Shown here: piece by piece, positions 1-64,000 of the stretch
Position numbering within the stretch: position 1 is the first letter of the stretch
How the letters are laid out: the number at the start of each line of letters is the position of its first letter
Origin: an uncultured Acidobacteriota bacterium
GTDB lineage: Bacteria; Acidobacteriota; UBA6911
Reading direction: 5' to 3'
DNA length: 64,000 nucleotides
Assembly: GCA_963843575.1 (NCBI GenBank)
Contig: CAWJKZ010000013.1
Span: 64,001 to 128,000 of the forward strand
Program-made: the position numbers and the translations under genes
Notes under the pieces: model-generated
Told to the model about the DNA's origin: nothing
Seen by the model: only the letters and a program-made list of their open reading frames with translations
Databases searched by the model: none

Positions 1-1395
1 TCATGGGCGAATATTGTGTTTGCGCATGATGGCCTGGAAGTTGGGGCGGGCGATGCCGACCTCCTGGGCCGCGCGACTGACGTTCCAGCCGTTGCGCTCC
101 AAGGCAGCGAGGGCAAACTCGCGTTCGAGGTCGGCGACGGCCTGTTCCCGGAGCTTCTTCTTGAGCTGCAGGAACTCGTCGTTGTTGCGCGGGATGGGGG
201 TTTCGCTGGTGAATCCACGGGGTCGGACAGCGCTTGGGAGGTGCCGGGGCTCGATAATCTTCCCGTCGCAAGAGATCGCGGCCCACTCGATGGCGCTCTC
301 GAGCTGGCGCACGTTCCCCGGCCAGTCGTGCTGGGTCAGGATGCGCAGGGCTTCTTCAGAGATGCGGTCGACTTCCTTGCCGCTGCGTTCGCGAATCCTG
401 GCCAGGAGGAGTCCCGCCAGGCACGGGACATCCTGCCGGCGGTCGCGCAGGGGCGGCAGATAGATAGGGAAGACGTGCAGCCTGTAGTAAAGGTCCTCCC
501 GGAACGAGCCTTCCGCCACCATCCGGCTCAGGTCACGGTTGGTCGCGAAGATGAGCCGGACGTCTATGTGTTTCGGTTCGGTGCCGCCGACGGGGAGGAA
601 CTCGCGCTCCTGGATGAACCGCAGCAGTTTGCCCTGCACTTCGAGATCGACGTTGCAGATCTCGTCCAGGAAGACCGTCCCGTGGTCCGCAGCCTCGAAC
701 ATCCCTTTCTTGGTCGCGACCGCACCGGTGAACGAACCCTTCACGTGCCCGAAGAGTTCGCTTTCGAGGAGATTGACCGAGAGCGTGCCGCAATCCACGG
801 CGAAGAAGCGCTGATTCTTCCTTGTGCTGGCGCTGTGGATGGCTCGGGCCACGAGCTCTTTCCCGGTGCCGCTCTCGCCGACGATGAGGACCGTGCTCGA
901 GGTCGGCGCGACTTTTCTGATCAGCTTGAAAACCTCCTGCATCGGTGGGCTTTCGCCGACCATCCCTTCAAAACCTTGCACCGGCGCGCCGCTTTCCATC
1001 GCACGGCTTTCGAGGATGCGTCGCCGTTTCTCCCAGGCACTGGCCACCACGGCCCGCATCTCCTCAGGAGTGAAGGGCTTGGGCAGGTAATCGAAGGCGC
1101 CCAGCTTCATCGTCTCGACCACCGATGCGATGGTCGAATACCCGGTGATCACGACCGGAACGATGTCGGGGAATCGGTTGCGCAGCTCCTGCAACAGCTC
1201 CATCCCACCCATCTCCGCCATTTTGAGATCGGTGAAGACGAGATCGAACGGCTCCTGCTCGAGCAGCGCCAAGGCTTGCTTGCCCGAGAGGACGCTCCTT
1301 ACTTCGTAGCCGTGGCGGCCGAGGATCTTCTCGCAGGACTTGCAGATGGAAAGCTCGTCGTCCACGACGAGTACCCGGGGCAGGGGGCTAGTCAT
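1..1395 (-). CDS. Sigma-54-dependent response regulator (NtrC/AtoC family)
   Basis: Receiver domain (VVDDE...DLKM), AAA+ GESGTGKE, GSFTGA loop and C-terminal Fis HTH. Stop at 1-3. Confidence 0.95.
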   Translation of the reverse strand: MTSPLPRVLVVDDELSICKSCEKILGRHGYEVRSVLSGKQALALLEQEPFDLVFTDLKMAEMGGMELLQELRNRFPDIVPVVITGYSTIASVVETMKLGAFDYLPKPFTPEEMRAVVASAWEKRRRILESRAMESGAPVQGFEGMVGESPPMQEVFKLIRKVAPTSSTVLIVGESGTGKELVARAIHSASTRKNQRFFAVDCGTLSVNLLESELFGHVKGSFTGAVATKKGMFEAADHGTVFLDEICNVDLEVQGKLLRFIQEREFLPVGGTEPKHIDVRLIFATNRDLSRMVAEGSFREDLYYRLHVFPIYLPPLRDRRQDVPCLAGLLLARIRERSGKEVDRISEEALRILTQHDWPGNVRQLESAIEWAAISCDGKIIEPRHLPSAVRPRGFTSETPIPRNNDEFLQLKKKLREQAVADLEREFALAALERNGWNVSRAAQEVGIARPNFQAIMRKHNIRP

Positions 1396-3433
1396 CGGGA
1401 TCCTTCTCGTCGGCGGGGACGCGAATGGTGATCTTTGTCCCCCTCCCGGGAGACCTGTCGATGTCTATCGTACCCTTGTGGCGTTCCACGATGCCGTAGG
1501 CGATGGCGAGTCCCAACCCGGTACCCGTCTTCTTCGTGGTGAAAAACGGCTCGAAGAGTTTGCCCATGATTTCCTGCGGGATACCTGGTCCCGTGTCGCT
1601 GATGGAAAGCCGCACGCGGCCCGCGCCGTCTAGCCCCGACGCCACACGGAGCTCGCCGCCGTCGGGCATGGCTTCGGCGGCATTGATGACGATATTGAGC
1701 ACAACCTGGCGCATCTGGTCGTGATCGGCCATCACTGCCGGCAGGTTGGGATCGAGCATGGTGTGTAGATCGATGTTGCGGAAAATGGCCTGGTTGCGCA
1801 CCAGGCTCAGGATGTCGTCGACCACGCCGTTGAGGTCCACCTTCTGCTTCTGGGGCTTGGTCTGCCGGGCGAAATCCAACAGCCCCTTGACGATCTTGCG
1901 GCAGCGCAGCGTCTCGTCCACGATCAGCTGCAGGTCCTCCCGGCGCGGGTCTCCGTGCGGGAAGTCCTCGACCATGAGGCTACTGTTGGTAAGGATGCCG
2001 GTGAGTGGGTTGTTGATCTCGTGGGCGACGCCCGCCGCCAGCTTGCCGATGGCCGCGAGCTTCTCGGTCTGGATGAGGTTCCCCTGCATCGCTTTGAGCT
2101 GGGCGGTGCGCTCTTCGACCTTCGATTCGAGATTGGCGGCCGACTCCCGCAGTTCCCGGGCGGAGCTCTCCAGTTCCCGCGTCATGCGGTTGAAACACTC
2201 GGCCAGGTGTCCGATCTCGTCATGGGTGGTCACCTCCACCTGCGGCGTATAGTCGCCGTCGGCCACCTTCTGCGCGGCCTCTGCCATGGCGTGGATCGGG
2301 CGAGAGATACGGCCTGCGACCGTGACGGCCACCCAGCTCACGATGGCGACGCCGAGCAGCGTGATCCCCAGAAAGAGAATGAGTGTGCGCCAGAGGCTGT
2401 CGGAATACGGGCGCTCCAAAGTACCGACGTACAGCATGCCGATAATGTCGTCGTTCGGCCCGCGGATGGGAGCGTAGGCCGACAGGTACCAGTCGTTGAC
2501 GACGAAGGCGCGGCCGCGCCAGGTCTGCCCGCGCCGCAGTACGGCCTCGGCTACCTCCGCCGAGACCCGGGTCGTGATCGCCCGGGTGCCGTCGGCGTTG
2601 TAGACATTGGTCGAGATACGCACGTCGTCCTGGAAGATCGTGGCCGTACCGACCTCGCGCCCCCGGTACATCTCCTCCTTGAAGACGATCTTGCGCACCC
2701 GGTCCACGATGTCGTAGCTGCGGTTGATGAGCACGCCGCCGTACAGGACGCCGATGAGTCTCCCGCGCGGGCTGAAAACCGGCGCGGCCGCCTTGAAGAC
2801 CATTCCGGATGTCTGTCGCCGCTTGGCCGAAGGCTCGGCCATGGGGGTCGGGGTGAGCTCCATCAGCGCCTGCCTGGCAAGTTCGGGCGACTCCGCCGCC
2901 AATTCCGCCGCGGAAACTATGACGGCGGAGGCGCAGGGGGCTTTCTCCCGGATCGTCCTGCTCACCAGATCGTCCCCCGCCTGGCTGTCGCCTTTGAGCG
3001 CCGGGTTGCGTGTCCGATAAAACACGCGGCCCGAGTCGTCGGTCAGGGTCAGGATATCGAGCCCCTCGGCCGCTCTTACCCGTTCCATCTCGGGGCCGAG
3101 GGCGCCGTCGTCGTTGCGATCGAGCGCGCCATAGATGATCATCCGGGTGGCGTGGATGCGGAGTGCATCCTGGAGTCTCTCCAGATAGTTACGGGAGATT
3201 TCGCGCGCACCCTCCAAGTCCGAGTCCACCTGTGTCTGGGCGCGCGTGTAGATCTGGTCATAGATCACCTTCACGCCAACGACAACGGTGACGAGCGAAG
3301 GGATCAGGATGGCGCTGGTGAAACTGCTGATGAGTTTCCGGCGGATGCTCGATCTGGTAACAGGCTTGGTCCCGCCAACCTGCTCCTCAGATGCGGCGGT
3401 TCTGACACTGGACACGGCCAACAACCCCCTCAC
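1388..3433 (-). CDS. Membrane sensor histidine kinase (Cache-HAMP-HisKA-HATPase)
   Basis: Two TM helices, Cache-like periplasmic domain, HAMP, AHEINNPL H-box and GTGLGL G-box. Start placed at a GTG overlapping the MarR TGA; true start uncertain. Confidence 0.9.
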   Translation of the reverse strand: MRGLLAVSSVRTAASEEQVGGTKPVTRSSIRRKLISSFTSAILIPSLVTVVVGVKVIYDQIYTRAQTQVDSDLEGAREISRNYLERLQDALRIHATRMIIYGALDRNDDGALGPEMERVRAAEGLDILTLTDDSGRVFYRTRNPALKGDSQAGDDLVSRTIREKAPCASAVIVSAAELAAESPELARQALMELTPTPMAEPSAKRRQTSGMVFKAAAPVFSPRGRLIGVLYGGVLINRSYDIVDRVRKIVFKEEMYRGREVGTATIFQDDVRISTNVYNADGTRAITTRVSAEVAEAVLRRGQTWRGRAFVVNDWYLSAYAPIRGPNDDIIGMLYVGTLERPYSDSLWRTLILFLGITLLGVAIVSWVAVTVAGRISRPIHAMAEAAQKVADGDYTPQVEVTTHDEIGHLAECFNRMTRELESSARELRESAANLESKVEERTAQLKAMQGNLIQTEKLAAIGKLAAGVAHEINNPLTGILTNSSLMVEDFPHGDPRREDLQLIVDETLRCRKIVKGLLDFARQTKPQKQKVDLNGVVDDILSLVRNQAIFRNIDLHTMLDPNLPAVMADHDQMRQVVLNIVINAAEAMPDGGELRVASGLDGAGRVRLSISDTGPGIPQEIMGKLFEPFFTTKKTGTGLGLAIAYGIVERHKGTIDIDRSPGRGTKITIRVPADEKDPDD

Positions 3434-4044
3434 CGTTTGCCGGCGGGGCGCACGCGGGGCTCTCCCGCCCCTTTTCGCTCGCCGTCCTTCTGGCGCATGT
3501 AAAGACACTGCCGGCTCATCTCCTGCCCGAGTAGACAGCGCTCCCGGAAGTAGATCCCGCACTGCACGCAGACATCCTCCGACTTGGCGGAGTACGCGAT
3601 GATCAGGGCCGACACCCGATCCAGCAATCGCGTCAAGTCGGACAGGGCGTCGGGCGGCATTTCGCCGAGTATTTCCGCGAGCTTCTCCCGTGTGGCCGAT
3701 TCATGCGCCTCAAGCAATCGCCGGCCCGGCCCGGTGACCGACAGGTGGATGGCACGCCGATCCGCTTCCCCCTCGCTCCGCCTCAGGAACATGCGGCGCA
3801 CCAGCTTGTCCACTGCTTTGCTCGCCGCCGCATTGCTGATCCCCAGGAACGCAGCCACGTCGCCGATCTTGTGCTCCCCCGAGAGCGCAACCAGCTTGAG
3901 CAGCTTTAACTGCGAGACTGTCAACTGATTGCCCGCCGCCTCGCGCCAGACCTTTTCCTCGATGATCTGCGAGACCGCGTTCGCGAAGATATGAGCGCTC
4001 CCCAGGAAGGCCCGGATCACGTCCGCCTTGTTCGCATCCGACAT
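3430..4044 (-). CDS. MarR-family regulator with C-terminal Cys-rich extension
   Basis: wHTH (AAASKAVDKLV...DRR) followed by CVQC-x7-C-x9-C. RBS AGGGG upstream of ATG 4044. Confidence 0.85.
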   Translation of the reverse strand: MSDANKADVIRAFLGSAHIFANAVSQIIEEKVWREAAGNQLTVSQLKLLKLVALSGEHKIGDVAAFLGISNAAASKAVDKLVRRMFLRRSEGEADRRAIHLSVTGPGRRLLEAHESATREKLAEILGEMPPDALSDLTRLLDRVSALIIAYSAKSEDVCVQCGIYFRERCLLGQEMSRQCLYMRQKDGERKGAGEPRVRPAGKR

Positions 4045-4159
4045 GGGATCAGCCCCTCCTCGGCTTGCCCTGCAGCCGTTACCCACCACCGTTGGGCGAC
4101 CTCACGCATCCCGGTACGCTCCGATGCACACCCGCGGGTTATTCCACCCAGAGATGGTC

Positions 4160-4270
4160 ATTTAACCAAGTTTACTATAATTCAGGTTTACTATCACGTG
4201 TGTTTCACATGTGCACGATCTGACTATTTTACTTCATCCGGTTCATTTCAGTGAAGTTATTCGACTTCGC
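4160..4270. promoter_or_regulatory. AT-rich divergent promoter region with candidate operators
   Basis: Direct repeat GTTTACTAT at 4170-4178 and 4186-4194. Imperfect palindrome CACGTGTG-TTT-CACATGTG at 4195-4213. Lies between the divergent marR and hdrC genes. Confidence 0.5.
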
Positions 4271-4404
4271 AGATAGGGCGTCCCGCCGGGGCTCGTTGGA
4301 AGGACATGTGCATGGGTCTTCGTGACAACTCTTGGAGGCCAGTACGCGAACCCCGTTCATCAGCGGCCGTCCCACCCAATCGTCCACACCCAGGAGGATC
4401 TGCC

Positions 4405-4986
4405 ATGGGGGCAGTGCAACAAACCGTTCTTTATGAACAGGCGATGGACCCGCACCTGCTCGAGGAGATCTGCTCCACGCCCGGGGGCGCCAAGATAAAG
4501 GACTGCATCCAGTGCGGCACCTGCAGCGGATCGTGCCCGGTGTCCTGGGCGATGGAGGAGACGCCGCGTCAGATCTTCGCGATGATCCGGGCCGGAATGA
4601 AGGAAAGACTCCTCGACACTCTTACGATCTGGACGTGCGCGTCCTGCTACCAGTGCGCGAGCCGCTGCCCGCAGCAGATCAAGATCACCGACGTCATGTA
4701 TGCGCTCAAGCGCATGGCCATCCGCGAAAACCGCACCCGCAGCAAGAAAGCCCGGCTGTTCGCCCAGGAATTCGCGGCGGTGGTCAACCGGCACGGGCGG
4801 GGCCGAGAGACGGAGCTGATGGTGCGCTACATGCTGGCCACCAACCCTCTCGGCGCGTTGTCCGCGGCCCCTGTCGGCATCAACCTGTTCACGCGCGGCC
4901 GGCTTCCGCTCGGCGGGGGATCGGTGCGCGACATCGCAGGCCTCCGGAAGATCATCGCCAAGGCCGGTGAACTGGGAGGTGAGTGA
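4405..4986 (+). CDS. hdrC: Heterodisulfide reductase subunit C
   Basis: CIQCGTCSGSCP and CASCYQCASRCP motifs. AGGAGG RBS. Confidence 0.92.
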   Translation: MGAVQQTVLYEQAMDPHLLEEICSTPGGAKIKDCIQCGTCSGSCPVSWAMEETPRQIFAMIRAGMKERLLDTLTIWTCASCYQCASRCPQQIKITDVMYALKRMAIRENRTRSKKARLFAQEFAAVVNRHGRGRETELMVRYMLATNPLGALSAAPVGINLFTRGRLPLGGGSVRDIAGLRKIIAKAGELGGE

Positions 4987-5864
4987 TGCGGTACGCGTAT
5001 TTTCCGGGTTGTTCGCTCGATTCCACGGCACGACCTTACGGCGAGTCGGTTGAGGCGGTCGCTTCCGCACTGGGCATGGAACTGGTCGAGGTAGACGACT
5101 GGAACTGTTGCGGCGCGACCGCCTACATGTGCGTAAACGAGATCCTCTCGTTCAGCCTGAACGCCCGCAACCTGTGCCAGGCCTCCAAGACGGGAGGGCC
5201 GCTGGTCACGCCGTGCAGCGCCTGCTTTACGAACCTGCGCAAGACCGAGAAGTATCTGGCAGACTTCCCGGACATAAAGAAGAAGGTCGACGCTGCCCTG
5301 GCCGAGGCGGGTTTGCGCTACGACGGCGGCATCGAGACGAAGCACCTGTTACAGGTGGTCGTCGAGGATGTCGGGCTGGAGCGCCTGAAGAGCGCGGTGA
5401 AAAAGCCGCTAGCAGGGTTGCGGGTCGCACCGTACTACGGCTGCCAGATCGCCAGGCCGTACGGCATCGAAGACGACAGCGACGACCCGACGATGCTCGA
5501 TCGCCTCCTGGCCGGGCTTGGGGCGACGCCCACCCACTTCCCGATGAAGACGGTCTGCTGCGGCGGCTCCCTCATCGGAACCCGCGAGGAAGTCGCCCTG
5601 CGGCTCTGCCGTAACCTGCTCATGTGCGCCCAGCAGGATGCGGCCGACTGTATCGCGGTCGCCTGCCCCGTGTGTCAACTCAACCTGGACGCCTACCAGG
5701 CGGCGATCAACAAGTCCTACGGGACGGACTTCAACATCCCTGTCGTCTATTTCACCCAGCTGATCGGTCTCGCGCTGGGGCTCGAGTCCGACGCCCTCGG
5801 ACTGCAGCGCTGCATCGTGCCGGCGACGAGAGTTTTCGCCCGGTTTGCACAGGAGACGCGATGA
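4986..5864 (+). CDS. hdrB: Heterodisulfide reductase subunit B
   Basis: YFPGC, WNCCGA, YYGCQ and VCCGG: two CCG domains. Confidence 0.93.
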   Translation: MRYAYFPGCSLDSTARPYGESVEAVASALGMELVEVDDWNCCGATAYMCVNEILSFSLNARNLCQASKTGGPLVTPCSACFTNLRKTEKYLADFPDIKKKVDAALAEAGLRYDGGIETKHLLQVVVEDVGLERLKSAVKKPLAGLRVAPYYGCQIARPYGIEDDSDDPTMLDRLLAGLGATPTHFPMKTVCCGGSLIGTREEVALRLCRNLLMCAQQDAADCIAVACPVCQLNLDAYQAAINKSYGTDFNIPVVYFTQLIGLALGLESDALGLQRCIVPATRVFARFAQETR

Positions 5865-6724
5865 ACACCAAAATCGGGGTTTATATCTGCCACTGCGGCA
5901 CCAATATTTCCGGCAAGGTAAACGTCTCCGAAGTCACGGAGTTCGCCCGGACGCTCCCCGCCGTAGCGGTCGCGCGGGAGTACAAGTTCATGTGCTCGGA
6001 TCCCGGCCAGATCCTCATACAGGACGATATCAAGAACGCGGGGCTGGACCGGGTCGTGGTGGCTTCCTGCTCCCCTCTGATGCACGAGCCGACCTTCCGA
6101 GGCGCCTGCGAGCGCGCGGACCTCAATCGCTATCTCTTCCAGATGGCGAACATCCGCGAGCATTGTTCCTGGGTGACGGTCGACCCGAATGCGGCGACCG
6201 ACAAGGCGAAGGCACTGGTGGCGGCCGCGGTCGCAAAGGCGTCGGCGCTGGACCCGCTCCCGCGCAAGACGGTCCCAGTCAAAAATGCCGCCGTGGTGGT
6301 TGGGGGCGGCATCGCGGGGATACAGGCGGCACTCGACATCGCGGATTCCGGGCGCACCGTGTACCTGATCGAGCGCGAGCCCTCGATCGGGGGGCACATG
6401 GCCCGCTTCGACAAGACCTTCCCGACGCTCGACTGCGCGGCGTGCATCCTCACGCCGAAGATGGTGCAGGTGGGCAAGCACCCCAACATCAAGCTGATGC
6501 CCTCGACCGAGGTGGAGGAGGTCAGCGGCTTTGTCGGCAACTTCCGGGTGAAGGTCCGGCACAAGGCGACCTACGTGGACAAGGACAAGTGTTCGGGGTG
6601 CGGCATGTGCTGGGAGTCCTGCCCGGCCCGGAAGATCCCTGCGCGCCGGGTGATTCGAAAGGGAAAGCTCATGATCGGTCGGAGCGCCAACGGGAACGGT
6701 TTCCACGGCGGCAGCGCGAAATGA
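5861..6724 (+). CDS. hdrA: Heterodisulfide reductase subunit A, N-terminal half (split hdrA)
   Basis: GVYICHCG, ASCSP, REHCSW, GGGIAG FAD motif, DKTFPTLDCAAC and one CxxCxxCxxxCP. Stops after ~287 aa with an ATGA overlap into the next gene. Confidence 0.9.
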   Translation: MNTKIGVYICHCGTNISGKVNVSEVTEFARTLPAVAVAREYKFMCSDPGQILIQDDIKNAGLDRVVVASCSPLMHEPTFRGACERADLNRYLFQMANIREHCSWVTVDPNAATDKAKALVAAAVAKASALDPLPRKTVPVKNAAVVVGGGIAGIQAALDIADSGRTVYLIEREPSIGGHMARFDKTFPTLDCAACILTPKMVQVGKHPNIKLMPSTEVEEVSGFVGNFRVKVRHKATYVDKDKCSGCGMCWESCPARKIPARRVIRKGKLMIGRSANGNGFHGGSAK

Positions 6725-7083
6725 ACTCACTGCCACAACCGCGGACCCTGACCCTGGCCCAGGTACGGGACATGCTGAACGCCCAGGCCTTCACCGAACT
6801 CGATCTCTCGGCTCCTGTCCAGCGGGTGGGCGCGGCGGATCTGATGAGCGACGTGCTCGCTCTGGGCTGGCCGGGGATGCTCCTGCTGACGGGCCTGGTC
6901 GGCCCCCAGGTGATTCGGACTGCCATCGTGGCGGACCTGTGCGGGGTCGTTTTCGTGCGCGGGAAAAAGCCTAGCGATGACATCCTGGCACTGGCGTTGA
7001 AGGCCCGAATCCCGGTCCTGGGGACGGCACTGACGATGTTCGAGGCGGCGGGGGTGCTCTACGGAGCAATCGGCGGCAGGTGA
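6721..7083 (+). CDS. DRTGG-domain protein
   Basis: AADLMSDVL...LLLTGL...VFVRGKKP pattern typical of hydrogenase-cassette DRTGG proteins. Confidence 0.85.
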   Translation: MNSLPQPRTLTLAQVRDMLNAQAFTELDLSAPVQRVGAADLMSDVLALGWPGMLLLTGLVGPQVIRTAIVADLCGVVFVRGKKPSDDILALALKARIPVLGTALTMFEAAGVLYGAIGGR

Positions 7084-7086
7084 GCG

Positions 7087-7518
7087 ATGGAGCGCGAGGA
7101 GTTCGAGTCCAGCTACCAGGTCGCCGGCCGCGACTTCACGAACGCCGGGAGGGTCTCGACCGACATTAAGGACACGCTCAAGCGCCTCGGCGTCGCCCCG
7201 TCGATCATGCGCAGGGTCGCGATCGCCTGCTACGAGGCGGAGATGAACATAGTCATGTACGCCCATCGCGGGCGGATGGCCCTCCGGGTCAGCCCCCGGG
7301 TGGTGACCATCGAAGCCGCCGACGAAGGACCGGGCATCCAGGACATTGAGCTTGCGATGCAGGAGGGTTATTCGACGGCGACGCCGGAGATGAGAGAAAT
7401 GGGGTTCGGCGCCGGGATGGGGCTGCCGAACATCCGCAGAAACAGCGACGAACTCGAGATCAGTTCCACCGTCGGCCGGGGCACACGGCTGGTGATCCGC
7501 GTGCTCCAATCCGCGTGA
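7087..7518 (+). CDS. Anti-sigma-factor-type Ser/Thr kinase (RsbT/RsbW-like HATPase)
   Basis: YEAEMN, DEGPGI, GYST and GAGMGLPN motifs. Confidence 0.88.
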   Translation: MEREEFESSYQVAGRDFTNAGRVSTDIKDTLKRLGVAPSIMRRVAIACYEAEMNIVMYAHRGRMALRVSPRVVTIEAADEGPGIQDIELAMQEGYSTATPEMREMGFGAGMGLPNIRRNSDELEISSTVGRGTRLVIRVLQSA

Positions 7519-8852
7519 GGAAGAACGTGGCCGCTCAGTACCATCATTCGTTGCGGTTCGATTCCGAGAATTGCGACGGCTGCATGTCCTGTCTGCGTGC
7601 CTGCCCGACGGCAGCGGTGCGGGTGCGCAACGGCCACGCGGTCAAGCTGGCGGACCGGTGCATCGATTGCGGCGAGTGCATCCGGGTCTGCCCCCGCGGC
7701 GCCATCGTTCCCCTCACAAACCACATGGCCGACCTGTCGAAGTTCGAGTGCACGGTGGCCGTGCCCTCGCCGGCCCTCTACGCCCAGTTCGACGCCGATG
7801 TGTCGCCGGGCGCCATCTTCGCCGCCCTCCGCCAGTGCGGCTTTGACGATGTGGAGTGCCTGTCGCCGGCCTGCGATTCCGTCAGCGCGGCCACCGAGAT
7901 GTACCTCAACGCGTACCGGGGCCAGTATCCTCTTATCTCGTCGTTCTGCCCGACCGTGGTCCGGCTAGTCCAGGTGAAGTATCCCGAACTGGTGGACCAA
8001 CTGCTGCCGGTACTGGCTCCGCGCGAGGTTTCCGCCCGGGACGCCAAGGCCCGCAAATCGGCCGAGACCGGCCTTGCCCCCGATCAGATTGGCGCGGTGT
8101 ACATCACCCCGTGCCCCGGCAAGATGGTGGCCATCCTGGAACACCCCGGCATGCAGAGGTCATATCTTGACACCGCCATCTCCATCAGCGACCTCTTCCA
8201 GACCCTTGCGGCGGCAGTCGCCGGTATCGACGATTCCGAGGCGTACCGGCAGGCCGCCGAAACCGCCTCGGGTGTGAGCTGGGCCTTCATGGGCGGTTTG
8301 CCGCGTTCGCTCCCCGCCGAGAACACCCTCGCGGTCGCCGGCCTCCCCAACGTGATCCGCATCCTGGACGACGTCGAAAAGGGGAAGCTTCGGAGGTACT
8401 CGTTCATCGACTGCCACGCCTGCGCCGAGGGGTGTGTGGGCGGATGCCTCACGGTGGAAAACCCGTACGTGGCGCGCGGCAAGATGATCATGTTGTGGCA
8501 GACACTCCCTGCCGGCCCGGCGCTTGACCGCGACGACGTGGAGCGGCGCTACCGCGAAGGCGCGTTCCTGATGGACGAGCCCCTGGCGAGCCGCCCGCTC
8601 AGGCCGCTCGACGAGGACATCTCGCGTGCCATCGCCAAGATGAAGCAGAGGGACCGGATCGTGGCGACCCTGCCCGGGATCGACTGCGGCGCCTGCGGCG
8701 CTCCGTCTTGCCGGGCCTTTGCCGAGGACGTGGTCCTCGGGGACGCCGGGGAAGAGTCGTGCGTCTTCTTTCTCCAGCAGGAGCTCACCGACAGGATCGA
8801 AGGGCTCGCACGCCTCGTCCAGGGCAAGCGCCCCGATGGAGGCCTGAAATGA
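7515..8852 (+). CDS. [FeFe]-hydrogenase-like Fe-S protein (putative sensory, group D/HydS-like)
   Basis: N-terminal 2x[4Fe-4S]. Divergent H-cluster motifs SSFCP, TPCPGK and CHACAEGCVGG. C-terminal DCGACGAPSC Fe-S domain. Confidence 0.8.
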   Translation: MRKNVAAQYHHSLRFDSENCDGCMSCLRACPTAAVRVRNGHAVKLADRCIDCGECIRVCPRGAIVPLTNHMADLSKFECTVAVPSPALYAQFDADVSPGAIFAALRQCGFDDVECLSPACDSVSAATEMYLNAYRGQYPLISSFCPTVVRLVQVKYPELVDQLLPVLAPREVSARDAKARKSAETGLAPDQIGAVYITPCPGKMVAILEHPGMQRSYLDTAISISDLFQTLAAAVAGIDDSEAYRQAAETASGVSWAFMGGLPRSLPAENTLAVAGLPNVIRILDDVEKGKLRRYSFIDCHACAEGCVGGCLTVENPYVARGKMIMLWQTLPAGPALDRDDVERRYREGAFLMDEPLASRPLRPLDEDISRAIAKMKQRDRIVATLPGIDCGACGAPSCRAFAEDVVLGDAGEESCVFFLQQELTDRIEGLARLVQGKRPDGGLK

Positions 8853-9202
8853 ACGTCGAACAGCTTGCAGCGCAGCTCGGTGCGGAAGTGGTATGCGGGG
8901 GGGCTCGGGCCGCGAGCCGCGAGATCCTCGGCGGCTACGCCTCGGACCTGCTTTCGGACGTGATGGCCAATAGCTGCGAAGGGGACCTCTGGGTGACGCT
9001 GCAGCGGCACGTCAATGTCGTGGCGGTGGCCCAGCTCAAAGGGCTGGCCGGGATCCTCCTGGTGAACGGGCGCCGGCCCGAGCCGGCCGCAGCCGAACGC
9101 GCGGACGTGGAGGGCATTCCGATCGTCACCACGGGATTGCCGGCGTTTGAGGTGATCGGCCGCCTTTGCGGGATGGGCATCGGGGGAAGGAGGTCGGGCT
9201 GA
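8849..9202 (+). CDS. DRTGG-domain protein
   Basis: GYASDLLSDVM...WVTLQRHVNVVAVA pattern. ATGA overlap with the upstream gene. Confidence 0.85.
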   Translation: MNVEQLAAQLGAEVVCGGARAASREILGGYASDLLSDVMANSCEGDLWVTLQRHVNVVAVAQLKGLAGILLVNGRRPEPAAAERADVEGIPIVTTGLPAFEVIGRLCGMGIGGRRSG

Positions 9203-10482
9203 GAGTGTTCATGCTGGACACCCACGTGCACACGTGCCTGTCGCCCTGCGCGGAACTGGAGATGCACCCGGCCGCCGTGGCCGGGGCGGCGGTCTCCTCC
9301 GGGCTGGATGCCGTCGCGGTGTGCGATCACAACTCGGCCGAGAATGCGGCCGCCGTGGCGCGCGCCGCGCACAGGTCCGGCCTCGCGGTGATTCCCGGCA
9401 TGGAGATCACCAGCGCCGAGGAGGTTCACGTCCTCGGCCTCTGTCCGGACCTCGAGGCGGCGCTGGAGCTGCAGGCACGTGTTTACCGCTGTCTGCCCGG
9501 CCGCAACGACGCGCGCGCATTCGGCATGCAGGTGGTGGCCAACGAAGACGAGGAGGTGCTCGGCTTCAACGACCACCTCCTGGCCGGCGCGACCACGATG
9601 GCCGTCGACGCCGTGGTCGACGCGATTCACCGGGTGGACGGCCTCGCCGTGGCGTCGCACGTCGACCGCGAGGCTTTTGGAATCTTCGGGCAGCTCGGCA
9701 TGATCCCGGCCGACCTCCGGTTGGATGCCCTGGAGGTCTCGCGACGCACCCCCCTGCCGTCCGCGCGTGCGTCGTTCGCCCCCGGCGGGGAGTGGACTAT
9801 CCTGTGCGCCTCCGATGCGCACGAGCCGAAGGATGTCGGGCAGGCGGCCACGTACATGCTGCTGCAGGAGCCGACCGTCGCGGAACTGCGCCGCGCTTTC
9901 GCCGGCGAAGGGGGACGGACGGTGCTCGGCGGAGGAATGCCGATGGAGGACTTGGCACTGCACATCCTGGACATCGCACGCAACAGCATCGATGCGGGGG
10001 CGACGGAGATCGAGATCGTCATCGAGGAAGACCTCGCCGGCAACCGGCTCACGATCGAGCTGCGCGACAACGGGCGCGGCATGAGCCCGGAAACACTCTC
10101 CCGGGCCGCGGATCCCTTCTTTACCACGCGCACCACGCGCCGGGTCGGCATGGGGCTGCCGCTGCTCGCCCAGGCCGCCCGCAGCGCCGGAGGCGGGCTC
10201 TCGCTGGAGTCGCAACCCGGGCGCGGGACGAGCGTGCGCGCGGTTTTCGAGCACGGCCACATCGATAGGGCACCCCTGGGAGACCTGGAAACAACCCTGA
10301 TGGTGCTGCTCGCAGGTCATTCGGAGATCGACATCAGGTTCCGGCACAGAGTAGACCACGCGGAGTACGAGCTCGACTCCGCCGACCTGCGCGCTGCCGG
10401 GATCGACGTGGGCTCCCCCGAGGGCCTGATGGCGGTGCGCGGCGTCATACGACAGGGAGAGAGATCGTTGTCCAGGAGCTGA
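9199..10482 (+). CDS. PHP phosphoesterase fused to HATPase kinase domain
   Basis: DTHVHTCLSPC, CDHN and SDAH (PHP), then in frame MEDLALHILDIARNS...DNGRG...RRVGMGLP. Start is probably CTG 9199 after AGGAGG (alternatively ATG 9211). Confidence 0.82.
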   Translation: MRVFMLDTHVHTCLSPCAELEMHPAAVAGAAVSSGLDAVAVCDHNSAENAAAVARAAHRSGLAVIPGMEITSAEEVHVLGLCPDLEAALELQARVYRCLPGRNDARAFGMQVVANEDEEVLGFNDHLLAGATTMAVDAVVDAIHRVDGLAVASHVDREAFGIFGQLGMIPADLRLDALEVSRRTPLPSARASFAPGGEWTILCASDAHEPKDVGQAATYMLLQEPTVAELRRAFAGEGGRTVLGGGMPMEDLALHILDIARNSIDAGATEIEIVIEEDLAGNRLTIELRDNGRGMSPETLSRAADPFFTTRTTRRVGMGLPLLAQAARSAGGGLSLESQPGRGTSVRAVFEHGHIDRAPLGDLETTLMVLLAGHSEIDIRFRHRVDHAEYELDSADLRAAGIDVGSPEGLMAVRGVIRQGERSLSRS

Positions 10483-10539
10483 ACCGGGCGTGGTCGAGGG
10501 AACGCGAGACGCGGACAGGAACTGACTTTGGGAGGAAAC

Positions 10540-11028
10540 ATGGTCGACGTCACAAGGGTTCGGGAAATCGTCGGTCGTCACGGCGGTAAACGGGAGCACA
10601 TGATCGCCATCCTGCTCGACTGCCAGGAAGAATACTGCTATCTGCCGCGGGAGGTTCTCGAGGAGCTGTCGGTCCAGATCGACACGCCGCTGACCTCCGT
10701 GCTTTCGATCGCCACGTTCTTCCGTGCCTTCAGCCTCAAGCCGGTGGGCCGCCACCAGGTCCACGTCTGCATGGGCACCGCCTGCAACATCCAGGGGGGG
10801 CCCCGGCTGGTCGAGGCGCTCGAACGCGAGCTGAAGATCAAGAAGGGCGAAACCACGCCGGACATGCAGTTCAGCCTCGACACGGTCAACTGTGTCGGGT
10901 GCTGCGGGCTCGCCCCGGTCATCACCGTCGGACAGGACGTGCACGGAAAACTGAAGCAGTCTTCCATCCCGAGGATTCTGAAGAAGTACAGGTCAAAGGA
11001 GGCAAGCGATGCCGAGACTGTCCATTGA
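10540..11028 (+). CDS. HydC/HndA/NuoE-like [2Fe-2S] subunit
   Basis: CMGTAC and CVGCCGLAP motifs. GGAGG RBS. Confidence 0.92.
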   Translation: MVDVTRVREIVGRHGGKREHMIAILLDCQEEYCYLPREVLEELSVQIDTPLTSVLSIATFFRAFSLKPVGRHQVHVCMGTACNIQGGPRLVEALERELKIKKGETTPDMQFSLDTVNCVGCCGLAPVITVGQDVHGKLKQSSIPRILKKYRSKEASDAETVH

Positions 11029-11392
11029 GGATCTCAAGCGGATACGCGACGAGTCGCGGCACATCCTCACGCTCAGGTCGGGGGAGGCCCGGGCGAAGGT
11101 GACGGTCCACATGGGTACCTGCGGCATTTCGGCCGGTGCGCGCGACGTCATGGGCGCCCTGCTGAAGGCCATCGAGGAACGCAAGATCACCGACGTGATC
11201 GTCACTACGTCGGGTTGTGCCGGGCTCTGCAGCCGGGAGCCGATGGCGACCGTGGAGCTCGCCGGCCAGCCACCGGTCAAGTACGTCGACCTCAAACCGG
11301 ACCGCATGATCCGCATACTGCAGGAGCACGTGCTCGAGGGCAGAATCGTCACCGACTTCGCGCTGGCCAGGGGCTGTGAGACGACCGGCTAG
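11009..11392 (+). CDS. HydD/HndB-like thioredoxin-fold subunit
   Basis: VHMGTCGISAGA and SGCAGLCSREP motifs. Confidence 0.88.
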   Translation: MPRLSIEDLKRIRDESRHILTLRSGEARAKVTVHMGTCGISAGARDVMGALLKAIEERKITDVIVTTSGCAGLCSREPMATVELAGQPPVKYVDLKPDRMIRILQEHVLEGRIVTDFALARGCETTG

Positions 11393-11469
11393 CCTTCCGG
11401 GACGCCCCGAAAACATCGGAAGGCGCGCAGCGCTTTGATCCGCACGTTTTTGCTGGAGGGAAGGGAGAG

Positions 11470-13309
11470 ATGGCATTCCGCACAAATGTTCTGGTTTGCG
11501 CAGGGACCGGGTGCGTGTCCGGGAACTCCTTTGCGACGGCCCGGGCGCTGGAGACCGAGGTGAAGAAACGGGGCCTGGGAGACGAAATCCAGGTGATACG
11601 CACAGGGTGCCAGGGCTTCTGCGCCGAGGGACCCATCGTGATTGTGCAGCCGGACGGCGTCTTCTACTGCGGCGTGGCCGCCAAGGACGCGCCGTACCTG
11701 GTGGAGGAACATTTCCTGAAAGGCCGGCCGGTGCAGAGGCTGATGTACTCGCCGCCGAAGGAAAAGAGCCCCATCCCGGCGCTCAAGGAGATTCCCTTCT
11801 TCGCCAAGCAGAAGCTGGTCGTGCTGCGCAACCGCGGGGCCATCGACCCGGAGCGCATCGACGACTACATCGCCGTGGACGGTTACACCGCACTGGTCAA
11901 AGCCCTGAGAGATGACGCCCGAGCAGATCATCCGGGAGATCAAGAAGTCGGGGCTGCGCGGGCGCGGCGGCGGCGGCTTTCCGACCGGCATCAAGTGGGA
12001 GACCTGCCGCCACGCAGCGAAACAGCGCAACGAGGAACCCGTCGTCGTCTGCAACGCCGACGAAGGCGACCCCGGGGCCTTCATGGACCGCAGCATCATC
12101 GAGAGCGACCCGCACTCCGTCCTCGAGGGGATGATCATCGGCGCGCGGGCGATCGGCTGCAAAGAGGGCTTCGTCTACATCCGGCACGAGTATCCCATTG
12201 CGCGCGAACGCCTGCTCAAGGCCATCGAGCAGGCGCGCGACTACGGCCTCCTCGGCAAGGGCATCCTGGGCTCCGAAATGGATTTCGACGTCGAGATCGT
12301 CCAGGGGGCGGGCGCATTCGTCTGCGGCGAATCGACGGCTCTCATGGCTTCGCTGGAGGGGAAGGCCGGCGAACCGCGCGCCAAGTACATCCACACGGTG
12401 GAGTACGGGTACAAGAACCGGCCGACGAACCTGAACAACGTCGAGACCTGGGCCAACGTCCCGCTGATCATCAGCCGCGGCGCCGAGTGGTTCGCGTCGA
12501 TGGGGACCGGCGAGGTCAGCGAGAATCCCTGGAACGGAAGCAGCGGGACCAAGGTGTTCTCGATGGTCGGCAAGGTGAACAACACCGGGCTGATCGAGGT
12601 CCCGATGGGCCTGACGCTGCGCGAGATCGTCTTCGACATTGGCGGCGGCATCGCGGGCGGCAGCAAATTCAAGGCGGTGCAGACCGGTGGTCCTTCCGGA
12701 GGGTGCCTCCCGGAAGAGCTGCTGGACATGCCGGTCGACTTCGACAGCCTGACCGAAGCGGGCTCGATGATGGGGTCCGGGGGCATGATCGTCATGGACG
12801 ACCAGACCTGCATGGTCGACGTGGCGCGCTACTTCATCGCCTTCCTGACCGAGGAGTCGTGCGGCAAGTGCGTGCCGTGCCGTGAGGGGTTGCGCACCTC
12901 GCTCGACACCCTCACCCGCATCTCGGAAGGCAAGGGGACCGAACACGACATCGAGCTCCTGTACGAGATCGGCGCCGTCATGCAGGACTGCTGTCTGTGC
13001 GCGCTGGGCACGTCCGCCCCGAACCCGGTGCTGTCGACGCTGCGCTATTTCAAGGAGGAGTACGACGCCCACATCAAGGACCACGTCTGCCCGGCGGGCG
13101 TCTGCAAGGACCTGATCGAGTACAGGATCGACGCGGAGAAGTGCGACGGGTGCCACGCCTGTGTGAAAGGCTGCTCCCCCGCGGCCATCGGGGGCGCGGT
13201 CAAGGAGAAGCACTCCATCGACGGGGACAAGTGCATCAAGTGCGGCGCCTGCCTTGAGGTGTGCAAGCGCGACGCGATCGTGAAAGTTCCGAGGAGTCAT
13301 GCGGCATGA
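11470..13309 (+). CDS. HydB/HndC/NuoF-like FMN- and NAD(H)-binding subunit (apparent frameshift near 11908)
   Basis: N-terminal CAGTGC/GCQGFC, then [41 protein letters not shown] and a C-terminal 2x[4Fe-4S]. The two ORFs join if one base is removed. Confidence 0.9.
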
Positions 13310-15064
13310 AGACCATCAAAGTGAAGATCAACGGGATCGAAGCCGAGGCTGCGGACCGCACCCCCATCCTGAACATCGCCGAAAAACTGGGGATCAAGAT
13401 CCCCACGCTGTGCCACCACCCGATCCTGGAACCCTATGGCGTGTGCCGCGTGTGCACCGTCGAGGTCCGCTCGGGCAAACGCGTCCGGATGGTGACGGCC
13501 TGCAATTACCCGGCGACGAACGGCATCGAGGTGCTGACCGATTCCGAGCGGGTCCGGCGCGACCGTAAGCTGATCATCGAGTGGCTGATGTCGCGCTGCG
13601 GGCACGTGCCGGTGATCGAGCAGCTCGCGGCCGAGTACGGCATCACGGAACCGCGGTTCGGACGCGGCGACGACGACTGCATCCTGTGCGGGCTCTGCGT
13701 GCGCGTCTGCTCCGACGTCGTCGGCGCCAATGTCCTCGGGTTCTTCAACCGCGGCACGACTCGCGAGGTCTCGACCGCCTACGGCGAGACCTCGGACAAA
13801 TGCATCGCCTGCGGGGCGTGTGCCCACGTCTGCCCCACAGGCGCAATCCGGATCGAGGACGACGCGGCCCTGGTCCAGAAAGAGCTCCCGATGGGGCCGC
13901 TCACCCCGATCGGCATCCCGTTCATGCAGGCGGTGCCGCACCAGCCGGTGATCGACCGCGATTCGTGCATTCACTTCAAGACCGGCGCGTGCAAGGTGTG
14001 CGAAAAGGTCTGCGAGGTGAAGGCGATCGACCACAGCCAGCAGGACCGCGTCGAGGAACTCGAGGTCGGGGCCGTCGTGCTGGCCACCGGCTTCCAGACC
14101 TTCGACGCCAGGAAGATCCCCGAGTACGGCTACGGCAGGTTCGACAACGTCCTGACCGGCATGGAGTTCGAAAAAATGAACAGCGCTTCGGGCTCGACCG
14201 GCGGCCGGATCCTCATGGCCGACGGCAAGGCCCCGAAGTCGGTGGGGATCATTCACTGCGTCGGCAGCCGCGACCAGCGCCACAACAAGCACTGCTCGCG
14301 CGTCTGCTGCATGTACGCGCTGAAGTTCGCACACCTGATCAAGGAGAAGACCGAGGCCGAGGTCTACAACTTCTACATCGACATGCGCTGCTTCGGAAAG
14401 GGCTACGAGGAGTTCTATCACCGCCTGCTGGAGGAGGGAGTGCGGTTCATCCGGGGCCGGGCCGCGTCGGTCACGGACTTCCCGTTGAACGAACACGAGC
14501 GCGGCAAGCTGATCATCCGCGTCGAGGACACGCTGCTCGGCCAGGTGCGGCGCATCCCGGTCGACATGGTCGTGCTGGCCACAGGGCTCGAAGCCGCAGA
14601 AGGCGCGGCCGAACTCGCCCGCACCTTCCACATCAGCTGCCAGCGGCGGTTTCTTCACCGAGCGGCACCCGAAGCTCGCCCCGGTGTCGACGGCCACGGA
14701 CGGGATCTACATCGCCGGCGCGTGCCAGGGGCCGAAGGACATCCCCGACACGGTCGCACAGGCCTCCGCGGCGGCGTCGCAGGTGCAGGCGCTGATGGCC
14801 AAGGGGGAGATCGAGGTCGAGTCCGCCACGAGCATCGTGGATGCCGAGAAGTGCGCCGGGTGCAGGATCTGCAACACCCTCTGCTCGCTCTCGGCCATCA
14901 GCTTCGACGAGGAGAGGCACGTGTCGGTGATCAACGACGTGCTCTGCAAAGGGTGCGGCACCTGCGCTGCGGCATGCCCGAGCGCTGCCATCATCGCGCG
15001 GCACTTCACCGACGAGCAGCTGTTCGCCGAAATAGAAGGAGCTCTGTATGACGTTCGAGCCTAA
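13306..15064 (+). CDS. Fusion of HydA/NuoG-like Fe-S arm with HdrA C-terminal half (apparent frameshift near 14641)
   Basis: [2Fe-2S] (TLCHH..CRVC..AC) and 2x[4Fe-4S], then HdrA motifs [38 protein letters not shown]. After the shift come [15 protein letters not shown] and a C-terminal ferredoxin. Confidence 0.88.
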
Positions 15065-15485
15065 GATCGTGGGCATTCTCTGCAACTGGTGCTCGTACAC
15101 GGGCGCGGACCTGGCCGGAACCGCCCGCATCAAGTACGCCCCGAACGTGCGCATGATGCGTGTCATGTGCTCCGGCCGAGTCGACCCGACCTTCGTGCTG
15201 AAGGCGTTCGCCGACGGGGCCGACGGGGTGCTCGTCGCCGGGTGCCACCCGGGAGACTGCCACTACATCGACGGGAACTACAAGACCCTGCGCCGCATGG
15301 CGCTGCTGAAGAAGCTGCTCGCCGACTACGGTATCGAGCCGGAACGGTTCCGGCTGGAGTGGGTGTCCGCCTCGGAGGGCGACCGCTGGGCCGAGGTCGT
15401 CAACGGCATCACCGAAGACGTCCGCAGGCTCGGTCCGGCGAAGTTCAAGTCGAAAGGGAAAAAACGAGCCGCCCCGGCGGCCTAG
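15048..15485 (+). CDS. mvhD: MvhD [2Fe-2S] subunit
   Basis: CNWCSYTGAD, MCSGRV and GCHPGDCHY motifs. Confidence 0.95.
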   Translation: MTFEPKIVGILCNWCSYTGADLAGTARIKYAPNVRMMRVMCSGRVDPTFVLKAFADGADGVLVAGCHPGDCHYIDGNYKTLRRMALLKKLLADYGIEPERFRLEWVSASEGDRWAEVVNGITEDVRRLGPAKFKSKGKKRAAPAA

Positions 15486-15498
15486 CACACAGTCTCAT

Positions 15499-15631
15499 AA
15501 GTACGCTGACCTATTTTTCAGGACGCAGAAAACACGGGCGATGAAAGAGAAAAGCCAAAACAGAACGCAGATTCCGCGGGAATCCGCCTCCTGAAAAATG
15601 CGTTAGCGTATTTGCGAACATCAGTACCTAG
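15499..15631. repeat. MITE-like intergenic element, copy 1
   Basis: Imperfect inverted repeats at 15499-15523 and 15589-15613. Shares a 30-nt identical block and a 43-nt block with 35592-35781. Confidence 0.7.
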
Positions 15632-15670
15632 CAGACGCGGGCTGCACATCTACCGGTATTCGGAGGAAGC

Positions 15671-16627
15671 ATGGCGAAACTGAAATTGGCGTCCTACTGG
15701 GCGGCCGCATGCGGGGGATGCGACGTGGGGATCCTGGACCTGCACGAGAAGATCCTGGACCTCGCGGCAGCCGCGGACATCGTCTTCTGGCCCATCGCGC
15801 TCGATTTCAAGTACGAGGATGTCGAGGCCATGCCGGACGGCCACATCGACGTGACCCTGTTTCACGGGGCCGTCCGCAACTCCGAGAACGAGCATCTGGC
15901 GCGGCTGCTGCGCGCCAAGTCCAAGGTCCTGGTCGCATTCGGGACCTGCGCCCACATCGGCGGCATACCGGGCCTGGCCAACCTGTTCGACAAGAAGTCG
16001 ATCTTTCAGCGTGTCTACCACGACTCCCCCTCGACGGTGAACCCCGACGGCGTCGAACCCCAGCCTCGCTCCAGGGTGCCGGAAGGTGAAATTACGATCC
16101 CGGAGTTCTACGACACGGTCCGGTCCCTGGACCAGGTGGTCGACGTCGAGTACTATGTCCCCGGCTGCCCGCCGACCCCGAAGCAGATCTGGAAGGTGGT
16201 GGAGACGATCGTGTCGGGGCAACTGCCACCGCCCGGCGCCGTCATCGGCGCGTCGGAAAAGACGCAGTGCGACGAGTGCACGCGCAAGAAGAGCGAAAAG
16301 AAGATCACCGGATTCAAACGGATCGCGACCGCACAGCCCGATCCGGACACCTGTTTTCTCGACCAGGGTTTCCTGTGCGTCGGCCCCGTGACCCGGGGCG
16401 GATGCGACACCCGCTGCCAGCTGTCGGGAGTCGCCTGCCGCGGCTGCTATGGCCCGCCGCCGGGAGTGCTCGACCAGGGAGCAAAGGCGATCTCGGCCAT
16501 CGCCTCCGTGATCGAGGCCAAGGACGAGGCTGAGGTAGAACGCATAATCGCAGAGATCCCCGACCCGCTCCGGAGCTTTAACCGGTTCGGCATCCCGGGA
16601 TCCTTATTGGTGAGGAAAGCATTATGA
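15671..16627 (+). CDS. mvhG: Group 3c [NiFe]-hydrogenase small subunit
   Basis: CGGC, GTCA, PGCPP, CDEC, CFL..G..C.GP and CRGCYG motifs. Confidence 0.92.
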   Translation: MAKLKLASYWAAACGGCDVGILDLHEKILDLAAAADIVFWPIALDFKYEDVEAMPDGHIDVTLFHGAVRNSENEHLARLLRAKSKVLVAFGTCAHIGGIPGLANLFDKKSIFQRVYHDSPSTVNPDGVEPQPRSRVPEGEITIPEFYDTVRSLDQVVDVEYYVPGCPPTPKQIWKVVETIVSGQLPPPGAVIGASEKTQCDECTRKKSEKKITGFKRIATAQPDPDTCFLDQGFLCVGPVTRGGCDTRCQLSGVACRGCYGPPPGVLDQGAKAISAIASVIEAKDEAEVERIIAEIPDPLRSFNRFGIPGSLLVRKAL

Positions 16628-18084
16628 AGCGCATTTCGATTGATCCCATCACGCGGCTGGAGGGGCACGGCAAGATCGACATCTTCCTGGCCGACGACGG
16701 CAGCGTCGCAAACTGCTACTTCCAGGTGCCCGAGCTGCGCGGCTTCGAGAAGTTCGTCGAAGGCATGCCGGCCGAGGAAGTCCCGCGCGTGGTGTCGCGC
16801 ATCTGCGGCGTCTGACCGGCCGCACACCATTTGGCCTCGGGTAAGGCCATAGATGCAGTCTACAAGGTCGATCCGCCGGTCACGGCGAAGAAGCTGCGCG
16901 AGCTCTACTACAGCGCTCACTTCATGCACAGCCACATAGCCCACTTCTACGCGCTCGCCGCCCCCGACTTCGTCGTGGGCCCGGACGCCGATCCCGCGAA
17001 GCGGAACATCCTCGGCATCGTGGAAAAAGTCGGGGTCCCCGTGGCGGCCGAAGTCCTCAAACACCGCGCCATCGCGCAGGACATCCAGATCATGGTGGGG
17101 GGCAGGTCGACCCACCCCGTCTGGACTCTGCCGGGCGGCGTGTCCAAGGGGATCACCGACGCTCAGCGGCTGGAGATCGTCGAGAAGGCGAAATCGTGCG
17201 TGGAGTTCGCCAGGTTCTCCCTGAAGCTGTTCGAGGACATCGTACTCCAGAACAAGACCTACCTCGACCTGGTCCTCTCGGACATCTACGAGCTCGACTC
17301 GTACTGGATCGGGACCGTCGACGAGAAAAACCGGGTGAACTTCTACCAGGGCGAGCACCGCGTCGTGGATCAGGACGCCAAGGAAGTCTTCCGGTACAAG
17401 GACCACGAGTACCTCGATTTCATCTCGGAACGGGTCGAGCAGTTCAGCTACCTGAAGTTCCCCTTCCTGAAGAAGATCGGCTGGAAGGGGCTCGTAGCCG
17501 GACGTGACTCGGGCGTGTACCAGGCGACCCCGCTCTCGCGGCTCAACGCGGCCGACGGGATGGCGACGCCGCTGGCGCAGGCCGAGTACGAGAAGATGTA
17601 CAAAACCCTCGGCGGCAAACCTGTGAAAAAGCTCCTGGCCACGCACTGGGCGCGGCTGGTCGAGTTGCTGTACGCGGCCGAGCGGATGCTCGAGCTGGCC
17701 CAGGACCCGCAGGTCGCGTCGACCGACATCCGCACCCTCCCGACGGCGGTCCCGGAAGAGGGCATCGGGATCGTCGAGGCGCCGCGTGGAATCCTGACCC
17801 ATCACTACAAGACAGACCGGAACGGGCTCATCACCGAAGCGAACCTCGTCGTGGGAACGACGAATAATCATGCGCCGATCTCGCTGGCGATCAAGCAGGC
17901 CGCCCAGCGGCTCATCCAGCCCGGAAAGGCGATCGGGCAGGATCTCCTCAACATGGTGGAGATGGCGTTCCGGATCTTTGACCCGTGCTTCTCGTGCGCG
18001 ACCCACTCCCTGCCGGGGGAAATGCCCCTCGTCGTGGAGGTCCACGCCGCCGACGGCACCGTGGTCCACCGCGTTTCGCGGTAG
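16624..18084 (+). CDS. mvhA: Group 3c [NiFe]-hydrogenase large subunit, predicted selenoprotein (UGA at codon 64)
   Basis: TRLEGHG, RGFE, then RICGV-TGA-PAAHHLAS continuing in the same frame to EAPRG and DPCFSCATH plus a C-terminal extension. 486 aa with readthrough. Confidence 0.9.
16816..16856 (+). promoter_or_regulatory. Candidate bacterial SECIS element
   Basis: Stem TGGCCT (16832-16837) / AGGCCA (16844-16849) with loop CGGGTA starting 22 nt after the TGA. Stem extends via CAT/ATG. Confidence 0.75.
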
Positions 18085-18126
18085 CACCTGCGCGTCGGGC
18101 GGCGCGTGGCAATCAGCGGAATAACG

Positions 18127-18179
18127 AAGCCGGAAGTCAGGACCCGGGAACGGCTGCTGGCTTCCGGCTTTTGGCTTTT
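18127..18179 (+). terminator. Hairpin with T-tract after mvhA
   Basis: AAGCCGGAAGTCAG...CTGGCTTCCGGCTT followed by TTGGCTTTT. Confidence 0.5.
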
Positions 18180-18234
18180 GGCGCGAACCAGATTCACGTT
18201 ACGCAGCACATAACGGACTGCCGCGATACACCCT

Positions 18235-18732
18235 ATGCGAACGCGGGTAATTGGTCTGGGCAACAGCCTCCTGTCCGACGACGGCGTCGGGATTTACGCG
18301 GCCCGGGAAGTGGCGCGCCGACTCGCCGGGACCGCTCGCGCGGATCCGGTGGACGTAACCGAGTCGGAAGTGGCGGGCTTCGCCCTGATGGAGCTGATGG
18401 CCGGCTGGGACCGCGTCGTGCTCGTCGACTCCGTTGTGTTCGAAGGAGTCGAACCGGGTACGGTCCTGCAGCTGGCGGCCGACGACCTGCACACCTCTCT
18501 CCGGCTGCGTTCCGTGCACGATATCGACCTCCCTACCGCCCTCGAACTCGGCCGTCGCCTCGGCCTGAGTATGCCGTCCGATGTCGTGATCTTCGGCATC
18601 CAGGTCCTGGATCCGTACACCCTGGGGGAAACCCTCACGGAACCTGCAGCCGCCGGACTGCGCGCCGCGACAGACCTGATCCTCCGGGAATTAATTCCCG
18701 CCGACTGCCCCAATTTCCTGCCGCCCTTGTAG
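18235..18732 (+). CDS. Hydrogenase maturation protease (HycI/HybD family)
   Basis: VIGLGNSLLSDDGVG, VDS and SVHD motifs. Follows a large subunit that has a cleavable tail. Confidence 0.93.
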   Translation: MRTRVIGLGNSLLSDDGVGIYAAREVARRLAGTARADPVDVTESEVAGFALMELMAGWDRVVLVDSVVFEGVEPGTVLQLAADDLHTSLRLRSVHDIDLPTALELGRRLGLSMPSDVVIFGIQVLDPYTLGETLTEPAAAGLRAATDLILRELIPADCPNFLPPL

Positions 18733-18784
18733 TTGTGCCTCGGACAAGTCAGAATTGGTACAAACAGCTCGGAGGGTTCGTGGA

Positions 18785-19795
18785 ATGAAAAGCATGCGTT
18801 TGCTGATCTGCCTGACACTGTGCGCCGCTCTCTGCGCGGCTTTGCCGCTCGAGGCCGCGGTAAAGACCGAACAGAAGAGCCAGATGAAATTCGAGGGGAT
18901 GATGGGCCGCATGATGGGTCTCTTCGGCGGCAAGGCCATGAAGGAGGGGGTCGTCAACACCGTCGCGGTCAAGGGGAACCGCAAGGCGACCTTCAGCGAC
19001 AACGGCGGCGAGATCATCGACCTGGATGAAGAAAAGGTCTACACGATCGACGCCAAGAAGAAGACCTACGACGTGACCACCTTCGCCGAGATGAAGCGCC
19101 GGATGGAGGAGGCCAGGGAGAAGGCCGAGAAGCAGGCGCGCCAGGAGGCGGGCAAGAAGGAAGCGGAGCCGTCGCAACAGCAGCAAGAACAGAAGATGGA
19201 AATCGACGTTTCGCTCAAGGAATCCGGACAGAAACGAACCATCAACGGCTTCGACTGCCGCGAGGTCGTCATGACCGTCACGGCGCGCGAGAAGGGAAAG
19301 ACGCTCGAGCAGGCCGGCGGAATGGTCCTTACCTCGAACATGTGGCTGGCCCCACGCATCGAGGCCATGAAGGAGGCGGAGGAATTCGACTGCCGTTACG
19401 CGCAGAAGCTGGGCGAGATCGTCGGCGTTCCGTCGGGGGAACAGGCCACCGCCGCGCTGGCGATGTACCCGGGGTTCAAGGACATGATGGGCAAGATGCA
19501 GACCGAAAAGGTCAACATGGACGGCACGGCGATCCTGACCGTGATGACCATGGAGGCGGTCAAGAGCCCCGAGCAGATGTCCCAGCAGCAGCGCGAGAGC
19601 GAGTCGTCGGATACGCCCGCCCGCGGCATCGGCGGGCTGATCGGCCGCAGAATCATGCGGAAAAAGGAGGAGAGTCCCTCACAGGCTCCCAACCGCGCGA
19701 CGATCATGACCATGAACAGCGAACTGCTCAAGGTCACGCCCGACGTGACCGCCGCCGACCTGGCCATACCTGCGGGCTTCCGCGAAACAAAGTGA
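18785..19795 (+). CDS. Secreted hypothetical protein (DUF4412-like)
   Basis: Signal peptide, GQKRTINGFDCR motif and C-terminal IPAGFRE. Confidence 0.7.
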   Translation: MKSMRLLICLTLCAALCAALPLEAAVKTEQKSQMKFEGMMGRMMGLFGGKAMKEGVVNTVAVKGNRKATFSDNGGEIIDLDEEKVYTIDAKKKTYDVTTFAEMKRRMEEAREKAEKQARQEAGKKEAEPSQQQQEQKMEIDVSLKESGQKRTINGFDCREVVMTVTAREKGKTLEQAGGMVLTSNMWLAPRIEAMKEAEEFDCRYAQKLGEIVGVPSGEQATAALAMYPGFKDMMGKMQTEKVNMDGTAILTVMTMEAVKSPEQMSQQQRESESSDTPARGIGGLIGRRIMRKKEESPSQAPNRATIMTMNSELLKVTPDVTAADLAIPAGFRETK

Positions 19796-19803
19796 CCGGC
19801 GAA

Positions 19804-20030
19804 GTGGGCCGCGTCGGCCCGACGCGGCCCCAGTCTTCCTCCTGTAAACCGCCCGGATATTGCGGACGAAAAGCAGCGGTACACCTTCGTCGGTTCGCCG
19901 CGGAAGCTTTGGTTCGCACAAACGGCAGACTCTTGCCTTGTGGGCAGGTGGACTCGTCCTTCAGCTCGTCGCACGTGAAAGTTGTGTCAGCCGGTACGTC
20001 TGTGGCCCGCGTCGGCCCGACGCGGCCCAC
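19804..20030. repeat. Pair of GTGG-type REP-like palindromes
   Basis: GTGGGCCGCGTCGGCCCGACGCGGCCC at 19804-19830 and a near-identical copy ending CCAC at 20002-20030. Confidence 0.75.
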
Positions 20031-20125
20031 TTCAATCCGGACCCACGTGGCTCGAAGAATACGCAGAAACACCACAATCCTGAGCGGCCGCCGTGCTAGA
20101 TTCAACCCCCGAGGAGGAGGCAAGC

Positions 20126-21016
20126 ATGACGGCGACACTGATCAGGGGCGCCGCAATTGCGGCGTCGATCCGGGAAGAACTCAAGCGCGAGGTCGACAGC
20201 CTTAAACAGAAGCACGGTGTCACGCCGGGCCTGGTGACGGTGCTGGTGGGGCACAATCCGGCGTCCGAGAGCTATGTTCGGGCGAAGCAAAAGACCGCGC
20301 ACGAGCTCGAGTTTCACTCGATCCAGGAGGACCGGCCCCAGGACATGACCCAGGAAAGCCTCCTGGAGCTCGTGCGGAGCTACAATGCCGATCCTGCGAT
20401 TCACGGCATTCTCGTCCAGCTGCCGCTCCCTCCCCACATCAACGAGACACGGGTGTTGTATGCCCTGGACCCCCGCAAGGACGTCGACGCGTTCCACCCC
20501 GTGAACGTCGGCAAGCTCGTGATCGGCGAAGCCGACTACCTCCCGTGCACGCCGGCCGGCATCCAGCAGCTCCTCGTCCGCTCCGGTGTCAAAGTGGAAG
20601 GCGCGGAGGTCGTGGTCGTCGGGCGTTCGAACATCGTGGGGAAGCCGATCGCGAACATCCTGATGCAGAAAGCGAAGGGGGCCAACGCCACCGTAACCGT
20701 GTGCCACACCCGCACGCGCGACATCGCGTCACACTGCCGCCGCGCCGACATCCTGATCGTCGCCGCAGGGGTACCGGAGTACGTGCGCGGGGAGATGATC
20801 AAGCCCGGCGCCGTGGTGATCGACGTGGGGGTGAACGAGGTGGGAAAAACCGCCGAGGGGAAACGCATCCTCAAGGGGGACGTGGCGTTCGAAGAAGCCG
20901 TCCAGGTTGCCGGGGCCATCACGCCCGTGCCCGGCGGCGTAGGCCCGATGACGATCACCATGCTCATGCGCAACACCGTCAGGGCCTGCAAGGTCTGGAA
21001 CGGGATCGCCGACTAG
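20126..21016 (+). CDS. folD: Methylene-THF dehydrogenase/cyclohydrolase
   Basis: HGILVQLPLP, KDVD, PCTP, GRSNIVGKP and TPVPGGVGPMT motifs. Confidence 0.97.
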   Translation: MTATLIRGAAIAASIREELKREVDSLKQKHGVTPGLVTVLVGHNPASESYVRAKQKTAHELEFHSIQEDRPQDMTQESLLELVRSYNADPAIHGILVQLPLPPHINETRVLYALDPRKDVDAFHPVNVGKLVIGEADYLPCTPAGIQQLLVRSGVKVEGAEVVVVGRSNIVGKPIANILMQKAKGANATVTVCHTRTRDIASHCRRADILIVAAGVPEYVRGEMIKPGAVVIDVGVNEVGKTAEGKRILKGDVAFEEAVQVAGAITPVPGGVGPMTITMLMRNTVRACKVWNGIAD

Positions 21017-21037
21017 CCGTTTCCGCAAAAATAACCA

Positions 21038-21066
21038 GTGGGTCCGGGCGTTCAGCCCGGACCCAC
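21038..21066. repeat. REP-like palindrome between convergent genes
   Basis: GTGGGTCCGGGC-GTTCA-GCCCGGACCCAC. Related copies at 24459-24563. Confidence 0.7.
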
Positions 21067-21086
21067 TTGCTAGGTTGAGACACCCG

Positions 21087-22907
21087 TTACGCGTAGCGTC
21101 CGTAGACGGGGCCGAAGGTCCGGCAGGCGCGCATGTCCGCGGCGGCCAGGTCGCCGGTCCCGAATGCGGTCCAGGCGCTGGGCCGGAATATGCGCTCCTC
21201 GGCGACGTTGTGCATGTACACGGGGATACGGAGTATCGACGCCAGCGTAATCAGGTCCGCCCCGACGTGGCCGTAGCACAGGGCTCCGTGATTGGCGCCC
21301 CAGTTGTTCATCACCGAATACACGTCGCGGAAAGCGGAGCTCCCGTTCAGGATCGGCGCAAACCACGTCGTCGGCCAGCTGGGGTCGGTCCGCTCGTTGA
21401 GCACGCGGTGCACCCTGGCCGGGATATCGACGGAATACCCTTCGGCGATCTGCAGGGCCGGCCCGAGGCCCTTGATCATGTTGAGGCGGGTCATGGTGAG
21501 CGGGATGCCGCCACGAGTCTTGAAGCACGTCGACCAGCCGCCGCCGCGCATGTATTCGGTCACCGCCGGCCGAAACCGCGTCGCCTCCAGGCAACGCCGC
21601 ACGTCGGCAGCCGTGATTTCCCAGAACGGCTTGAGCAAAGGGTTCCCTCCTGCCTCCTCCCCTCCCGAACCGTCGAGGGCGGCGGCTCCCGAGTTGATCA
21701 GGTGGAGCATTCCTCCCTCCGCGGCCCCCGACAGCTTGTGCTGGGTGACGCGGCGGACCGCGGCGGGGCTCCAGAACGTGCGGACGTCGGCGAAGATCTG
21801 GGCCGTGTGGGTCAGGAGGTTCCCCATCAGCATGCACACGCCGTTGAGGCTGTCGTTCTCGGTGGCGACGACGTAGGGGGCGCGGATCCCGTTCCAGTCA
21901 AAGGAGCTGTTGAGGATCGTCTCCAGGAAGTCGCCGTTCGGGTAGTAGTCCGTCCACTGCCGCTGTCCCTGGAACCCGGCGGCGATGGCGTTGTGGCCGA
22001 GCGCCTCCTCGCCGTGACCGAGGTCGTGTAGCAGGGGGTTTCCGATCATGAGATCGCGTGCGATGAGCGCCATCTTCACCGAGGTTTCCCATTCCATGTC
22101 GAGGTGCTCGCGACTGCGGCGGCTCTTGGGCGGGTTGTTGTCCTCCCCCTCTTTGCAGTTGGCGCGGACCCACTCGAGGGCGCGCTGGTACTCGCCGGTG
22201 TCGTAGATGCCGGAGCCGGTGCGCCGGGCGAACTCGGTCAGGTCTATGCTGACGACGCGCATCCCGAGATAGCTCTCGAAAAGCGACTGATCCACGATGG
22301 AACCGGCGATCCCCATCGAGACTCCGCCCATCGAGAGGTAAGTCTTGCCCCGCATGATCGTGGCGGCCAGCGCGCCACGCGCAAACCGGAGGAGCTTGTC
22401 CTTTACGTCTTCGGGGATCGAACGGTCCCCGGCGTCCTGCACGTCGCGGCCGTAGATACCGAACGCGGGCAGCCCTTTCTGGTTGTGCGCCGCCAGCACG
22501 GCGGCCAGGTACACGGCGCCGGGGCGTTCGGTGCCGTTGAAGCCCCAGACCGCCTTGGGCGAGAGCGGGTCCATGTCCATCGTCTCGGAACCGTAGCACC
22601 AGCAGGGCGTGACGGTGAGTGACACGGTGGCCCCCTCGCGGGCGAACTTGTCGGCCGCCATGGCCGCCTCGGCCGCCCCGCCGATGCAGGTATCGGAGAT
22701 GACGCACTCGATCGGCTGGCCGTTCGGGTAGCGCACGTGGGCGGAGAGCAGGGCGGCGACGGAGCGTGCCATTTCCATCGTCTGTCCCTCGAGCGACTCC
22801 CGCACGCCGTGGCGCCGCCCGTCGATGATCGGACGGATGCCGATCTTGGGCAGACGTCCGATCCACCGGTTGACCTGCGCATCCACTGTGGATTCCCTGC
22901 TAGCCAT
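21087..22907 (-). CDS. fucI: L-fucose isomerase
   Basis: [37 protein letters not shown] and WGANH motifs. Confidence 0.96.
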
Positions 22908-24420
22908 GGTGTGTCTTCTCCTCTTCTCGCAACGATGGTTGACACGCGGAACGTATCCGCGTGAAATCGCCGAATCGCTGTTCCCAAACCTGCACGTCGC
23001 CCGGCTCGTATGTGACCGTCTCGAAGGAACGCCGTATCAAGTCGCGCCCTTCTTCGCGTGACGCGATGGAGCCGGTGCCCGCCATCTGCATCAGGATGTT
23101 ACCAGCCGATGTCGCTTCCACCGGTCCGGTCACGACCGGGCGGTTGAGCGCGTTGGCGGTGAACTGGTTCAACAGCCTGTTGCGCGACCCCCCTCCGACG
23201 ATGTGGAGCACGTCCAGGCGATACCCGAGCAAATCCTCCAGCTGCTCCAGAACGAGGCGGTATTTGAATGCCAGGCTCTCCAGGGCGGTCCGCACCAAGG
23301 CCCCTTTGCCCGCTGGCGGCTCCTGCCCGGTGCGCCGGCAGAATTCCTGGATGCGGGCAGGCATGTCCCCCGGGGGCGCGAATTCCGGAGCATCGGGATC
23401 GATCGCGGCCGCAAACGAAGGGGCCGCCGCAGCAAGCGCGGTCAGGTCGTTGTAGCTCGTGTCGTCGCCCTTGGACGCCCAGGTGCGCTTGCACTCCTGG
23501 ACGAGCCAGAGCCCGCTGATGTTCTTCAGCAGCCTGACGGTGTCGAAAACCCCGATTTCATTAGTAAAACCGGCGGCGAGGGTTCTCGAGTCGATGACCG
23601 GATCCCGTAATTCCACCCCCATAAGCGACCAGGTCCCGGAGCTGAGATAGGCGTGCCGGGCACCCCGCGCAGGGACGGCCGCGACGCCCGAAGCCGTGTC
23701 GTGGCAGCCCGGCGCCACGACCTGGATCGGCCCCGCGCCGGTTTCCTCGGCGACTTCGGGCAGCAGCGGCCCGAGCGCGGTCCCCGGGTCCACGATCTCG
23801 CCGAAGATGCGGTCCGGCAACTCCAGGGCACCGATCACCCGGCGGGACCACTTCTTCTTTCTCGGGTCGTAGAGCTGGCTTGTGCTTGCGATCGTCCTCT
23901 CGTTGACGCCGGCGCCGCACAGCCAGGAATTCAGCAGGTCGGGGATGAACAGCAACCGGCTGGCGATCGAGAGCGCCGGCGCGCCAGCCACCACCTCCGA
24001 GAGCAGCTGATATATGGTGTTGAAGAACATGAACTGGATGCCGGTCTCGGCATAGATGTCCGCCTTCGGCAGCCTGCGGAAAGCCTCGTCCATCATTCCG
24101 TCGGTCCGGCGGTCACGGTAGTGAACGGGTTGGCCGAGCAGGCAGCCGCCGGCGTCGACCAATCCATAATCCACACCCCAGGTGTCGACCCCGACGCTCA
24201 CGACGCCGGATCCGTAAGCCCGGGCGGCCAGCGCGATGCCCCGCTTGATCTCCGAATACAGGTAAAGGACATCCCAGTACAGGCTGCCGCGCAGCCGCAC
24301 GGGAACGTTGGCAAAACGGTGGACCTCCTCGATGCGCAGCCGCGCGCCGTCAAAGCGGCCGGCCATCACACGGCCGCTCTCGGCCCCCAGGTCCACGGCC
24401 AGGTAGACCTTTTCCCTCAT
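22900..24420 (-). CDS. Rhamnulokinase/fuculokinase (FGGY family)
   Basis: [19 protein letters not shown] and SSGTWSL motifs. Adjacent to fucI. Confidence 0.92.
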
Positions 24421-24458
24421 GATTGAACGAGTATCCAACAGAGACACCCGCAGAGCAA

Positions 24459-24563
24459 GTGGGTCCGGGCTTGCAGCCCGGACGCCGTTTGCGGTCGCTA
24501 TCGAATGCGACTGTCGTCAAATAGGGCAGATCAAAAGACGTCCGGGCTGAAGCCCGGACCCAC
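24459..24563. repeat. Inverted pair of REP-like palindromes
   Basis: GTGGGTCCGGGCTTGCAGCCCGGAC and GTCCGGGCTGAAGCCCGGACCCAC. Confidence 0.7.
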
Positions 24564-24569
24564 TCGGGG

Positions 24570-25274
24570 TCAGATCTGGTAGAACCAGGAGTCTTCCGGC
24601 GACGAGCCTGGCTGCGAGTCCGCGCCGCCGGTCCGCTTCTCCAGCCGTTCGATGCGCTCGGCCAGCCTGCGGAGGGCTCGGGCGGTCATGTCGGGCAATG
24701 CGCCGTGTTCCAGGTCGACCGCGTGGGCGTGACCGTGGTCGACGTAGACCACTTTCTCCCCGGCGCGGTGCGTCACGCGGCCGGGGACGCCGACGACGAC
24801 CGAGTCGGGCGGAACGTCCTTGACCACGACCGCGTTGGCTCCGATGCGTGTGCCCGACCCGATCGTGATCGGCCCCAGGATCTTGGCTCCGGCACCCACG
24901 ACGACGTCGTCCTGGAGCGTGGGGTGGCGCTTCCCCTTGTTCCAGCTGGTGCCGCCGAGCGTGACCCCGTGGTACAGGGTCACGTTGGCACCCACCTCGG
25001 CAGTCTCGCCGATGACGACGCCCATACCGTGATCGATGAAGAAACCGGGGCCGATGCGGGCCCCGGGATGGATTTCGATGCCGGTAAGGTGGCGGCCGAC
25101 GTGCGACACCACTCGTCCCAGCCAGAACAGGCCGTGCGTCCAGAACCAGTGAGCCATGCGGTAGAACCAGAGCGCGTGGAGCCCCGGGTAGGCCGCGACG
25201 ATCTCGTACCAGCTGCGCGCAGCCGGGTCGCGATCGAAGACGGCCCTTATGTCGCTCCGCACTGTTCTGAACAT
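24570..25274 (-). CDS. cysE: Serine O-acetyltransferase
   Basis: [20 protein letters not shown] and KRHP motifs. Confidence 0.96.
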
Positions 25275-25289
25275 CTGCGCCTCGCCCTG

Positions 25290-26222
25290 TCAGTCCGCCA
25301 GGTGCTGGAAAAGGGCTGTCGAGAGATAACGCTCGCCGAACGACGGGATGATCACCACGATCAGCTTGTCCCGGCTTTCGGGGCGCTGGGCCACGTGCAT
25401 CGCGGCCCAGGTCGCCGCACCAGACGAAATCCCGACCAGGAGCCCCTCTTCCTTGGCCATGCGGCGCGCGATGGCGAAGGCGTCGTCGGGCTGCACCTGC
25501 ACGACTTCGTCGATCAACGCCGTGTTGAGCACCTTGGGTATGAATCCCGCCCCGATCCCCTGGATAGGGTGCGGCCCCGCGGGCCCTCCCGAAAGGACCG
25601 CCGAGGTCGTCGGCTCGACCGCGACGCAACGGAACGACGGCTTGCGCGCCTTGATCACCTCGCCGACCCCCGTCAACGTGCCGCCGGTGCCCACGCCTGA
25701 GATGAGGATATCTGCCGTACTGTCCGTGTCCCGCCAGATCTCCTCCGCGGTGGTGCGCCGGTGGACCTCCGGGTTGGCCGGGTTCTCGAACTGGTTGAGC
25801 ATGACGTAACGCGAGTCACCCGCCGCCAGTTCCTCCGCCCGCCGTATGGCCCCCTTCATACCCTCGCTGCCGCGGGTCAGGATGAGATCGGCACCGTAGG
25901 CGCGCAGCAGCATGCGGCGCTCCCGGCTCATGGTTTCCGGCATCGTAAGTACCAGTCGGTAGCCTCTCTCGGCCGCAACGAAGGCCAGCGCGATCCCAGT
26001 GTTGCCGCTGGTCGATTCTATCAGGATCGTGTCGCTTTTGATCTTTCCATCCCGTTCGGCAGCCTCGACCATCGCCAGGCCAATGCGGTCTTTTACGCTC
26101 TTGGCAGGATTGTAGTACTCGAGCTTGGCGACGACCCGGCCCGGCATACCCTGCGTGAGGCGGTTTAACTGGACCAGCGGGGTATTACCCACCAGCTCGG
26201 TCACATCCCGAAAGATTCTCAT
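25290..26222 (-). CDS. cysK: Cysteine synthase A
   Basis: SVKDRI, TSGNTG, GVGTGGT and IQGIGAGF motifs. Confidence 0.96.
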
Positions 26223-26326
26223 CTGTTCTCTGCCCCTTTCTGTCACCCGAAAACTCACTCGAATCGTCAGATCTATAGCACACGGGGTCAGTCATTTGAA
26301 GGGTGCGATCGCGCCGGGTGTGCGCG

Positions 26327-26933
26327 TCAGGCGGATTCGGAGACGAACCGGAGTGTGCGGTGCTTGTCCAGCGTGTCGCTCCCGAGAACCTTGCTCAGAT
26401 ACACCTTGGACTCGTCGTTGTCCGAGGGATTGCGCTTGAAACCGACCACGTTGAAACCCAGGTCGGCCAGTGTGGCTCGCATTGTGTGGAACTTGTTCTT
26501 CGTCTTGACGGCCAACTCCTGGTATCCGTGCTCGACGGCCCACACTTCCTGCTGCTCGGTGAGCGCGCGATAGTGACCCGCGCCGCGCCAGGGGCCCCGC
26601 GTCCCGCCGATCCAGCTGTAGAAGATCCTGCGTCCGCCGAATTCGAGTGCCGTCTCGGAACTCGGCGACAAGTTCCTGAAGCTGCGGGTCGTTCTCCTGC
26701 GCGCTCAGCGCGTGTCCCACCTTGAATGCCACCGGGATGAGCCGGTCGTCGTCGTCGTCGGGGATGGGCGCGAGCGACAGCAGGATCAGATGCTCCCGGG
26801 CGTTCAGGCGGCGGATGATTTCGTCGGCCGTCTTCTTCTTTCTGAACTCGTGAAAGTAGTCCTCGATGTACTGGACTTCGAGCGCCCCTTGCTCCAGCCT
26901 GTACTGACGAATGATGTGCCCCGTTTGCGCCAT
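26327..26933 (-). CDS. GNAT-family acetyltransferase (apparent frameshift near 26652)
   Basis: FKVG, YSWIGG...WRGAG and VKTKNKF motifs spread over two overlapping ORFs. Confidence 0.7.
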
Positions 26934-27012
26934 GCCCGCAGCTTAATGCATCGACGGGGTTTGTGTCCAAGCCGTTGTGCGAGACGCGGCGTTCGCATAC
27001 ACTCGTCGCCCT

Positions 27013-27813
27013 ATGATTCCGCACGATTACCACATGCACACCAAGTACTCGATCGACTCCAAAGCCTCGATGTCCGAAATGTGCCGCGCCGCCGTCGACG
27101 TCGGGATCGCGGAGATCGGTTTTGCCGAACATTTCGACCTTTACCCGGAAGACGAGGCCCCGGACTGGTTCAGGCTGGAGCCCTGGGCGTCCGATCTCGA
27201 GAGCTGCCGGACGGAATTTGGCGGCCGGCTGACGGTGCGTGCCGGCATCGAGGTGGGCGAGCCCCACCTCTTCCGGCAGGGAACGCGGGAGATGCTGGAG
27301 CGCTACCCGTTCGATCTGGTTCTCGGGTCGCTCCATTGGTTCGGCGGGCTGCATGCATTCCGGCGCGACGTCTTCGCGCGCCCGGCGGAACAGGTGTTCA
27401 AGCTCTACTTCGAGGAACTCAGGGAAATGACCGCGCAGGGCGGCTTCGACATCCTGGCCCACCTCGACGTCCCGGCGCGGGTGGCCAGCGGGGTTTACGG
27501 CGGATACGACCCGCTCCCGTACGAGGGCCTCATCCGTCCCGTCCTGGCCGAGTGCATATCCGGCGGGATCGCCCTCGAAGTGAACACGGCAGCGCTCAGA
27601 AGAGAGGCGCGCATTCTGAACCCAGGGCTGACGGTCGTGCGCTGGTATGCTGAAATGGGCGGCACCCTCGTGACCCTGGGCTCCGATGCGCACCGACCCG
27701 ACCACGTGGGGGCCGGCCTGCAGACCGCGTTACACGTCCTGAGCGACGCCGGCTTCCGCCAACTCACGCATTTCGAGAGACGCCAGCACCGGCAGATGCC
27801 CTTCTCCCTTTAA
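27013..27813 (+). CDS. PHP-family histidinol-phosphatase (HisJ-like)
   Basis: DYHMHT, EH, GIE, GSLH, AHLD and GSDAH motifs. Confidence 0.88.
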   Translation: MIPHDYHMHTKYSIDSKASMSEMCRAAVDVGIAEIGFAEHFDLYPEDEAPDWFRLEPWASDLESCRTEFGGRLTVRAGIEVGEPHLFRQGTREMLERYPFDLVLGSLHWFGGLHAFRRDVFARPAEQVFKLYFEELREMTAQGGFDILAHLDVPARVASGVYGGYDPLPYEGLIRPVLAECISGGIALEVNTAALRREARILNPGLTVVRWYAEMGGTLVTLGSDAHRPDHVGAGLQTALHVLSDAGFRQLTHFERRQHRQMPFSL

Positions 27814-27845
27814 TACTCACGGGGAGCTTCGGGGAGAGACACGGA

Positions 27846-29253
27846 TCACTTCGCCTCAAAGCGAGTCCAGGGGTGGGATTTTAGATCGCGCAGGACCGGC
27901 TTGATCCAGTCGAACTCCGGGTGGCGCGCCAGGTGCCTGGCCGCGTCGAAATCGATGCCGCACGAGTGCCCCATCGACGCGGTGAACGACATGCGCGCCG
28001 CCAGCACGGCATCGGTCACCTTCGCCTGGACAGCACCCGCCACACCGAAGGGCGGCTGCCACCCCTTCATCCCGCGCGGGGACAGTTCCACGTGCCCGCA
28101 CAGCGTCCGCTCGTTAGGGTCGTTCTTGCCCGTGAACGAATCGATATGGTCCGAGAGGAATCTCTGCCCCGCCTCGACATCGATCTTCCCCTTGTGCTCG
28201 GCCATCAACTGCCCCCACCGGACCTTCCGCGCGTTGGCACTCAGCGACATGTCCTTCGGGTCGAAGTCGGTCTCTTCCCGGATGAGTTTCTCGTTCACAG
28301 GGAAATTGGATCCGACAAAGTACCCATCCTTCTTGCGCAGCAGGTTCACGTTCTTCAGCCCGAGTTCCAGGCTGCCGATTTCGTTCGTGTTCCGGTCCGC
28401 CACGAGCCAGTTGTTGGCGTACCCGCCGTTGTTCCCCTCTTTCATCAGCCGGGCGAAGTCGTCGATGCTCGCCGCGTACTGCATCGCCCTGCGAGCGCGG
28501 ACGAATTCCGGGACGCCGTCGGGGTTCCAACCGGAAAAACCTGTGATGGTCGTCTCGGTGATCATGATCCCGGCCGCATTGACCCCGAAGTCGTCGGCGC
28601 TGTGAATCAGGCCCGGGAACCCGTCCATGAGGATCCGGTGGCCGGTCGCCGGCACGATGTCGAAGATGATGTTCCAGCGCTCCCCGTCCGCATAATAGGT
28701 CCAGGCGTTGTGGCCGATCACCGGCCTGCCGTCCCTGGTGTAGCTTCCGGTAGCCACGAAGGCACTGCAACGCTCCGCGACCGGGACGGGCTTGCGCGAG
28801 GCGGACTCCGGGTGCTGCTTCCCGTACCAGGTGGCATATCCGGGAAGTTCGAGCCAGGCGTTCATTGCAACCACGTCCCAGAGGTCCAGCTTGATCCCCT
28901 TCGCCTTCAAGCCTTCCGCGATTCCTGTCAGCTCGTCCCGGTACTCCGGGCTGACCCTGGGCCACAGCACCGTTTGGGCGGCGGCACGGAAGAACGGCCA
29001 ATCCCTGGAAGTGTCGTGCTTCAGCTCAACCTCAATCACCCTCTGCGCGTCGCCGATTTCACGGCGCCAGCAGGTACCCGTGCTGGAAACCGATTTCGGC
29101 AGGGCTCCCCTCCAGGTGAACGAACACCCACCCGTTCTGCGCGGGGTTGCGGTGCGCGGATTTCAGCCGCGCGTCCGTTGGCAGGTCGCGCGGTAACAGC
29201 GAGACGGCGGAAAGCGCCACCAGCACCGTGGCAGCCGAGAAGATGTGCCGCAT
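27846..29253 (-). CDS. Secreted Ntn-hydrolase, peptidase C45/phospholipase B-like (apparent frameshift near 29061)
   Basis: Signal peptide, GFQHGYLLA, nucleophile ERCSAF, GHNAW and NNGGYANNW motifs. Confidence 0.8.
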
Positions 29254-29399
29254 GAGATAGCTCCAGGAAGAGAGAATTCACAGCGAACCGTTCCGTACGA
29301 GTGAATTTAGCTTTTTCGCGATCGCCGTTCCAGCGGTTTCGCAGACGGGGACGGAACATGTTATGCTGCTGCCGGAATCCCCATACCGGAGTTGCGAAA

Positions 29400-30710
29400 A
29401 TGACCGACACGAAAATCACCTTGTCCGAAAAGGACATCCCGACGCACTTCTACAACATCGTATCCGACCTGCCGACGCCGTTGCAGCCCCCGCTGCACCC
29501 CGGGACGCGGCAGCCGCTCGGCCCTGAGGCGCTTGCGCCGATTTTCCCGATGGGCCTCATCCGGCAGGAGGTTTCACAGGAGCGCTACATCGAAATCCCG
29601 GACGAGGTGCGTGACATCTATCGTCTCTACCGCCCCACCCCACTTTTCCGGGCGCGCGCGTTCGAGGAATACCTCGACACTCCGGCGCGGATCTACTACA
29701 AGTCCGAGCACGTCAGCCCGGTCGGGAGTCACAAGCTCAACACCGCCCTCATGCAGGCCTACATGAACAAAAAGGAGGGGGTGAAGCGGCTCGCCACCGA
29801 GACCGGCGCCGGGCAGTGGGGCAGCGCGCTCGCGTGCGCGTGCCGGTTGATGGAACTCGAGTGCATGGTGTACATGGTCCGGGTCAGCTACGACCAGAAG
29901 CCCTACCGGCGCATAATGATGAAAACGTACGGCGCCGACGTGGTCGCGAGCCCGTCGGAACTGACCGAAGCGGGGAGGGCCATCCTCGCCGAAGATCCCG
30001 CATCGCCCGGCAGTCTCGGGATCGCGATCTCGGAGGCGGTCGAAGACGCGGTCAAGAGGGACGACACGAAGTATGCCCTGGGCAGCGTCCTCAACCACGT
30101 GCTCCTGCACCAGACTGTGATCGGGCTGGAAACGAAGAAGCAGATGGAGCTCGCCGGGGACTACCCCGACATCCTGATCGGGTGCCACGGTGGCGGGAGC
30201 AATTTCGCCGGGCTGGCCTTTCCGTTTCTTCAGGACAAGCTCAAGGGCGACCGGAAGAACCTGCGCGCGATCGCCGTCGAGCCCAGCGCCTGCCCCAGCC
30301 TGACCGCCGGCAAACGAGAGTACGATTTCGGGGATGTCGCCGGCATGACGCCGCTGATGATGATGCACACCCTCGGCCACAAGTTCGTGCCCGCCCCGGT
30401 GCACGCGGGCGGCCTGCGCTACCACGGCTCGGCCCCGCTGGTCAGCCACCTCCTGTCCGAAAAAGTCATCGAGGCGGAAGCGTACCACCAGGGCGATATC
30501 TTCGAGAGTGCCATAAAGTTCGCCCGTTGCGAGGGGACGATCCCGGCTCCGGAGTCGGCGCATGCCGTGCACAGCGTCGTCGTGCACGCGCAGCGAGCCC
30601 GCGAATCCGGCGAGCGTAAGGTCATCGTCTTCAATCTCTCGGGACACGGCCACTTCGACCTCGCCTCCTACGAGTCTTTTCTCAACGGCACCATGAACCG
30701 GGAGGCGTAA
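29400..30710 (+). CDS. trpB2: TrpB2-type tryptophan synthase beta-like PLP enzyme
   Basis: [20 protein letters not shown] and NLSGHG motifs. No trpA nearby. Confidence 0.92.
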
Positions 30711-30739
30711 TTCGGGGGGACGGGGACGCCTCCTTTTTT
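30701..30739 (+). terminator. Rho-independent terminator
   Basis: GGAGGCGT...ACGCCTCC followed by TTTTTT. Confidence 0.65.
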
Positions 30740-30765
30740 CCCGGCCGTTGCGGCGACACCCGTTT

Positions 30766-33396
30766 ATGCACGAACCGTTTCAATTTCACACTCTGGACCA
30801 GCTGCGCGGGAGGATCGCCGAACTCGCGCTCGAGCTCCCCGTCTCGGACGATATCGGCCCGCTGTTTGAGCCGGTTCAGGTCGGCCCCTTCCTGCTGCCG
30901 AACCGGTTTGTGGTTCTGCCGATGGAGGGATGCGACGGCCTGGCCGACGGTTCCCCCGACGAACTCACGTTTCGGAGGTATCGAAGGTTCGCCGAGGGGG
31001 GAGCCGGTCTGCTCTGGATGGAAGCGACCGCCGTCGTCGAGGTGGGGAGGGCCAACCCTAGGCAACTCTGGCTCAGGGAGGCGAATCTCTCCGCCTTTTC
31101 CCGCCTCGTGCGCGAAACCCGCGACGCGGCCGTGCGGGCACTCGGCCCACGACAGGGTCCCGTGCTCGTAGTGCAGTTGACGCATTCGGGGCGGTACAGC
31201 CGGCCCGGGAGGCTGGCAGCCCCGATAATCGCGCACCGCTCGCCCTTCCTGGATCCCATCCACGACCTGCCGCTTGACTACCCGGTGATCTCGGACGACG
31301 AACTGGAGCGCCTGGAGGACGAATACGTGCGCGCGGCCGTGTGTGCGGCCCGAGCGGGCTTCGACGCGGTTGACATAAAGGCGTGTCACCGCTACCTGGT
31401 TTCGGAGTTGCACGCCTCCCATACCCGCGAGGGACGCTACGGTGGTTCGTTCGAAAACCGTTCCCGCTTTTTCCGCAACATCGTCGCCAAGATCAGGGAC
31501 GCCGTCCCGGGCCTGACGGTCACATCCCGCATGAACGCGTACGACGCCATGGCCTATCCCTATGGCTTCGGCGTCGACCGCACCGACCCGCGCCGGAGTG
31601 ACCTGAGCGAGCCGCTCGAACTGGTGCGGTACCTGCAGGGACTGGGCACTCCGCTGGTTAACGTCACGATCGGCAACCCCTATTTCAACCCGCACGTCAA
31701 CCGTCCCTTCGATCTTCCCGTTGCGGGCGGAGCGGTTCCGCCGGAACCGCCGCTCGCAGGCGTGGCGCGCTTTTCCGGGATCGTGGGCCAGATCCAGTCG
31801 GCCTTTCCCGGCATGGCCGTCGTGGGCGGCGGCTACTCGTGGCTCCGTCAGTTCTTCCCGCATGTCGCCGCCGCGAATGTGAAGCGGGGAGCGGTCGCGC
31901 TGGTCGGGCTCGGCCGCATGGCTTTCGCCTACCCCGAGTTTGTCCGCGACCTGGCCGACCACGGCCGTCTCGACCCGGAACGCGTGTGCGTCGCCTGTTC
32001 CGCCTGCTCCCAGATCATGCGGGACGGCGGCCGGGCCGGGTGTGTGCCGCGCGATGCTGCGCTCTACGAGCCGATCTACAAGAGCGGCCGGGCCGAAGCG
32101 CTGGACACGATCGTCGCCATGGCCGCGACCTGCCGCCAGTGCAACGACCCCACGTGCATCCGGCACTGTCCCGCGCGCGTCAACATCCCGGAGTTCGTCG
32201 GCCACATCGCCGCCCGCCGGTTCCGGGCCGCCTATGAAACCCTGCGCGCGGCAAACGTGCTGGCGGCGGTTTGCGGCTACGTCTGTCCGGCCGAGACGCT
32301 GTGCGAATCCGGCTGCATCAACCGGCACTATGCTTCCACCGTGCCGATCCGCCACCTGCAGCGTTGGGTCAGCCGCAAGGCCGTCGACGAAGGGTGGACG
32401 GCCGAACGGCAGCCCTCGGCCCAGCCGAGCGGCAAGCGGGTCGCGGTCCTGGGGGCGGGCCCGGCAGGAGTCTCCGCGGCCGTGACCCTGGCGGGGTTGG
32501 GCTACCAGGTCACCCTGTTCGACGCCGACCCGGCTCCCGGGGGCACTGCGGCCGGGACGATCCCGGCCGAGCGCCTTCCCGACGCTGTCCTGCGGCGGGA
32601 GGTCCGGGACGTGCTGGAGGCTAGCGGCGCTGTCGACTCGCGGCGGTGCCGGCTCGGCGCCGGGTGCGACCTCGACACCATCCTGGGGCAGGGTTTCGAC
32701 GGCGCGGTCATCGCGCTGGGACTCAGCCGTTCCGTCGGTCTGGCGGGGGCCGCGCGTCCCTCATCGGGCGTTGTTGGCGCCCTCGAATTCCTCAGGCACA
32801 CGAAGGCCGGCGCCGCCGTCTCCGGTACCGTGCTGGTGCTTGGTGCGGGCAACACGGCCATGGACGCCGCCCTATCCGCGCAGCGGGCGGGCGCGTCGGA
32901 CGTGTCGATCGTCTATCGGCGCTCGTTCGCCGAGATGCCGGCCTGGCCGGAGGAACGGGATCTTGCGATCCGGTCGGGAGTCCACTTCCTGCTCTTGACC
33001 GCGCCGCTCGCGTACGCCGCCGACGGAGCGGGCCGGGCTACCGGGTTGCGCGTCGCCCGCACGGCGCTGGGTCCCCCCGGGCCGGGCGGCCGTCGAGTGC
33101 CACGGGTCGTGCCGGGAACCGAACACATCCTGCCGGCGGACCTGGTAGTCGAGGCCCTGGGGCAGGAGATCACCCCCGAAGTGAAACAGGCGCTCCCGGC
33201 CGTGCAGTTCACCGATCGAGGGTTGCTCTGGACGCGCCCGGACTCGCTGCAGACTTCGCGCGACGCCGTGTTCGCGGCCGGCGACATCGTCAATGGCGGG
33301 ACCACCGTCGTGCAGGCCGTCGCCGAAGGGGCGCGCGCCGGCCGCGAACTCGACCGGCATCTCCTTTCTCAGGACGGGGGCCGCCAACAGCCGTGA
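30766..33396 (+). CDS. Old-yellow-enzyme flavin oxidoreductase fused to PreT/GltD-like Fe-S/FAD module
   Basis: PMEG.D, QLTHSGR, DIKACHRYL and CVACSAC, then CRQCNDPTC..HCP, CGYVCP..CE..C, GAGPAG, GAGNTAMD and GDIVNG. Confidence 0.85.
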   Translation: MHEPFQFHTLDQLRGRIAELALELPVSDDIGPLFEPVQVGPFLLPNRFVVLPMEGCDGLADGSPDELTFRRYRRFAEGGAGLLWMEATAVVEVGRANPRQLWLREANLSAFSRLVRETRDAAVRALGPRQGPVLVVQLTHSGRYSRPGRLAAPIIAHRSPFLDPIHDLPLDYPVISDDELERLEDEYVRAAVCAARAGFDAVDIKACHRYLVSELHASHTREGRYGGSFENRSRFFRNIVAKIRDAVPGLTVTSRMNAYDAMAYPYGFGVDRTDPRRSDLSEPLELVRYLQGLGTPLVNVTIGNPYFNPHVNRPFDLPVAGGAVPPEPPLAGVARFSGIVGQIQSAFPGMAVVGGGYSWLRQFFPHVAAANVKRGAVALVGLGRMAFAYPEFVRDLADHGRLDPERVCVACSACSQIMRDGGRAGCVPRDAALYEPIYKSGRAEALDTIVAMAATCRQCNDPTCIRHCPARVNIPEFVGHIAARRFRAAYETLRAANVLAAVCGYVCPAETLCESGCINRHYASTVPIRHLQRWVSRKAVDEGWTAERQPSAQPSGKRVAVLGAGPAGVSAAVTLAGLGYQVTLFDADPAPGGTAAGTIPAERLPDAVLRREVRDVLEASGAVDSRRCRLGAGCDLDTILGQGFDGAVIALGLSRSVGLAGAARPSSGVVGALEFLRHTKAGAAVSGTVLVLGAGNTAMDAALSAQRAGASDVSIVYRRSFAEMPAWPEERDLAIRSGVHFLLLTAPLAYAADGAGRATGLRVARTALGPPGPGGRRVPRVVPGTEHILPADLVVEALGQEITPEVKQALPAVQFTDRGLLWTRPDSLQTSRDAVFAAGDIVNGGTTVVQAVAEGARAGRELDRHLLSQDGGRQQP

Positions 33397-33525
33397 GAAC
33401 CTGCAGCCGCGGTGCCGTCTCCAGCGCGAGGATCCGGAACGGAATCCTCGATTAAGCCGGCCTTCGCCGCCGGCGTACGGGCTTTTTGTGTCGATTCGAA
33501 TGCCAGTATCCGAAGGGAGGCTCCT

Positions 33526-34635
33526 GTGCTCGAACATCCGACCCGACGTGACATCCTGAAAGCGACAGCCGGCGCCGCAGCGGCCCTAGGGACAACTTCC
33601 GCCGCCACGCGCGGCGGAGGCCAAGAACCGACGCTGCGCGTCACCCGGGACGTGCGCGTGGCCATCATCGGACTCGAGGGCCATTACTCCGAGGTCCTGG
33701 AGGTCGCGGCTCGGGCGCCCAACGTCCGGGTGACCGCCGTCGTGGACCGAAGCCCCGCCCTCCTGCAAAGGGCCGCGTCCAACGCGCAGCTGAAGAGCGC
33801 AAAGCCCTACCCGGATTATCGCGCCCTGCTGGAGCGCGAGCCGCTGGACGTCGTCGCGGTCTGCGGTGACAACGCCACCCGGCCCGAGATCGTGTGCGCG
33901 TGTGCGGAACGCAAGTTGCCCGTCGTCGCCGAAAAACCGCTCGCCATCACGCGGGAAGCCCTCCAGCAAATCAGGGGAGCCCTCGAGCGGTCAGGGTCGC
34001 GCCTGACGTTACTCCTCCCGATGCGCTTCACCCCCGCTTACCGGAAGATGAGATCGCTCGTGCGCGAGGGCGCGATCGGCGACGTGGTGACGGTGGCTGC
34101 CCAGAAGTCCTACAAGCTCGCGGAACGCCCCGAGTGGATGAAGTCGCGCGCGACCTTCGGCGGGATCATCCCCTATATCGGGATCCATATGATCGACCTC
34201 ATGCGCTGGACCTCGGGAAGGGATTTCACGCAGGCGGCCGCGTTCCAGTCCAATGTCGGCGCACCGCAGCAGCGTGAAATGGAAAACAACGCGGCTATCG
34301 CCTTCCGGCTGGATAACGGCGGAACAGGGTCGCTCCGGATGGACTACCTCCGGCCCGAAACCGCACCGACGCACGGCGACGACCGGCTGCGGATCGCCGG
34401 AACACGCGGGGTGGTGGAGTTCCAGGAAGGGCGCGGCGTGACGCTCGTGACCGCGGAGCGCAAACCGGAACAGGTGACGAGCCTCCCGCCGGAGAGATAC
34501 CTGTTCGCCGATTTTCTCGAGTCGCTATACAACGGCGTGGAGCACGTCATCAGCATCGAGGAGGTGTTCCGCGTGAGCGAGATCGTCCTCAACGTCCGCG
34601 ACGCGGCCGAGCGCGGCACCGTGGCGGCGGTCTGA
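33526..34635 (+). CDS. Tat-exported Gfo/Idh/MocA oxidoreductase
   Basis: TRRDIL twin-arginine signal, AEKPLA and IHMID motifs. Confidence 0.88.
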   Translation: MLEHPTRRDILKATAGAAAALGTTSAATRGGGQEPTLRVTRDVRVAIIGLEGHYSEVLEVAARAPNVRVTAVVDRSPALLQRAASNAQLKSAKPYPDYRALLEREPLDVVAVCGDNATRPEIVCACAERKLPVVAEKPLAITREALQQIRGALERSGSRLTLLLPMRFTPAYRKMRSLVREGAIGDVVTVAAQKSYKLAERPEWMKSRATFGGIIPYIGIHMIDLMRWTSGRDFTQAAAFQSNVGAPQQREMENNAAIAFRLDNGGTGSLRMDYLRPETAPTHGDDRLRIAGTRGVVEFQEGRGVTLVTAERKPEQVTSLPPERYLFADFLESLYNGVEHVISIEEVFRVSEIVLNVRDAAERGTVAAV

Positions 34636-34706
34636 CCGCTCAATCCCGGCGCTCTCCGTACTGCAGCGACGTATCTTTGCGGGCGCGGCCCGCCTTGGAG
34701 CCAACC

Positions 34707-35555
34707 ATGCGAATCTACCTCCTCTTCCTCCTCGCCTTTGCCTCGACGGCCGCGTCAGCCTTCCCCCCGGACGACGTCACCGGGAAAGTGTTGTTCTTCG
34801 ACGATTTTAGCGGACCCAAGCTTGATACCTCGAAGTGGGTCGCGGGCTTGCACCACTGGGGCCGCGACAATCGTGGTGTCGTCCCTGAAAACGTCCGCAC
34901 CGGAACCGTCACGGACGAGGGCAAGAAGATCTCGGTCCTGGTCACCGAGGCCCACGGCGACCGGTACACGGGCCCGGTGAAGGGGGTGCAGAAAGCCGAG
35001 GGGAACGGGCCCCTGGGCCAGCCGCAAACCTACAGACGCGTCGAGGACGGCACCAGGGTGGGCGGACTCGTCTGGACGCGCTCACGCTGGGGAGGTGGCC
35101 GGTACGAAGTGCGCATGAAGAACCTCCCGCTCCCCGGGGGCTGCTCGTGCATCTGGAACTACTTCCAGGCGGAGAAGGACTACACCGAGATAGACATCGA
35201 GATGCCGGCCAACGGCAAGGCCTCCGGCGCGGACTGGTCGCGCTGGGCAGGATTGAACACCTACTATCCCGACGAGACTCAAATCAACGAGCGTCGTGCC
35301 GACCTCGGGTTTCCCCAGAACGACGGCCGGTTCCACGTCTACCGCTGGGACTGGTACGACGGCACCAACGGCCGGCCGCGCGTCGACTTCTACCTGGATG
35401 GGAAGCTCGTGCACCGTGCGACCGACAAGGTGCCCCGTTCGCCCGCCCAGCTCTGGGTGGGCAACTGGCCCGCCGTCTGGTCGGGCGACTTTCAGTACGA
35501 TACCCAGTACCTGTATGTCGATTGGGTGAAGATCTCGGAACTGCGCGAGCGTTGA
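34707..35555 (+). CDS. Secreted GH16 glycoside hydrolase
   Basis: Signal peptide, FFDDFSG, catalytic EIDIE, FHVYRWDW and VDWV motifs. Confidence 0.88.
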   Translation: MRIYLLFLLAFASTAASAFPPDDVTGKVLFFDDFSGPKLDTSKWVAGLHHWGRDNRGVVPENVRTGTVTDEGKKISVLVTEAHGDRYTGPVKGVQKAEGNGPLGQPQTYRRVEDGTRVGGLVWTRSRWGGGRYEVRMKNLPLPGGCSCIWNYFQAEKDYTEIDIEMPANGKASGADWSRWAGLNTYYPDETQINERRADLGFPQNDGRFHVYRWDWYDGTNGRPRVDFYLDGKLVHRATDKVPRSPAQLWVGNWPAVWSGDFQYDTQYLYVDWVKISELRER

Positions 35556-35591
35556 GATCGTGGGGTGCGGTGGCTCGACGGCTGTAGGATC

Positions 35592-35781
35592 AAAAGCCAA
35601 AACAGAACGCAGATTCCGCGGATCCAACGGATTCACGCGAATCGGCCGCGACCGGCATTCCACCGTGAGGGCTGCCTTGGGCACACAGGACTCGGGCCCC
35701 ACCGGAGGTCGATCCGTGGGGATCCGCGCGCATCCGCGTCCTGAAGAATACGTTGGCGTATTTGTGAACATCAGTACTTAG
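35592..35781. repeat. MITE-like intergenic element, copy 2
   Basis: Shares both blocks with 15550-15631 and has a longer interior. Confidence 0.7.
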
Positions 35782-35783
35782 GA

Positions 35784-37211
35784 TCAGTCCCACCCCACGG
35801 TGCTCTGCACGATGCGGTCGAGTTCGGCGGCGAGAGCCTTGTCGGGCGGGTCGGGCCTGTGCCGCTGCAATATCGCAGACCCGCGCTCGCGCACACAGTC
35901 GGCAACGCTCAGGGCTCCGGACGCTTCCCACGGGTCCCACCGTTGGCGGTCGAAGAGCCCGGACAACCACGATTCGCGGCGGTAGTGATCGCGGGTGTGG
36001 CTCTCCCCGAGGAAGCTGCCGCCGATGCCCACGTCACGAATCACGGGGCCCGCGAGGGTGTCCGCGTCCACCCTGATCCCGGCGAGGATCCTTTTGACGA
36101 AGCCCGCGATCTCGTTGTCGAGGATGAGCTGCTCGACGCTCCCGGCCTGGTCCGGGCCGACGATGCCCATGTGGCCGAACGTGTCCGCACCCGCCAGGGC
36201 GCCGAGCAGCAGCGTCGCGCCGCGCTCGAGCCCCGACTGTGCGTCCATGCGTTTGCTGTCGGAGAGGCCCACGTTGACGTAAGCCGGCAAGCCGTACCGG
36301 GCAGCCATCTGGGTCATCGCCACGGCCATCAACCCCTGCTCGGGCGCGCCGAAACTGATCTGCGTGGTCCGCATATCGAAGAGGTGCGGGATGCCGCCGT
36401 AGCACACCGGCGTGCCGGGGCCAAAGAGCTGCGACAGCACGATGCCCGCGAGGATCTCCGCGTTTTCGACGACGAGTGTCCCGGCCAGCGTCGCGGGGCC
36501 GCTCGCGCCGGCCTGCACCATCGGGCCGAAACAGAGAGGCAACCCCTTCCGCGCGCAGGTTTTCAGGATGTGGAGGCCATTGGGCGCAAAACGCAGCGGG
36601 CTGACCGGTTCGACGAACCCCTGGATCATGGGCCGCTGTCGGTGTGCTTCCGCCCCGCCGCGCACCGCCTCGTACATTTCGAGGACGGCCGCGAGGCTCC
36701 GGCCTCCGGAGATCCAGACGTGCGTCGGCTTGCCGGTGACCTTCAGCAGCTCGGCTGCGGTATACACGTCGCGCCGTGCGGCGGGCACATCCAGGGGCAT
36801 CGCAAGCCCGCCGACGATATCGATGTGCTCCAACGCGTCGCCGACGAGCGCCGCCTGTCGCATATCGTCAGCGCACGGTTCCCGGCGCCCCGTCCCCTCG
36901 CAGTCTACCCAGGCAAACTGGCCGGGACTCGAGGCAAGGACGAAATCGCCGTACCCGAACCGGGCCGTCCTATCCGGATTCCGGCCGTGAATCACGAACC
37001 GCTTGCCGCTCCCGGCAAGGGCCGCCTCCACGGTGCGGACCGGGAGGCGCGCCACCGCAGTCGCACCGTCCACATGGGCCCCCCCGCCCGACAGCACCGC
37101 CAGGCATTCGGGGTCCGGAACGTGCACGCCGATGTCACTCAAAACTGCGAGCGAATCGGAGTGGATAGCGTCCAGCGCAGCCTTGTCCAACACAGTCGTC
37201 CGGCTCAGCAT
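35784..37211 (-). CDS. MttB-family (non-pyrrolysine) corrinoid methyltransferase
   Basis: SPLRF, GASGPATLAG, ENAEILAG and DSKRMDAQSGLE motifs. No internal TAG. Confidence 0.88.
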   Translation of the reverse strand: MLSRTTVLDKAALDAIHSDSLAVLSDIGVHVPDPECLAVLSGGGAHVDGATAVARLPVRTVEAALAGSGKRFVIHGRNPDRTARFGYGDFVLASSPGQFAWVDCEGTGRREPCADDMRQAALVGDALEHIDIVGGLAMPLDVPAARRDVYTAAELLKVTGKPTHVWISGGRSLAAVLEMYEAVRGGAEAHRQRPMIQGFVEPVSPLRFAPNGLHILKTCARKGLPLCFGPMVQAGASGPATLAGTLVVENAEILAGIVLSQLFGPGTPVCYGGIPHLFDMRTTQISFGAPEQGLMAVAMTQMAARYGLPAYVNVGLSDSKRMDAQSGLERGATLLLGALAGADTFGHMGIVGPDQAGSVEQLILDNEIAGFVKRILAGIRVDADTLAGPVIRDVGIGGSFLGESHTRDHYRRESWLSGLFDRQRWDPWEASGALSVADCVRERGSAILQRHRPDPPDKALAAELDRIVQSTVGWD

Positions 37212-37339
37212 GGGGCCCTCCCGTCTGGGGCGGATCATATCAGACGGCCCGCGGTATCAAAACCTCTTGATTGAACCCGGCATGTCAGACAAAATACTAG
37301 TGTTAGGCATAATTCTGAAATTTGCAGGAGGCAAAGGTT

Positions 37340-37906
37340 ATGAAGCGTCATCAGGTCATTTTTGCACTACTGGCCATCGCAGCGCTCTTGATCGCGTGCG
37401 TCGCCAGCTTCGCGTACCAGCAGAAGTTCGTCCTTCGCGTCAACGCCGGAGATCCCAGGCCGTACACCGACAAGGCCGGCAACGTCTGGCAACCCGACAA
37501 GAACTATGTGAAAGGGAGCAAGTACGGGTTTGTAGAAGGCGACATCGTGGACCGCGGGAGTGACGTCAAAATCGCCAATACAAACGACCCCCGCATCTAC
37601 CAGACCGAGCACTACTCGATGACGAGCTTTCACGCGGACGTTCCGAACGGGAAGTACACCGTGCGGCTGCACTTCGCCGAGACGTACGAAAACATCGACG
37701 TGGACGGCCCGCGCGTGTTCAACGTCAAGATAGAGGGGAAGGACGTCATCAAGAAGTTCGAAATCTCGAAGGTGGCGCCTGGAATGCACAAGCCTGTGAT
37801 CAGGGAGTTCAAAGGGGTCGAGGTCGCCGACGGGAAGCTTGACATCCTCTTTGACGCCGACACTCAAAACCCGGAAATCAACGGGATAGAGATAATCCAG
37901 GAGTAA
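37340..37906 (+). CDS. Secreted malectin-domain protein
   Basis: RVNAG, IYQTE, YTVRLHFAE, RVFNV and INGIEI motifs. Confidence 0.88.
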   Translation: MKRHQVIFALLAIAALLIACVASFAYQQKFVLRVNAGDPRPYTDKAGNVWQPDKNYVKGSKYGFVEGDIVDRGSDVKIANTNDPRIYQTEHYSMTSFHADVPNGKYTVRLHFAETYENIDVDGPRVFNVKIEGKDVIKKFEISKVAPGMHKPVIREFKGVEVADGKLDILFDADTQNPEINGIEIIQE

Positions 37907-37927
37907 CCGCGAACCCTCAGAATGCAA

Positions 37928-37953
37928 CGGGTGCGGCCGGTAGGCCGCACCCG
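37928..37953. terminator. Hairpin between convergent genes
   Basis: CGGGTGCGGCC-GGTA-GGCCGCACCCG. Confidence 0.5.
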
Positions 37954-37960
37954 TGCGCCG

Positions 37961-40003
37961 TCAGGGATTAGCCCCCAGTTCCGTCAACGCATCCTTCACC
38001 TTTGGAATGACGTCCCTGTATTTGTCGGGACGGGCCCGCTTTAGAAAACCTCTGAAATACTTGACCGCGGTCTGGGAGTCGCCCGCCTTCTGCGCGAGGA
38101 GACCCAGGTTCAGGTAGGGCTCGATCAGTTCGGGATCGGATTCGATGGCCTTTTCGAGGTGCACCCGCCCTTCGACTGTCCGCCCGCGCTGGACTTCCAG
38201 AATCCCGAGCACGTTGTGGGCCGTGGCATGCTGCGGATCCTGCACCAGAATCGCCTGAAGGACGCGCAACGCGTCGTCGGCCCGGCCCAGCTGCAGGTAG
38301 GCAGTCGCCATGTTGTCCATGTTCTGAAGATTGGCAGGGTTCATCTGCGCCGCCTTCTCCATGTGCCCGATGGCGTTTTTCAGATCGCCTCGCCGGACCT
38401 GGATCTCCCCGAGCTTGGCGTAGGTCTCGTCCCCGTCCGCGCCGTTCTTGATCGCCGCGAGACACACCCGTTCCAGCTCGTCGAAACGACCCATGCGCTC
38501 GTAACACATCTGAAGCGTCTTGTAGAGGAGGGGGTTGGAGCGATCCTGGGGCAGGACCTTCTCCAGCGCAGGGGCGGCGACCGCCCAGCGGTCGTGATTC
38601 ATGGCTTCGGAAGCTCGTTCGATGACGCCCAAGACCACTACCCGGTCCTTGGGATCCGGGCCGGACATGTCGATGCGAACGCTGCGGCGACCCGAGCTGA
38701 TGTAGCCGAGCGCGTCGAGTTCCCGGCGCCGCTCGTCGTCGACCAACTGAGGCTCGAGCTGTCCCAGACTCTTGGGCGGCCCCGCTACTTCCCACACCTG
38801 TTTCTGCAGGCGGTCGGCGTCGGCCGGCAGCTTGTCGACCAGGTTGCGCTTCTCCTCCCGATCGTCCATGAACCTGTACAACTCGGGCTTCGGGCCGACG
38901 ATCAGCTTGAACTGATCGGTACGCATTCCGCGCAATTCCGACCAACCCATGTGGGTTCGCGGATAGAGTGTCTCCATGTAGCAGTAGTTGCTGCGGGTCG
39001 CCTTCCCTGCGACAACGGCTTCCCGAAGGCTGACGCCCTGGACTTTGTTCCCGGGATCGGCACCCACAAAATCCACAATCGTGGGCATCACGTCGATCGA
39101 CCGAACCTGCTGGGTCACCACCCGTCCCTGCGGCACGCCCGGTCCGGCAATAATCAGCGGGACGTGCATGGTCGAATCGTAAAGGAACACGCCGTGCGTG
39201 TACTCGCCGTGGTCGCCCAGGCTCTCGCCGTGGTCCGACATGACAACCACCAGGGTGCGGTCGGCCAGCCCCGCCTCGGACAACCACGACGTCAGCTTCC
39301 CTACCTGTTCGTCCGCATAGGCCACCTCGCCGCCGTAAGGGTCTTTTGGGTATCGCGACCGGAACGGCTCGGGCGGGTCATACGGGAAGTGCGGATCGTA
39401 CAGGTGCACCCAGGCGAAGAAGCTCTTCCCTGCCGCACCGTGCTTCCTGAGCCAGTCCAGGGCGCGGCCGGTGACGACCTCTCCGCGGATCTCCGCAACG
39501 ACTCCGGGCAGCTTCTGGAGCCGCGTATCCTCCTTCATGGAGTCAGCGTAGGTGGCGAATCCGCGGTTGACGCCGTAGTAGTGGCTGAGCACCGCGGATC
39601 CCACGAATGCGGCGGTCTCATAGCCGGCACCTTGCAGAACGGTCGCCAGGGTCGGCACACCCTTGTCCAACACGAACCCTCCCATGTCGCGAACCTTGTG
39701 CACCTGCGGGTAGGTCCCCGTCAGGATTGAGGCATGCGAGGGCGCCGTGAGCGGGACCTGGGCGATGGCCTGGGCCATGCGCACGCCCCGCTGGGCCAGC
39801 CGGTCCATGTTGGGTGTGTCCACGCCCTTGCGGCCGTAGCACGCGACATAGTCCGCCCGCAAGGTGTCGATCGTGATCAGGAGCACGTTGAGCGACGGTC
39901 TCAGGGTTGCGGGCGCTTTCTCGGCGGACCTCTCGGGAGCCCGCGAACAACCGTTCCCCAGGAGCGCAAACGCCACCGTTGCAGCGAAGAGTGTCCTTGC
40001 CAT
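37961..40003 (-). CDS. Sulfatase-like hydrolase with TPR repeats (probable lipoprotein)
   Basis: ITIDTLRAD, TAPSHASILTG, DPH and SDHGE motifs, with C-terminal TPRs. Start may be 40015. Confidence 0.88.
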   Translation of the reverse strand: MARTLFAATVAFALLGNGCSRAPERSAEKAPATLRPSLNVLLITIDTLRADYVACYGRKGVDTPNMDRLAQRGVRMAQAIAQVPLTAPSHASILTGTYPQVHKVRDMGGFVLDKGVPTLATVLQGAGYETAAFVGSAVLSHYYGVNRGFATYADSMKEDTRLQKLPGVVAEIRGEVVTGRALDWLRKHGAAGKSFFAWVHLYDPHFPYDPPEPFRSRYPKDPYGGEVAYADEQVGKLTSWLSEAGLADRTLVVVMSDHGESLGDHGEYTHGVFLYDSTMHVPLIIAGPGVPQGRVVTQQVRSIDVMPTIVDFVGADPGNKVQGVSLREAVVAGKATRSNYCYMETLYPRTHMGWSELRGMRTDQFKLIVGPKPELYRFMDDREEKRNLVDKLPADADRLQKQVWEVAGPPKSLGQLEPQLVDDERRRELDALGYISSGRRSVRIDMSGPDPKDRVVVLGVIERASEAMNHDRWAVAAPALEKVLPQDRSNPLLYKTLQMCYERMGRFDELERVCLAAIKNGADGDETYAKLGEIQVRRGDLKNAIGHMEKAAQMNPANLQNMDNMATAYLQLGRADDALRVLQAILVQDPQHATAHNVLGILEVQRGRTVEGRVHLEKAIESDPELIEPYLNLGLLAQKAGDSQTAVKYFRGFLKRARPDKYRDVIPKVKDALTELGANP

Positions 40004-40169
40004 GGCTATACCCATAGATGACAGGAATCGTTACTCGCAGCCCCGCATTCGTCAATGGGAAACCAGAGTGGGCGGGGGCGGCTCGCCCCCGCCCCGAACC
40101 GGTTAGGTCAATGGAGCCGCGGCGGGCCGCTGCGGCCCACTCGGCTCACTCGGTGCTGAAAACACGCCC

Positions 40170-41483
40170 TTGCACAACAGGGAAGCGCTCCTGCACAATC
40201 GGGCGGTCGACAAAGGAGGCAGCTTGGGCGCAACGCGGAAACTGGACGAGATCCGAGCGGGCTTTCAGCCGGCATTCTGGGTCGCCAACTTCACTGAGCT
40301 GTTCGAGCGTCTCTCGTACTACGGCCAGCAGGCCGTCCTCGCGATCTTCCTGCACGAGCAGCTGAAGTTCAGCGTCGAGCAGACCGGACGCCTGCAGGGA
40401 TTCTTCGGGTTCGTGGTCTGGTTTCTGCCGGTGATCGGTGGAACCCTGGCCGACCGCTTCGGCTTCCGGCGGTCGCTGGCAGTCGCCTACCTGCTCCTGT
40501 CGGCCGGCTACTTCCTGCTCGGGTCGCTCTCCGCTCCCTGGATGGCGCCTGTGCGCGAGTCGCTCCCGTTATACTGGCTGGTATTCGCAATCCTGATGAT
40601 CCCGGCCTTGGGACCGTCAATCGTGAAGCCGGTCGTCGCCGGCACGACCGCGCGGGCATCGACGGAGAACGTGCGCTCACTCGGGTACTCGATCTACTAC
40701 ACTGTCGTGAATATCGGCGGCACTCTCGGCCCGATCATGGCCTTTCTGGTGCGCCGTTCGGTCGGCATCGAAAACGTGTTTCGCGTGTCGGCGCTTTCCG
40801 TCTTCCTCATGTTTTTCGCCACCGTGCTGTTCTACCGCGAACCGCCGCAACAGGGGAACAAGCAGGTGGCCAGCGTCGGCGCGGCGCTCAGGAACATGGT
40901 GCTGGTTCTGCGGAATTACCGGTTTGTCGTGTTCCTGTTCCTCTTTTCCGGCTTTTACATCGTCTTCTGGCAGGAATTCATCGCGCTCCCCCTCTACATC
41001 CGCGGCTATGTCAACCCAGAGGCCGACGTGGATCTGCTGACCACGGCCGAGGGCCTCACCGTGATTCTCCTCCAGGTGATCGTGAGTTACCTGACCAGGA
41101 AGGTGCCCGCATTTACCGCCATGAGCGCCGGGATCCTGATCGCAAGCCTCTCGTGGCTCCTGCTCGCCTGGCACCCTTCCGTGACGATGGCGGTCGCGTC
41201 GCTGATCGTTCTGGGGATCGGGGAGATCACCCAAGCCCCGAGGTACTACGAGTACATCTCCCGCCTGGCGCCGGAAGGACAGCAGGGGCTCTACATGGGG
41301 TATGCGTTCCTCCCCATTGCGATCGGCTACTTCATTGCTGGGCCGCTGGGAGGATGGCTGGTCCACGAGTTCGGTGAGGTGAGACACGCGCCGCACCAGA
41401 TGTGGTATGTCGTCGCGGCCGTGGGGATAATCACCACGATGCTGATGGTGGCGTACGACCGAATCGTCCGGCCAGGAAGGTAA
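40170..41483 (+). CDS. POT/PTR-like MFS transporter
   Basis: ELFERLSYYG motif and ~12 TM segments. Start uncertain. Confidence 0.88.
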   Translation: MHNREALLHNRAVDKGGSLGATRKLDEIRAGFQPAFWVANFTELFERLSYYGQQAVLAIFLHEQLKFSVEQTGRLQGFFGFVVWFLPVIGGTLADRFGFRRSLAVAYLLLSAGYFLLGSLSAPWMAPVRESLPLYWLVFAILMIPALGPSIVKPVVAGTTARASTENVRSLGYSIYYTVVNIGGTLGPIMAFLVRRSVGIENVFRVSALSVFLMFFATVLFYREPPQQGNKQVASVGAALRNMVLVLRNYRFVVFLFLFSGFYIVFWQEFIALPLYIRGYVNPEADVDLLTTAEGLTVILLQVIVSYLTRKVPAFTAMSAGILIASLSWLLLAWHPSVTMAVASLIVLGIGEITQAPRYYEYISRLAPEGQQGLYMGYAFLPIAIGYFIAGPLGGWLVHEFGEVRHAPHQMWYVVAAVGIITTMLMVAYDRIVRPGR

Positions 41484-41493
41484 GGCAATAAAG

Positions 41494-41574
41494 GTGGGCC
41501 GCGCCGGCACGGCCCGTGGATTTTGCTCAGGGGTGAAACTCATCGCGGGGCGGGGCCGGTCCGACCCCGCCCAC
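41494..41574. repeat. Inverted REP-like pair
   Basis: GTGGGCCGCGCCGGCACGGCCC and GGGGCGGGGCCGGTCCGACCCCGCCCAC. Relatives at 40068, 53559-53667 and 60857-60917. Confidence 0.6.
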
Positions 41575-41585
41575 ACTTTTTCAGG

Positions 41586-42980
41586 CTACTTCTTACCCTT
41601 GGACTGCACCTCGACCAGGAGTTCCGCTTTGCCGGAACCGAGCGACGCCGGAAGCGTAACCGAGATCGAATACGTTCCCTCGGCGGTGGCGGAGGCTGTG
41701 ATCTTGACCTTCATCGAGGCCACGCCCTGCCCGAGGGGACGATCAGGCTCTGCGGTGACCGGGCCCGCCGGGGGGAAAAGCAGCTCCGGGGTTGTCGATT
41801 GGGCGGGCTGGATCAGCAACACGACATCACGGGATTCCCCGGGGGCCAACTTGATGTGACCGGGCGCAAACACGATCCTCACGGAGCCGTCGGGCCGCTC
41901 GCTGTCGTCTTCGGAGACTTCCCCGACCAGCACCGTGGCGGTGGCGGAGCCGCCGAGCGCCTCGGCCTTGACGGTGGCGGTGCCCACAACTAGAGCCTCT
42001 ACCGTAAAATCTGCGGTGCGGGACCCCTTCGGAACGACGACCGAATCGCGGGGCAGGCTCACGACGCCGGCGCCCGAAGCGATCGTAAGAGCTATGTTGA
42101 CATCCGCAACCGCGGTTTCGCGCAACTTGACCGTGAACGTCCCGGTCTTCCCGACCTTCAGTTTCCGCACTTCCGGTTTCAGCTCGAGCGGTCCTATTAC
42201 ATTGACTTCTTTGGCATTCACCGTAAGGTCCACCATGACGCCCTTGACCTCGACGTAGGCGCCGGCCACCAGGTCGCCGGTGACCTCGGTCCCGGACGTG
42301 ACATTGACGTTCGTGACGTTCCCGGTGGCGCCGTTGACCGCCACCTTGAGAAGGCCGGTGGTCGGTTCGTATGACTCGACAACGCCCTCAAACTTCAGCG
42401 TCCCCTTCTTCTTCCCTTTCACGACGACCTCGACCGAATCCGCGGTCCACGCGCCGGTATCGGATATGGCGCCGGTGGCGTGGATCCGGGTGCCGGTGGT
42501 GAGGCTTGCGATCGGCACCTCCGCACCGTCGGACTGGATGTGGAGTACCGTCGGCACCAGGATGGTCAGCCCAAGCAGCGACAGGGCCGTGCCCTCGTTG
42601 TAGGGTGCGACACCAGTGATGTGGCCGTGCACATCGAACATGTTGGAATCGTCGTCCGGACCGAGGACCTTCACGCTGTTGGCCAGGATGCCGCTCGAGG
42701 AGAACTTTCCCGTGACCTCGACCAGCTGTGAGACCTTCTCGGCCAGCTGATCCATCGTAAGCGACGTGTCGCCGGGACCGCCGATTTCGGTCTTGGGGTT
42801 GACCAGGACCCGCAGGTTCACGGTGTCGATCTGCACAAACAGCGTGCCCAGTCCTTCGCCATTTGGCAGCGCCGCCGTGATGGTACCCGTGAATTGGACT
42901 TCGTTGTTGTTGAGGCCCTGGGGATAGGCAACAGCCGCAACCGCCACAACGGTCAGCAGAATGAGTAACAGCCTTCGCAT
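41586..42980 (-). CDS. Secreted protein with DUF5666-like repeats
   Basis: Signal peptide, three repeats ending VEV.G....A..V, then Ig-like tail domains. Confidence 0.65.
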   Translation of the reverse strand: MRRLLLILLTVVAVAAVAYPQGLNNNEVQFTGTITAALPNGEGLGTLFVQIDTVNLRVLVNPKTEIGGPGDTSLTMDQLAEKVSQLVEVTGKFSSSGILANSVKVLGPDDDSNMFDVHGHITGVAPYNEGTALSLLGLTILVPTVLHIQSDGAEVPIASLTTGTRIHATGAISDTGAWTADSVEVVVKGKKKGTLKFEGVVESYEPTTGLLKVAVNGATGNVTNVNVTSGTEVTGDLVAGAYVEVKGVMVDLTVNAKEVNVIGPLELKPEVRKLKVGKTGTFTVKLRETAVADVNIALTIASGAGVVSLPRDSVVVPKGSRTADFTVEALVVGTATVKAEALGGSATATVLVGEVSEDDSERPDGSVRIVFAPGHIKLAPGESRDVVLLIQPAQSTTPELLFPPAGPVTAEPDRPLGQGVASMKVKITASATAEGTYSISVTLPASLGSGKAELLVEVQSKGKK

Positions 42981-43066
42981 AGGAACACTCCTTTTGCCGG
43001 GCGAGGGGACGTTGCCGACATTATACGCCGCAGGATCTTATTAAAGGTGACAATTTTCACAAAGAC

Positions 43067-43188
43067 ATGGAGTGCGGCGGCTCGACGCCGCTTTGGCGGC
43101 AGCGCCTGGGCGCCGCGCCACACTTCAGACTGCGGGGCAGGCACCGCGATGTCGCGATTTAGGGTGGCGCCGCGGCGCCGCACTCCAT
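43067..43188. repeat. REP/MITE-like element with 13-bp perfect inverted ends
   Basis: ATGGAGTGCGGCG...CGCCGCACTCCAT. Confidence 0.7.
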
Positions 43189-43189
43189 A

Positions 43190-44110
43190 TCAGGCAACCG
43201 TGTTGCGGAGGGTGCCGATTTCAGGAACCGTGATCTCGACGAGGTCCCCCGGCAGGAGCGCAAAATCGTCGGGCGGCACGATGCCGGTCCCGGTTAGCAG
43301 CATGACCCCGTGCCGGAAAGACTGGTCGCGGAATAGATAGGAGATCAGCTCGTCGAAATCGCGCTTCATCTTGTCGAGCCCGGTCACGGCTTCGAAGCAG
43401 ACCTGCCCTTCGCGGCGGATCGTGAGCCCGATGGAGGACTTGCGGATGTCCGGCGCCCACTCCTGCAGGACCATTGACGGCCCGAGGGCGCACGACTGGA
43501 GGTAGATTTTCGCTTGCGGCAGGTACAGGGGGTTTTCCCCCTCGATATCACGCGAGCTGACGTCGTTCCCAATCGTGTAGCCTGCCAGGATACCCTTCCG
43601 GTTGATGATCAGAGCCAATTCGGGTTCCGGGACGGTCCAGCGGGAATCGGAGCGGATCCGGATGGGCTCGTTGGGGCCCGAGACACGGCTCGGCGTCGAT
43701 TTGAAGAACAGTTCCGGCCGCGGGGCGTCGTACACCTTGTCGTAGAACGAGCCGCCGTCGGAGCTCTCCACCATCCGTGCGTCCCGGCTGCGCAGATAGG
43801 TCACGCCGGCCCCCCAGACTTCCTGACGGGTCAGGGGGGCGAGAAGGTGGGGCCGCCCTGGCTCCGGAGGGATGTCGAGAGCCGAGAAGGCAAGCGACGG
43901 ACATCCCTCGAGCTCGGCTGCGATCCCCTGGATCGCGCAGGCTGGGTCGTCGCTGCAGATCAGATCGGTGAGCGATCCGAAATTCATGGGGTCGAGCGCC
44001 GTCAGGTCGAACACGCGGCCGTCGATCACGAGCCCGATGGCCGCCCCCCCGCTCGGGCGCCAGAACTGGCAGATCCTCATGGCTTTGCTGGCATCTCCGC
44101 TGTTGTCCAT
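43190..44110 (-). CDS. Fumarylacetoacetate-hydrolase family protein (2-keto-3-deoxypentonate dehydratase-like)
   Basis: EVWGAGVTY..SR, PEPEL and GNDVSSRDIEGENPLYLPQAK motifs. Confidence 0.88.
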   Translation of the reverse strand: MDNSGDASKAMRICQFWRPSGGAAIGLVIDGRVFDLTALDPMNFGSLTDLICSDDPACAIQGIAAELEGCPSLAFSALDIPPEPGRPHLLAPLTRQEVWGAGVTYLRSRDARMVESSDGGSFYDKVYDAPRPELFFKSTPSRVSGPNEPIRIRSDSRWTVPEPELALIINRKGILAGYTIGNDVSSRDIEGENPLYLPQAKIYLQSCALGPSMVLQEWAPDIRKSSIGLTIRREGQVCFEAVTGLDKMKRDFDELISYLFRDQSFRHGVMLLTGTGIVPPDDFALLPGDLVEITVPEIGTLRNTVA

Positions 44111-44113
44111 GCG

Positions 44114-45568
44114 TTACCCCGCCCTGTCGATGTAGACCGTTTTGATGCCGGTGAAAAAATCCAGGGCCGCGCGCCCTTGCTCGCGGGAGTGTGAGGAGGA
44201 CTCCTTCATCCCGCCGAAGGGCGCCTGCGGCTCTATCCCGGCTGTTTCGCTGTTCACCTTGACGACCCCGGCCTCGATGCGGCCGCAGAACTCCTGCACG
44301 GCGTTGAGGTCCTGGGTGAATATGCTTGCGGAGAGCCCGTACCTGGCGTCGTTGGCCAACCCGATCGCCTCGTCCAGGTCGCGCGCGAGCAACACGGCGA
44401 GGACCGGCCCGAAGATCTCCTCCCGGGCGAGTTGCGTATCGGGGCGGACGTCGACGAAGATCGTCGGTTCGACGTAGAACCCATGCTCGAACCCTTCGCC
44501 GCGGGGAACGGAGCCGCCAACCAGCAGGCGCGCCTGGGATTTCGCACTTTCGATGGCGGCGAGTATGGAGTCCTGCTGCGCGCGCGAAACCACGGGCGGG
44601 ACGAACGTCGATTCCTCGATCCCGGGCCCGATCTTGAGCTGCCGTGCACCCGCAGCCAGCCTGGCGCAGAACTCGTCGTAAATCGCGCCCACGACGATCG
44701 CACGGGAGGTGGCGGTGCACTTCTGCCCCGCGTAGCCGAATGCGCCGCGCAATGTCAGGTTGACGGCCTGGTCCATCTTGCAGTCGGGCAGCACGACGAC
44801 GGGATTTTTCCCGCCCATCTCGAGCTGGCATTTCACGCCACGCTCCGCCGCCCAAGCGGCAATGCGCCGTCCGACGTCATTCGACCCCGTGAAGGAGACG
44901 CCGTGCACCTTGGGGTTGCGGACGAGTTCCTCGCCGATCGCGCCGCCGCCGCCCGTGACGAGGTTGAGCACTCCCGCCGGAATCCCGACCTGCTCGAACA
45001 ACTGCGTCACCAGGACGGCACAGTGGGGCGTCGCGCTGGCCGGTTTGAGCACGACCGTGTTCCCGTACACGAGCGCCGGAGCCATTTTCCAGATCGGGAT
45101 GGCGATGGGGAAATTCCAGGGCGTGATCAGGCTGACCACACCGAGCGGGGCGCGGGTCGTGTAGATCATGGTCCGAGGGTTGACCGACGGGATCACTTCA
45201 CCCACGCTGCGCACACCCTCGGCGGCGTAGAAGCGCAGGAGCGCGACCCCGCGAGCCGTCTCACCGCGGGCCTCGGCGATGGTCTTCCCGTTTTCCCGCA
45301 CCATGGCCCGGGCTACCTGTTCCAGCCGCGCCTCCAGGATGTCGGCCGCTTTGCGCAGGTATTCGCCGCGCGCCGACCCCGACAAGGCCCTCCACTTCTC
45401 GAAAGCGCCGTCTGCCGCGCCGACGGCGCGACGGACGTCTTCGACCGTGGATCCGGCAAATTCGCCGATGACGTCGCGCACGTCGGCCGGGTTCGTGGAA
45501 GTGAATCCCGTGCCCGCCGGCGTCTCCGTCCAGCGGCCGCCGATATAATTGCCAAACACCTCGCTCAT
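44114..45568 (-). CDS. Aldehyde dehydrogenase (alpha-ketoglutarate semialdehyde dehydrogenase-like)
   Basis: PWNFP, FTGS, EMGGKN, GQKCT and EEIFGP motifs. Adjacent to the FAH-family gene. Confidence 0.9.
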   Translation of the reverse strand: MSEVFGNYIGGRWTETPAGTGFTSTNPADVRDVIGEFAGSTVEDVRRAVGAADGAFEKWRALSGSARGEYLRKAADILEARLEQVARAMVRENGKTIAEARGETARGVALLRFYAAEGVRSVGEVIPSVNPRTMIYTTRAPLGVVSLITPWNFPIAIPIWKMAPALVYGNTVVLKPASATPHCAVLVTQLFEQVGIPAGVLNLVTGGGGAIGEELVRNPKVHGVSFTGSNDVGRRIAAWAAERGVKCQLEMGGKNPVVVLPDCKMDQAVNLTLRGAFGYAGQKCTATSRAIVVGAIYDEFCARLAAGARQLKIGPGIEESTFVPPVVSRAQQDSILAAIESAKSQARLLVGGSVPRGEGFEHGFYVEPTIFVDVRPDTQLAREEIFGPVLAVLLARDLDEAIGLANDARYGLSASIFTQDLNAVQEFCGRIEAGVVKVNSETAGIEPQAPFGGMKESSSHSREQGRAALDFFTGIKTVYIDRAG

Positions 45569-45930
45569 TCGGTTCTCCTTGAGTGCCAGTCCCTTGGGGT
45601 TCCCGCGGACTTCAACGGCTCTTTCCGCAGCGCCCGGATCGCGGCGACGTCGCGGACACAGCGACCGCTATCGGCCACGGTTGTTGCGGCCGCGGGAGAA
45701 GAAAGCCGCCTCGCCACGTGCCTGTCCGTCATCGCCCCCGCAGGCCGGAACAGAGTGATCCGGATCGAATCCACCCACGCGGCGACCGCGGAAACGGCGC
45801 AGTCCGTGGCAGACGGGAGCCGGCCGGCCCGGCGCAATTGGCGCTGTGTATCCATTCCGGCGATTATATCCGTCCGGGAGCGCCCACTCCACAACGGCCT
45901 TCGGAATCAGGATGTCTGCGGCGATTTTGG

Positions 45931-47577
45931 TCACTGCACCGGGACTGCGGTGTAAAGTCCGTGGTCCTGGATCAGGGCCACCACGACAAAGGTCCCTCCG
46001 TCCGCACCGGCCAGGGTCATGGACCCCTTCATCGTGCGCGCCCCCGCAAAAAACTCGTGCAGGAAGGCGGCGAGTTGCCGGCCGGCCCCGAGCGGGTTGA
46101 GCTCCGGCGGCGTCAGGACAGACACCGGGCGGCCGGTCTCGTCCCGGACCGTGATCGAGATGGACGCCGGCGCGGCCCCGGGGTTGGCGACCGCGAAACC
46201 GGTGTAGCGTTCGTGCTCCTCGTCGTTGTCCACCAGGATCGTCGCGCTCGAGATCGGGGCGCAGGCGAACACGCCGGCGCTCGTCTTCAACACCCCGGCC
46301 TCGCGGAACTGAAACGTGGCCAGCCCGGCGACGCTTCCCCCAAAACTCTCGAAGCGCGCCCACCCGGTGGAGGTGATGGACTCCGCGGCGCCGCCCAGCT
46401 CCAGGATCTTGACGCCGCCGGAGGGGATCGAGACCGGCAGGGGGTTCGACGGCGCGCCGTTCGCGGCGGTGACGACGAGGTTGCCGGACGCGTCGCCCGC
46501 GCCGGTGTTGACCAAGGTCACGGCCGTCGTGAAGCCGCCGCCCATGGCTACGTGCGGGAAATAGGCCAATTGCGGGGGATGATAGCCCAGCTGGATGATC
46601 TCGAAATCGCTGGCGTTGATCTTCCTGAAATCCGCGTTGAAAGCGCCGTTGACCCAGCGTGTGTCGTAGGTGCCGCTGATGTACATGTCGGAGCCGTTGT
46701 CCGCCACGATGAGGCCGTGTTTCTTGAAGGCGCGGAAGAGCCTCTGGAGCTCGGGGGGGAAGCCGGAGAGGTTCACACCGGCCTTGAGGCGCAGCCGGGC
46801 GCCCATCGGCAGCGCCCGGGAGTTGTTCCCGGCGCGGTGCGAGGCGGGGTAGACGTATCCGTTGGTGGCCCGCACGGTCACTCGGAAGGCGTGGTCGATC
46901 TCCTGCTCGCCGTAGACCTCCTCGTAGCGTACGAGGCCGGGCAGGATCGCGAGTCCGGCGGCGTCCGAGGAGGTCCAGCCTTCGGGGCGGCGGGCATTGG
47001 TCTTCATGTCGAAGAAAGCCCCAGACCCGGCATGCCAGCGAGTTCCGTCGAAGAAGACGTTGTAGAGCTCGTACAGGTGGCGGTTATCCCGGTCCACGAG
47101 GATCATGTGGCGGTCCGCGCTGCTACGCAGGTCGACGCTGCCGGGCGGGCCGCCCTCGATCCAGTGCGGCCGGGTGGCGGCCTCGTCGGGAATCGGGTAG
47201 AACGGGATGCTCTCGCCCGTCGCGTGGTTCACCCCATCGCTTTCGTCCCCGTACTCGAACTGAACGGTCTTCTTCGGCTGATCGCCGCCGACGACGATGT
47301 AGGGATAGCCGTAGGTTTCGACGCTGCCGGGCGCAGCGTCGCCGCCGAAATCGGGGTGGAGCGGGCGCGGGGAGCCGTTGTTGACGAATGAAATGTAGGC
47401 GGCCGAGTTTGGGTCGACTGGGGCGTTGCTGATGTCGGCGTTCCACCAGTTGGAGGGAGGGAAGAGCGGCAGCGGGCCCGGAAGGGAGCCCCCCAATTCG
47501 ACGGTGCCGGCAAACAGCAGCGCCGCGGTTCCCCCGGCCAGCGCACAGATAAGAACTCGTCGCCTCCAAACGTGCAT
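45931..47577 (-). CDS. Secreted hypothetical protein
   Basis: Signal peptide, conserved-looking domain (DRHMILVD, DAAGL, HAFR, GLIVADNG) and a C-terminal beta domain. Confidence 0.7.
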   Translation of the reverse strand: MHVWRRRVLICALAGGTAALLFAGTVELGGSLPGPLPLFPPSNWWNADISNAPVDPNSAAYISFVNNGSPRPLHPDFGGDAAPGSVETYGYPYIVVGGDQPKKTVQFEYGDESDGVNHATGESIPFYPIPDEAATRPHWIEGGPPGSVDLRSSADRHMILVDRDNRHLYELYNVFFDGTRWHAGSGAFFDMKTNARRPEGWTSSDAAGLAILPGLVRYEEVYGEQEIDHAFRVTVRATNGYVYPASHRAGNNSRALPMGARLRLKAGVNLSGFPPELQRLFRAFKKHGLIVADNGSDMYISGTYDTRWVNGAFNADFRKINASDFEIIQLGYHPPQLAYFPHVAMGGGFTTAVTLVNTGAGDASGNLVVTAANGAPSNPLPVSIPSGGVKILELGGAAESITSTGWARFESFGGSVAGLATFQFREAGVLKTSAGVFACAPISSATILVDNDEEHERYTGFAVANPGAAPASISITVRDETGRPVSVLTPPELNPLGAGRQLAAFLHEFFAGARTMKGSMTLAGADGGTFVVVALIQDHGLYTAVPVQ

Positions 47578-47699
47578 CTGTCGTTCCCTTTGTGCCGCGC
47601 GCAACGGACGGCGACACTCCGGCAGCTCCGCGCCAGGTCCGTTATGTTAACGCCAGGCGGGGCATTTTGGGAACAAGGGATCGCGCTTGCCGGACAGCG

Positions 47700-47939
47700 C
47701 TATTCGGAGCCTTCGGTCACGGCGACCCGGCCGGCCCCGTGGCATGTCTGGCACATCCCGCTGCCCATACACTTGGAGCACGGCCGGCGCTGGTCGGAGC
47801 GCGACTCGCTGTGCACCGTGCCGGAGATTATGGAAATGGGAGGGGTGGCGCTGTGCTGCAGATGCCCTGTGCCGTCGCACCGGCTGCACTTGCCGGACCC
47901 GTGGCAGCTGCTGCAAGGGTGTTTTTCGGTGGAGCTCAT
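47700..47939 (-). CDS. Small DnaJ-type zinc-finger protein
   Basis: Four CxxCxGxG repeats in 79 aa. AAGGAG RBS. Confidence 0.75.
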   Translation of the reverse strand: MSSTEKHPCSSCHGSGKCSRCDGTGHLQHSATPPISIISGTVHSESRSDQRRPCSKCMGSGMCQTCHGAGRVAVTEGSE

Positions 47940-48132
47940 CGTGTGCTCCTTTCGCTGGTGAGGATCATGCCTGGCCCTCGGGGCGGGCTGATTGATCAAA
48001 GACTGCCTACAGGCTATCGGATTAGATCCGCAGTATCAAGCCCGACCGGTCCGCAACACCGGCACGATCGCGGCCGAGACCCGCCGAATCCCGGCAGCGC
48101 TCCCCGCTTTCCCATGTGCTATCTTTTACCGC

Positions 48133-49425
48133 ATGAACCCGCGCCGCACGGTCGCCGCCCGCCTCATCGAAGCCCGCGCCCACACGGATGCGTTATTCGA
48201 GTTGGTGCACCCGTCGGCCCTGCGCGAAAGGCCTATCCCGGAGCGGCACCGGATCATCTTCTACATAGGCCACCTCGAGGCATTCGACTGGAACCTCGTC
48301 TGCCGCGACCTGCTCGGGGCGAAGTCGTTTCACCCGGAATTCGACCGCCTTTTCGCCTTCGGGATCGACCCCGTAGAGGGCGAACTGCCGTCCGACCAGG
48401 CCTCGGACTGGCCGTCGCTCGGCGAGATCCGCCGATACAACCGGTGCGCGCGCGAAAGGCTCGACGAGGCGGCCCCAAGAACGGATCTCGCCTGGGCCTT
48501 CAACGTGGCCATCGAGCACCGGCTGATGCACGCGGAGACATTCGCCTACATGCTGCACCGCCTCCCTTACCACCTGAAAGCCGCGCCGACAGGGGGGCCC
48601 GATCCTCAACCCGTCGCCGTGCGGCCGCGCCTGATCGAAATTCCCGCGGGCTCGGCTACCCTCGGGCTCGACCGGGGCGCACAACCGACGCTGGGTTGGG
48701 ACAACGAGTACGAAAAACACACGGTGCCGGTCCCGGGTTTCCTCATCCAGTCCCACAACGTCACAAACGGGGATTATCTCGAATTCGTGCGAGCCGGCGG
48801 CTACCGGGAACGCAGCCTCTGGACCGGCGCGGCCTGGGACTGGATAAACGCGCAGGGTGTCGAGCACCCGCATTTCTGGTCGGGGAAGGAGCCGGCCTGG
48901 AGCTATCGAGGCATGTTTGCGGAATTCGAGCTGCCGCTCCGGGCGCCGGTGTACGTCAGCCACGCGGAGGCGTCCGCCTACGCTCGATGGAAGGGGATGT
49001 CCCTGCCGACGGAGGCGCAGTTCCATCGCGCCGCCTACGGCGCCCTCGAAGGCGGCGAGCGCGAGTACCCGTGGGGCAACGACGCCCCCGGCCCCCGACA
49101 TGGCAACTTCGATTTCGCCCGGTGGGATCCGGTCGCCGCCGGCAACCACCCTGGGGGGGACAGCGCCTTCGGGGTCGCCGACCTGGTGGGCAACGGGTGG
49201 GAGTGGACGTCCACCCTGTTCGGCCCGTTTCCGGGCTTTCAACCACTCCCTTTCTACCAGACCTATTCGGCCGCCTTCTTCGACGGCAAGCACTACGTCA
49301 TGAAAGGAGGCTCCCCGCGCACCGCCGCCCCGCTCCTGCGCCGCACCTTCCGCAACTGGTTCCAGCCGCACTACCCCTACCCCTACGCCACCTTCCGGCT
49401 GGTGGGGACGAACCAGGCTAAATAG
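48133..49425 (+). CDS. EgtB/OvoA-family non-heme iron enzyme (DinB + FGE-sulfatase domains)
   Basis: RHRIIFYIGH, EHRLMHAET, GWDNE, LPTEA and GNGWEWT motifs. Confidence 0.85.
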   Translation: MNPRRTVAARLIEARAHTDALFELVHPSALRERPIPERHRIIFYIGHLEAFDWNLVCRDLLGAKSFHPEFDRLFAFGIDPVEGELPSDQASDWPSLGEIRRYNRCARERLDEAAPRTDLAWAFNVAIEHRLMHAETFAYMLHRLPYHLKAAPTGGPDPQPVAVRPRLIEIPAGSATLGLDRGAQPTLGWDNEYEKHTVPVPGFLIQSHNVTNGDYLEFVRAGGYRERSLWTGAAWDWINAQGVEHPHFWSGKEPAWSYRGMFAEFELPLRAPVYVSHAEASAYARWKGMSLPTEAQFHRAAYGALEGGEREYPWGNDAPGPRHGNFDFARWDPVAAGNHPGGDSAFGVADLVGNGWEWTSTLFGPFPGFQPLPFYQTYSAAFFDGKHYVMKGGSPRTAAPLLRRTFRNWFQPHYPYPYATFRLVGTNQAK

Positions 49426-49461
49426 TTTTATATCAAGTGCTTAACTCATTGTTGCCCAGAA

Positions 49462-49623
49462 AATCGGGCCCTATTTGCGATTTTCAGGCCTATTTTCTTC
49501 AAATAACGTCGCTGATCCGGGATTTCGCGATGCGGTCGGGAAAGGGCGTGTTGGTAGAGCCGAGGCGATCCCGGACGTCAAAGAGGCGCAGCCGGGTTGG
49601 ATAAATCGCAAATAAGGCCGATT
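49462..49623. repeat. Lower-GC element with ~21-bp imperfect terminal inverted repeats
   Basis: AATCGGGCCCTATTTGCGATTT / AAATCGCAAATAAGGCCGATT. Confidence 0.6.
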
Positions 49624-49683
49624 GTGGAGGCCATAAATCTAGTAAGATCCTGTAAACAATAGCTTTGCCATGGTCCGTCCCCG

Positions 49684-50939
49684 TTACTCGGTGCGGAGGG
49701 CTTCGACGGGGTCCAGGCGCGAGGCTTTTACGGCGGGCCAGGTGCCCGACAGGAGGCCGATGACCAGGAAGGTGGCGAAGGAGGTGAGAAACACGCGCGT
49801 ATCCACCAGCAGGTGAATGTCCCCCTGGCGGCTCTTGTCCTCGAAGAGTTCGCTGAGGAACGGAATCGCGCCGATCCAGCTCGCCAGCAGGATGGCGAGC
49901 ACGTACCCCAGGATGCCGCCGATGCATCGATAGTGCCAGCGCCTCGCCCAGAAACTGCAGCCGGATGTGCCACCGGCGCGCGCCCAGCGCCTTCATGATC
50001 CCGATCTCGTGCGTCCGCTCCTGCACGCAGAAGAGCATGATGTTCATGATGCCGACGCCCGCCACCGCCAGGGTGAAAAGGCCGATCACGTCGAGCAGGG
50101 CGCTTGTCGCCGTCGTCAGCCCGTTGATGATCCCGAAGACCATGCTGAATTTCTGGAAATGCAGCGCCTTTTCGTCGGCGGGATTGAACTTGTGCAGCTC
50201 CGCGAGCACCTGGCGCACCTGCCGGACCGCAGGTTCCTCCAGTGCGCCCGCCACGGGCTGAAATACCAGCACGCTGTTGTGCGTGATGTCCGAGATCGTG
50301 CCCATCACGTTGACCGGCATGATCGCGCAATTGTCGTCCTGGGTGAAATAGTTCGAGATCGCGATCTTTTTCTTGAGCACGCCGATCACGGTGAAGCGAA
50401 CGCCGTTGACGTAGACGTCCTGGTCGATCGCGGGCGCCTGGCTGAAGACCTTCTTCTTCAGGTCGTATCCCAGCACGACGACCCGGCGCATGTATGCGAT
50501 GTCCTCGGCGGCTGATGAAACGCCCCTCACCCATGAACATCCCGCGGATCGCGCCGTACTCGTCGTTGACCGCCCGCACTCCCATCGTCGTGAGCCTGTC
50601 TCCCCACCGCAGCTGCATTTCGCGGTACACCTCGGGGCTGACCCGCTTCACCAGCGTGCAGCGCTGCCGGATCATCTCCACGTCTTCGGGTTTGGTCTGC
50701 ACGACGCGGCCGGCGCGGCTTCCCCCCGCCTGCATGGATGTCTGGCCGTTCCAGACCACGACCACGTTGTCGCCGAAGTACCTCAGCCCGAGGAACATCG
50801 ACCGCTGGAAACCGTCACCGTAGGCCATCAGCAGGATGAAGGAGGCGATCCCCCACGTGATGCCCAAAACCGTCATCACCGAGCGCTTCCGGTAAGCGAC
50901 CAGGTTTTCCAGCACGCGTTTGAAGATCTCGAGAATCAT
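49684..50939 (-). CDS. MacB/FtsX-type ABC permease (apparent frameshifts near 50510 and 49925)
   Basis: [30 protein letters not shown] and DPVEALR pieces spread over three frames. Confidence 0.82.
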
Positions 50940-50944
50940 GGCGG

Positions 50945-52190
50945 TCACTCGTATCTGAGCGCTTCGATGGGGTTCACCAGGGAAGCCATGAACGCGGGAT
51001 AGATGCTCGACAGCACGCCCACCAGCCCAAGGAACCCGAAGGCGACCAACCCGACCTGCGGTGTGACGATCATGCCGGCGAAGAAATCGATTCTGGGGAG
51101 CTGGTTGATCAGGGCGCACAGGCCCCAACCGATGAAGATCCCGGCCAGGCCGGCAAACACGGTCAGGACCATCGACTCGGCGAAGAACTGCATCAGGATG
51201 CGGCGTGTCGTGGCGCCCACGGCCTTGCAGACGCCGATCTCGTGTGTCCGCTCGCCCACCGACAGCAGCATGATGTTCATCACGCCGACCCCGCCGAGAA
51301 TGAGGGTGACGATCGCGACGACGCCTAGGAAGATCCTGAGCGAGGCGAAGAGCCTGAACATGAACTTGGCCTGAGTGACCGTGTTCCAGATCGGCAGGGC
51401 GTCCTTGTCCAGGTAGTCGAACCCCTTGATCCGCGCCATGATCTGGCGCACCTGGAACTCGGCCGCTTCGCCCATTTCCTCGCCGCGGGCCTGCAGGATC
51501 AGGTTCGAGAGACTGTACTTGCCGTCGGCGGCGTCCGGGATCGGAAAGTCCCGCGCAATCGAATAGAACGGAATGAACACCATCTTGGCGTCCGGGACCG
51601 CTGTAGTTCGAGTTCTGCTCCTTGTGCTCCAACTCCCCGATGACCAGGTACGGGAGCTCCCCGATGACGACCGTCTGGCCCACGGCCGAGGCCTTGTTGA
51701 ACAGCTGCTCCTTGACCTCGTCTCCAAGGATGCAGACCCGCTGGGCGCGGGCGTTGTCACCTTCGGTGATCTGGCGACCGCCGGGAACGACCTCGATGGT
51801 GCGCATCTGCATGTAGTCGGCGAACACCCCGTGCACGCCGAACGTGCCGTTGTTGACGGTCGAGCGGACCGGCAGGTAGCGATCGATCTCGGGACTTGTC
51901 CGCTGCAGGTAGGTGGCCTGCTCCTTCAGCCGGAAATAGTCGTCGAGCGTGAACCTGATGTTCCGGCCGGCGCGCACCCCCTGCACTCCTTTGCTGGTCG
52001 TCCCGCCCCAGACGATCATGATGTTCTGGCCGAGCAGCCGGGATTTCTCCTTCTGCGCGACCCACATCCCCTCGCCCAGCGCCGTCATCAGGATCAGGCA
52101 GATCAGCCCCCAGGCGATCCCGAACATCGTAAGGAAGGAGCGGGTCTTGTTGGCCTTCAGGTTCAACCAGGTCTGCCGCAGGAGATCCAT
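50945..52190 (-). CDS. MacB/FtsX-type ABC permease (apparent frameshift near 51596)
   Basis: RSFLTMFGIAWG, GVMNIMLLSVGERTHEIG and NPIEALRYE motifs. Confidence 0.85.
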
Positions 52191-52208
52191 GCTCGTCGCG
52201 CCTCCACC

Positions 52209-53450
52209 CTACTGCAGGACGACCGGGTCGCCCATGTTGAGACCTGACAGGATCTCGGTGCGCGCGCCGTTGCTCAGGCCGGTCTGCACGGCAACCTGGC
52301 GTCGCCCAGTCTTGTTGGCGACATCGGGCACCTCGACGGAAGTCTTGCGCTTCTCGTCGTAAATAAGCGCGCTCTCTGGGATCACGAGCACATCCTTGTG
52401 TTCCTCGAGGACGATTTCCGCGTTGGCGCTCATGCTCGCCTTGAGCATGTCGAGATCGTTCATGATGGACACCCGCACCTCAAAACGGGTCACGTTGTCT
52501 TTCTCGACACCCATGGGGGCGATGCGAAAGACCTTCCCGGTGAACGTCTTGTTCTTGTAGGCGTCCACGGTCACCCGGACCGGCTGCCCTACCTGAACGA
52601 GGCCGATGTCGCTCTCATCCACCTTCCCCTTCACATACATCTCGCGCACGTCGCCGAGCGTCATGATGAGGGTCGCGTTGGACCCCAGTTGCAGGATCGA
52701 CGACACGGCGTCTCCCACCTCCACCTCACGGCTCAGAACGACGCCGTTGATGGGAGACCGGATCGACGCATACTTCAGGTTTTCCTCGGCCCGCTCGAGC
52801 TGCGCCTGCGCCTGCGTCAGCTCGGCGCGGACGGTGTTCAGGGTGCGGTCGTTCTGCTCGATCTCCGCCTCCTTCACCCGCACGGCCGCCTGCAGGGTCT
52901 TGTGCCCGATCTCGGCGGCTTTCATCCTCTGCTCGACGCTGTCGAATTCGGACTTGGAGGTGAGTCCCTGCGCGAACAGTTCTTTGTGGCGTCTGAACTC
53001 GGCCACCGTGAATTCGTAGTCTTTGCTCTCGGCCTCGAGCTGCGCCTTGGCGAGATTCGCCCGCTGTGTCTTGCCCTGCGACTCGGTTTCCTGCAGCTTG
53101 CTCTCGGCGGCCTTCAGAAACCCACGCGCCTCCTTCAGCTGCGCCTCCAGGGTCTCCTTGTCCAGTTCGACCAACAGCTGGCCTTCGCGGATTGGGTCGC
53201 CTGCGTTGACGTAGAGATACTGGATGATGCCGCTGGCTTTGGACTTGACTTCGACCTTGGAGAACGGCTCGATCTTCCCGGTCGCCACGACCGACTTGGC
53301 GACCGCCCCCCGCTCCACCTTAGCCAGCTTCTCGGCCGGGATCGTCTTGTCCACGTAGAAAAGCGCTCCAAACACCCAATACCCGCCCAGCATAAGGATC
53401 AGGCCGACAACCGCAAGGAAGGAAATCGTAAAAACTCTTTTCTTCGCCAT
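52209..53450 (-). CDS. Efflux periplasmic adaptor (MacA/HlyD-like)
   Basis: N-terminal TM, VKSKASG, coiled coil, IRSPING and VDESDIG motifs. Confidence 0.92.
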   Translation of the reverse strand: MAKKRVFTISFLAVVGLILMLGGYWVFGALFYVDKTIPAEKLAKVERGAVAKSVVATGKIEPFSKVEVKSKASGIIQYLYVNAGDPIREGQLLVELDKETLEAQLKEARGFLKAAESKLQETESQGKTQRANLAKAQLEAESKDYEFTVAEFRRHKELFAQGLTSKSEFDSVEQRMKAAEIGHKTLQAAVRVKEAEIEQNDRTLNTVRAELTQAQAQLERAEENLKYASIRSPINGVVLSREVEVGDAVSSILQLGSNATLIMTLGDVREMYVKGKVDESDIGLVQVGQPVRVTVDAYKNKTFTGKVFRIAPMGVEKDNVTRFEVRVSIMNDLDMLKASMSANAEIVLEEHKDVLVIPESALIYDEKRKTSVEVPDVANKTGRRQVAVQTGLSNGARTEILSGLNMGDPVVLQ

Positions 53451-53678
53451 GACTTACCTCATGAATGCCTTGTGAGGCACCGGTTACAGATGTTAGTACG
53501 AGTTTTGGGGGAAATAAGTTCGGTGCAAGGGTGGGCCCGGTTTAGAATGCAAAGTGAGGTGGACGGGGGCGGCTCGACCCCGCCCCAATCAACCACAACC
53601 GGGAGACACCAGGAACCGCACCGGCTGCGCAAATTCCACAGGGCCGCGGCGGCCCGCCGCGGCCCACTGCAGGATCCC

Positions 53679-54959
53679 ATGGACTCAAGGGAGAGAATCC
53701 GGGCAGCCCTGAATCACCAGGAGCCGGACCGTGTCCCGCTTGACGTGTCGGGCCATCGTTCCTCCGGCATATCCGCGCTCGCCTACGCCCGGTTGCGCGA
53801 TTTCCTTGGCTTGGCGAAACGGTCGATCGACGTCTACGACCCGGTTCAGCAGCTCGCGATCGTGCACGACGACGTCCTGGACATGTTCGGGGTAGACACG
53901 GTCGAACTGGGGCGCGCCTTCGCGCTGGACGACGCGTGCTGGACGGAGTGGATTCTCCCGGACGGGACGCCTTGCCGGGTGCCCGTCTGGGCCCGGCCCG
54001 AGCGTGCCGGGGACCGCTGGGTCATCCGGTCCGGGGCAGGGAACGTCATCGCGCACATGCCCGACGGCGCCCTGTATTTCGAGCAGACCCGGTACCCGTT
54101 CGCCGACGGCGAGCCCGATTTCGACCACCTGGAAGACGCATTCGTCGAATCGATGTGGCACGCGGTCGCCGCGCCGCCGGGGCCGCTCGTCTCGGGCCCC
54201 GGAGGAGCGGAAAGGCTCGCCGAAGGAGCCCGGCGGCTGCGCGCATCAACCCGGCGCGCCATCGTCGGGCTGTTCGGGGGCAACCTGCTCGAAACCGGAC
54301 AGATGTTCTACCGGAACGATGGCTTTCTCATGCTGCTGGCCGGAAGCCCGCTCGAAGCGCACGCATTCCTCGACCGGCTGCTCGAAATCCATCTCGCGGC
54401 CCTCGAACGGTTCCTGGCCGCCGCAGGACCGTACATCGACGTGATCCTGTTCGGCGACGACCTCGGGATGCAGACGGGGCCGCAGATATCCCCGCGCATG
54501 TACCGCGAGTTCTTCAAGCCGCGGCACAAGCTCATGTGGGAGCGCAGCAAGCAGCTGTCGGAGGCGAAAATCATGCTCCACTGCTGCGGGGGAGTGCGGG
54601 AGCTCCTGCCGGATCTCATCGACGCGGGGCTCGACGCCATCAACCCGGTCCAGGTCTCCTGCCGCGGGATGGACGCCGCGGGCCTCAAGGCCGACTTCGG
54701 GGAAGACATGGTCTTCTGGGGAGGCGGGGCCGACACGCGCGACGTCCTGCCACGCGGGACGCCCGAGCAGGTGCGGGAGCACGTCCGAGAGCAGATCAGG
54801 GTGCTCAGCCCCGGAGGCGGATTTGTCTTTCAGCAGGTGCACAACATCCTGGCCAACGTCCCCCCCGCCAACATCATCGCCATGCTCGAGGCCGTAAACG
54901 GCGGGCGGCGCCAAGGCCCCGACCGGGCCGTACAACGTGTGAACGGAGAGGACGCATGA
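53679..54959 (+). CDS. Uroporphyrinogen decarboxylase/MtaA-CmuA family protein
   Basis: EPDRVP, GDDLG.Q, LHCCG, NPVQ and QQVHNI motifs. Confidence 0.88.
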   Translation: MDSRERIRAALNHQEPDRVPLDVSGHRSSGISALAYARLRDFLGLAKRSIDVYDPVQQLAIVHDDVLDMFGVDTVELGRAFALDDACWTEWILPDGTPCRVPVWARPERAGDRWVIRSGAGNVIAHMPDGALYFEQTRYPFADGEPDFDHLEDAFVESMWHAVAAPPGPLVSGPGGAERLAEGARRLRASTRRAIVGLFGGNLLETGQMFYRNDGFLMLLAGSPLEAHAFLDRLLEIHLAALERFLAAAGPYIDVILFGDDLGMQTGPQISPRMYREFFKPRHKLMWERSKQLSEAKIMLHCCGGVRELLPDLIDAGLDAINPVQVSCRGMDAAGLKADFGEDMVFWGGGADTRDVLPRGTPEQVREHVREQIRVLSPGGGFVFQQVHNILANVPPANIIAMLEAVNGGRRQGPDRAVQRVNGEDA

Positions 54960-57900
54960 GGAAGACGATCTGTGTCGCACTTCTGTTTCTGGCCGGCGCG
55001 GCCTTCACCGCGGGGGACGACGCGCAGGGCGTCGGGGGGAGCGCGTTCCACAAGAACGACATCACCTACTCGACGTCGGTCGCTACCCCGCACGTCAAGT
55101 GGGCCCCCAGGGTGCCCGGCGGCCCGATCAGGGGCTTCTTCATCCCCTCCGTCCAGTACGGCCGCGACATGGTCGAGCTCATGCAACGGCTCGACCTCGC
55201 GCCCACGACGGTCAGCATCGACCGCAACTGGGACATCAACTGCTGGGGCATCGGGGACTACTACGGGCACGAAACGCGCGGCGACCGGGACGACTTCCGG
55301 ATCGTCTATGGTTACGTCGAGAAGGACCTCACCGGGCCTGCATCCTTCGACGTCCTCGTCATCCCGGGGCTCAACGGCTGGTCGAGGATGACCCGGGCGT
55401 CGCGCGACGCCATCCTCCGGCGCGTGCGCGACGGCGCGGGCCTCGTCCTGATCCACCCGTTTGTGGGCGACGTGAAGAACCATCCCTTCCTGGGCGACGA
55501 GCGCGAGGGGGACGGGCGGATCTGGGAGATCTCACCTCTCGTCGGCTGCCCGGACGACACGGTCAACGAGCGGGGGTACCCGGACATCAACAAGGCTGCG
55601 CTGGTTCGCGGCAAGTGGGAGGTGGCGCGGCCGCATTTCATCACCGCGGGTCTGCCCATGGACTTGCTTCCGGAAGGGAACGTCGGCGGAGCGTATTACA
55701 GGTACCAGGCCAAGGGGGATGTCCTCATCAAGTCCGGCGACGACCCCATCGTCGCCGTCTCGGCCTATGGCAAGGGGCGTGTGGTGGCTTTCGCTTACAT
55801 GGAGGAGGGGTTCATCCCGTCGGGAGCCGATCCGCTCGGCAGCGTGGAAGAGGAGGGATTCAGCGCGGCCGGCGATCCCTCGGTGTTTGGCATCTATTGG
55901 AATTACTGGGAGTACTACTACAGCCTCGTCGCCAAGGCGGTCGTCTGGGCCGCCGGGCGCGACGGCGGCGTCGGGCTCAAGACGGCTGCGGCCGGGCCGG
56001 ATGAAGCCGCCACCGTCCGGCTTACCCTGTCCTGCGCGTCGCCCCGGCGCGTGGAGCTCGAGGTGGCGGCTCACAGCGAGTTCGGTCCGAAATTCGGCAC
56101 CATCCGCACCGCGAGCGATCTGAGGGCCGGCGACAACGACGTGTCCGTCCCGGCGGCGGCGCTCAGGCCGCGCGGGGGCTGGCCCGGCGGGAAAAACATC
56201 TTCGACATCATCGTCCGCGATCCGGACAAGGGAGAAACCCTGAACTGGGGCGCCGCCACGTTCGACGTGCCGCGCCGCGCCACCCTCACGGTGGCCAGGC
56301 CTGCCACCGACGTCTACCGCGACGGCGATATCCTCAGCGCCGTCGTGCGCGCCACCGGCGACGTGACGGGATTGCGGATGCGCTTCAACGTGCACGACGA
56401 CCTGGAGAGACTGCTGTCGTCCCAGACCGTCCCCGCCCGCCAGGAACGGTACTTCTACTGCAGCCTGGAAAACTTCCTGGGTAAAACGGCATCGATCACC
56501 GCCGAACTCGTCGACGAAAACGACCGCCTGGTCGACCAGCTGCGCACACGGCCGGTTCTCGTGGTGCAAGCCACCCGCAGCCCAAAGGAATACCACCCGC
56601 TGGTTGCGTTCGGGGCCGCGAAACATTTCTTCTCCTCGGTGCGGATGAACCAGATCCGCGCGGCCGCCGCCGACACGGGTTTCACCTGGGGCGGGAACGT
56701 CAACAACGGGCTGAACATCCCGCGCGGCGCGTTCGGCGTCTACTGGTACGACCGCGGCCCGACCACGCCGGAAGAGATGGAGAAGGCGATCGCGGACTAC
56801 AATGCGACGCAGGATTTCGAATCGCTCCAGTACCTCACCAAGAAGGAACTCTATCGCCGGACGGGCGACACGAAGTTCCTCGCGCGCTCCCCGAGCTTTC
56901 ATGACAGGGAGTACATGAAGCGGCTCCGCAGCATCGTCTATGCGGTCACGCGTGGCAAGGCCCGCTACAACATGGACTACTATTTCGTCGGGGACGAGGG
57001 CTCGCTGACCTCCTACGCCGACCCGTACGATTTCGACTGGGGCAAGGATGCCCTCTCGGCCTTCCGCAGCTGGCTCCAGGGAGTCTATGGCAGCGTCGAG
57101 GCCCTCAACCGCGAGTGGAAGTCCTCCTTCAAGGTCTGGGGCGACGTCCTCCCCTTCACGACCGAGCAGGCCGTGAAATCGGGGAATTTCCCGCCCTGGG
57201 CCGACCACCGCACCTTCATGGAAGCGAGCTTCGCGGACGCCTACCGGAAGGTGCGCGAAGCGGTCGTCGCGGGCGACCCCGGCGGTCACATCGCGGTGTC
57301 GGGCACGCAGGTCACGACCGCCTACAACGGCTGCGACTGGTACCGGCTGGATCAGGTGATCGACGATTTCCTCTCCTACGACGGCGGCAACCAGTGGGAC
57401 CTGCACCGGTCCTTCGCCAAGCCGGGCGCCATGATCGGCTTCTGGACCGGGTACGAATCCCGCGGCATCCCGCTGCAGAACGCGATCTGGACGGCCGCCA
57501 TCCACAACGTCCTGCACCCGAACATCTTCTGGATGCTCTCCTACCTGAACCCGGACTTCACGTACTCGCGCTCGGCGCGGGACATGGGCGAGACCTTCAA
57601 GACCCTGCGCTACGGCGGCGTCGGTAAGCTCCTTATGGAGTCGGAGCGGCTGCAGGACGGCATCGCGCTTCACTACTCGATGCCCTCGGTGCACGCCGCC
57701 ACCATCACGCTGAATCACCCCGAGCGGGGCCGGCGCGAGATCCGCCGGGACTTCCCGGCGAACCGCGACGGCTGGGTCCGGACGATCAAGGACCTCGGGC
57801 TGCAGTTCAACTTCGTCTCCTACGACCAGGTGGCGCGCGGCACGCTGGAGACGCAGCGCTACCGGGTGTTCGTCATGCCGATGTCCATGGCCCTCTCGCC

Positions 57901-59008
57901 GGCCGAGGCGCAGCGGGTCCGCGACTTTGCGGCGGCGGGAGGCGTCGTGATCGCCGACGCGGCCGCCGGGGTGATGGACGATCACTGCGCGTGGCAGTCC
58001 GACGGGCTGCTGAATGACTTTTTCGGCATCCGGACAGTGCCTTCGGAAAAGAGGAAGCTGTCGGGCTCCAGCGCTGTCGAAACCAACGCCGACGGCGACG
58101 TCAGCGGAACGCGCCAGTCTCCCGGGGTGTCCGGGGCCGTGAGCGCGACCGCCGACGGCGTCTCCTGGGGGTTGAGCGCCGAAGCACTGGAGGGGCTGGA
58201 GGCGGCCGAGGAGGGCGTCGCCGCGACTACCGGGAAGCCGTTGGCCAGGGTGGGGAAGACCGACGTCGGGATCGTCCGCCAGATCGGAACCGGCTGGGCC
58301 GTCTATCTCAACGTGCTGCTCGACCGCTACCCGGAGCTGCGCTCCAGGAACTACGGCGGGGGGGCCTATCGGAAGCTGGTCGATACGATCTTCGCCCGGA
58401 TGAACCTCAGGCCGTCGATGCCCGTGCTCGGGGCCGGCGGCGCCCCGCTGCAGCAGGTCCAGGCGGTCCGGTACCGCTTCGGCGACAGTCGCGTCCTGGC
58501 GCTCGTCAAGGAGAACGTCGGGGCCGAAGGCATCGCCGGACGCGACGGGGTGACGGTCTACAACGACGCCAATCTCGGCGCGGTAGCCAGGGAAGAGATC
58601 TCGATCCGGTTGCCCGAGAAGCTCTTCGTCCACAACATCACCACGGGCGAGTCCCTGGGGCAGACCGATGTCGTCCGGACGTCCATCACGACGGGCGGGG
58701 CTGTGGTGCTTGGGCTGAGCGTCGCCGCGTGCGCCCTTCAGATCGCCGCCCCTGCGTCCGGGCGTCCGGGCGACGCGCTGCGGTTTACGCTGACGCTGTC
58801 GACTACGGGCAAGCATGTGCTGCGGTGCCACGTCTTCGGCCCGGACGGCTCGTTTCTGCCGGTCTACGCGAAGAACCTCCTCGTGAGCGGCCGCACCGGC
58901 GCGTTCGTCTTCCCGTCGGCCGTCAACGACGCGCTGGGGAAGTACCGGGTGGTCGCGACCGACGTGGTGACGGGCGCTTCCGCCGAAGCCTCGGTCGTAT
59001 TGAACTAG
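54956..59008 (+). CDS. Large secreted GH42/beta-galactosidase-like protein
   Basis: Signal peptide, GDEGS and FRSWLQ..YG....LN..W catalytic-type region, trimerisation-like domain. ATGA-coupled to the upstream gene. Confidence 0.7.
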   Translation: MRKTICVALLFLAGAAFTAGDDAQGVGGSAFHKNDITYSTSVATPHVKWAPRVPGGPIRGFFIPSVQYGRDMVELMQRLDLAPTTVSIDRNWDINCWGIGDYYGHETRGDRDDFRIVYGYVEKDLTGPASFDVLVIPGLNGWSRMTRASRDAILRRVRDGAGLVLIHPFVGDVKNHPFLGDEREGDGRIWEISPLVGCPDDTVNERGYPDINKAALVRGKWEVARPHFITAGLPMDLLPEGNVGGAYYRYQAKGDVLIKSGDDPIVAVSAYGKGRVVAFAYMEEGFIPSGADPLGSVEEEGFSAAGDPSVFGIYWNYWEYYYSLVAKAVVWAAGRDGGVGLKTAAAGPDEAATVRLTLSCASPRRVELEVAAHSEFGPKFGTIRTASDLRAGDNDVSVPAAALRPRGGWPGGKNIFDIIVRDPDKGETLNWGAATFDVPRRATLTVARPATDVYRDGDILSAVVRATGDVTGLRMRFNVHDDLERLLSSQTVPARQERYFYCSLENFLGKTASITAELVDENDRLVDQLRTRPVLVVQATRSPKEYHPLVAFGAAKHFFSSVRMNQIRAAAADTGFTWGGNVNNGLNIPRGAFGVYWYDRGPTTPEEMEKAIADYNATQDFESLQYLTKKELYRRTGDTKFLARSPSFHDREYMKRLRSIVYAVTRGKARYNMDYYFVGDEGSLTSYADPYDFDWGKDALSAFRSWLQGVYGSVEALNREWKSSFKVWGDVLPFTTEQAVKSGNFPPWADHRTFMEASFADAYRKVREAVVAGDPGGHIAVSGTQVTTAYNGCDWYRLDQVIDDFLSYDGGNQWDLHRSFAKPGAMIGFWTGYESRGIPLQNAIWTAAIHNVLHPNIFWMLSYLNPDFTYSRSARDMGETFKTLRYGGVGKLLMESERLQDGIALHYSMPSVHAATITLNHPERGRREIRRDFPANRDGWVRTIKDLGLQFNFVSYDQVARGTLETQRYRVFVMPMSMALSPAEAQRVRDFAAAGGVVIADAAAGVMDDHCAWQSDGLLNDFFGIRTVPSEKRKLSGSSAVETNADGDVSGTRQSPGVSGAVSATADGVSWGLSAEALEGLEAAEEGVAATTGKPLARVGKTDVGIVRQIGTGWAVYLNVLLDRYPELRSRNYGGGAYRKLVDTIFARMNLRPSMPVLGAGGAPLQQVQAVRYRFGDSRVLALVKENVGAEGIAGRDGVTVYNDANLGAVAREEISIRLPEKLFVHNITTGESLGQTDVVRTSITTGGAVVLGLSVAACALQIAAPASGRPGDALRFTLTLSTTGKHVLRCHVFGPDGSFLPVYAKNLLVSGRTGAFVFPSAVNDALGKYRVVATDVVTGASAEASVVLN

Positions 59009-59052
59009 GCGCGCGGTCCGACGCAGTCTCGCCCGACCTGGCGGCGCCAGGG

Positions 59053-60024
59053 ATGGCGCCCGCGGGAGGACCAGGTCGCAGCGCACCCCGGTCGGAGGAG
59101 GGAACGGTCCAGAGGGCGCACGGGGCCATCAATCCCGACAAGACGATCGCGGACGACAGGGTCGTCGCCGATTCCGTCGCCGCCATGGCGATCGCCCTCG
59201 ACAAGCTCGCGGGGGAGGCGAAGGGGCAGGCGGCGTTCAGGCTGACCTTCGACAATCCCCTCGATCCCGCCGTCTGGGCCGAGGCCTACTCCCCGACGAT
59301 CACCTACCCCTCCAACGGCGTCAGCGGCGGGAAGGTGTACAGCTCGGCGGCGAAGTGCGACACCTACATGGTTGCCGCCGCGACCATCCCCTACGATTCC
59401 AGCAAGCTTCACCGCCTGCGCATCCGGGTGCGAAGGACGGCCACGGCCGACGCCGCCCAGCAGACCGTCGCGATCGGGCTGCGCTGCTACGACAAGAGCC
59501 GGACGCTCACGGGGCTCGTCACGCCGCTGAGCGCGAACGCCGCCCTCTGGACCCTGAATCAATGGTACGTCTTCACCTACTGGTTCAAGGGCCTGGGCGC
59601 GGCGGTGCCGACCGTGAACGCCGCGTCCCCCGGCAACCTCCCGGCGAATTCGGCCTATTACGGCTTCGAGTTCTTCCTCAACTACAACACCACCAACACC
59701 GGCAACGTCATGGAGATCGACGAGATCTCCGTGGACGTGTTCGACGAGGACGGGGCGAACCGGATCTACCTGGCCGCGGCCTCCACCGGGCCCGTCGGGA
59801 AAGGTCAGCTGTACCCCGAAGGGACGACCCTCGAAGTCAAACTGATGCTCCCGGCCGAACTCCCGGTCATCAAGATCGCGGCCAAGGTCGCGCACTCGCA
59901 ACCTGTTCCGGGCACCGCCCCCGAAAAGCCCGCGTACCACACGGGCACCTACTTTCCTCTCGATCACCGCTCGTGCATCATCCGGTACGTCTTCGGGGTT
60001 CATCAGAGGGTGACCAGTTCCTGA
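59053..60024 (+). CDS. Chimeric ORF: phage tail-like segment plus PilZ-like C-terminus (possibly a remnant)
   Basis: TIADDRVVADSV and IPYDSSKLHRLRIRVR resemble tail-protein segments. LEVKLMLP...AKV...TG.YF...IIRYVF resembles PilZ. Start uncertain. Confidence 0.4.
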   Translation: MAPAGGPGRSAPRSEEGTVQRAHGAINPDKTIADDRVVADSVAAMAIALDKLAGEAKGQAAFRLTFDNPLDPAVWAEAYSPTITYPSNGVSGGKVYSSAAKCDTYMVAAATIPYDSSKLHRLRIRVRRTATADAAQQTVAIGLRCYDKSRTLTGLVTPLSANAALWTLNQWYVFTYWFKGLGAAVPTVNAASPGNLPANSAYYGFEFFLNYNTTNTGNVMEIDEISVDVFDEDGANRIYLAAASTGPVGKGQLYPEGTTLEVKLMLPAELPVIKIAAKVAHSQPVPGTAPEKPAYHTGTYFPLDHRSCIIRYVFGVHQRVTSS

Positions 60025-60145
60025 CCCTCCGACTCAGGGAAAATCATAGAATTTCACGGGCTGCCGGAAGTATCTTTAATGGCTCACAAACTGCGTCCGG
60101 AGGCCTGGCTGCGTGCCGGAGTCCCCGGGCTGGGGGCTCTGGCAT

Positions 60146-60352
60146 ATGAATATCGGTAACTACGTGGTGTCGATCGTCCTATCGCTGGTCATCGGGTTGG
60201 CGGGATTCGTGGTTGCCTACAAGCTCTTCGACTGGATGACTCCCGGGATCGATTTTTCCGCGCAGCTGAATTCCGACAACCGGTCCGTCGCCATCTTCCT
60301 GGCCGGCCTGTTCATCGGGATGGGGCTGCTGCTGGGCAACGCCATAAAGTGA
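60146..60352 (+). CDS. DUF350-like small membrane protein
   Basis: Two TM helices with FDWMTPGIDF...NRSVAI. Confidence 0.75.
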   Translation: MNIGNYVVSIVLSLVIGLAGFVVAYKLFDWMTPGIDFSAQLNSDNRSVAIFLAGLFIGMGLLLGNAIK

Positions 60353-60810
60353 TGCGACGAGCCATCCTGATGCTGATCATCGCGGTTTGCGGCGCCGCGG
60401 CCGCGCCCTCGGGCCGGGCCCCACGTCCGCACGAGCCGGCCCGCATCGCCCCTGGGTTCTGGGAGCGGGCGAAGCCGATGATCGAAAGCCGCCTCGGCCT
60501 GCCCTACGTCTGGGGGGCGGCCGGCATGAAGAGCTTCGACTGCTCCGGTTTCGTCTGGCGCGTGCTCTGGGACAACGGCTACTTCATAAAGCGCACGACC
60601 GCGCGAAAACTGTACATGGCGCTCGGGTCCATCGCCTCCGACAGGCGATGGGAGTTCGGGAACATCGTCTTTTTCGATGACCTGAAACACTGCGGGATCG
60701 TTGCCGGGCCGCAGAGCTTCTATCACGCGCAGACTTCGATCGGGACAAACCTGTCGCGCTTCGACCCCTACTGGCGCCGGAAAATATGCTCCGTCCGGGC
60801 CCTGGAATGA
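60352..60810 (+). CDS. Secreted NlpC/P60 peptidase
   Basis: PYVWG, FDCSGF, HCGI and FYHA motifs. Confidence 0.88.
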   Translation: MRRAILMLIIAVCGAAAAPSGRAPRPHEPARIAPGFWERAKPMIESRLGLPYVWGAAGMKSFDCSGFVWRVLWDNGYFIKRTTARKLYMALGSIASDRRWEFGNIVFFDDLKHCGIVAGPQSFYHAQTSIGTNLSRFDPYWRRKICSVRALE

Positions 60811-60919
60811 CCCTGCCCGGCCGCCCGGCGACCGAGGTTCTGTAAGAAAGCAGCGGGTGGGCTTTGCGGCGCAATCCACAGCCCGGGACCGGGCCGCGTC
60901 GAGCCGACGCGGCCCACTG

Positions 60920-62332
60920 TCAGCGGGGGCTGCCGACATCGCCAAGGTTCACCTGCTCGCCCAGTTCCGGGACGCAGGTCTTCCAGTGAAGTGTGGTGCG
61001 GATCCGTTCGGCAAGGGCCGCGCTCGCGTCCGGTTCGCCGTGCACGACGAATGTCGTCCGGGGAGGCTCCTTGAAGCCCTTCAGCCACCGGAGGATTTCG
61101 TTCGAGTCCGCGTGCCCCGAAAACGATTCCATGGACTCGATGTGAGCTCGCACGGGGACGTCCTCGCCGTGGATCCGGATCGTTTTCGCACCGTCCTTGA
61201 TGAGCTGCCCGCGCGTGCCGTTGGATTGGAAACCCACGAACAGGATTGTGTTGCGCGGCTCCGGGATCCGGTACTTGAGGTGGTGGAGGATGCGGCCGCC
61301 GGTCGCCATTCCGCTGGCCGAGATTATGACGGAAGGGTAGAGCACGCTGTTGAGATCCTGGGACTCCTTCGGGGTGCGCACGAAGCGCAGGTTCGGGCAA
61401 AGCACAGGGCAGGTGCCGGTGGCCCTGAACAGCGCCTTGGCCTCGTCGTCGAAATCCGGAATGTGCCGGCAGAACAGTTCCGTTACGTTGATCGCCATCG
61501 GGCTGTCGACGTAGATGGGCAGGTCCGGGATGGCCTGGCGTTTTTTCAGCCCTCGGATCACGTACAACAGCGTCTGGGTGCGGCCCAGCGCGAACGCGGG
61601 GATGACCAGCACGCCCCCCCTTTTTGCCGTGCTGTTGATCACTTCGGCGATCTCACGGTCCGTTTCTTCCTCCGGGTGCGACCGGTTACCGTAGGTGGAC
61701 TCCAGGAGGAGGTAATCCGCTCTCTCGACGGGCTCCGGGTCGCGCAGGATGGGTGAGTCGTAGCGTCCGAGGTCGCCGGAGAACACGAGGCGAAGGGGGT
61801 TGCCGTTGCCTCCCACCTGCGCTTCGAGAATGGCGGAGCCCAGGATGTGGCCCGCGTCGAGAAAACGGACCCGCACGTCTTTGTCCAGCTGCAGTTCCTG
61901 GTTGTAGTCGATCTCGCGCAGGTGCTCGAGGGAGCGCTGGGCGTCTTCGACGGTGTAGAGCGGGAGGGCGGGTTTGTGTTTCGAGAACCCCTTCTTGTTG
62001 GCGAAGCGCGCGTCTTCTTCCTGGAGGTGCGCCGCGTCGAGAAGGCTGATTCGGCAGAGCTCGAGGGTCGCGGGAGTCGCCCAGGCTTCGCCGCGGAATC
62101 CCTGGCGGACGTAAACCGGCAGCATCCCGATGTGGTCGATGTGCGCGTGCGTCAGCAGCATGTGGTCGATCGAGTTGGCCGCTACAGGAGCCCCGGACCA
62201 GTTCATCAGCCTCAGTTTCTTGGCGCCCTGGAACATGCCGCAATCCACCATGAACCGGACTCTCCCGGTGTCGACCAGGTACTTCGATCCGGTGACCGTG
62301 CCGGCCGCCCCCAGAAAATGAATGCGCGTCAT
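60920..62332 (-). CDS. MBL-fold beta-CASP hydrolase (RNA-processing exonuclease family)
   Basis: GAAGTVTGS, THAHIDH, AGHILGS, ESTYG, FSGHAD and VHGE motifs. Confidence 0.92.
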   Translation of the reverse strand: MTRIHFLGAAGTVTGSKYLVDTGRVRFMVDCGMFQGAKKLRLMNWSGAPVAANSIDHMLLTHAHIDHIGMLPVYVRQGFRGEAWATPATLELCRISLLDAAHLQEEDARFANKKGFSKHKPALPLYTVEDAQRSLEHLREIDYNQELQLDKDVRVRFLDAGHILGSAILEAQVGGNGNPLRLVFSGDLGRYDSPILRDPEPVERADYLLLESTYGNRSHPEEETDREIAEVINSTAKRGGVLVIPAFALGRTQTLLYVIRGLKKRQAIPDLPIYVDSPMAINVTELFCRHIPDFDDEAKALFRATGTCPVLCPNLRFVRTPKESQDLNSVLYPSVIISASGMATGGRILHHLKYRIPEPRNTILFVGFQSNGTRGQLIKDGAKTIRIHGEDVPVRAHIESMESFSGHADSNEILRWLKGFKEPPRTTFVVHGEPDASAALAERIRTTLHWKTCVPELGEQVNLGDVGSPR

Positions 62333-62478
62333 CCAGCCATCCTCCCTCGGTTGATCCGCTCGAGTCTCTTGTAAAGGGTCGCGCATGTCAAGGCCGCACG
62401 GAAGGCTCCGTCCGCCCGTCTTTCGCGTGCGCCGGCTAAGTGCTACACTGCGATTCTTTGTCAAACCGGGTGATTGCG

Positions 62479-63168
62479 ATGATCCGATTGGTGAATGTCG
62501 AAAAATTCTTCGAGCACGGCGTCTCCAAGAGCTACGTGCTGCGGCGCATCAACCTCGAGGTCAAGGAGGGGGAGTTCGTCTCGATCATGGGCCCATCGGG
62601 CGCCGGCAAGTCGACCCTGCTGCACATCCTCGGCATGCACGACAGCTCGTGGACGGGCGAGTACTACTTCATGGGCCAGCCCGTCCACAGGCTGGGCAAG
62701 AAAGAGCGCGCGGAGCTGCACAAGAAAAACATCGGCTTCGTCTTCCAAAGCTATCACCTGCTGGACCAGTTGACCGTCTACGAGAATCTCGACATACCTC
62801 TCTCGTACCGCAATGTGGGGAGGAAAGAGCGGGAGAGCATGGTGTGCGACACTCTGGACAGGTTCCAGATCGTGGGAAAGAAGGACCTCTACCCGACCCA
62901 ACTCTCGGGCGGCCAGCAACAGCTCGTCGCGGTGGCGCGCGCGGTAATCGCCGGCCCCAGGCTGATCCTGGCCGACGAGCCGACCGGAAACCTGCATTCC
63001 AGCCAGGGACAAGAGATCATGGAGTTGTTCCGGAGGCTGAACCAGGAAGGCACGACTATCGTGCAGGTGACGCACTCGGAACGGAACGCCGCCTATGGTT
63101 CCAAGATCGTCCAGCTCGCCGACGGGTGGGTGGTTTCGGGTGGCACCTCGGCCGGGACAGGCACCTAG
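62479..63168 (+). CDS. ABC transporter ATP-binding protein (LolD/MacB-type)
   Basis: [15 protein letters not shown] and ADEPTGNL motifs. Confidence 0.95.
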
Positions 63169-63437
63169 GGCTCGCGCAAGAATAATTTCACATTCTGCTG
63201 ACGGCTCCCCCGTCACCAATGCCTTTGTCTTTGATCTGCGTGGTCCGCGTCCATCCGCGTCCAAAGAAAAGCAGCCGCGAGGTGTTCTGAAACGCGACCG
63301 GATAGACCGCGAGTTGGCCGGTAAGCTTCGGGACAGGCTGGGGTCGGCAACCGGGTCAGGTCTTGAGGATCGGGTCGCCGGAGGATCTGGATTCCCCGCA
63401 CAACCCGGTTCTCAGGACCTGACCCACGCTGCCCGTT

Positions 63438-64000
63438 CTAGGAGGACTTCTTGCCCTTCACGGACGAGTCGAGTTCCTGCTGCGCTTCCCATACCAGGCG
63501 CAACGTGCTCTTGGCCAGGTAGTCGGCATCCTGGAACTGTCCGTTCTCGAGTTGTGTCGTGATCTTGGCCAGCTTCTCCTCGGCGTCCTTGCATACCTCG
63601 AGGATGGTTTGCTTCTTGGCGGCCGGGACCTTGGCGCCGCCCGCGTCGAGCGCATCCTTCAAAGCCTTGGCGCGCTTTTCGAGCGTCGTCTGGTTGTTCT
63701 TGATCTCGGTGATCTTGGCGTCCTTCTTGTTATGGGCCAGGTCTCGAGCCTTCTCGTAGCGCGTTTTCGCCTTCAGCAGGACCCGGGTGGCATCCCCCCA
63801 TTTTTCCTTGGCGATGTAGCCCTGGGCTTCGCCGAAAGACTGTTCGGCGGCTCTCCAGTCGTCAGGCGCAAACTGGTCGGCATACTCGGCCTTTGCGGCC
63901 AGCTGGGCCTTCTCGGTTCTTTCGATCTGCTCGGTGGGTTTCCCGGAGCAGCCGTACGTGCACAGCACGAGCACGGGGATTAGCAGAAATAAAAGACGGA
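63438..64000 (-). CDS. Helical lipoprotein (DUF4398-like), start beyond window edge
   Basis: Lipobox-like YGC followed by A..EYA..FAP and coiled coil. The frame is open to the window end. Confidence 0.6.
   Translation of the reverse strand, partial: RLLFLLIPVLVLCTYGCSGKPTEQIERTEKAQLAAKAEYADQFAPDDWRAAEQSFGEAQGYIAKEKWGDATRVLLKAKTRYEKARDLAHNKKDAKITEIKNNQTTLEKRAKALKDALDAGGAKVPAAKKQTILEVCKDAEEKLAKITTQLENGQFQDADYLAKSTLRLVWEAQQELDSSVKGKKSS

Follow-up and report, generated by a model that had tools for sequence, protein, structure and literature searches.

The window (the whole 64,000-nucleotide stretch of DNA that was analysed) comes from a soil-type bacterium and carries, at positions 4405-18732, an operon with all genes on the + strand. 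Pfam and PDB comparisons gave the order hdrC-hdrB-hdrA(N)-five sensor genes-hydC-hydD-hydB-[short HydA arm::hdrA(C)]-mvhD-mvhG-mvhA-protease (Table 1). The genes named in the initial annotation are all there in the order that it gave, and the HydB motifs quoted there (GAFM, GGPSGG, VDF, four N-terminal Cys, a C-terminal H/C site, and two CxxCxxCxxxC) could be read in the translations. It had not mentioned three features: a frame break in hydB, another in the fusion gene, and an in-frame TGA in mvhA. Seven operon junctions are overlaps of the ATGA or GTGA type, or longer. The full order is collinear in four relatives (G014, G017, G004, and G006), with 57-95% amino-acid identity per gene. Such a gene run is far beyond chance.

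Table 1. Features of the operon and their positions in the window
Feature	Position	Strand	Evidence
hdrC, 2x[4Fe-4S] subunit	4405..4986	+	Fer4_8/Fer4_17, best 6.7e-11; relatives 71-90% identity, collinear
hdrB, two CCG domains	4983..5864	+	Pfam CCG, 2 stretches, E 7.7e-25
hdrA N-half	5861..6724	+	residues 3-256 vs methanogen HdrA 12-266, 8rvu_a, E 1.9e-101
DRTGG-domain protein, cassette gene 1	6721..7083	+	DRTGG 21.1 bits, below 25.2 cut-off; conserved in relatives
HATPase_c_2 protein, cassette gene 2	7087..7518	+	Pfam E 4.2e-9
[FeFe]-hydrogenase-like putative sensor, 2x[4Fe-4S] + H-domain + PF04060	7515..8852	+	Fe_hyd_lg_C 9.2e-28, PF04060 3.5e-13
DRTGG-domain protein, cassette gene 4	8849..9202	+	DRTGG E 3.3e-6
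PHP + HATPase_c protein, cassette gene 5	9208..10482 (start could be 9166)	+	PHP, PHP_C, HATPase_c
hydC / BfuC, NuoE-like [2Fe-2S]	10540..11028 (start could be 10528)	+	2Fe-2S_thioredx E 1.5e-45 over 12-155
hydD, small thioredoxin-like protein	11009..11392	+	weak 2Fe-2S_thioredx match, E 0.0058; 79-91% in close relatives
hydB / BfuB, two frames	11470..13309	+	Complex1_51K 8.3e-44, SLBB, NADH_4Fe-4S 7.2e-31, Fer4
fusion, short HydA/NuoG-type arm ([2Fe-2S] + 2x[4Fe-4S]) :: HdrA C-half	13306..15064	+	Fer2_4 8.9e-13; two frames
mvhD	15048..15485	+	FlpD E 3.4e-55; overlaps end of hdrA C-half
mvhG, [NiFe] small subunit	15671..16627	+	Oxidored_q6 E 3.2e-25
mvhA, [NiFe] large subunit, in-frame TGA 16813-16815	16624..18084	+	NiFeSe_Hases
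SECIS-like hairpin	16832..16849	+	RNA fold; 19 nt downstream of mvhA TGA
HycI-type hydrogenase maturation protease	18235..18732	+	HycI E 2.7e-11

As in MvhAGD-HdrABC, HdrB has two CCG domains and HdrC has two [4Fe-4S] motifs (Pfam). HdrA, a single polypeptide in MvhAGD-HdrABC, is here divided between two polypeptides whose genes lie 6.6 kb from each other. The second is fused to a foreign arm, and between them the two account for all domains of solved HdrA. The N-half contains the N-terminal Cys cluster domain, the FAD GxGxxG motif, and the first CxxCxxCxxxCP of the inserted ferredoxin domain, and then stops. The cut is inside this inserted domain. Fusion residues 149/163-443 match HdrA 230/251-517 (163-443 vs 251-517 for 8rvu_a). 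Because the N-half reaches HdrA residue 266 and the C-half starts at 251 of the same chain, ferredoxin motif 1 is present in both halves. The two query halves also overlap at motif 1 in the loci with an intact hdrA (n = 39). All 18 split N-halves keep the terminal four-Cys motif without change, and all 19 aligned fusions keep every Fe-S ligand Cys of arm::HdrA(C). Together, four ferredoxin motifs (16 Cys) and four [2Fe-2S] Cys are invariant in these proteins, which come from at least seven phyla. The partner of the N-half motif may be the arm or the C-half; the sequence fits either.

In sequence terms, the Bfu module is an insertion within the inserted ferredoxin domain of HdrA. HydC is the NuoE-like [2Fe-2S] protein expected of a BfuC (Pfam). 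The intact HydB of G014 (residues 3-606) aligned end to end with NiFe-HydB 7t2r_B (4-596; E 6.1e-228), taking in the [2Fe-2S] Cys at the N terminus, the FMN/NADH region, and the 2x[4Fe-4S] at the C terminus, with all Cys motifs matched. The elements that define BfuB (an FMN/NAD(H) site, N-terminal [2Fe-2S], NuoF-type [4Fe-4S], and C-terminal 2x[4Fe-4S]) are all there, with the window gene itself frame-broken. The arm itself lacks a catalytic domain and matches HydA/NuoG-like arms: fusion residues 4-186 matched the NuoG-like, 247-aa chain 9mqx_A (5e-39), and the HydA arm match was 7t2r_A 1-212. Going by its depositors' names, 9mqx may be the Bam complex. The arm joins the remainder of the HdrA inserted ferredoxin domain without a linker, and the rest of HdrA follows. 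By homology, this is a complete BfuBC core (HydB and HydC) with a short BfuA arm, whose "third substrate" in the BfuA sense would be the HdrA flavin. In five loci (four Planctomycetota and one "archaeon" MAG), HdrA(N)::HydC is a single ORF, with about six residues between the homology blocks. Because HdrA(N) is fused to HydC there, the Bfu module in those loci is fused to both cut ends of HdrA.

MvhG and MvhD adjoin HdrA, as they do in MvhAGD-HdrABC (Pfam). The best PDB match of an MvhA orthologue was 5odc_F (MvhA; 2.8e-111), with 7t2r_D nearly as close (4.7e-104). The hydrogenase is, judged by these matches, a group-3 [NiFe] enzyme with methanogen MvhA/Vhu chains as its nearest solved relatives. 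The nickel-binding motifs of the [NiFe] large subunit are N-terminal RxCGxC and C-terminal DPCxxC. Both can be recognized in MvhA, the C-terminal one as DPCFSC and the N-terminal one as RICGV-TGA, in which TGA replaces the second Cys, the residue carried by relatives. Among 67 loci, the codon at this site was TGA in 9 and Cys in 58. A hairpin lies downstream in the TGA forms and is missing from most Cys forms; in locus L041 a different hairpin occupies that place. The host genome has tRNA-Sec, SelA, and SelB. A [NiFeSe] hydrogenase is recognized by an in-frame UGA where orthologues have Cys, a hairpin downstream of it, and Sec machinery in the genome, and the mvhA TGA is most likely read as selenocysteine. 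In the [NiFeSe] proteins MvhA/VhuA/VhuU and FrhA, Sec is in the C-terminal UxxC, whereas here the C-terminal residue is Cys and the TGA is N-terminal. UxxC is the only Sec motif listed in the table passage of a 2026 review that is relied on here.

The five genes between hdrA(N) and hydC encode DRTGG, HATPase, H-cluster, DRTGG, and PHP-HATPase proteins, and are putatively an H2-sensing accessory regulatory set that is noncatalytic. The [FeFe]-hydrogenase-like protein keeps all four H-cluster Cys and has Phe for the adjacent Cys of TSCCP. It is the sole Fe_hyd_lg_C match in the host genome, in which HydF and a piece of HydG are also present.

The arm fusion together with hydB was found in 33 of 80 fetched loci, and all seven marker genes were found in 24 of the 80. 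In a sample of 401 genomes from the phylum of the window, 25 carried the fusion. The split architecture spans at least eight named phyla of bacteria as well as one archaeal MAG, and none of the 33 split loci lacks the arm::HdrA(C) fusion. All the carriers encountered are MAGs. In a tree of HdrA C-parts, a single clade for the split forms was rejected (AU p 7.4e-5), and the split-operon HydBs have four non-split HydB paralogues nested among them. Because of these two results, the architecture cannot be ascribed to a simple single insertion.

The initial annotation would have been undone by a misjoin near position 6724 or 13870, or by absence of the arrangement from all other genomes. The counts above dispose of the second. 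As for an assembly chimera of Hdr, Bfu, and Mvh parts, the same junctions recur in the 24 complete loci, in independent assemblies from many phyla, and are collinear in the relatives, the one near 13870 is within a single conserved ORF (584-618 aa in relatives), and we found no point that supports misassembly. We rejected this explanation, its probability being practically negligible. The two frame breaks raise a separate possibility, that the operon is decaying in this organism, with both breaks real and HydB and HdrA(C) not made. Relative to six of six relatives that are intact at both sites, hydB is 2 nt short after 11908, and the fusion gene, a single frame in relatives, has one extra base near 14640. 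These window-specific breaks would fit decay, as would the fact that neither is at a simple homopolymer; we also looked for a read or contig bridging them and found none. However, frame breaks are present elsewhere too. An unrelated permease gene (49684-52208) is spread over at least four frames that divide its Pfam domains among them; selA, at another site of the genome, is broken into four frame pieces; and G001, a genome of the same genus, has frame breaks throughout the operon. The host genome is only 88% "complete" despite having just 27 contigs, and the coding sequence flanking each break remains 81-93% identical to relatives past the break. Because unrelated genes are also broken, both indels are most likely sequencing or assembly errors, and we consider decay decidedly unlikely.

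A literature search found no description of the split-hdrA Mvh-Hdr-Bfu architecture, which upholds the earlier statement that this is not a characterised enzyme. All six subunits of MvhAGD-HdrABC of hydrogenotrophic methanogens (group 3c; PDB 5ODC, 8RVU/8RVV) are present here too, and the hdrCBA-mvhDGA order and a FlpD-type MvhD are shared with many bacteria. Unlike MvhAGD-HdrABC, the operon has HydC-HydD-HydB-arm and the five-gene cassette between the HdrA halves, with motif 1 in both halves; and unlike the methanogen systems it has a bacterial host and, in place of the second Cys in the N-terminal Ni-binding motif, a TGA. HydB, HydC, and an N-terminal HydA-type arm are also common to NiFe-HydABCSL (NiFe-Bfu) of Acetomicrobium mobile (PDB 7T2R/7T30). 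In that enzyme, HydA is the direct link from HydS to HydBC and Bfu receives the H2 electrons at the H2 potential, whereas here MvhD, the HdrA FAD, and HdrBC come in between and the arm is just [2Fe-2S] + 2x[4Fe-4S]. According to the passages of Schut et al. 2022 relied on here (PMC9304861), the A. mobile operon also has hisK and hydD, which are absent from the holoenzyme, the Bfu survey excluded metagenomic sequences, and Bam-Bfu was the sole HdrA-linked Bfu type. HdrA-type proteins are joined to NAD(P)H-binding modules, as here, in the HdrL-type HdrA/glutamate-synthase fusions of Desulfobacterium autotrophicum (PMC2702500) and the nuoGEF-mvhD-hdrA clusters of Desulfotignum phosphitoxidans (PMC4046663). 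However, the partner there is a GltD-like module or mere neighbour genes, without a split HdrA and without hydrogenase plus HdrBC.

The nearest precedent is the class II benzoyl-CoA reductase of Geobacter metallireducens, Bam[(BC)2DEFGHI]2, in which two bifurcation modules are coupled hierarchically. It is the only solved complex with Bfu and HdrA, and it unites an HdrA-type flavoprotein and an MvhD-like adaptor with HydBC-type BamGH and with BamI, a short NuoG-like arm that bears clusters I1-I3; its low-potential exit runs to a tungsten subunit (bioRxiv 10.64898/2026.04.10.717634). The domains of the HdrA-type BamE are permuted, and the Bfu arm feeds its C-terminal ferredoxin domain and the MvhD-like BamF, on the input side (bioRxiv 10.64898/2026.04.10.717634). 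Coupling of HydBC-type and HdrA-type modules in one complex is no longer new in principle, as it has been shown for Bam. However, Bam has no hydrogenase, has BamD instead of HdrBC, and has its arm as a free subunit at the input side, whereas here the arm is fused into the HdrA exit domain and H2 would be the input. The tungsten AOR-type BamB/BamC and BamD are not in the run, which has HdrB, HdrC, and MvhAG instead (Pfam).

We think it fairly probable that the operon encodes one soluble Mvh-Hdr-Bfu complex with the low-potential exit of HdrA hard-wired into a HydBC core. A single linked complex had been proposed before, and the comparative data support it: the arm fusion in every split locus, HdrA(N)::HydC in five loci, and a spread over at least eight phyla. 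H2 would be oxidized at MvhAG, and electrons would pass through MvhD to the HdrA FAD and be bifurcated there. The high-potential electron would go through HdrBC to a disulfide. The low-potential electron would not be carried off by free ferredoxin but would move along a shared Fe-S chain through the arm to the HydB FMN/Fe-S site, where a second split would share the flow between NAD+ and ferredoxin. We expect the reaction to be reversible. We infer the passage through both flavin sites, and its direction, from sequence.

Wiring is poorly predicted by the order of genes and domains, as the permuted BamE illustrates, and the order of events in Bam might apply here instead. HydBC would then be a confurcating input, turning NADH and reduced ferredoxin into mid-potential electrons for the HdrA FAD, with the hydrogenase serving either as an alternative donor or as a valve for H2 evolution; the enzyme would mainly reduce disulfide or make H2 from NADH and ferredoxin. 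The only solved Bfu and HdrA complex works in this way (bioRxiv 10.64898/2026.04.10.717634), the nearest non-split HydB paralogues, hydC-hydB-short-arm triplets, are of that general kind, and Bfu enzymes are described as reversible in the cited part of the survey (PMC9304861). Even so, the arm forms one piece with the inserted ferredoxin domain, which is the low-potential exit of HdrA-type modules, BamE included (bioRxiv 10.64898/2026.04.10.717634, section 7), and is not joined to MvhD or the C-terminal ferredoxin domain, the docking side of BamI. Furthermore, the MvhDGA input module is complete in 24 of 24 complete loci, and Bfu as input would leave low-potential electrons without an exit. 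We regard the Bam order as unlikely. Another reading dispenses with the second bifurcation: HydBC would be a diaphorase, NAD+ would replace ferredoxin at the HdrA low-potential branch, and the enzyme would be an H2:disulfide + NAD+ oxidoreductase. A Myxococcales hdrCBA-mvhDGA locus (L093) with a GltD/NfnB-type NAD(P)H domain inserted at the same HdrA site suggests that a pyridine nucleotide is the wanted partner. However, HydB keeps all elements of a bifurcating HydB/BfuB, including the [2Fe-2S] domain at its N terminus and the ferredoxin-binding 2x[4Fe-4S] domain at its C terminus, and is accompanied by HydC. HdrA bifurcation would also be purposeless, because both half-reactions would be exergonic from H2. 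We give this reading little credence.

On the favoured reading, that of one Mvh-Hdr-Bfu complex with H2 as the input, two different electron-bifurcating machines have apparently been joined in one enzyme. We propose that disulfide reduction "boosts" the H2 electrons, which would allow a HydABC-type reaction to operate at low H2.

Pfam content, gene order, and junction overlaps all agreed with the initial annotation, which had placed a co-directional run of heterodisulfide reductase (Hdr), HydABC-type (Bfu), and [NiFe] hydrogenase (Mvh) genes at 4405-18732. All of these genes lie on the forward strand. Overlaps of the ATGA or GTGA type, or longer, occur at seven gene junctions. HdrA is encoded as two polypeptides, and its C-terminal half is joined to a short HydA/NuoG-type arm. 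The parts of an Mvh-Hdr complex (MvhAGD and HdrABC), a complete BfuBC (HydB and HydC) core, and a short BfuA (HydA) arm are all encoded. The host genome is 6.68 Mb in 27 contigs and 88% complete, and its closest named relatives are Acidobacteriota MAGs. It also has two more [NiFe] hydrogenase large-subunit loci (contig C24, 490007-491272, and contig C15, 242795-244024).

Features of the operon and other sites in the window, in window coordinates
Feature	Position	Strand	Content
HdrC	within 4405-18732	+	Pfam Fer4 families
HdrB	within 4405-18732	+	Pfam CCG, two stretches, 7.7e-25
HdrA N-half, 287 aa	within 4405-18732	+	
Five accessory genes		+	DRTGG; HATPase_c_2; H-cluster-type protein; DRTGG; PHP + HATPase_c
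Accessory gene 3, 445 aa	7515-8852	+	2x[4Fe-4S], Fe_hyd_lg_C, PF04060
HydC		+	Pfam 2Fe-2S_thioredx, 1.5e-45
HydD, 127 aa		+	Weak thioredoxin-like match
HydB		+	Pfam Complex1_51K, SLBB, NADH_4Fe-4S, C-terminal Fer4 pair
Frame break in hydB	11905-11912	+	
Fusion protein	13306-15064	+	N-terminal Fer2_4 + two Fer4 motifs, then HdrA C-half
Frame break in fusion gene	14635-14645	+	
MvhD		+	Pfam FlpD, 3.4e-55
MvhG, MvhA		+	Downstream of MvhD
mvhA start	16624	+	
mvhA codon 64	16813-16815	+	TGA
TGA through hairpin	16813-16849	+	
HycI protease		+	Last gene of the run
Permease gene	49684-52208	-	Duplicated MacB_PCD-FtsX

We compared the operon within a set of 41 genomes (the host's own and 40 relatives). 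The full-length fusion protein was found at 81-85% identity in six genomes from four genera and at 52% in a further relative, G007. The entire gene order is collinear in the close relatives that carry the fusion protein. This collinearity, together with recurrence across loci fetched from related genomes, rules out both an assembly misjoin and a chance gene order.

The initial annotation had called for a synteny search, and in it the split arrangement did recur. Species representatives were scanned, and the best 80 loci of 560 relatives were scored with all gene queries. The arm fusion and hydB occurred together at 33 of these 80 best loci. At one, the arm fusion lay at a contig start, and 46 were without the arm by the criterion used, including a frame-broken split operon (L033). 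All seven markers (hdrB, the hdrA N-half, hydC, hydB, the arm fusion, mvhD, and mvhA) were present at 24 of the 80. The 33 loci came from Acidobacteriota (20), Planctomycetota (four), Aminicenantota (two), and, with one each, Fidelibacterota, Eiseniibacteriota, Bacillota, Sumerlaeota, Nitrospirota, an unclassified bacterium, and a MAG titled "archaeon." The architecture is therefore found in at least seven phyla besides that of the window. Within an even sample of the window's phylum, a near-full-length fusion (~590 aa) was present in 25 of 401 genomes, twice in three of them; one relative, G034, counts as just one genome in these denominators. Most loci without the arm were plain bacterial hdrCBA-mvhDGA operons in which hdrA is intact (39 rows of the 67-row tree of the HdrA C-terminal part), with examples in Chloroflexota, Bacteroidota, Ignavibacteriota, and Myxococcota. 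Fusions of ~1080 aa, with the arm and the HdrA C-terminal part followed by a second HdrA-like unit, were a further variant of the architecture (locus L019, 10766-14002, and relatives' contigs G319:C23 and G166:C16). Two loci (L047 and L069) had the HdrA C-terminal part with mvhDGA and had no hdrCB, hdrA N-half, or hydBC within the ≤10 kb upstream.

Two genes of the operon are broken in the window. hydB lies in two frames, the window being two bases short after 11908 compared with all six relatives, and the frame of the fusion gene shifts near 14640, the window having one more base there than the same six. Each gene is in one frame in G014, G017, G004, G006, G012, and G021. Both breaks are very probably assembly errors, because similar damage is seen in other genes. 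The unrelated permease gene runs through at least four reading frames, and its MacB_PCD and FtsX domains are interrupted where the frame shifts. On a different contig, selA is broken into four frame pieces, the match to the maturase HydG begins only at profile position 198, and G001, a genome of the same genus, has many breaks along the operon. The sequencing runs located hold only 6-9% of the sampled words, and contigs of four sequencing runs contained no piece bridging either frame break. A further break is possible near 26645.

Both halves of HdrA could be placed on a single methanogen HdrA chain, where HdrA(N) (residues 3-256) corresponds to residues 12-266 and the fusion (residues 163-443) to residues 251-517. 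These alignments overlap. Therefore, the first CxxCxxCxxxCP motif within the inserted ferredoxin domain is present in each half. On the fusion, it also serves as the second motif in the 2x[4Fe-4S] domain of the arm; the fusion's residues 4-186 match a 247-aa NuoG-like chain and residues 1-212 of NiFe-HydA. HdrA(N) ends with one ferredoxin motif and the fusion has three more, making four. In an alignment of 18 N-halves and 19 fusions, all 16 Cys residues of these motifs and the four Cys residues of the [2Fe-2S] site are invariant. This pattern fits a chain of four [4Fe-4S] clusters and one [2Fe-2S] cluster, contributed partly by two polypeptides.

At five loci, four from Planctomycetota and the one from the "archaeon" MAG (L053, 3520-4842; L054; L057; L062; and L066), HdrA(N) and HydC form a single ORF, with about six residues separating the two homology blocks. 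Therefore, the Bfu module is joined to both cut ends of HdrA, to one through HydC and to the other through the arm, which is strong Rosetta-stone evidence for a predicted single complex. This topology agrees with the structure of Bam, the class II benzoyl-CoA reductase of Geobacter metallireducens, in which the N-terminal bundle of the HydC homologue contacts the arm subunit (bioRxiv 10.64898/2026.04.10.717634). An hdrCBA-mvhDGA operon from Myxococcales (L093, 7709-11071) encodes a 1121-aa intact HdrA whose inserted ferredoxin domain carries, at this same position, a GltD/NfnB-like module (Fer4_20 plus Pyr_redox_2).

The initial annotation had seen in HydB features associated with bifurcating members. 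HydB of G014 aligns end to end with bifurcating NiFe-HydB (E 6.1e-228), every cluster motif being matched. The wider interpretation, two bifurcating modules in one complex, is supported at the level of sequence, and the mechanism stays a proposal. According to two sources, the inserted ferredoxin domain of HdrA-type modules is the low-potential exit (bioRxiv 10.64898/2026.04.10.717634), and in Bfu enzymes, electrons of the third substrate enter via BfuA and are split between NAD+ and ferredoxin (Schut et al. 2022, PMC9304861). We propose that H2 electrons would bifurcate at the HdrA FAD, one going through HdrBC to a disulfide and the other through the shared Fe-S chain to HydB, where a second bifurcation at the FMN/Fe-S site would yield NADH and reduced ferredoxin. 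With literature potentials (H2, -414 mV; heterodisulfide, -140 mV; NADH, about -280 mV; and ferredoxin, about -500 mV), our own arithmetic indicates that ferredoxin reduction would be strongly driven by the coupling, which would also keep a HydABC-type reaction feasible at low H2. In its full form, the scheme has the HdrA FAD raising one half of the electrons from H2, paid for by disulfide reduction, and passing them along a fixed Fe-S wire, so that both products would form at H2 pressures where the plain HydABC-type reaction is endergonic. It could operate across many phyla of soil and sediment bacteria, and some members of the family would in addition have selenium at the second Cys of RxCGxC in the [NiFe] site. 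Taken whole, we hold this scheme only tentatively.

Electron flow could possibly run in the reverse direction. By analogy with Bam, HydBC might also serve as the input, and the preprint describes a HydBC-type module feeding an HdrA-type module (bioRxiv 10.64898/2026.04.10.717634). Coupling of two modules is therefore already an established idea. The present operon differs from Bam in three ways: its arm and exit domain are fused, HdrBC is kept, and the hydrogenase would be the input. Besides Bam, the closest systems are the methanogen MvhAGD-HdrABC complex and the NiFe-HydABCSL enzymes of the Bfu family. Related arrangements in older genome papers are nuoGEF-mvhD-hdrA clusters (PMC4046663) and HdrL, fusions of HdrA and glutamate synthase (PMC2702500). 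The architecture is not described in the accessible text of papers on archaeal gene fusion and fission (PMC11237513) and hybrid hydrogenases (PMC11216029). More generally, no account of a split-HdrA/Bfu architecture was found in the portions of the literature covered, in line with the initial annotation, which had not recognized a characterized enzyme; a Bfu clade with Hdr/Mvh neighbors may be listed in the supplements of the Schut et al. survey. We regard the architecture as a probable variant built from known kinds of module, with its mechanism at the proposal stage.

The accessory genes form a sensor cassette that looks regulatory and is optional among split loci. Among the 33 loci with the arm fusion and hydB, 16 had five cassette genes, five had four, two (on cut contigs) had one, and 10 had none. 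The Planctomycetota cassette, which has no match to the H-cluster protein, is placed between hydB and the fusion gene. The window's [FeFe]-type cassette protein retains the four H-cluster Cys residues, with Phe at the neighboring Cys of TSCCP, and it is the sole Fe_hyd_lg_C match in the host genome. Also encoded are a full-length HydF, the H-cluster maturase, and a piece of HydG (contig C27, 3955-7372). For these reasons, the protein may be a matured H2 sensor.

In mvhA, a TGA stands at codon 64, where the N-terminal RxCGxC motif has its second Cys, a Ni-Fe bridging ligand. The same codon is TGA in three of seven relatives' loci and Cys in the other four. In 67 further related loci, it is TGA in nine and TGC or TGT in 58. 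The TGA forms have a hairpin ~19 nt downstream. Most Cys forms lack it, and one locus from Fidelibacterota (Neomarinimicrobiota) has a different hairpin in the same place. tRNA-Sec, SelA, and SelB are all encoded in the host genome. TGA/Cys alternation, the hairpin, and the Sec machinery make up the usual signature of selenocysteine, which MvhA probably contains. Two short contigs of one study match the window exactly across the TGA; they may derive from the source sample and are not independent support. The C-terminal motif of the window's MvhA retains Cys. In the accessible part of a 2026 review, the sole Sec site given for MvhA/VhuA/VhuU is the C-terminal UxxC, and the position seen here would be absent from the current lists for [NiFe] hydrogenases as far as those could be consulted. 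The mvhA of L093 also has the TGA.

We also investigated the history of the split. In the tree of the HdrA C-terminal part (67 rows; L033, L034, and L065 were left out for stops or short length), the split/intact label needs seven changes, and a single clade for the 26 split rows was rejected (AU test, p 7.4e-5). A HydB tree (52 rows, rooted with NuoF-like paralogues) grouped all 31 HydBs of split operons together, with weak support (SH-aLRT 81) and with four hydC-hydB-short-arm paralogues inside the group. Because of the AU rejection and these paralogues, we do not claim a single insertion event. Recombination after one insertion could account for the pattern, and so could repeated insertions. 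The free-standing triplets of relatives whose HydBs nest in the group are L127, L109, L110, and L128, and in G012, large HdrA-like ORFs are on the same contig as a hydC-hydB-short-arm triplet.

Electron bifurcation is the route by which anaerobes obtain low-potential ferredoxin. To our knowledge, bifurcating enzyme families are few and were treated as stand-alone modules before the 2026 benzoyl-CoA reductase preprint. The enzyme proposed here would be a second case of two bifurcation sites in one enzyme, wired differently and far more widespread, and would link a thiol/disulfide couple with H2, NAD(H), and ferredoxin. It could serve as a natural test of whether the HdrA low-potential exit can be hard-wired to another flavin site. 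If selenium is at the second Cys of RxCGxC, this would be chemistry outside the lists for known [NiFeSe] enzymes, insofar as those lists were accessible. Furthermore, the architecture would alter the reading of "group 3c" hydrogenase genes from metagenomes of soils and sediments.

Follow-up and report, generated by a model that had tools for sequence, protein, structure and literature searches.

The gene at positions 13306–15064 (plus strand) of the window, by which we mean the whole 64,000-nucleotide stretch of DNA analysed here, encodes a polypeptide of about 585 residues that begins as a Type-2 BfuA and continues as the C-terminal part of HdrA. We assign a probability of roughly 0.75 to the overall reading, namely that this fusion and a separately encoded N-terminal part form a split HdrA, that a bfuCBA cassette lies within the split, and that the products assemble into an Mvh–Hdr–Bfu supercomplex with Bfu on the low-potential branch of HdrA. 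Two energy-coupling machines and a [NiFe] hydrogenase would probably be united in one complex. From its gene content and order, the stretch 4405–18732 reads as a putative hdrCBA–mvhDGA operon with a bfuC–bfuB–bfuA cassette inside hdrA, with the following features:

4405–4986, plus strand: HdrC-like protein with two 4Fe-4S motifs (Pfam Fer4_8/Fer4_17; in related loci, homologues precede HdrA in the same order)
4986–5864, plus strand: HdrB-like protein with two CCG domains (Pfam CCG, two stretches, 7.6e-25; conserved before hdrA_N)
5861–6724, plus strand: stand-alone N-terminal part of HdrA (hdrA_N), with the Cys4 domain, the GGGIAG FAD Rossmann motif and, from the inserted ferredoxin domain, the first CxxCxxCxxxCP motif, after which the frame stops (Pfam FAD_oxidored/NAD_binding_8/Pyr_redox_2/Fer4, alignment)
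6727–7083, plus strand: small paralogue of the downstream DRTGG protein, itself without a Pfam family at 1e-4
7087–7518, plus strand: histidine-kinase-like ATPase, regulatory (Pfam HATPase_c_2)
7515–8852, plus strand: [FeFe]-hydrogenase-like protein with Fer4, Fe_hyd_lg_C and FeS domains (Pfam), probably a sensor
8840–9202, plus strand: DRTGG-domain protein (Pfam)
9211–10482, plus strand: PHP and HATPase_c protein (Pfam)
10540–11028, plus strand: BfuC, NuoE-like [2Fe-2S] thioredoxin-like subunit (Pfam 2Fe-2S_thioredx, 1.4e-45)
11009–11392, plus strand: small thioredoxin-like ferredoxin, a weak assignment (Pfam 2Fe-2S_thioredx 0.0058, below the cut-off; conserved in relatives)
11470–13309, plus strand: BfuB, NuoF-like FMN subunit with an N-terminal [2Fe-2S] and C-terminal 2×[4Fe-4S] (Pfam Complex1_51K, NADH_4Fe-4S, SLBB, Fer4)
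13306–15064, plus strand: fusion of Type-2 BfuA with the C-terminal part of HdrA (Pfam, PDB alignments; frame 1, then frame 2)
15048–15485, plus strand: MvhD (FlpD) [2Fe-2S] adaptor, directly downstream of the fusion (Pfam FlpD, 3.4e-55)
15671–16627, plus strand: MvhG-like [NiFe]-hydrogenase small subunit (Pfam Oxidored_q6)
16624–18084, plus strand: MvhA-like [NiFe]-hydrogenase large subunit with an in-frame TGA at 16813–16815 (Pfam NiFeSe_Hases)
18235–18732, plus strand: hydrogenase maturation protease of the HycI family (Pfam HycI)

Canonical loci show the same order, hdrC–hdrB–hdrA–mvhD–mvhG–mvhA–hycI, without the cassette. The cassette is accompanied in the window's family by regulators of the type found in HydABC operons, and in tblastn the 6727–7083 protein also matched the second DRTGG gene of relatives (28–38% identity). 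No AOR-type gene was detected by Pfam within 4405–18732.

The ATG of the fusion gene at 13306 overlaps the stop codon of the NuoF-like gene, and 15064 is the last base of its own stop codon. Fer2_4 covers residues 2–80 with the [2Fe-2S] site (Cys36/47/50/66), and Fer4_7/Fer4_Nqo3 covers residues 125–181 with 2×[4Fe-4S] (Cys125/128/131/135 and Cys166/169/172/176), as assigned by Pfam; these 12 cysteines are invariant in 66 homologues, in keeping with the clusters that the original prediction had placed in the first ~180 residues. The segment MSRCGHVP, which it took for a degenerate His-ligated cluster motif, was located at residues 95–102 (nt 13588–13611), and residues 67–124, between the [2Fe-2S] site and the first 4Fe-4S motif, contain no invariant or near-invariant Cys or His in the 66 homologues. 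In a phmmer search of the PDB, the BfuA chain 9MQX_A matched residues 4–185 (E 5.5e-41), and Foldseek superposed the same chain on the AlphaFold2 (AF2) model of the fusion with an rmsd of 1.7 Å over 184 columns, at 43% identity. Residues 1–185 are a Type-2 BfuA, that is, a NuoG-like [2Fe-2S] plus 2×[4Fe-4S] domain without the His-ligated cluster. The main text of the Bfu family paper describes Type-2 BfuA as devoid of clusters A3 and A5 and fed via A4 (PMC9304861), and A3 would be the His-ligated cluster. The N-terminus of the fusion agrees with this description, with A1, A2 and A4 accounted for by the Pfam domains, the invariant cysteines and the superposition, and A3 and A5 absent.

The BfuA ferredoxin domain stops at about residue 185 (nt ~13860), and PFMQAVP follows at residues 205–211 (nt 13918–13938), close to the junction predicted at ~13850–13890. 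Beyond the BfuA part, Pfam and phmmer against the PDB revealed no H-cluster-type domain. Instead, solved HdrA chains matched from residue 142/165 to 582 (phmmer, E 8e-118, or ~1e-117; about 395 bits for the HdrA part), so that a HydA/NuoG-type Fe-S arm is indeed fused to HdrA where an H-cluster domain would sit. Both the HdrA and the BfuA matches are far beyond chance, and Foldseek placed HdrA 8RVU_a on the model with an rmsd of 3.6 Å over 291 columns. The other ~400 residues belong to HdrA, starting at the second Cys motif of its inserted ferredoxin domain and reaching the C-terminus; they comprise the NADPH-like domain, in which the CC-type [4Fe-4S] lies, the Glu and Lys on the flavin side, and the C-terminal part of the FAD domain. 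Counted on the printed alignment, the motifs MEFE (286–289), HCVGSRD (317–323) and an 11-residue segment (330–340) fall on Glu356, Cys386, Cys399/403/404 and Lys409 of the methanogen HdrA structure 5ODC, so the Glu and Lys near the bifurcating FAD are retained, as had been supposed. C318, C330, C334, E289 and K340 are invariant in the 66 homologues and C335 is conserved in at least 90%; with that sole exception, all 28 cluster cysteines and the QxPKDIP motif are also invariant, at a mean column identity of 64%. The C-terminal Fer4 dicluster, found by Pfam on the frame-2 piece and with eight invariant Cys, is by likeness to HdrA the part that docks MvhD. The AF2 model of the fusion alone (pTM 0.48, with the linker 194–213 at pLDDT <50) is too loosely arranged for cluster-to-cluster distances, and pLDDT also falls below 50 at 452–460 and 471–484, which is the FAD-side segment.

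The GxGxxG Rossmann and Cys4 domain of HdrA is absent from the fusion ORF and is encoded by the gene at 5861–6724, thus only in trans. The original prediction was right that Fer2_4, Fer4 and the C-terminal half of HdrA share one ORF without GGGIAG, but the missing half is not lost: HdrA is split, not truncated. The stand-alone N-part shows 59% identity to residues 8–244 of a canonical HdrA N-part; on a canonical HdrA it spans residues 9–263 and the fusion 247/249–643. Of the inserted ferredoxin domain, the fusion contains motif B only (C221/229/232/236), and motif A ends the N-part. An earlier description of three Cys motifs with one orphan, in which the fusion held an unpaired ferredoxin motif, was dropped once motif A had been found on the N-part. 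The cut divides the inserted ferredoxin domain, leaving one half of it on each side, at the site of low-potential electron exit; PMC12350162 presents this domain as the anticipated electron exit and polyferredoxin docking site. The N-part gene lies 6.6 kb upstream of the fusion, directly after hdrC and hdrB, and a stand-alone N-part was found in the same cluster in all five genomes tested (G000, which is the window's genome, G014, G017, G006 and G004). No other HdrA was found in the window's genome with the queries used, and the fusion is itself the C-terminal ~60% of the only HdrA detected there. As about 3.8 kb of regulatory genes intervene between hdrA_N and bfuC in the window's family, it is not obvious that the two halves are translated or regulated together.

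A complex of the N-part, fusion residues 186–585 and FAD was modelled alongside three controls. The median score was 0.89, against 0.61 for the best control; among 80 solved complexes 58 attain this mark, and among 110 mismatched pairs 2 do. At least 85% of the contacts agreed between runs, with partner pLDDT values of 85–86. In the model, which rebuilds the FAD domain from both halves, the Rossmann strand and helix 143–156 of the N-part pair with fusion residues 254–263 and 482–494, and motif A (243–259, N-part) packs on the motif B region (220–243, fusion), where cluster binding is a prediction. Such a pass may stem from likeness to solved HdrA, as can happen when the two chains derive from one split gene.

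These data bear on a simpler arrangement, in which the locus would encode a plain NAD(H)/ferredoxin-linked [NiFe] hydrogenase, the HdrA part serving between MvhGA and BfuABC only as an MvhD dock and an Fe-S wire without flavin, and hdrC, hdrB and hdrA_N belonging to another enzyme. The fusion indeed has no dinucleotide-binding motif, a NiFe-Bfu hydrogenase without Hdr exists (HydABCSL, 7T2R), and regulators separate hdrA_N from bfuC in the window's family. We nevertheless consider this arrangement quite improbable: hdrA_N accompanies the fusion in 5/5 genomes and precedes it on the same strand in 19 of 23 fused loci, and in four loci it is fused in frame to BfuC. The N-part, lacking about 60% of HdrA, would otherwise be orphaned in a genome in which no second HdrA was found; moreover, the flavin-side Glu, Lys and QxPKDIP are invariant and the modelled complex restores a FAD domain.

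The 1759 bases of 13306–15064 are not divisible by 3, and the fusion gene, which has one extra base, leaves frame 1 at about 14640 and continues in frame 2 from about 14645; orthologues have one base fewer at this point. BfuB is likewise in two frames, with two bases missing after about 11908. In the same genome, rpoB is in seven pieces with six frame changes and rpoC in four pieces with two (coordinates of matched pieces), and the frame change of the fusion is most likely an assembly error, as judged from these shifted genes. The genome's size of 6.7 Mb in 27 contigs at 88% completeness would be the pattern expected of an indel-prone assembly; selA is also in pieces. A programmed frameshift was rejected on the grounds that orthologues are single-frame and rpoB and rpoC are shifted too.

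The best public sequencing run matched at most 0.11 of the sampled words. Read contigs of runs X1, X2, X3 and X17, short pieces only, were compared at 85% likeness; near-identical ones covered 13695–13878, 13630–13778, 13927–14075 and 14761–15064, and one from an RNA library, which does not demonstrate transcription, covered 14951–15064. In these four runs of short pieces, no single near-identical contig bridged 13860–13918 and none covered the shift site at ~14640, so the reads neither confirm nor refute the indel, and the assembly-error assignment leans on rpoB, rpoC and the orthologues.

The frame changes in BfuB and the fusion, together with the TGA of the hydrogenase, might alternatively be real inactivating mutations of a decaying operon, given that two frame changes and an in-frame stop crowd into 7 kb and given a member of the same genus (G001) that is also broken at this operon. 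With rpoB, rpoC and selA fragmented in the same genome, and with the TGA alternating with TGC/TGT among orthologues in a genome that contains tRNA-Sec and SelB, decay is scarcely credible. As a candidate SECIS element, a GGCC-loop-GGCC hairpin lies ~20 nt past the TGA in the minimum-energy fold of the window's sequence, with folding energies that are indistinguishable from those of shuffles (z −1.1 to +0.6, four sequences). The frame change, the hydrogenase link and the hdrCB link had not been part of the original prediction.

An intact fusion of ~585 residues with both parts in one frame was found in 8 of 40 relatives, which disposes of the concern that homologues might never show it and supports a genuine, conserved fusion. 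Among the matches listed, 112 of 120 protein clusters span at least 98% of the 585-residue query, and 23 of 80 loci on genome contigs are fused, in metagenome-assembled genomes labelled with at least ten phyla; the BfuA::HdrA fusion is general, in hundreds of sequences from many phyla. Seven of the 23 fused loci had no MvhD match within 3 kb downstream and MvhG was seen in only 11, and the hydrogenase is therefore one partner among several. In other lineages the fusion and MvhD are followed by FrhB-like, HdrCB-like and large HdrA-like genes, without a hydrogenase. When the HdrA C-parts of 88 of the 89 loci were placed on a tree (quick IQ-TREE only), the fused label required eight changes, at least six of these forced by well-supported branches. 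Some labels are doubtful: at least four rows called canonical (L053, L054, L060, L068) run off a contig end or begin within the BfuA part, and the fused labels of L030, L043, L064 and L105 were set from coverage, not by the criterion used for the other loci.

In the preferred reading, the two HdrA pieces would come together to complete a single FAD domain and a single inserted ferredoxin domain. MvhAG would oxidise H2 and pass electrons via MvhD to the HdrA flavin, from which the high-potential branch would lead through HdrCB to a disulfide. The low-potential branch would end not in free ferredoxin but in the covalently attached BfuA, whose [2Fe-2S] and two [4Fe-4S] would be the Fe-S arm feeding a BfuBC (HydBC/NuoEF-type) FMN core that exchanges electrons with NAD(H) and ferredoxin. 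The protein had been viewed as an adaptor that plugs an NADH/ferredoxin module into HdrA; it does link NuoE/NuoF (BfuCB) to HdrA chemistry, but there is no separate HdrA to plug into, the fusion itself being the HdrA C-part.

The direction of electron flow is not readable from sequence. The same complex might run with Bfu reversed, NADH and reduced ferredoxin being confurcated in BfuBC and passed via BfuA to the inserted ferredoxin domain, with the hydrogenase as second input or outlet. According to a preprint on class II benzoyl-CoA reductase (BCRII; bioRxiv 10.64898/2026.04.10.717634), the Bfu-type BamGHI is a confurcating input to the HdrA-type BamE, and the main text of PMC9304861 describes Bfu enzymes as reversible; the loci with FrhB-like, HdrCB-like and large HdrA-like genes in place of a hydrogenase point the same way. 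However, the Bfu arm of BCRII, as that preprint describes it, enters through BamI at the C-terminal ferredoxin domain and the MvhD-like BamF, and here Bfu sits on the inserted domain, with MvhGA on the MvhD side. Two inputs with a disulfide as sole acceptor would also waste low-potential electrons, and we regard reversal as rather unlikely. Equally doubtful is a series of two bifurcations from H2, in which the HdrA flavin would send some electrons to the disulfide and the others down a low-potential branch; the Bfu core would take the latter as its "mid-potential" input and bifurcate them again between NAD+ and ferredoxin.

The supercomplex proposed here resembles several known systems in part. 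MvhAGD–HdrABC of hydrogenotrophic methanogens (5ODC/5ODH; Elp-Hdr 8RVU) has the same hdrC, hdrB, hdrA, mvhD, mvhG and mvhA set, in the order of canonical bacterial loci; Cys386/399/403/404, Glu356, Lys409 and both C-terminal ferredoxin motifs are kept, hence the NADPH-like CC motif and the flavin Glu and Lys, and mvhD lies downstream and hdrC and hdrB upstream of the part with the C-terminal 2×[4Fe-4S]. In contrast to that system, Rossmann and Cys4 are not in the same polypeptide, HdrA being two polypeptides cut in the inserted ferredoxin domain, with a BfuCBA module whose genes occupy the gap and which is joined to the C-terminal piece, and the low-potential exit would have a fixed NAD(H)/ferredoxin module instead of a docked ferredoxin or polyferredoxin. 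The Type-2 Bfu prototype, WorABCSL of Acetomicrobium mobile (9MQX; PMC9304861, main text), shares the BfuA fold, the absence of the extra-cluster segment and the [2Fe-2S] and 2×[4Fe-4S] of BfuB. There, however, BfuA is a free subunit of ~250 residues and the third-substrate module a tungsten oxidoreductase, whereas here BfuA is continued by 400 residues of HdrA and the module is an Hdr–Mvh assembly. NuoE- and NuoF-like genes for BfuC and BfuB lie upstream; the BfuB orthologue matches the bifurcating NiFe-HydB 7T2R_B end to end (residues 3–606, E 6e-228, best PDB match) and, counted on the printed alignment, keeps four of the five residues that PMC9304861 lists as ligands of the B2 cluster, with Thr at the position of Cys476 in the A. 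mobile enzyme.

The NiFe-HydABCSL of A. mobile (7T2R/7T30) shares the BfuBC core, the [NiFe] hydrogenase and kinase-like and small ferredoxin-like accessory genes. Its hydrogenase small subunit touches BfuA via A3, in a complex without MvhD, HdrA or HdrBC, as set out in the main text of PMC9304861; here the A3/A5 contact has no counterpart, the hydrogenase is of the Mvh type, and MvhD and the split HdrA lie between. Class II benzoyl-CoA reductase, Bam[(BC)2DEFGHI]2, brings HydBC/Bfu-type and HdrA-type modules into one complex; it also contains an adaptor resembling MvhD and, at flavin N5, a Lys whose role is discussed in the preprint cited above. According to that preprint, such coexistence was unreported before BCRII, which is also the only characterised enzyme of this kind found in our literature search. 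Its modules are separate subunits, BamE is a fused HdrA dimer, its output is a tungsten enzyme (BamB/BamC) and Bfu is at the input side, whereas here HdrA is single and split, Bfu is held covalently on the inserted ferredoxin domain and the input side is a [NiFe] hydrogenase. A literature search found neither an account of HdrA being divided by, or joined to, a Bfu/NuoEFG module, a form that reviews of HdrA modules may cover, nor an experiment on any member; the main text of PMC9304861 names no such class, on which its supplements may bear, PMC7325909, PMC9325076, PMC5736913 and 10.1101/197269 contained nothing relevant to such a split or fusion, and PMC9012536 reports tandem and complementary HdrA forms but not the Bfu-split form.

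Flavin-based bifurcation by HdrA and FMN/Fe-S-based bifurcation by Bfu are each known; here they are joined at the gene level, with the joint at the low-potential exit of HdrA and the complex tied to a [NiFe] hydrogenase. Were two bifurcations to operate in series, the complex could, even when H2 pressure is low, reduce ferredoxin or another acceptor at potentials well below the usual −500 mV. Such a series would mirror the cascade proposed for BCRII, in which confurcation precedes bifurcation, and would be widespread in soil and sediment bacteria with "group 3c" hydrogenases. Should the split-HdrA supercomplex hold, its naturally divided FAD domain would offer a handle for dissecting HdrA, with halves that can be expressed apart, and a test case for low-potential electron transfer between two bifurcating centres. 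Many proteins annotated as "HdrA2" or "4Fe-4S dicluster protein" would then hide the NAD(H) link of Mvh-type hydrogenases, and H2 metabolism would be read differently from soil and sediment metagenomes.

The gene at 13306–15064 on the forward strand, bfuA::hdrA_C (hereafter the fusion), starts with an ATG at 13306 that overlaps the stop of the NuoF-like gene just upstream. In frame 1 it was read as 445 sensible residues, followed by arginine-rich nonsense up to 15051; from approximately 14645 to a stop at 15064, clear HdrA sequence is found in frame 2. The stretch (1759 bases) is a single gene spread over two frames, with one surplus base located near 14640 by DNA alignment against three orthologues, and in six family relatives the gene occupies one frame of 589–613 codons (81–85% identity). 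The NuoF-like gene next door, bfuB, has a second frame change, being two bases short after about 11908. The source assembly (6.68 Mb, 27 contigs) has a listed completeness of 88%, a figure that, like the gene calls, is unreliable for this genome. Its rpoB (C24:252860–257103) was matched in seven pieces whose coordinates require six frame changes and its rpoC (C24:257298–261310) in four pieces requiring two, i.e. about eight frame changes per 8 kb of rpoBC, and selA (C8:2469–3523) is likewise fragmented. An assembly of the same genus, G001, whose gene calls and completeness are equally unreliable, has many frame shifts across the entire operon. Since essential genes such as rpoB and rpoC cannot all be dead, the shift in the fusion gene was taken as an assembly error; a decaying operon is a much less likely reading of it. 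Given the frequent frame-shifting indels, apparent "pseudogenes" elsewhere in the window call for comparison with relatives.

Pfam assigned fusion residues 2–80 to Fer2_4 and 125–181 to a 4Fe-4S dicluster domain (Fer4_7 + Fer4_Nqo3), with only a weak match of residues 360–432 to Pyr_redox_2, and found one more dicluster domain in the frame-2 piece. For comparison with the PDB, the intact orthologue from the relative G014 (85% identical to the window fusion) was used as the query. The top match of its residues 4–185 was 9MQX_A (E = 5.5e-41), the BfuA of the electron-bifurcating tungsten aldehyde oxidoreductase, and residues 142/165–582 matched HdrA of 5ODC, 8RVU and 7BKB (E = 1e-97 to 8e-118), with alignments beginning at HdrA residue 222–253. 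An AF2 model of the fusion (66-row alignment, mean pLDDT 77, pTM 0.48) superposed on 9MQX_A with 1.7 Å over 184 columns and on HdrA cores with 3.6 Å over about 290 columns. The Fe-S arm running into HdrA sequence, as originally predicted, was thus confirmed by domain search, sequence alignment to PDB chains (including the methanogen HdrA of 5ODC) and superposition. Across 66 homologues, no conserved Cys or His was found in the fusion segment matching the His-ligated cluster site of NuoG/HydA, which we infer to be the site of the Bfu cluster A3; the motif had been read as degenerate in the original prediction, and this reading holds. In the same homologues, the ligands of the NADPH-like-domain cluster (Cys386, 399, 403 and 404 of 5ODC) are invariant, and so are the flavin-side Glu and Lys (Glu356 and Lys409 of 5ODC), whose retention near the bifurcating FAD had likewise been proposed. 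That the HdrA-derived part might instead be a flavin-free wire is much less likely.

To look for the missing portion of HdrA, the first 246 residues of a canonical HdrA from the same family were used as the query against five genomes, the window's own and those of four relatives. One strong match (57–61% identity over residues 8–244) was obtained per genome, always within the gene cluster of the fusion. In the window this match spans 5867–6577, inside the third of the following features:

4405–4986, + strand: hdrC, preceding hdrB and hdrA_N
4986–5864, + strand: hdrB, directly before hdrA_N
5861–6724, + strand: hdrA_N (the N-part), with Cys4 N-terminal domain, GGGIAG Rossmann motif, FPTLDCAAC and first CxxCxxCxxxCP motif
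6727–10482: five regulatory-looking genes, between hdrA_N and bfuC

After the first CxxCxxCxxxCP motif, which belongs to the inserted ferredoxin domain, hdrA_N continues for about 30 residues to its stop. Aligned to a canonical HdrA of 665 aa, the N-part accounts for residues 9–263 and the fusion for 247/249–643, the short overlap being where BfuA's own second Cys motif aligned to the first of HdrA. The odd count of three ferredoxin-type motifs on the fusion alone is explained by the fourth, which belongs to the N-part. No other HdrA was found in the source genome with either the fusion or the N-part as query. HdrA is split, not truncated. The original view of the fusion as an adaptor between the NADH/ferredoxin module and HdrA therefore stands in part: it would act as an adaptor, but is itself half of HdrA, the other half being a separate gene. 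In three Anaerolineae MAG loci (L047:1517–2347, L048:1645–2475 and L050:2634–3464), the stand-alone N-part has an in-frame TGA at codon 192, where the window and most others encode the final Cys of the conserved FPTLDCxxC segment; these are probably selenocysteine forms of HdrA.

A complex of the G014 N-part, fusion residues 186–585 and FAD was modelled with a median score of 0.89, against 0.61 for the best of three controls. Of the solved complexes, 58 of 80 reached this mark, as against 2 of 110 mismatched pairs; these counts calibrate the model only roughly, because custom alignments and an accompanying ligand went into it. Three runs had at least 85% of contacts in common, with a partner pLDDT of 85–86. 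In the model, the N-part places its Rossmann strand and helix (143–156) against fusion residues 254–263 and 482–494, and its motif A (243–259) against the motif B region of the fusion (220–243). A reconstituted HdrA would require just such an interface; the prediction indicates fit, not binding, because two halves of one split gene may score well through likeness to solved HdrA. Folded alone with AF2, the fusion had its lowest confidence exactly at the FAD-side segment (452–460 and 471–484).

The gene order in the window is hdrC, hdrB, hdrA_N, the regulators, bfuC, a small ferredoxin-like gene, bfuB, bfuA::hdrA_C, mvhD, mvhG, mvhA and hycI, which is conserved in five relatives (G014, G006, G017, G004 and G001) and partly in two (G021 and G007). 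The regulators are, in order, DRTGG-like, HATPase_c_2, a [FeFe]-hydrogenase-like Fe_hyd_lg_C/FeS protein, DRTGG and PHP+HATPase_c. Their resemblance to hisK and hydD, accessory genes of HydABC operons according to passages of PMC9304861, hints that the cassette derived from a HydABC-type operon. The regulators belong to the operon in this family only; in other phyla it lacks them and reads hdrC-hdrB-hdrA_N-bfuC-bfuB-bfuA::hdrA_C-mvhD-mvhG-mvhA-hycI (e.g. L031, L033, L049 and L061). Canonical loci read hdrC-hdrB-hdrA-mvhD-mvhG-mvhA-hycI (e.g. L055–L058, L073 and L093). Most simply, the layout can be described as a bfuCBA cassette set within hdrA; in four loci the N-part is joined in frame to BfuC.

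Homologues clearly show the fusion, against the refuting condition set in the original prediction that they never would. Both parts were matched in one frame in 8 of 40 relatives searched, and among the best 120 of 8000 scored protein clusters, 112 span 98% or more of the 585-aa query, with 57–95% identity. Their source names, where given, are "heterodisulfide reductase subunit A/A2" or "4Fe-4S dicluster domain-containing protein", and some come from Acidobacteriota MAGs. When each species was represented by a single genome, 23 of the top 80 loci counted as fused, the criterion being a match that begins within the first 15 residues; their MAGs are labelled Zixibacteria, Armatimonadetes, Eubacteriales, Aminicenantes, Ignavibacteriaceae, Calditrichaeota, Verrucomicrobiota, Bryobacterales, Anaerolineae, Desulfococcaceae, Desulfobacterales and, in one case, "archaeon". 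In these 23 loci, several of which are cut off by contig ends, a NuoF-like gene lies directly upstream of the fusion in 20, a NuoE-like gene upstream in 21 and HdrA_N upstream on the same strand in 19; HdrB is present in 9, MvhD at most 3 kb downstream in 16, MvhG in 11 and MvhA in 8. For three of the four loci without HdrA_N, the visible upstream stretch is too short or occupied by regulators. In fused loci that have no hydrogenase, FrhB-like, HdrCB-like and large HdrA-like genes come after the fusion and MvhD, and the split HdrA/Bfu unit therefore serves several partners. In Desulfobacterales- and Myxococcales-labelled MAGs, the HdrA-like proteins of ~1000 aa behind the unit bear a response-regulator receiver domain. 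Larger relatives of the unit occur at L013/L030, L043, L052 and L064; at the first (G022:C169), BfuA::HdrA_C continues into a second, complete HdrA in a single frame of more than 1100 codons, behind a GltD/NfnB-like gene.

The MvhA-like gene (16624–18084) has an in-frame TGA at 16813–16815, replacing the second Cys in its N-terminal nickel-site motif, RxCGxC. At this codon, 10 of 52 related loci (L024, L028, L029, L055–L058, L062, L063 and L078) have TGA and the remaining 42 have TGC or TGT, which looks like a Sec/Cys pair; the source genome encodes tRNA-Sec and a complete SelB, and its SelA is in fragments. Known [NiFeSe] enzymes have Sec in the C-terminal motif, at a position that is Cys in the window MvhA. 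A hairpin 3' of the TGA did not differ from shuffles, and the literature search found no mention of an N-terminal-motif Sec/Cys pair in a [NiFe] large subunit.

BfuB matched bifurcating NiFe-HydB over its full length (E = 6e-228), with N-terminal [2Fe-2S] and C-terminal 2x[4Fe-4S] domains. Counted on the alignment, four of five B2-cluster ligands are kept and Cys476 (A. mobile numbering) is replaced by Thr. Both the window BfuB (11470–13309) and its orthologue at L023:5853–7691 have this Thr and, ~22 residues later, a Cys-Cys pair that stands, on the same count, just before the last N3-cluster Cys and may supply a relocated ligand for the special [2Fe-2S] B2 cluster.

[quoted passage not shown] The cassette cut falls in exactly this domain. 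Because the cassette sits in the exit domain of HdrA and BfuB matches bifurcating NiFe-HydB, we propose, alongside the observed domain identities, HdrA split, gene order and conservation, an Mvh-Hdr-Bfu supercomplex. As to its assembly, electron path, direction and substrates, H2 would be oxidised at MvhA and electrons would pass via MvhG and MvhD to an FAD lying between the two parts of HdrA; the high-potential branch would run through HdrC and HdrB to a putative disulfide, and the low-potential branch through the rebuilt inserted ferredoxin domain and BfuA to a BfuBC core handling NAD(H) and ferredoxin. The main rival is that Bfu runs in reverse as a confurcating input, for which passages of a preprint on class II benzoyl-CoA reductase (BCRII, Bam-Bfu) offer a precedent (bioRxiv 10.64898/2026.04.10.717634).

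The proposed supercomplex would work like Mvh-Hdr, with the Bfu module replacing free ferredoxin. It differs from HydABCSL-type NiFe-Bfu in the fusion's lack of A3 and in having MvhD and HdrA in between, and from Bam-Bfu in its attachment point and the absence of a tungsten unit; in the strict one-polypeptide sense, the fusion is not an HdrA. Two bifurcation modules in one complex were unreported before BCRII, as stated in a passage of that preprint (bioRxiv 10.64898/2026.04.10.717634), and no description of a split HdrA with Bfu was found in the literature searched, a scope exclusive of the PMC9304861 supplements and the Appel 2021 review. The arrangement is a widespread and apparently undescribed variant in which a hydrogenase is linked to two bifurcation machines of known kinds.

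Follow-up and report, generated by a model that had tools for sequence, protein, structure and literature searches.

The window analyzed here, a stretch of 64,000 nucleotides from an uncultured Acidobacteriota bacterium, holds an operon in which a nuoE-like gene, a nuoF-like gene, a NuoG/HdrA-like fusion, mvhD, mvhG, mvhA and a protease gene follow one another (Table 1). The TGA stop of mvhG (16625-16627) overlaps the mvhA start as ATGA. The HdrA-like flavoprotein gene, mvhD and mvhG cluster with mvhA, and the order HdrA-like, mvhD, mvhG, mvhA is common to nearly all of the best 80 relatives; neither HdrB nor HdrC was seen among the scanned ORFs of 5845-24447.

Table 1 Features of the mvhA operon, with positions given in the window
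Feature	Position	Strand	Basis
NuoE/HoxE-like [2Fe-2S] subunit	10528..11028	+	PF01257, E 1.5e-45
NuoF-like FMN/NAD(H) subunit	11912..13309	+	PF01512 + PF10589; nuoF_fam 436.9 bits, under cut-off
NuoG-type N-terminal Fe-S part fused to HdrA-like flavoprotein part	13261..15051	+	Fer2_4, Fer4; HdrA2 280 bits, residues 214-478
mvhD-like subunit, Cys form, without in-frame stop	15048..15485	+	PF02662, E 3.4e-55
mvhG-like small subunit	15671..16627	+	PF01058; VhuG 230.7 bits, under cut-off
mvhA-like [NiFe] hydrogenase large subunit	16624..18084	+	486 codons through one TGA; PF00374, VhuA, 5odc_F matches
N-terminal Ni motif R-I-C-G-V-U-P-A-A-H-H (U predicted)	16798..16830	+	aligns with RICGICQVAHH of 5odc_F
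Residue 64, in-frame TGA predicted to encode selenocysteine	16813..16815	+	same column TGA in 27/109 scored relatives
SECIS-like hairpin	16832..16849	+	6-bp stem 16832-16837 with 16844-16849; loop CGGGUA 16838-16843
C-terminal Ni motif D-P-C-F-S-C, all Cys	17980..17997	+	then A-T-H + 25-residue tail
Hydrogenase maturation endopeptidase	18235..18732	+	PF01750; TIGR00072 98.4 bits vs cut-off 47.45

Reading frame and metal-ligand motifs of mvhA

Apart from one TGA, the mvhA frame runs from its ATG through all 486 codons without a stop or frameshift. The product matches Pfam PF00374 with 130.9 bits (cut-off 25.8, E 8.9e-38), its best solved relative is the MvhA large subunit 5odc_F (E 8.7e-110), and its top NCBIfam model is VhuA at 400.4 bits, under the equivalog cut-off of 800, so that the protein reads as a bacterial relative of archaeal VhuA and not as an equivalog. 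Both [NiFe] large-subunit motifs are present, RICGV[TGA]PAAHH and DPCFSCATH, with the TGA standing where the N-terminal RxCGxC nickel motif would have its second Cys. In [NiFeSe] hydrogenases, selenocysteine (Sec) canonically takes the place of the first Cys in the C-terminal DPCxxC; here that residue is encoded by TGC (17986-17988). The initial annotation had reported both the TGA within the N-terminal motif and the all-Cys C-terminal motif, and both are confirmed, the former in frame with the ATG. The protein extends 25 residues past ATH, and the gene for a maturation endopeptidase lies nearby.

A mechanical ORF list divides mvhA into pieces of 63 aa (16624-16815) and 417 aa (TTG 16831-18084), the same two pieces that had been anticipated for gene callers. 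It is extremely unlikely that these correspond to a 63-residue and a 417-residue product made separately and then joined, on the model of VhuA and VhuU, which in some methanococci are divided near the opposite end of the protein. Split large subunits do exist, the VhuU NCBIfam model matches residues 438-462 here, and a TTG codon stands five codons past the TGA; against this, the P-A-A-H-H between the TGA and the TTG is a conserved motif that is in frame in all relatives, and inspection by eye shows no purine-rich stretch for ribosome binding ahead of 16831, whereas GGTGAGGAAAG stands ahead of 16624. Other TGA forms carry CTG or ATG in place of the TTG in the same frame, and what is conserved is the hairpin, not a start context.

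Codon counts within the gene further set this region apart, in that rare codons of mvhA gather at 16822-16857. One of the two TTG codons among 43 Leu codons stands at 16831, one of the two ATA among 30 Ile codons at 16849, and two of the three GCA among 49 Ala codons at 16822 and 16855; the sole GGT of 33 Gly codons is found at 16840, and one of three CAT among 18 His codons at 16828. The atypical use of TTG, ATA and GCA around the hairpin had already been pointed out from the letters, and the counts bear it out.

Alternation of TGA and Cys codons among relatives

The initial annotation had proposed a search for alternation between TGA and Cys at this ligand column, and the alternation is there: 27 of the 109 relatives scored carry TGA. 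The Cys-type, truncated L042 was left out of these 109, and the tree of relatives was built without L042, L043, L057 and L070. Among orthologues at 84-85% identity, TGA is found in G021, G006 and G001 and TGC or TGT in G017, G014 and G004, and the best 80 relatives in species genomes include 23 with TGA. The genome of L043, from the same taxonomic family, carries the canonical C-terminal TGA form.

A pattern scan of the whole collection recovered TGA together with the hairpin in 97 DNA stretches from at least eight phyla, and a Cys codon (TGY) with the hairpin in nine. All 97 follow R-[ILV]-[C/stop]-G-V; 73 are open without a further stop as far as the all-Cys C-terminal motif, and the remaining 24 loci end before that motif is reached. 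Cultured carriers of the TGA form are Desulfotruncus alcoholivorax DSM 16058, Desulfoscipio geothermicus DSM 3669 and Desulforudis sp. Tu-874, all with selB.

This recurrence bears directly on whether the TGA could be a mistake of sequencing or assembly in place of a true TGC or TGT. The assembly contains many frame breaks of the indel type, which lends the idea some footing, but the breaks seen are indels and not substitutions, and TGA occupies the same column in 26 other loci in the protein search as well as in the 97 stretches of the pattern scan. No public sequencing run contained more than 0.29 of the sampled words of this DNA. Among the contigs of four runs, only one DNA contig crosses the TGA, a soil-metagenome contig (X1 record 8, 16745-17114) with no difference listed at the codon; this independent contig thus agrees on TGA. 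We regard such an error as having a negligible chance of accounting for the codon. An RNA-library contig (X9 record 25) covers 16571-16785 and ends short of the TGA, and is therefore uninformative on the codon and on transcription.

Selection also weighs on the view that mvhA is a pseudogene, or ends at codon 64 without yielding a functional hydrogenase. Under the standard code the frame does stop after 63 residues, and selA and selD look broken in the assembly (see below). However, the gene is otherwise intact over its full length, and comparison of TGA-type orthologues indicates purifying selection on either side of the TGA, with dN (0.02-0.14) far below dS (at least 0.8 or saturated). Moreover, the TGA and its specific hairpin are kept across at least eight phyla, and the genes for the maturation protease and the partner subunits are intact, which together make a pseudogene very unlikely. 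Taken as a whole, the TGA is almost certainly a true Sec codon at a bridging position, a natural variant that is widespread, if rarely reported, in anaerobic bacteria.

A hairpin associated with the TGA and the selenocysteine machinery

The hairpin described in the initial annotation, TGGCCT-CGGGTA-AGGCCA, is present with all its noted features: the loop begins 22 nt past the TGA, and a G occupies loop position 2 (16839). Its local fold has an energy of -9.3 kcal/mol. A 71-nt fold (16805-16875) has a z-score of -0.60, its energy being matched or bettered by 51 of 200 shuffled sequences; the minimum-energy structure lacks the hairpin, and the centroid uses it. The hairpin by itself is therefore not beyond chance, and its significance comes from the comparison with relatives and not from the single-sequence fold. 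An Rfam scan of 16500-17100 with E up to 10 returned only a 12.6-bit chance match to cow-rumen-1, and we are aware of no Rfam model for bacterial SECIS elements.

A 16-nt core, GGCCUCG[G/U]G[U/C]AAGGCC, occurs in all 27 TGA forms as compared to 1 of 82 Cys forms. The third-codon positions +23, +26, +32 and +35 are invariant in the TGA forms and only 35-74% conserved in the Cys forms. RNAalifold retains all six hairpin pairs, and the G at loop position 2 is found, in 27 of 27 TGA forms. None of the 11 RNAalifold pairs shows compensatory double changes, and a possible lower stem, in which the UG of UGA would pair with bases past the hairpin, shows one-sided changes only. The support for the hairpin as a SECIS candidate is thus nucleotide conservation and association with TGA among related, non-independent sequences.

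The initial annotation had also suggested that the genome be searched for the Sec genes, and the search returned all four, not all of them intact. An open selB frame scores 373 bits, over the cut-off, and a single tRNA-Sec with anticodon UCA matches the Rfam tRNA-Sec model with 74.6 bits. As drawn by ARAGORN, its acceptor stem has 8 bp and its T stem 5 bp, the extra arm is long and a G precedes the CCA, all of which we take to be marks of tRNA-Sec. The selD gene is of the Sec type, itself carrying an in-frame TGA (U-x-x-K context), and contains one frame change at a CCCC run, while selA was recovered only as pieces spread over at least three frames of a 17-kb contig. These breaks look like long-read indel errors of the assembly; conceivably, they could instead mark Sec genes in decay. 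The presence of selB fails to separate the two types, being over the cut-off in all five relatives examined (three TGA-type and two Cys-type).

Reassignment of TGA throughout the genome was considered separately and is ruled out, since mvhG ends on TGA as a normal stop and 31 of the 51 open frames of at least 400 codons in the window likewise end on TGA.

A more specific alternative is that UGA specifies Cys, delivered by a Sec-like tRNA that carries this amino acid, or another residue, leaving an ordinary [NiFe] site. Takano 2026 (PMC13582414) points to this as a limitation that every purely computational call shares, and, with the genome 88% complete, another suppressor tRNA could have gone unrecovered. 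Arguing against this reading, the tRNA described above is the sole UCA tRNA among the 47 found by ARAGORN, with the score, stems, extra arm and terminal G of a tRNA-Sec; a SelB gene and a SelB-type hairpin accompany it, and TGA serves as the ordinary stop of the adjoining mvhG. We consider readthrough with Cys or another residue improbable.

The recurrent TGA, the TGA-linked hairpin, purifying selection and the Sec genes together argue that the codon is neither an error nor the mark of a pseudogene. Very probably, mvhA encodes one full-length MvhA-type (Group 3c-like) large subunit in which UGA codon 64 is read as Sec, predicted to bridge Ni and Fe. The central claim of the initial annotation, Sec at the bridging N-terminal Cys, is accordingly supported by the TGA/Cys alternation, the TGA-specific hairpin and the Sec machinery.

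In the mechanism that we propose, SelB carrying Sec-tRNA(Sec) would bind the hairpin, whose loop starts 22 nt past the UGA, and the Sec that it delivers would be inserted at codon 64. The mature enzyme would then hold a selenolate in place of the second RxCGxC Cys, as one of the two ligands bridging Ni and Fe, and the first Cys of DPCxxC would remain Cys. Given the domain content of the operon, the enzyme probably passes electrons back and forth between H2 and a flavin-based module linked to NAD(H). Sec insertion, bridging geometry and physiological partners are all predictions from sequence here.

Relation to known [NiFeSe] hydrogenases

The second Cys of the N-terminal motif is a Ni-Fe bridging ligand, and the canonical Sec occupies the first Cys of the C-terminal motif (Takano 2026, PMC13582414; Evans 2021, PMC8020662); the initial annotation had taken both points as established, and the two papers state them. 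The canonical [NiFeSe] enzymes of Desulfomicrobium baculatum (1CC1) and Desulfovibrio vulgaris (Hys) and methanococcal VhuA/VhuU belong to the same family as the mvhA product (E ~1e-31 to 1e-39), and in both cases one Ni ligand is encoded by UGA. They differ in which ligand this is: canonical Sec is a terminal Ni ligand beside a proton-relay Glu in the C-terminal motif, whereas here that motif reads DPCFSC and the predicted Sec is N-terminal. The MvhAGD-HdrABC complex (5ODC) shares the gene order hdrA-like, mvhD, mvhG, mvhA. However, 5odc_F has four Cys ligands (RICGIC, DPCLSC) where the second N-terminal ligand is TGA here, and the present operon, in which hdrB and hdrC were not seen, combines an HdrA-like protein bearing a NuoG-type N-terminus with upstream NuoE- and NuoF-like genes.

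Precedents for Sec at the second Cys of a CxxC motif have been predicted, and the caveat in the initial annotation that the variant might already have been noted computationally proved apt. Zhang and Gladyshev 2007 (PMC1976440) describe Olavius symbiont contigs that encode an 'FrhA' with a new Sec of the CxxU type. According to Takano 2026, Baltazar 2011 contains two Group 1 sequences and one Group 3 sequence with CxxU, for which the citing paper gives the N-terminal motif and a bridging role. Both sets of cases likewise have Sec predicted at the second Cys of CxxC, off the canonical place. They are single sequences, as opposed to the variant found in this work, which has one common hairpin and occurs in 27 of the 109 relatives and in 97 stretches spanning at least eight phyla.

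The closest parallel is provided by the Group 4 [NiFeSe] hydrogenases (Takano 2026, PMC13582414), which comprise N-terminal CXXU, UXXC or UXXU forms, with the Sec of CXXU predicted to bridge Ni and Fe. There, too, Sec and Cys forms make up a mosaic with unchanged operons and co-occurring Sec genes, and the SECIS stem-loop carries a G at loop position 1 or 2 that is lost in Cys relatives. All of these features (mosaic, operons, loop G, loss of the G in Cys forms, Sec genes) are paralleled by this mvhA type, although the Group 4 enzymes are membrane-bound and energy-converting, and the mvhA product would belong to the soluble Group 3 enzymes of the MvhA type, partnered by HdrA-like and MvhD proteins. 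The features by which an N-terminal CxxU variant is recognized, namely UGA at the second Cys, alternation with Cys, a hairpin with loop G and Sec genes, were each found here. Because the kind of variant is in print (Zhang 2007 and Baltazar 2011, to the extent given above, and Takano 2026), this mvhA is best described as another member of an uncharacterized kind.

In the literature searched, we found no characterized natural enzyme, by protein work, Se-labelling or spectroscopy, with Se bridging Ni and Fe, and [NiFeSe] biochemistry and structures all concern Sec as a terminal Ni ligand. For Sec at the bridging position, the sole data are those on Hyd-1 C79U (Evans 2021, PMC8020662), an E. coli enzyme engineered to carry Sec where the N-terminal motif has its second Cys, the same position as predicted here. 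It retained 13% of native H2 oxidation, the highest of four variants, and had a lower apparent KM for H2. That enzyme is, however, an artificial, UAG-programmed variant of an O2-tolerant Group 1d hydrogenase, whereas the present case would be natural, SECIS-driven and of Group 3.

More broadly, we lean slightly towards the view that MvhA-type enzymes with a Ni-Fe-bridging selenolate form a widespread cytoplasmic [NiFeSe] class, spanning at least eight phyla and including cultured strains and a double-Sec UxxU form in Planctomycetota. The common 16-nt SECIS core suggests that this class arose once and was passed on by gene transfer, with Cys regained repeatedly. A 2026 selenoproteome review lists MvhA with the UxxC motif only. 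Since the TGA form of mvhA appears as two ORFs under the standard code, the catalytic subunit can go unseen in metabolic reconstructions of soil and subsurface anaerobes. The three cultured carriers with selB make bridging-Se chemistry directly testable and, if the prediction is true, a bridging Se would tune the Ni-Fe site otherwise than the canonical terminal Se does.

Reading frame and operon of mvhA

The mvhA frame, followed in sequence and translation, runs from ATG 16624 to TAG 18082–18084 with a single interruption, the TGA at 16813–16815, and reading through this codon gives a product of 486 residues. The initial annotation had described an in-frame TGA within RICGV-TGA-PAAHH and an all-Cys DPCFSC motif at the C-terminal end, and both are present; the 63 and 417 aa pieces that it named also appear in the mechanical ORF list, the latter starting at TTG 16831. 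Because mvhG ends on TGA (16625–16627), this codon is an ordinary stop in this genome. The mvhA product matches PF00374, and its top NCBIfam model is VhuA (400 bits vs a cut-off of 800). Its best solved relative is MvhA from a methanogen Hdr-Mvh complex (5odc_F, E 8.7e-110), whose RICGIC and DPCLSC line up with RICGV[U] and DPCFSC, respectively. Among named relatives, Acidobacteriota MAGs are the closest, at 83–85% identity.

Features of the hydrogenase operon, the mvhA motifs and the hairpin
Feature	Position	Strand	Basis
NuoE-like	10528-11028		domain/family profile matches
Small 2Fe-2S ferredoxin-like ORF	11009-11392		domain/family profile matches
NuoF-like	11912-13309		domain/family profile matches
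NuoG-type N-terminus ([2Fe-2S]/[4Fe-4S]) fused to HdrA-like flavoprotein	13261-15051		domain/family profile matches
mvhD	15048-15485		domain/family profile matches
mvhG	15671-16627		domain/family profile matches
mvhA	16624-18084	+	domain/family profile matches
N-terminal motif R-I-C-G-V-[TGA]-P-A-A-H-H	16798-16830	+	sequence, translation
Hairpin stem 5' arm TGGCCT	16832-16837	+	sequence
Hairpin loop CGGGTA	16838-16843	+	sequence
Hairpin stem 3' arm AGGCCA	16844-16849	+	sequence
C-terminal motif D-P-C-F-S-C-A-T-H	from 17980	+	sequence, translation
Maturation protease	18235-18732		domain/family profile matches

The domains suggest an NAD(H)-linked, flavin-based role for the operon. Nearly all of 80 relatives, Sec or Cys alike, share the block of hdrA-like, mvhD, mvhG, mvhA and protease genes; among them, the NuoE/NuoF genes, and the NuoG/HdrA-like fusion with this partner set, are confined to the Acidobacteriota clade plus a few Dehalococcoidia. 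Immediately upstream of the operon lie two genes (7515–8852 and 9166–10482), one encoding an [FeFe]-hydrogenase-like protein with an additional C-terminal Fe-S domain and the other a protein combining PHP-type with histidine-kinase-type ATPase parts; the two may form an H2-sensing regulatory pair.

A TGA-linked hairpin and alternation with Cys

The hairpin reported downstream of the TGA was recovered, with its loop starting 22 nt past the codon and G as the second loop base. The atypical codon use noted there was likewise confirmed, as rare codons of the gene are concentrated in 16822–16857: the sole GGT (33 Gly codons), one of two TTG (43 Leu codons), one of two ATA (30 Ile codons), two of three GCA (49 Ala codons) and one of three CAT (18 His codons). 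Folded as a single 71-nt sequence, the hairpin is unremarkable by itself (z −0.60; 51 of 200 shuffles fold equally well or better). Across relatives, 16 nt (GGCCUCG[G/U]G[U/C]AAGGCC) are invariant in 27 TGA forms, third-codon positions included, whereas those positions vary freely in Cys forms; the core is complete in 27/27 TGA forms vs 1/82 Cys forms. Positions +23 and +35 are C in 100% of TGA forms, compared to 35% and 37% of Cys forms, respectively. The mean local hairpin energy is −9.4 kcal/mol for TGA forms and −5.6 for Cys forms, only 9 of 82 of which reach the weakest TGA-form value (Mann-Whitney p 1.8e-11, overstated since relatives are non-independent). RNAalifold kept six stem pairs in all 27 TGA forms and found no compensatory changes among them. 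The sole Cys-type orthologue with the complete core (L034, from related genome G004) either reverted from TGA recently or was pre-adapted.

Matches at E ≤ 1e-60 were obtained in 19 of 41 related genomes. At 84–85% identity, orthologues carry TGA in three genomes (G021, G006, G001) and TGC or TGT at that codon in three others (G017, G014, G004), and the best 80 relatives in the species-genome collection divide into 23 TGA and 57 Cys at the ligand column. Overall, the alternation is borne out, with TGA in 27 of 109 scored relatives, a set that excludes a truncated Cys-type locus (L042) dropped by the filter. TGA-type orthologues are under purifying selection on both sides of the TGA (dN 0.02–0.14, dS at least 0.8), and therefore neither piece is decaying. 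In a FastTree phylogeny with 106 rows, 25 Sec and 81 Cys, both forms make a mosaic within two main clades; explaining the label takes no fewer than 9 changes, of which well-supported branches force 6, compared to a mean of 22.8 in shuffles (0/500 as low as 9).

Sec machinery and distribution of TGA forms

Among the expected genes selA, selB, selC and selD, selB is intact (373 bits, over cut-off, open frame), and one tRNA-Sec was found (74.6 bits; acceptor stem 8 bp and T stem 5 bp as drawn by ARAGORN), the sole UCA-anticodon tRNA among 47. The selD gene (C13:704799-705723) has its own in-frame TGA ahead of A-S-K and changes frame within a CCCC run, and selA (C8:2469-3523, on a 17-kb contig) is spread over at least three frames. 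A Hox-like hydrogenase on another contig (C15:242726-244066) also shows many frame changes. We read these breaks as what look like long-read indel errors rather than decay. In public reads, the highest share of sampled words in any run was 0.29; one soil contig (16745–17114) spans the TGA codon with no difference listed.

A scan of the entire collection returned 97 stretches with TGA and hairpin, from at least 92 genomes by isolate name, and 9 with a Cys codon and the same hairpin pattern. The TGA stretches fall in Chloroflexota (32), Bacillota (16), Acidobacteriota (15), Krumholzibacteriota (9), Thermodesulfobacteriota (8), Planctomycetota (2), Myxococcota (1) and Latescibacterota (1), with 13 assigned no phylum. 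R-[ILV]-[C or stop]-G-V precedes the TGA in all 97; 73 run to an all-Cys C-terminal motif without another stop, and in the remaining 24 the locus itself ends short of it.

Other placements also occur. In two Planctomycetota MAG loci of the MvhA family (L194, 1007–1042, minus; L212, 4669–4704, plus), each of the two N-terminal nickel-ligand codons is TGA (R-I-TGA-G-V-TGA-P), with the same hairpin again downstream; the L194 genome contains selB. Reported occurrences of a UxxU motif are confined to Group 4 enzymes (Takano 2026, PMC13582414). A Thermodesulfobacteriota locus (L249, 6511–6546) combines Cys at the N-terminal column and an intact hairpin with a canonical C-terminal TGA (DP-TGA-MSC), and a locus from the window's own taxonomic family (L043) has TGA at the canonical C-terminal place; both Sec positions therefore exist in the MvhA protein family.

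The bridging ligand and prior reports

According to Takano 2026, with which passages of Evans 2021 (PMC8020662) agree, the second Cys in the N-terminal motif bridges Ni and Fe, and canonical enzymes place Sec at the first Cys of the C-terminal motif, a terminal ligand. In this MvhA-type hydrogenase, the conserved TGA at 16813–16815 is almost certainly a real Sec codon, placed at the bridging ligand. We infer that SelB and Sec-tRNA would bind the hairpin downstream of the UGA, that Sec would be inserted at residue 64, and that its selenolate would take the place of the thiolate bridging Ni and Fe. In Evans 2021, engineered E. coli Hyd-1 C79U, with Sec at the equivalent position, was still active; it retained 13% of the native activity, more than any other of the four variants, and its O2 tolerance was below native.

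A CxxU Sec was noted earlier in a 'FrhA' on Olavius symbiont contigs (Zhang and Gladyshev 2007, PMC1976440). Takano 2026 describes N-terminal Sec in 47 sequences of Group 4 and cites Baltazar 2011 for N-terminal CXXU in two sequences of Group 1 and one of Group 3, and a 2026 selenoproteome review gives MvhA/VhuA/VhuU with UxxC only. A search of openly accessible articles found no description of the N-terminal CxxU variant across Group 3 and no characterised natural enzyme with Sec at this site. The mvhA of the window belongs to a known but uncharacterised kind of Sec hydrogenase, and the useful part of the finding is the breadth of TGA forms, together with cultured carriers that have selB.
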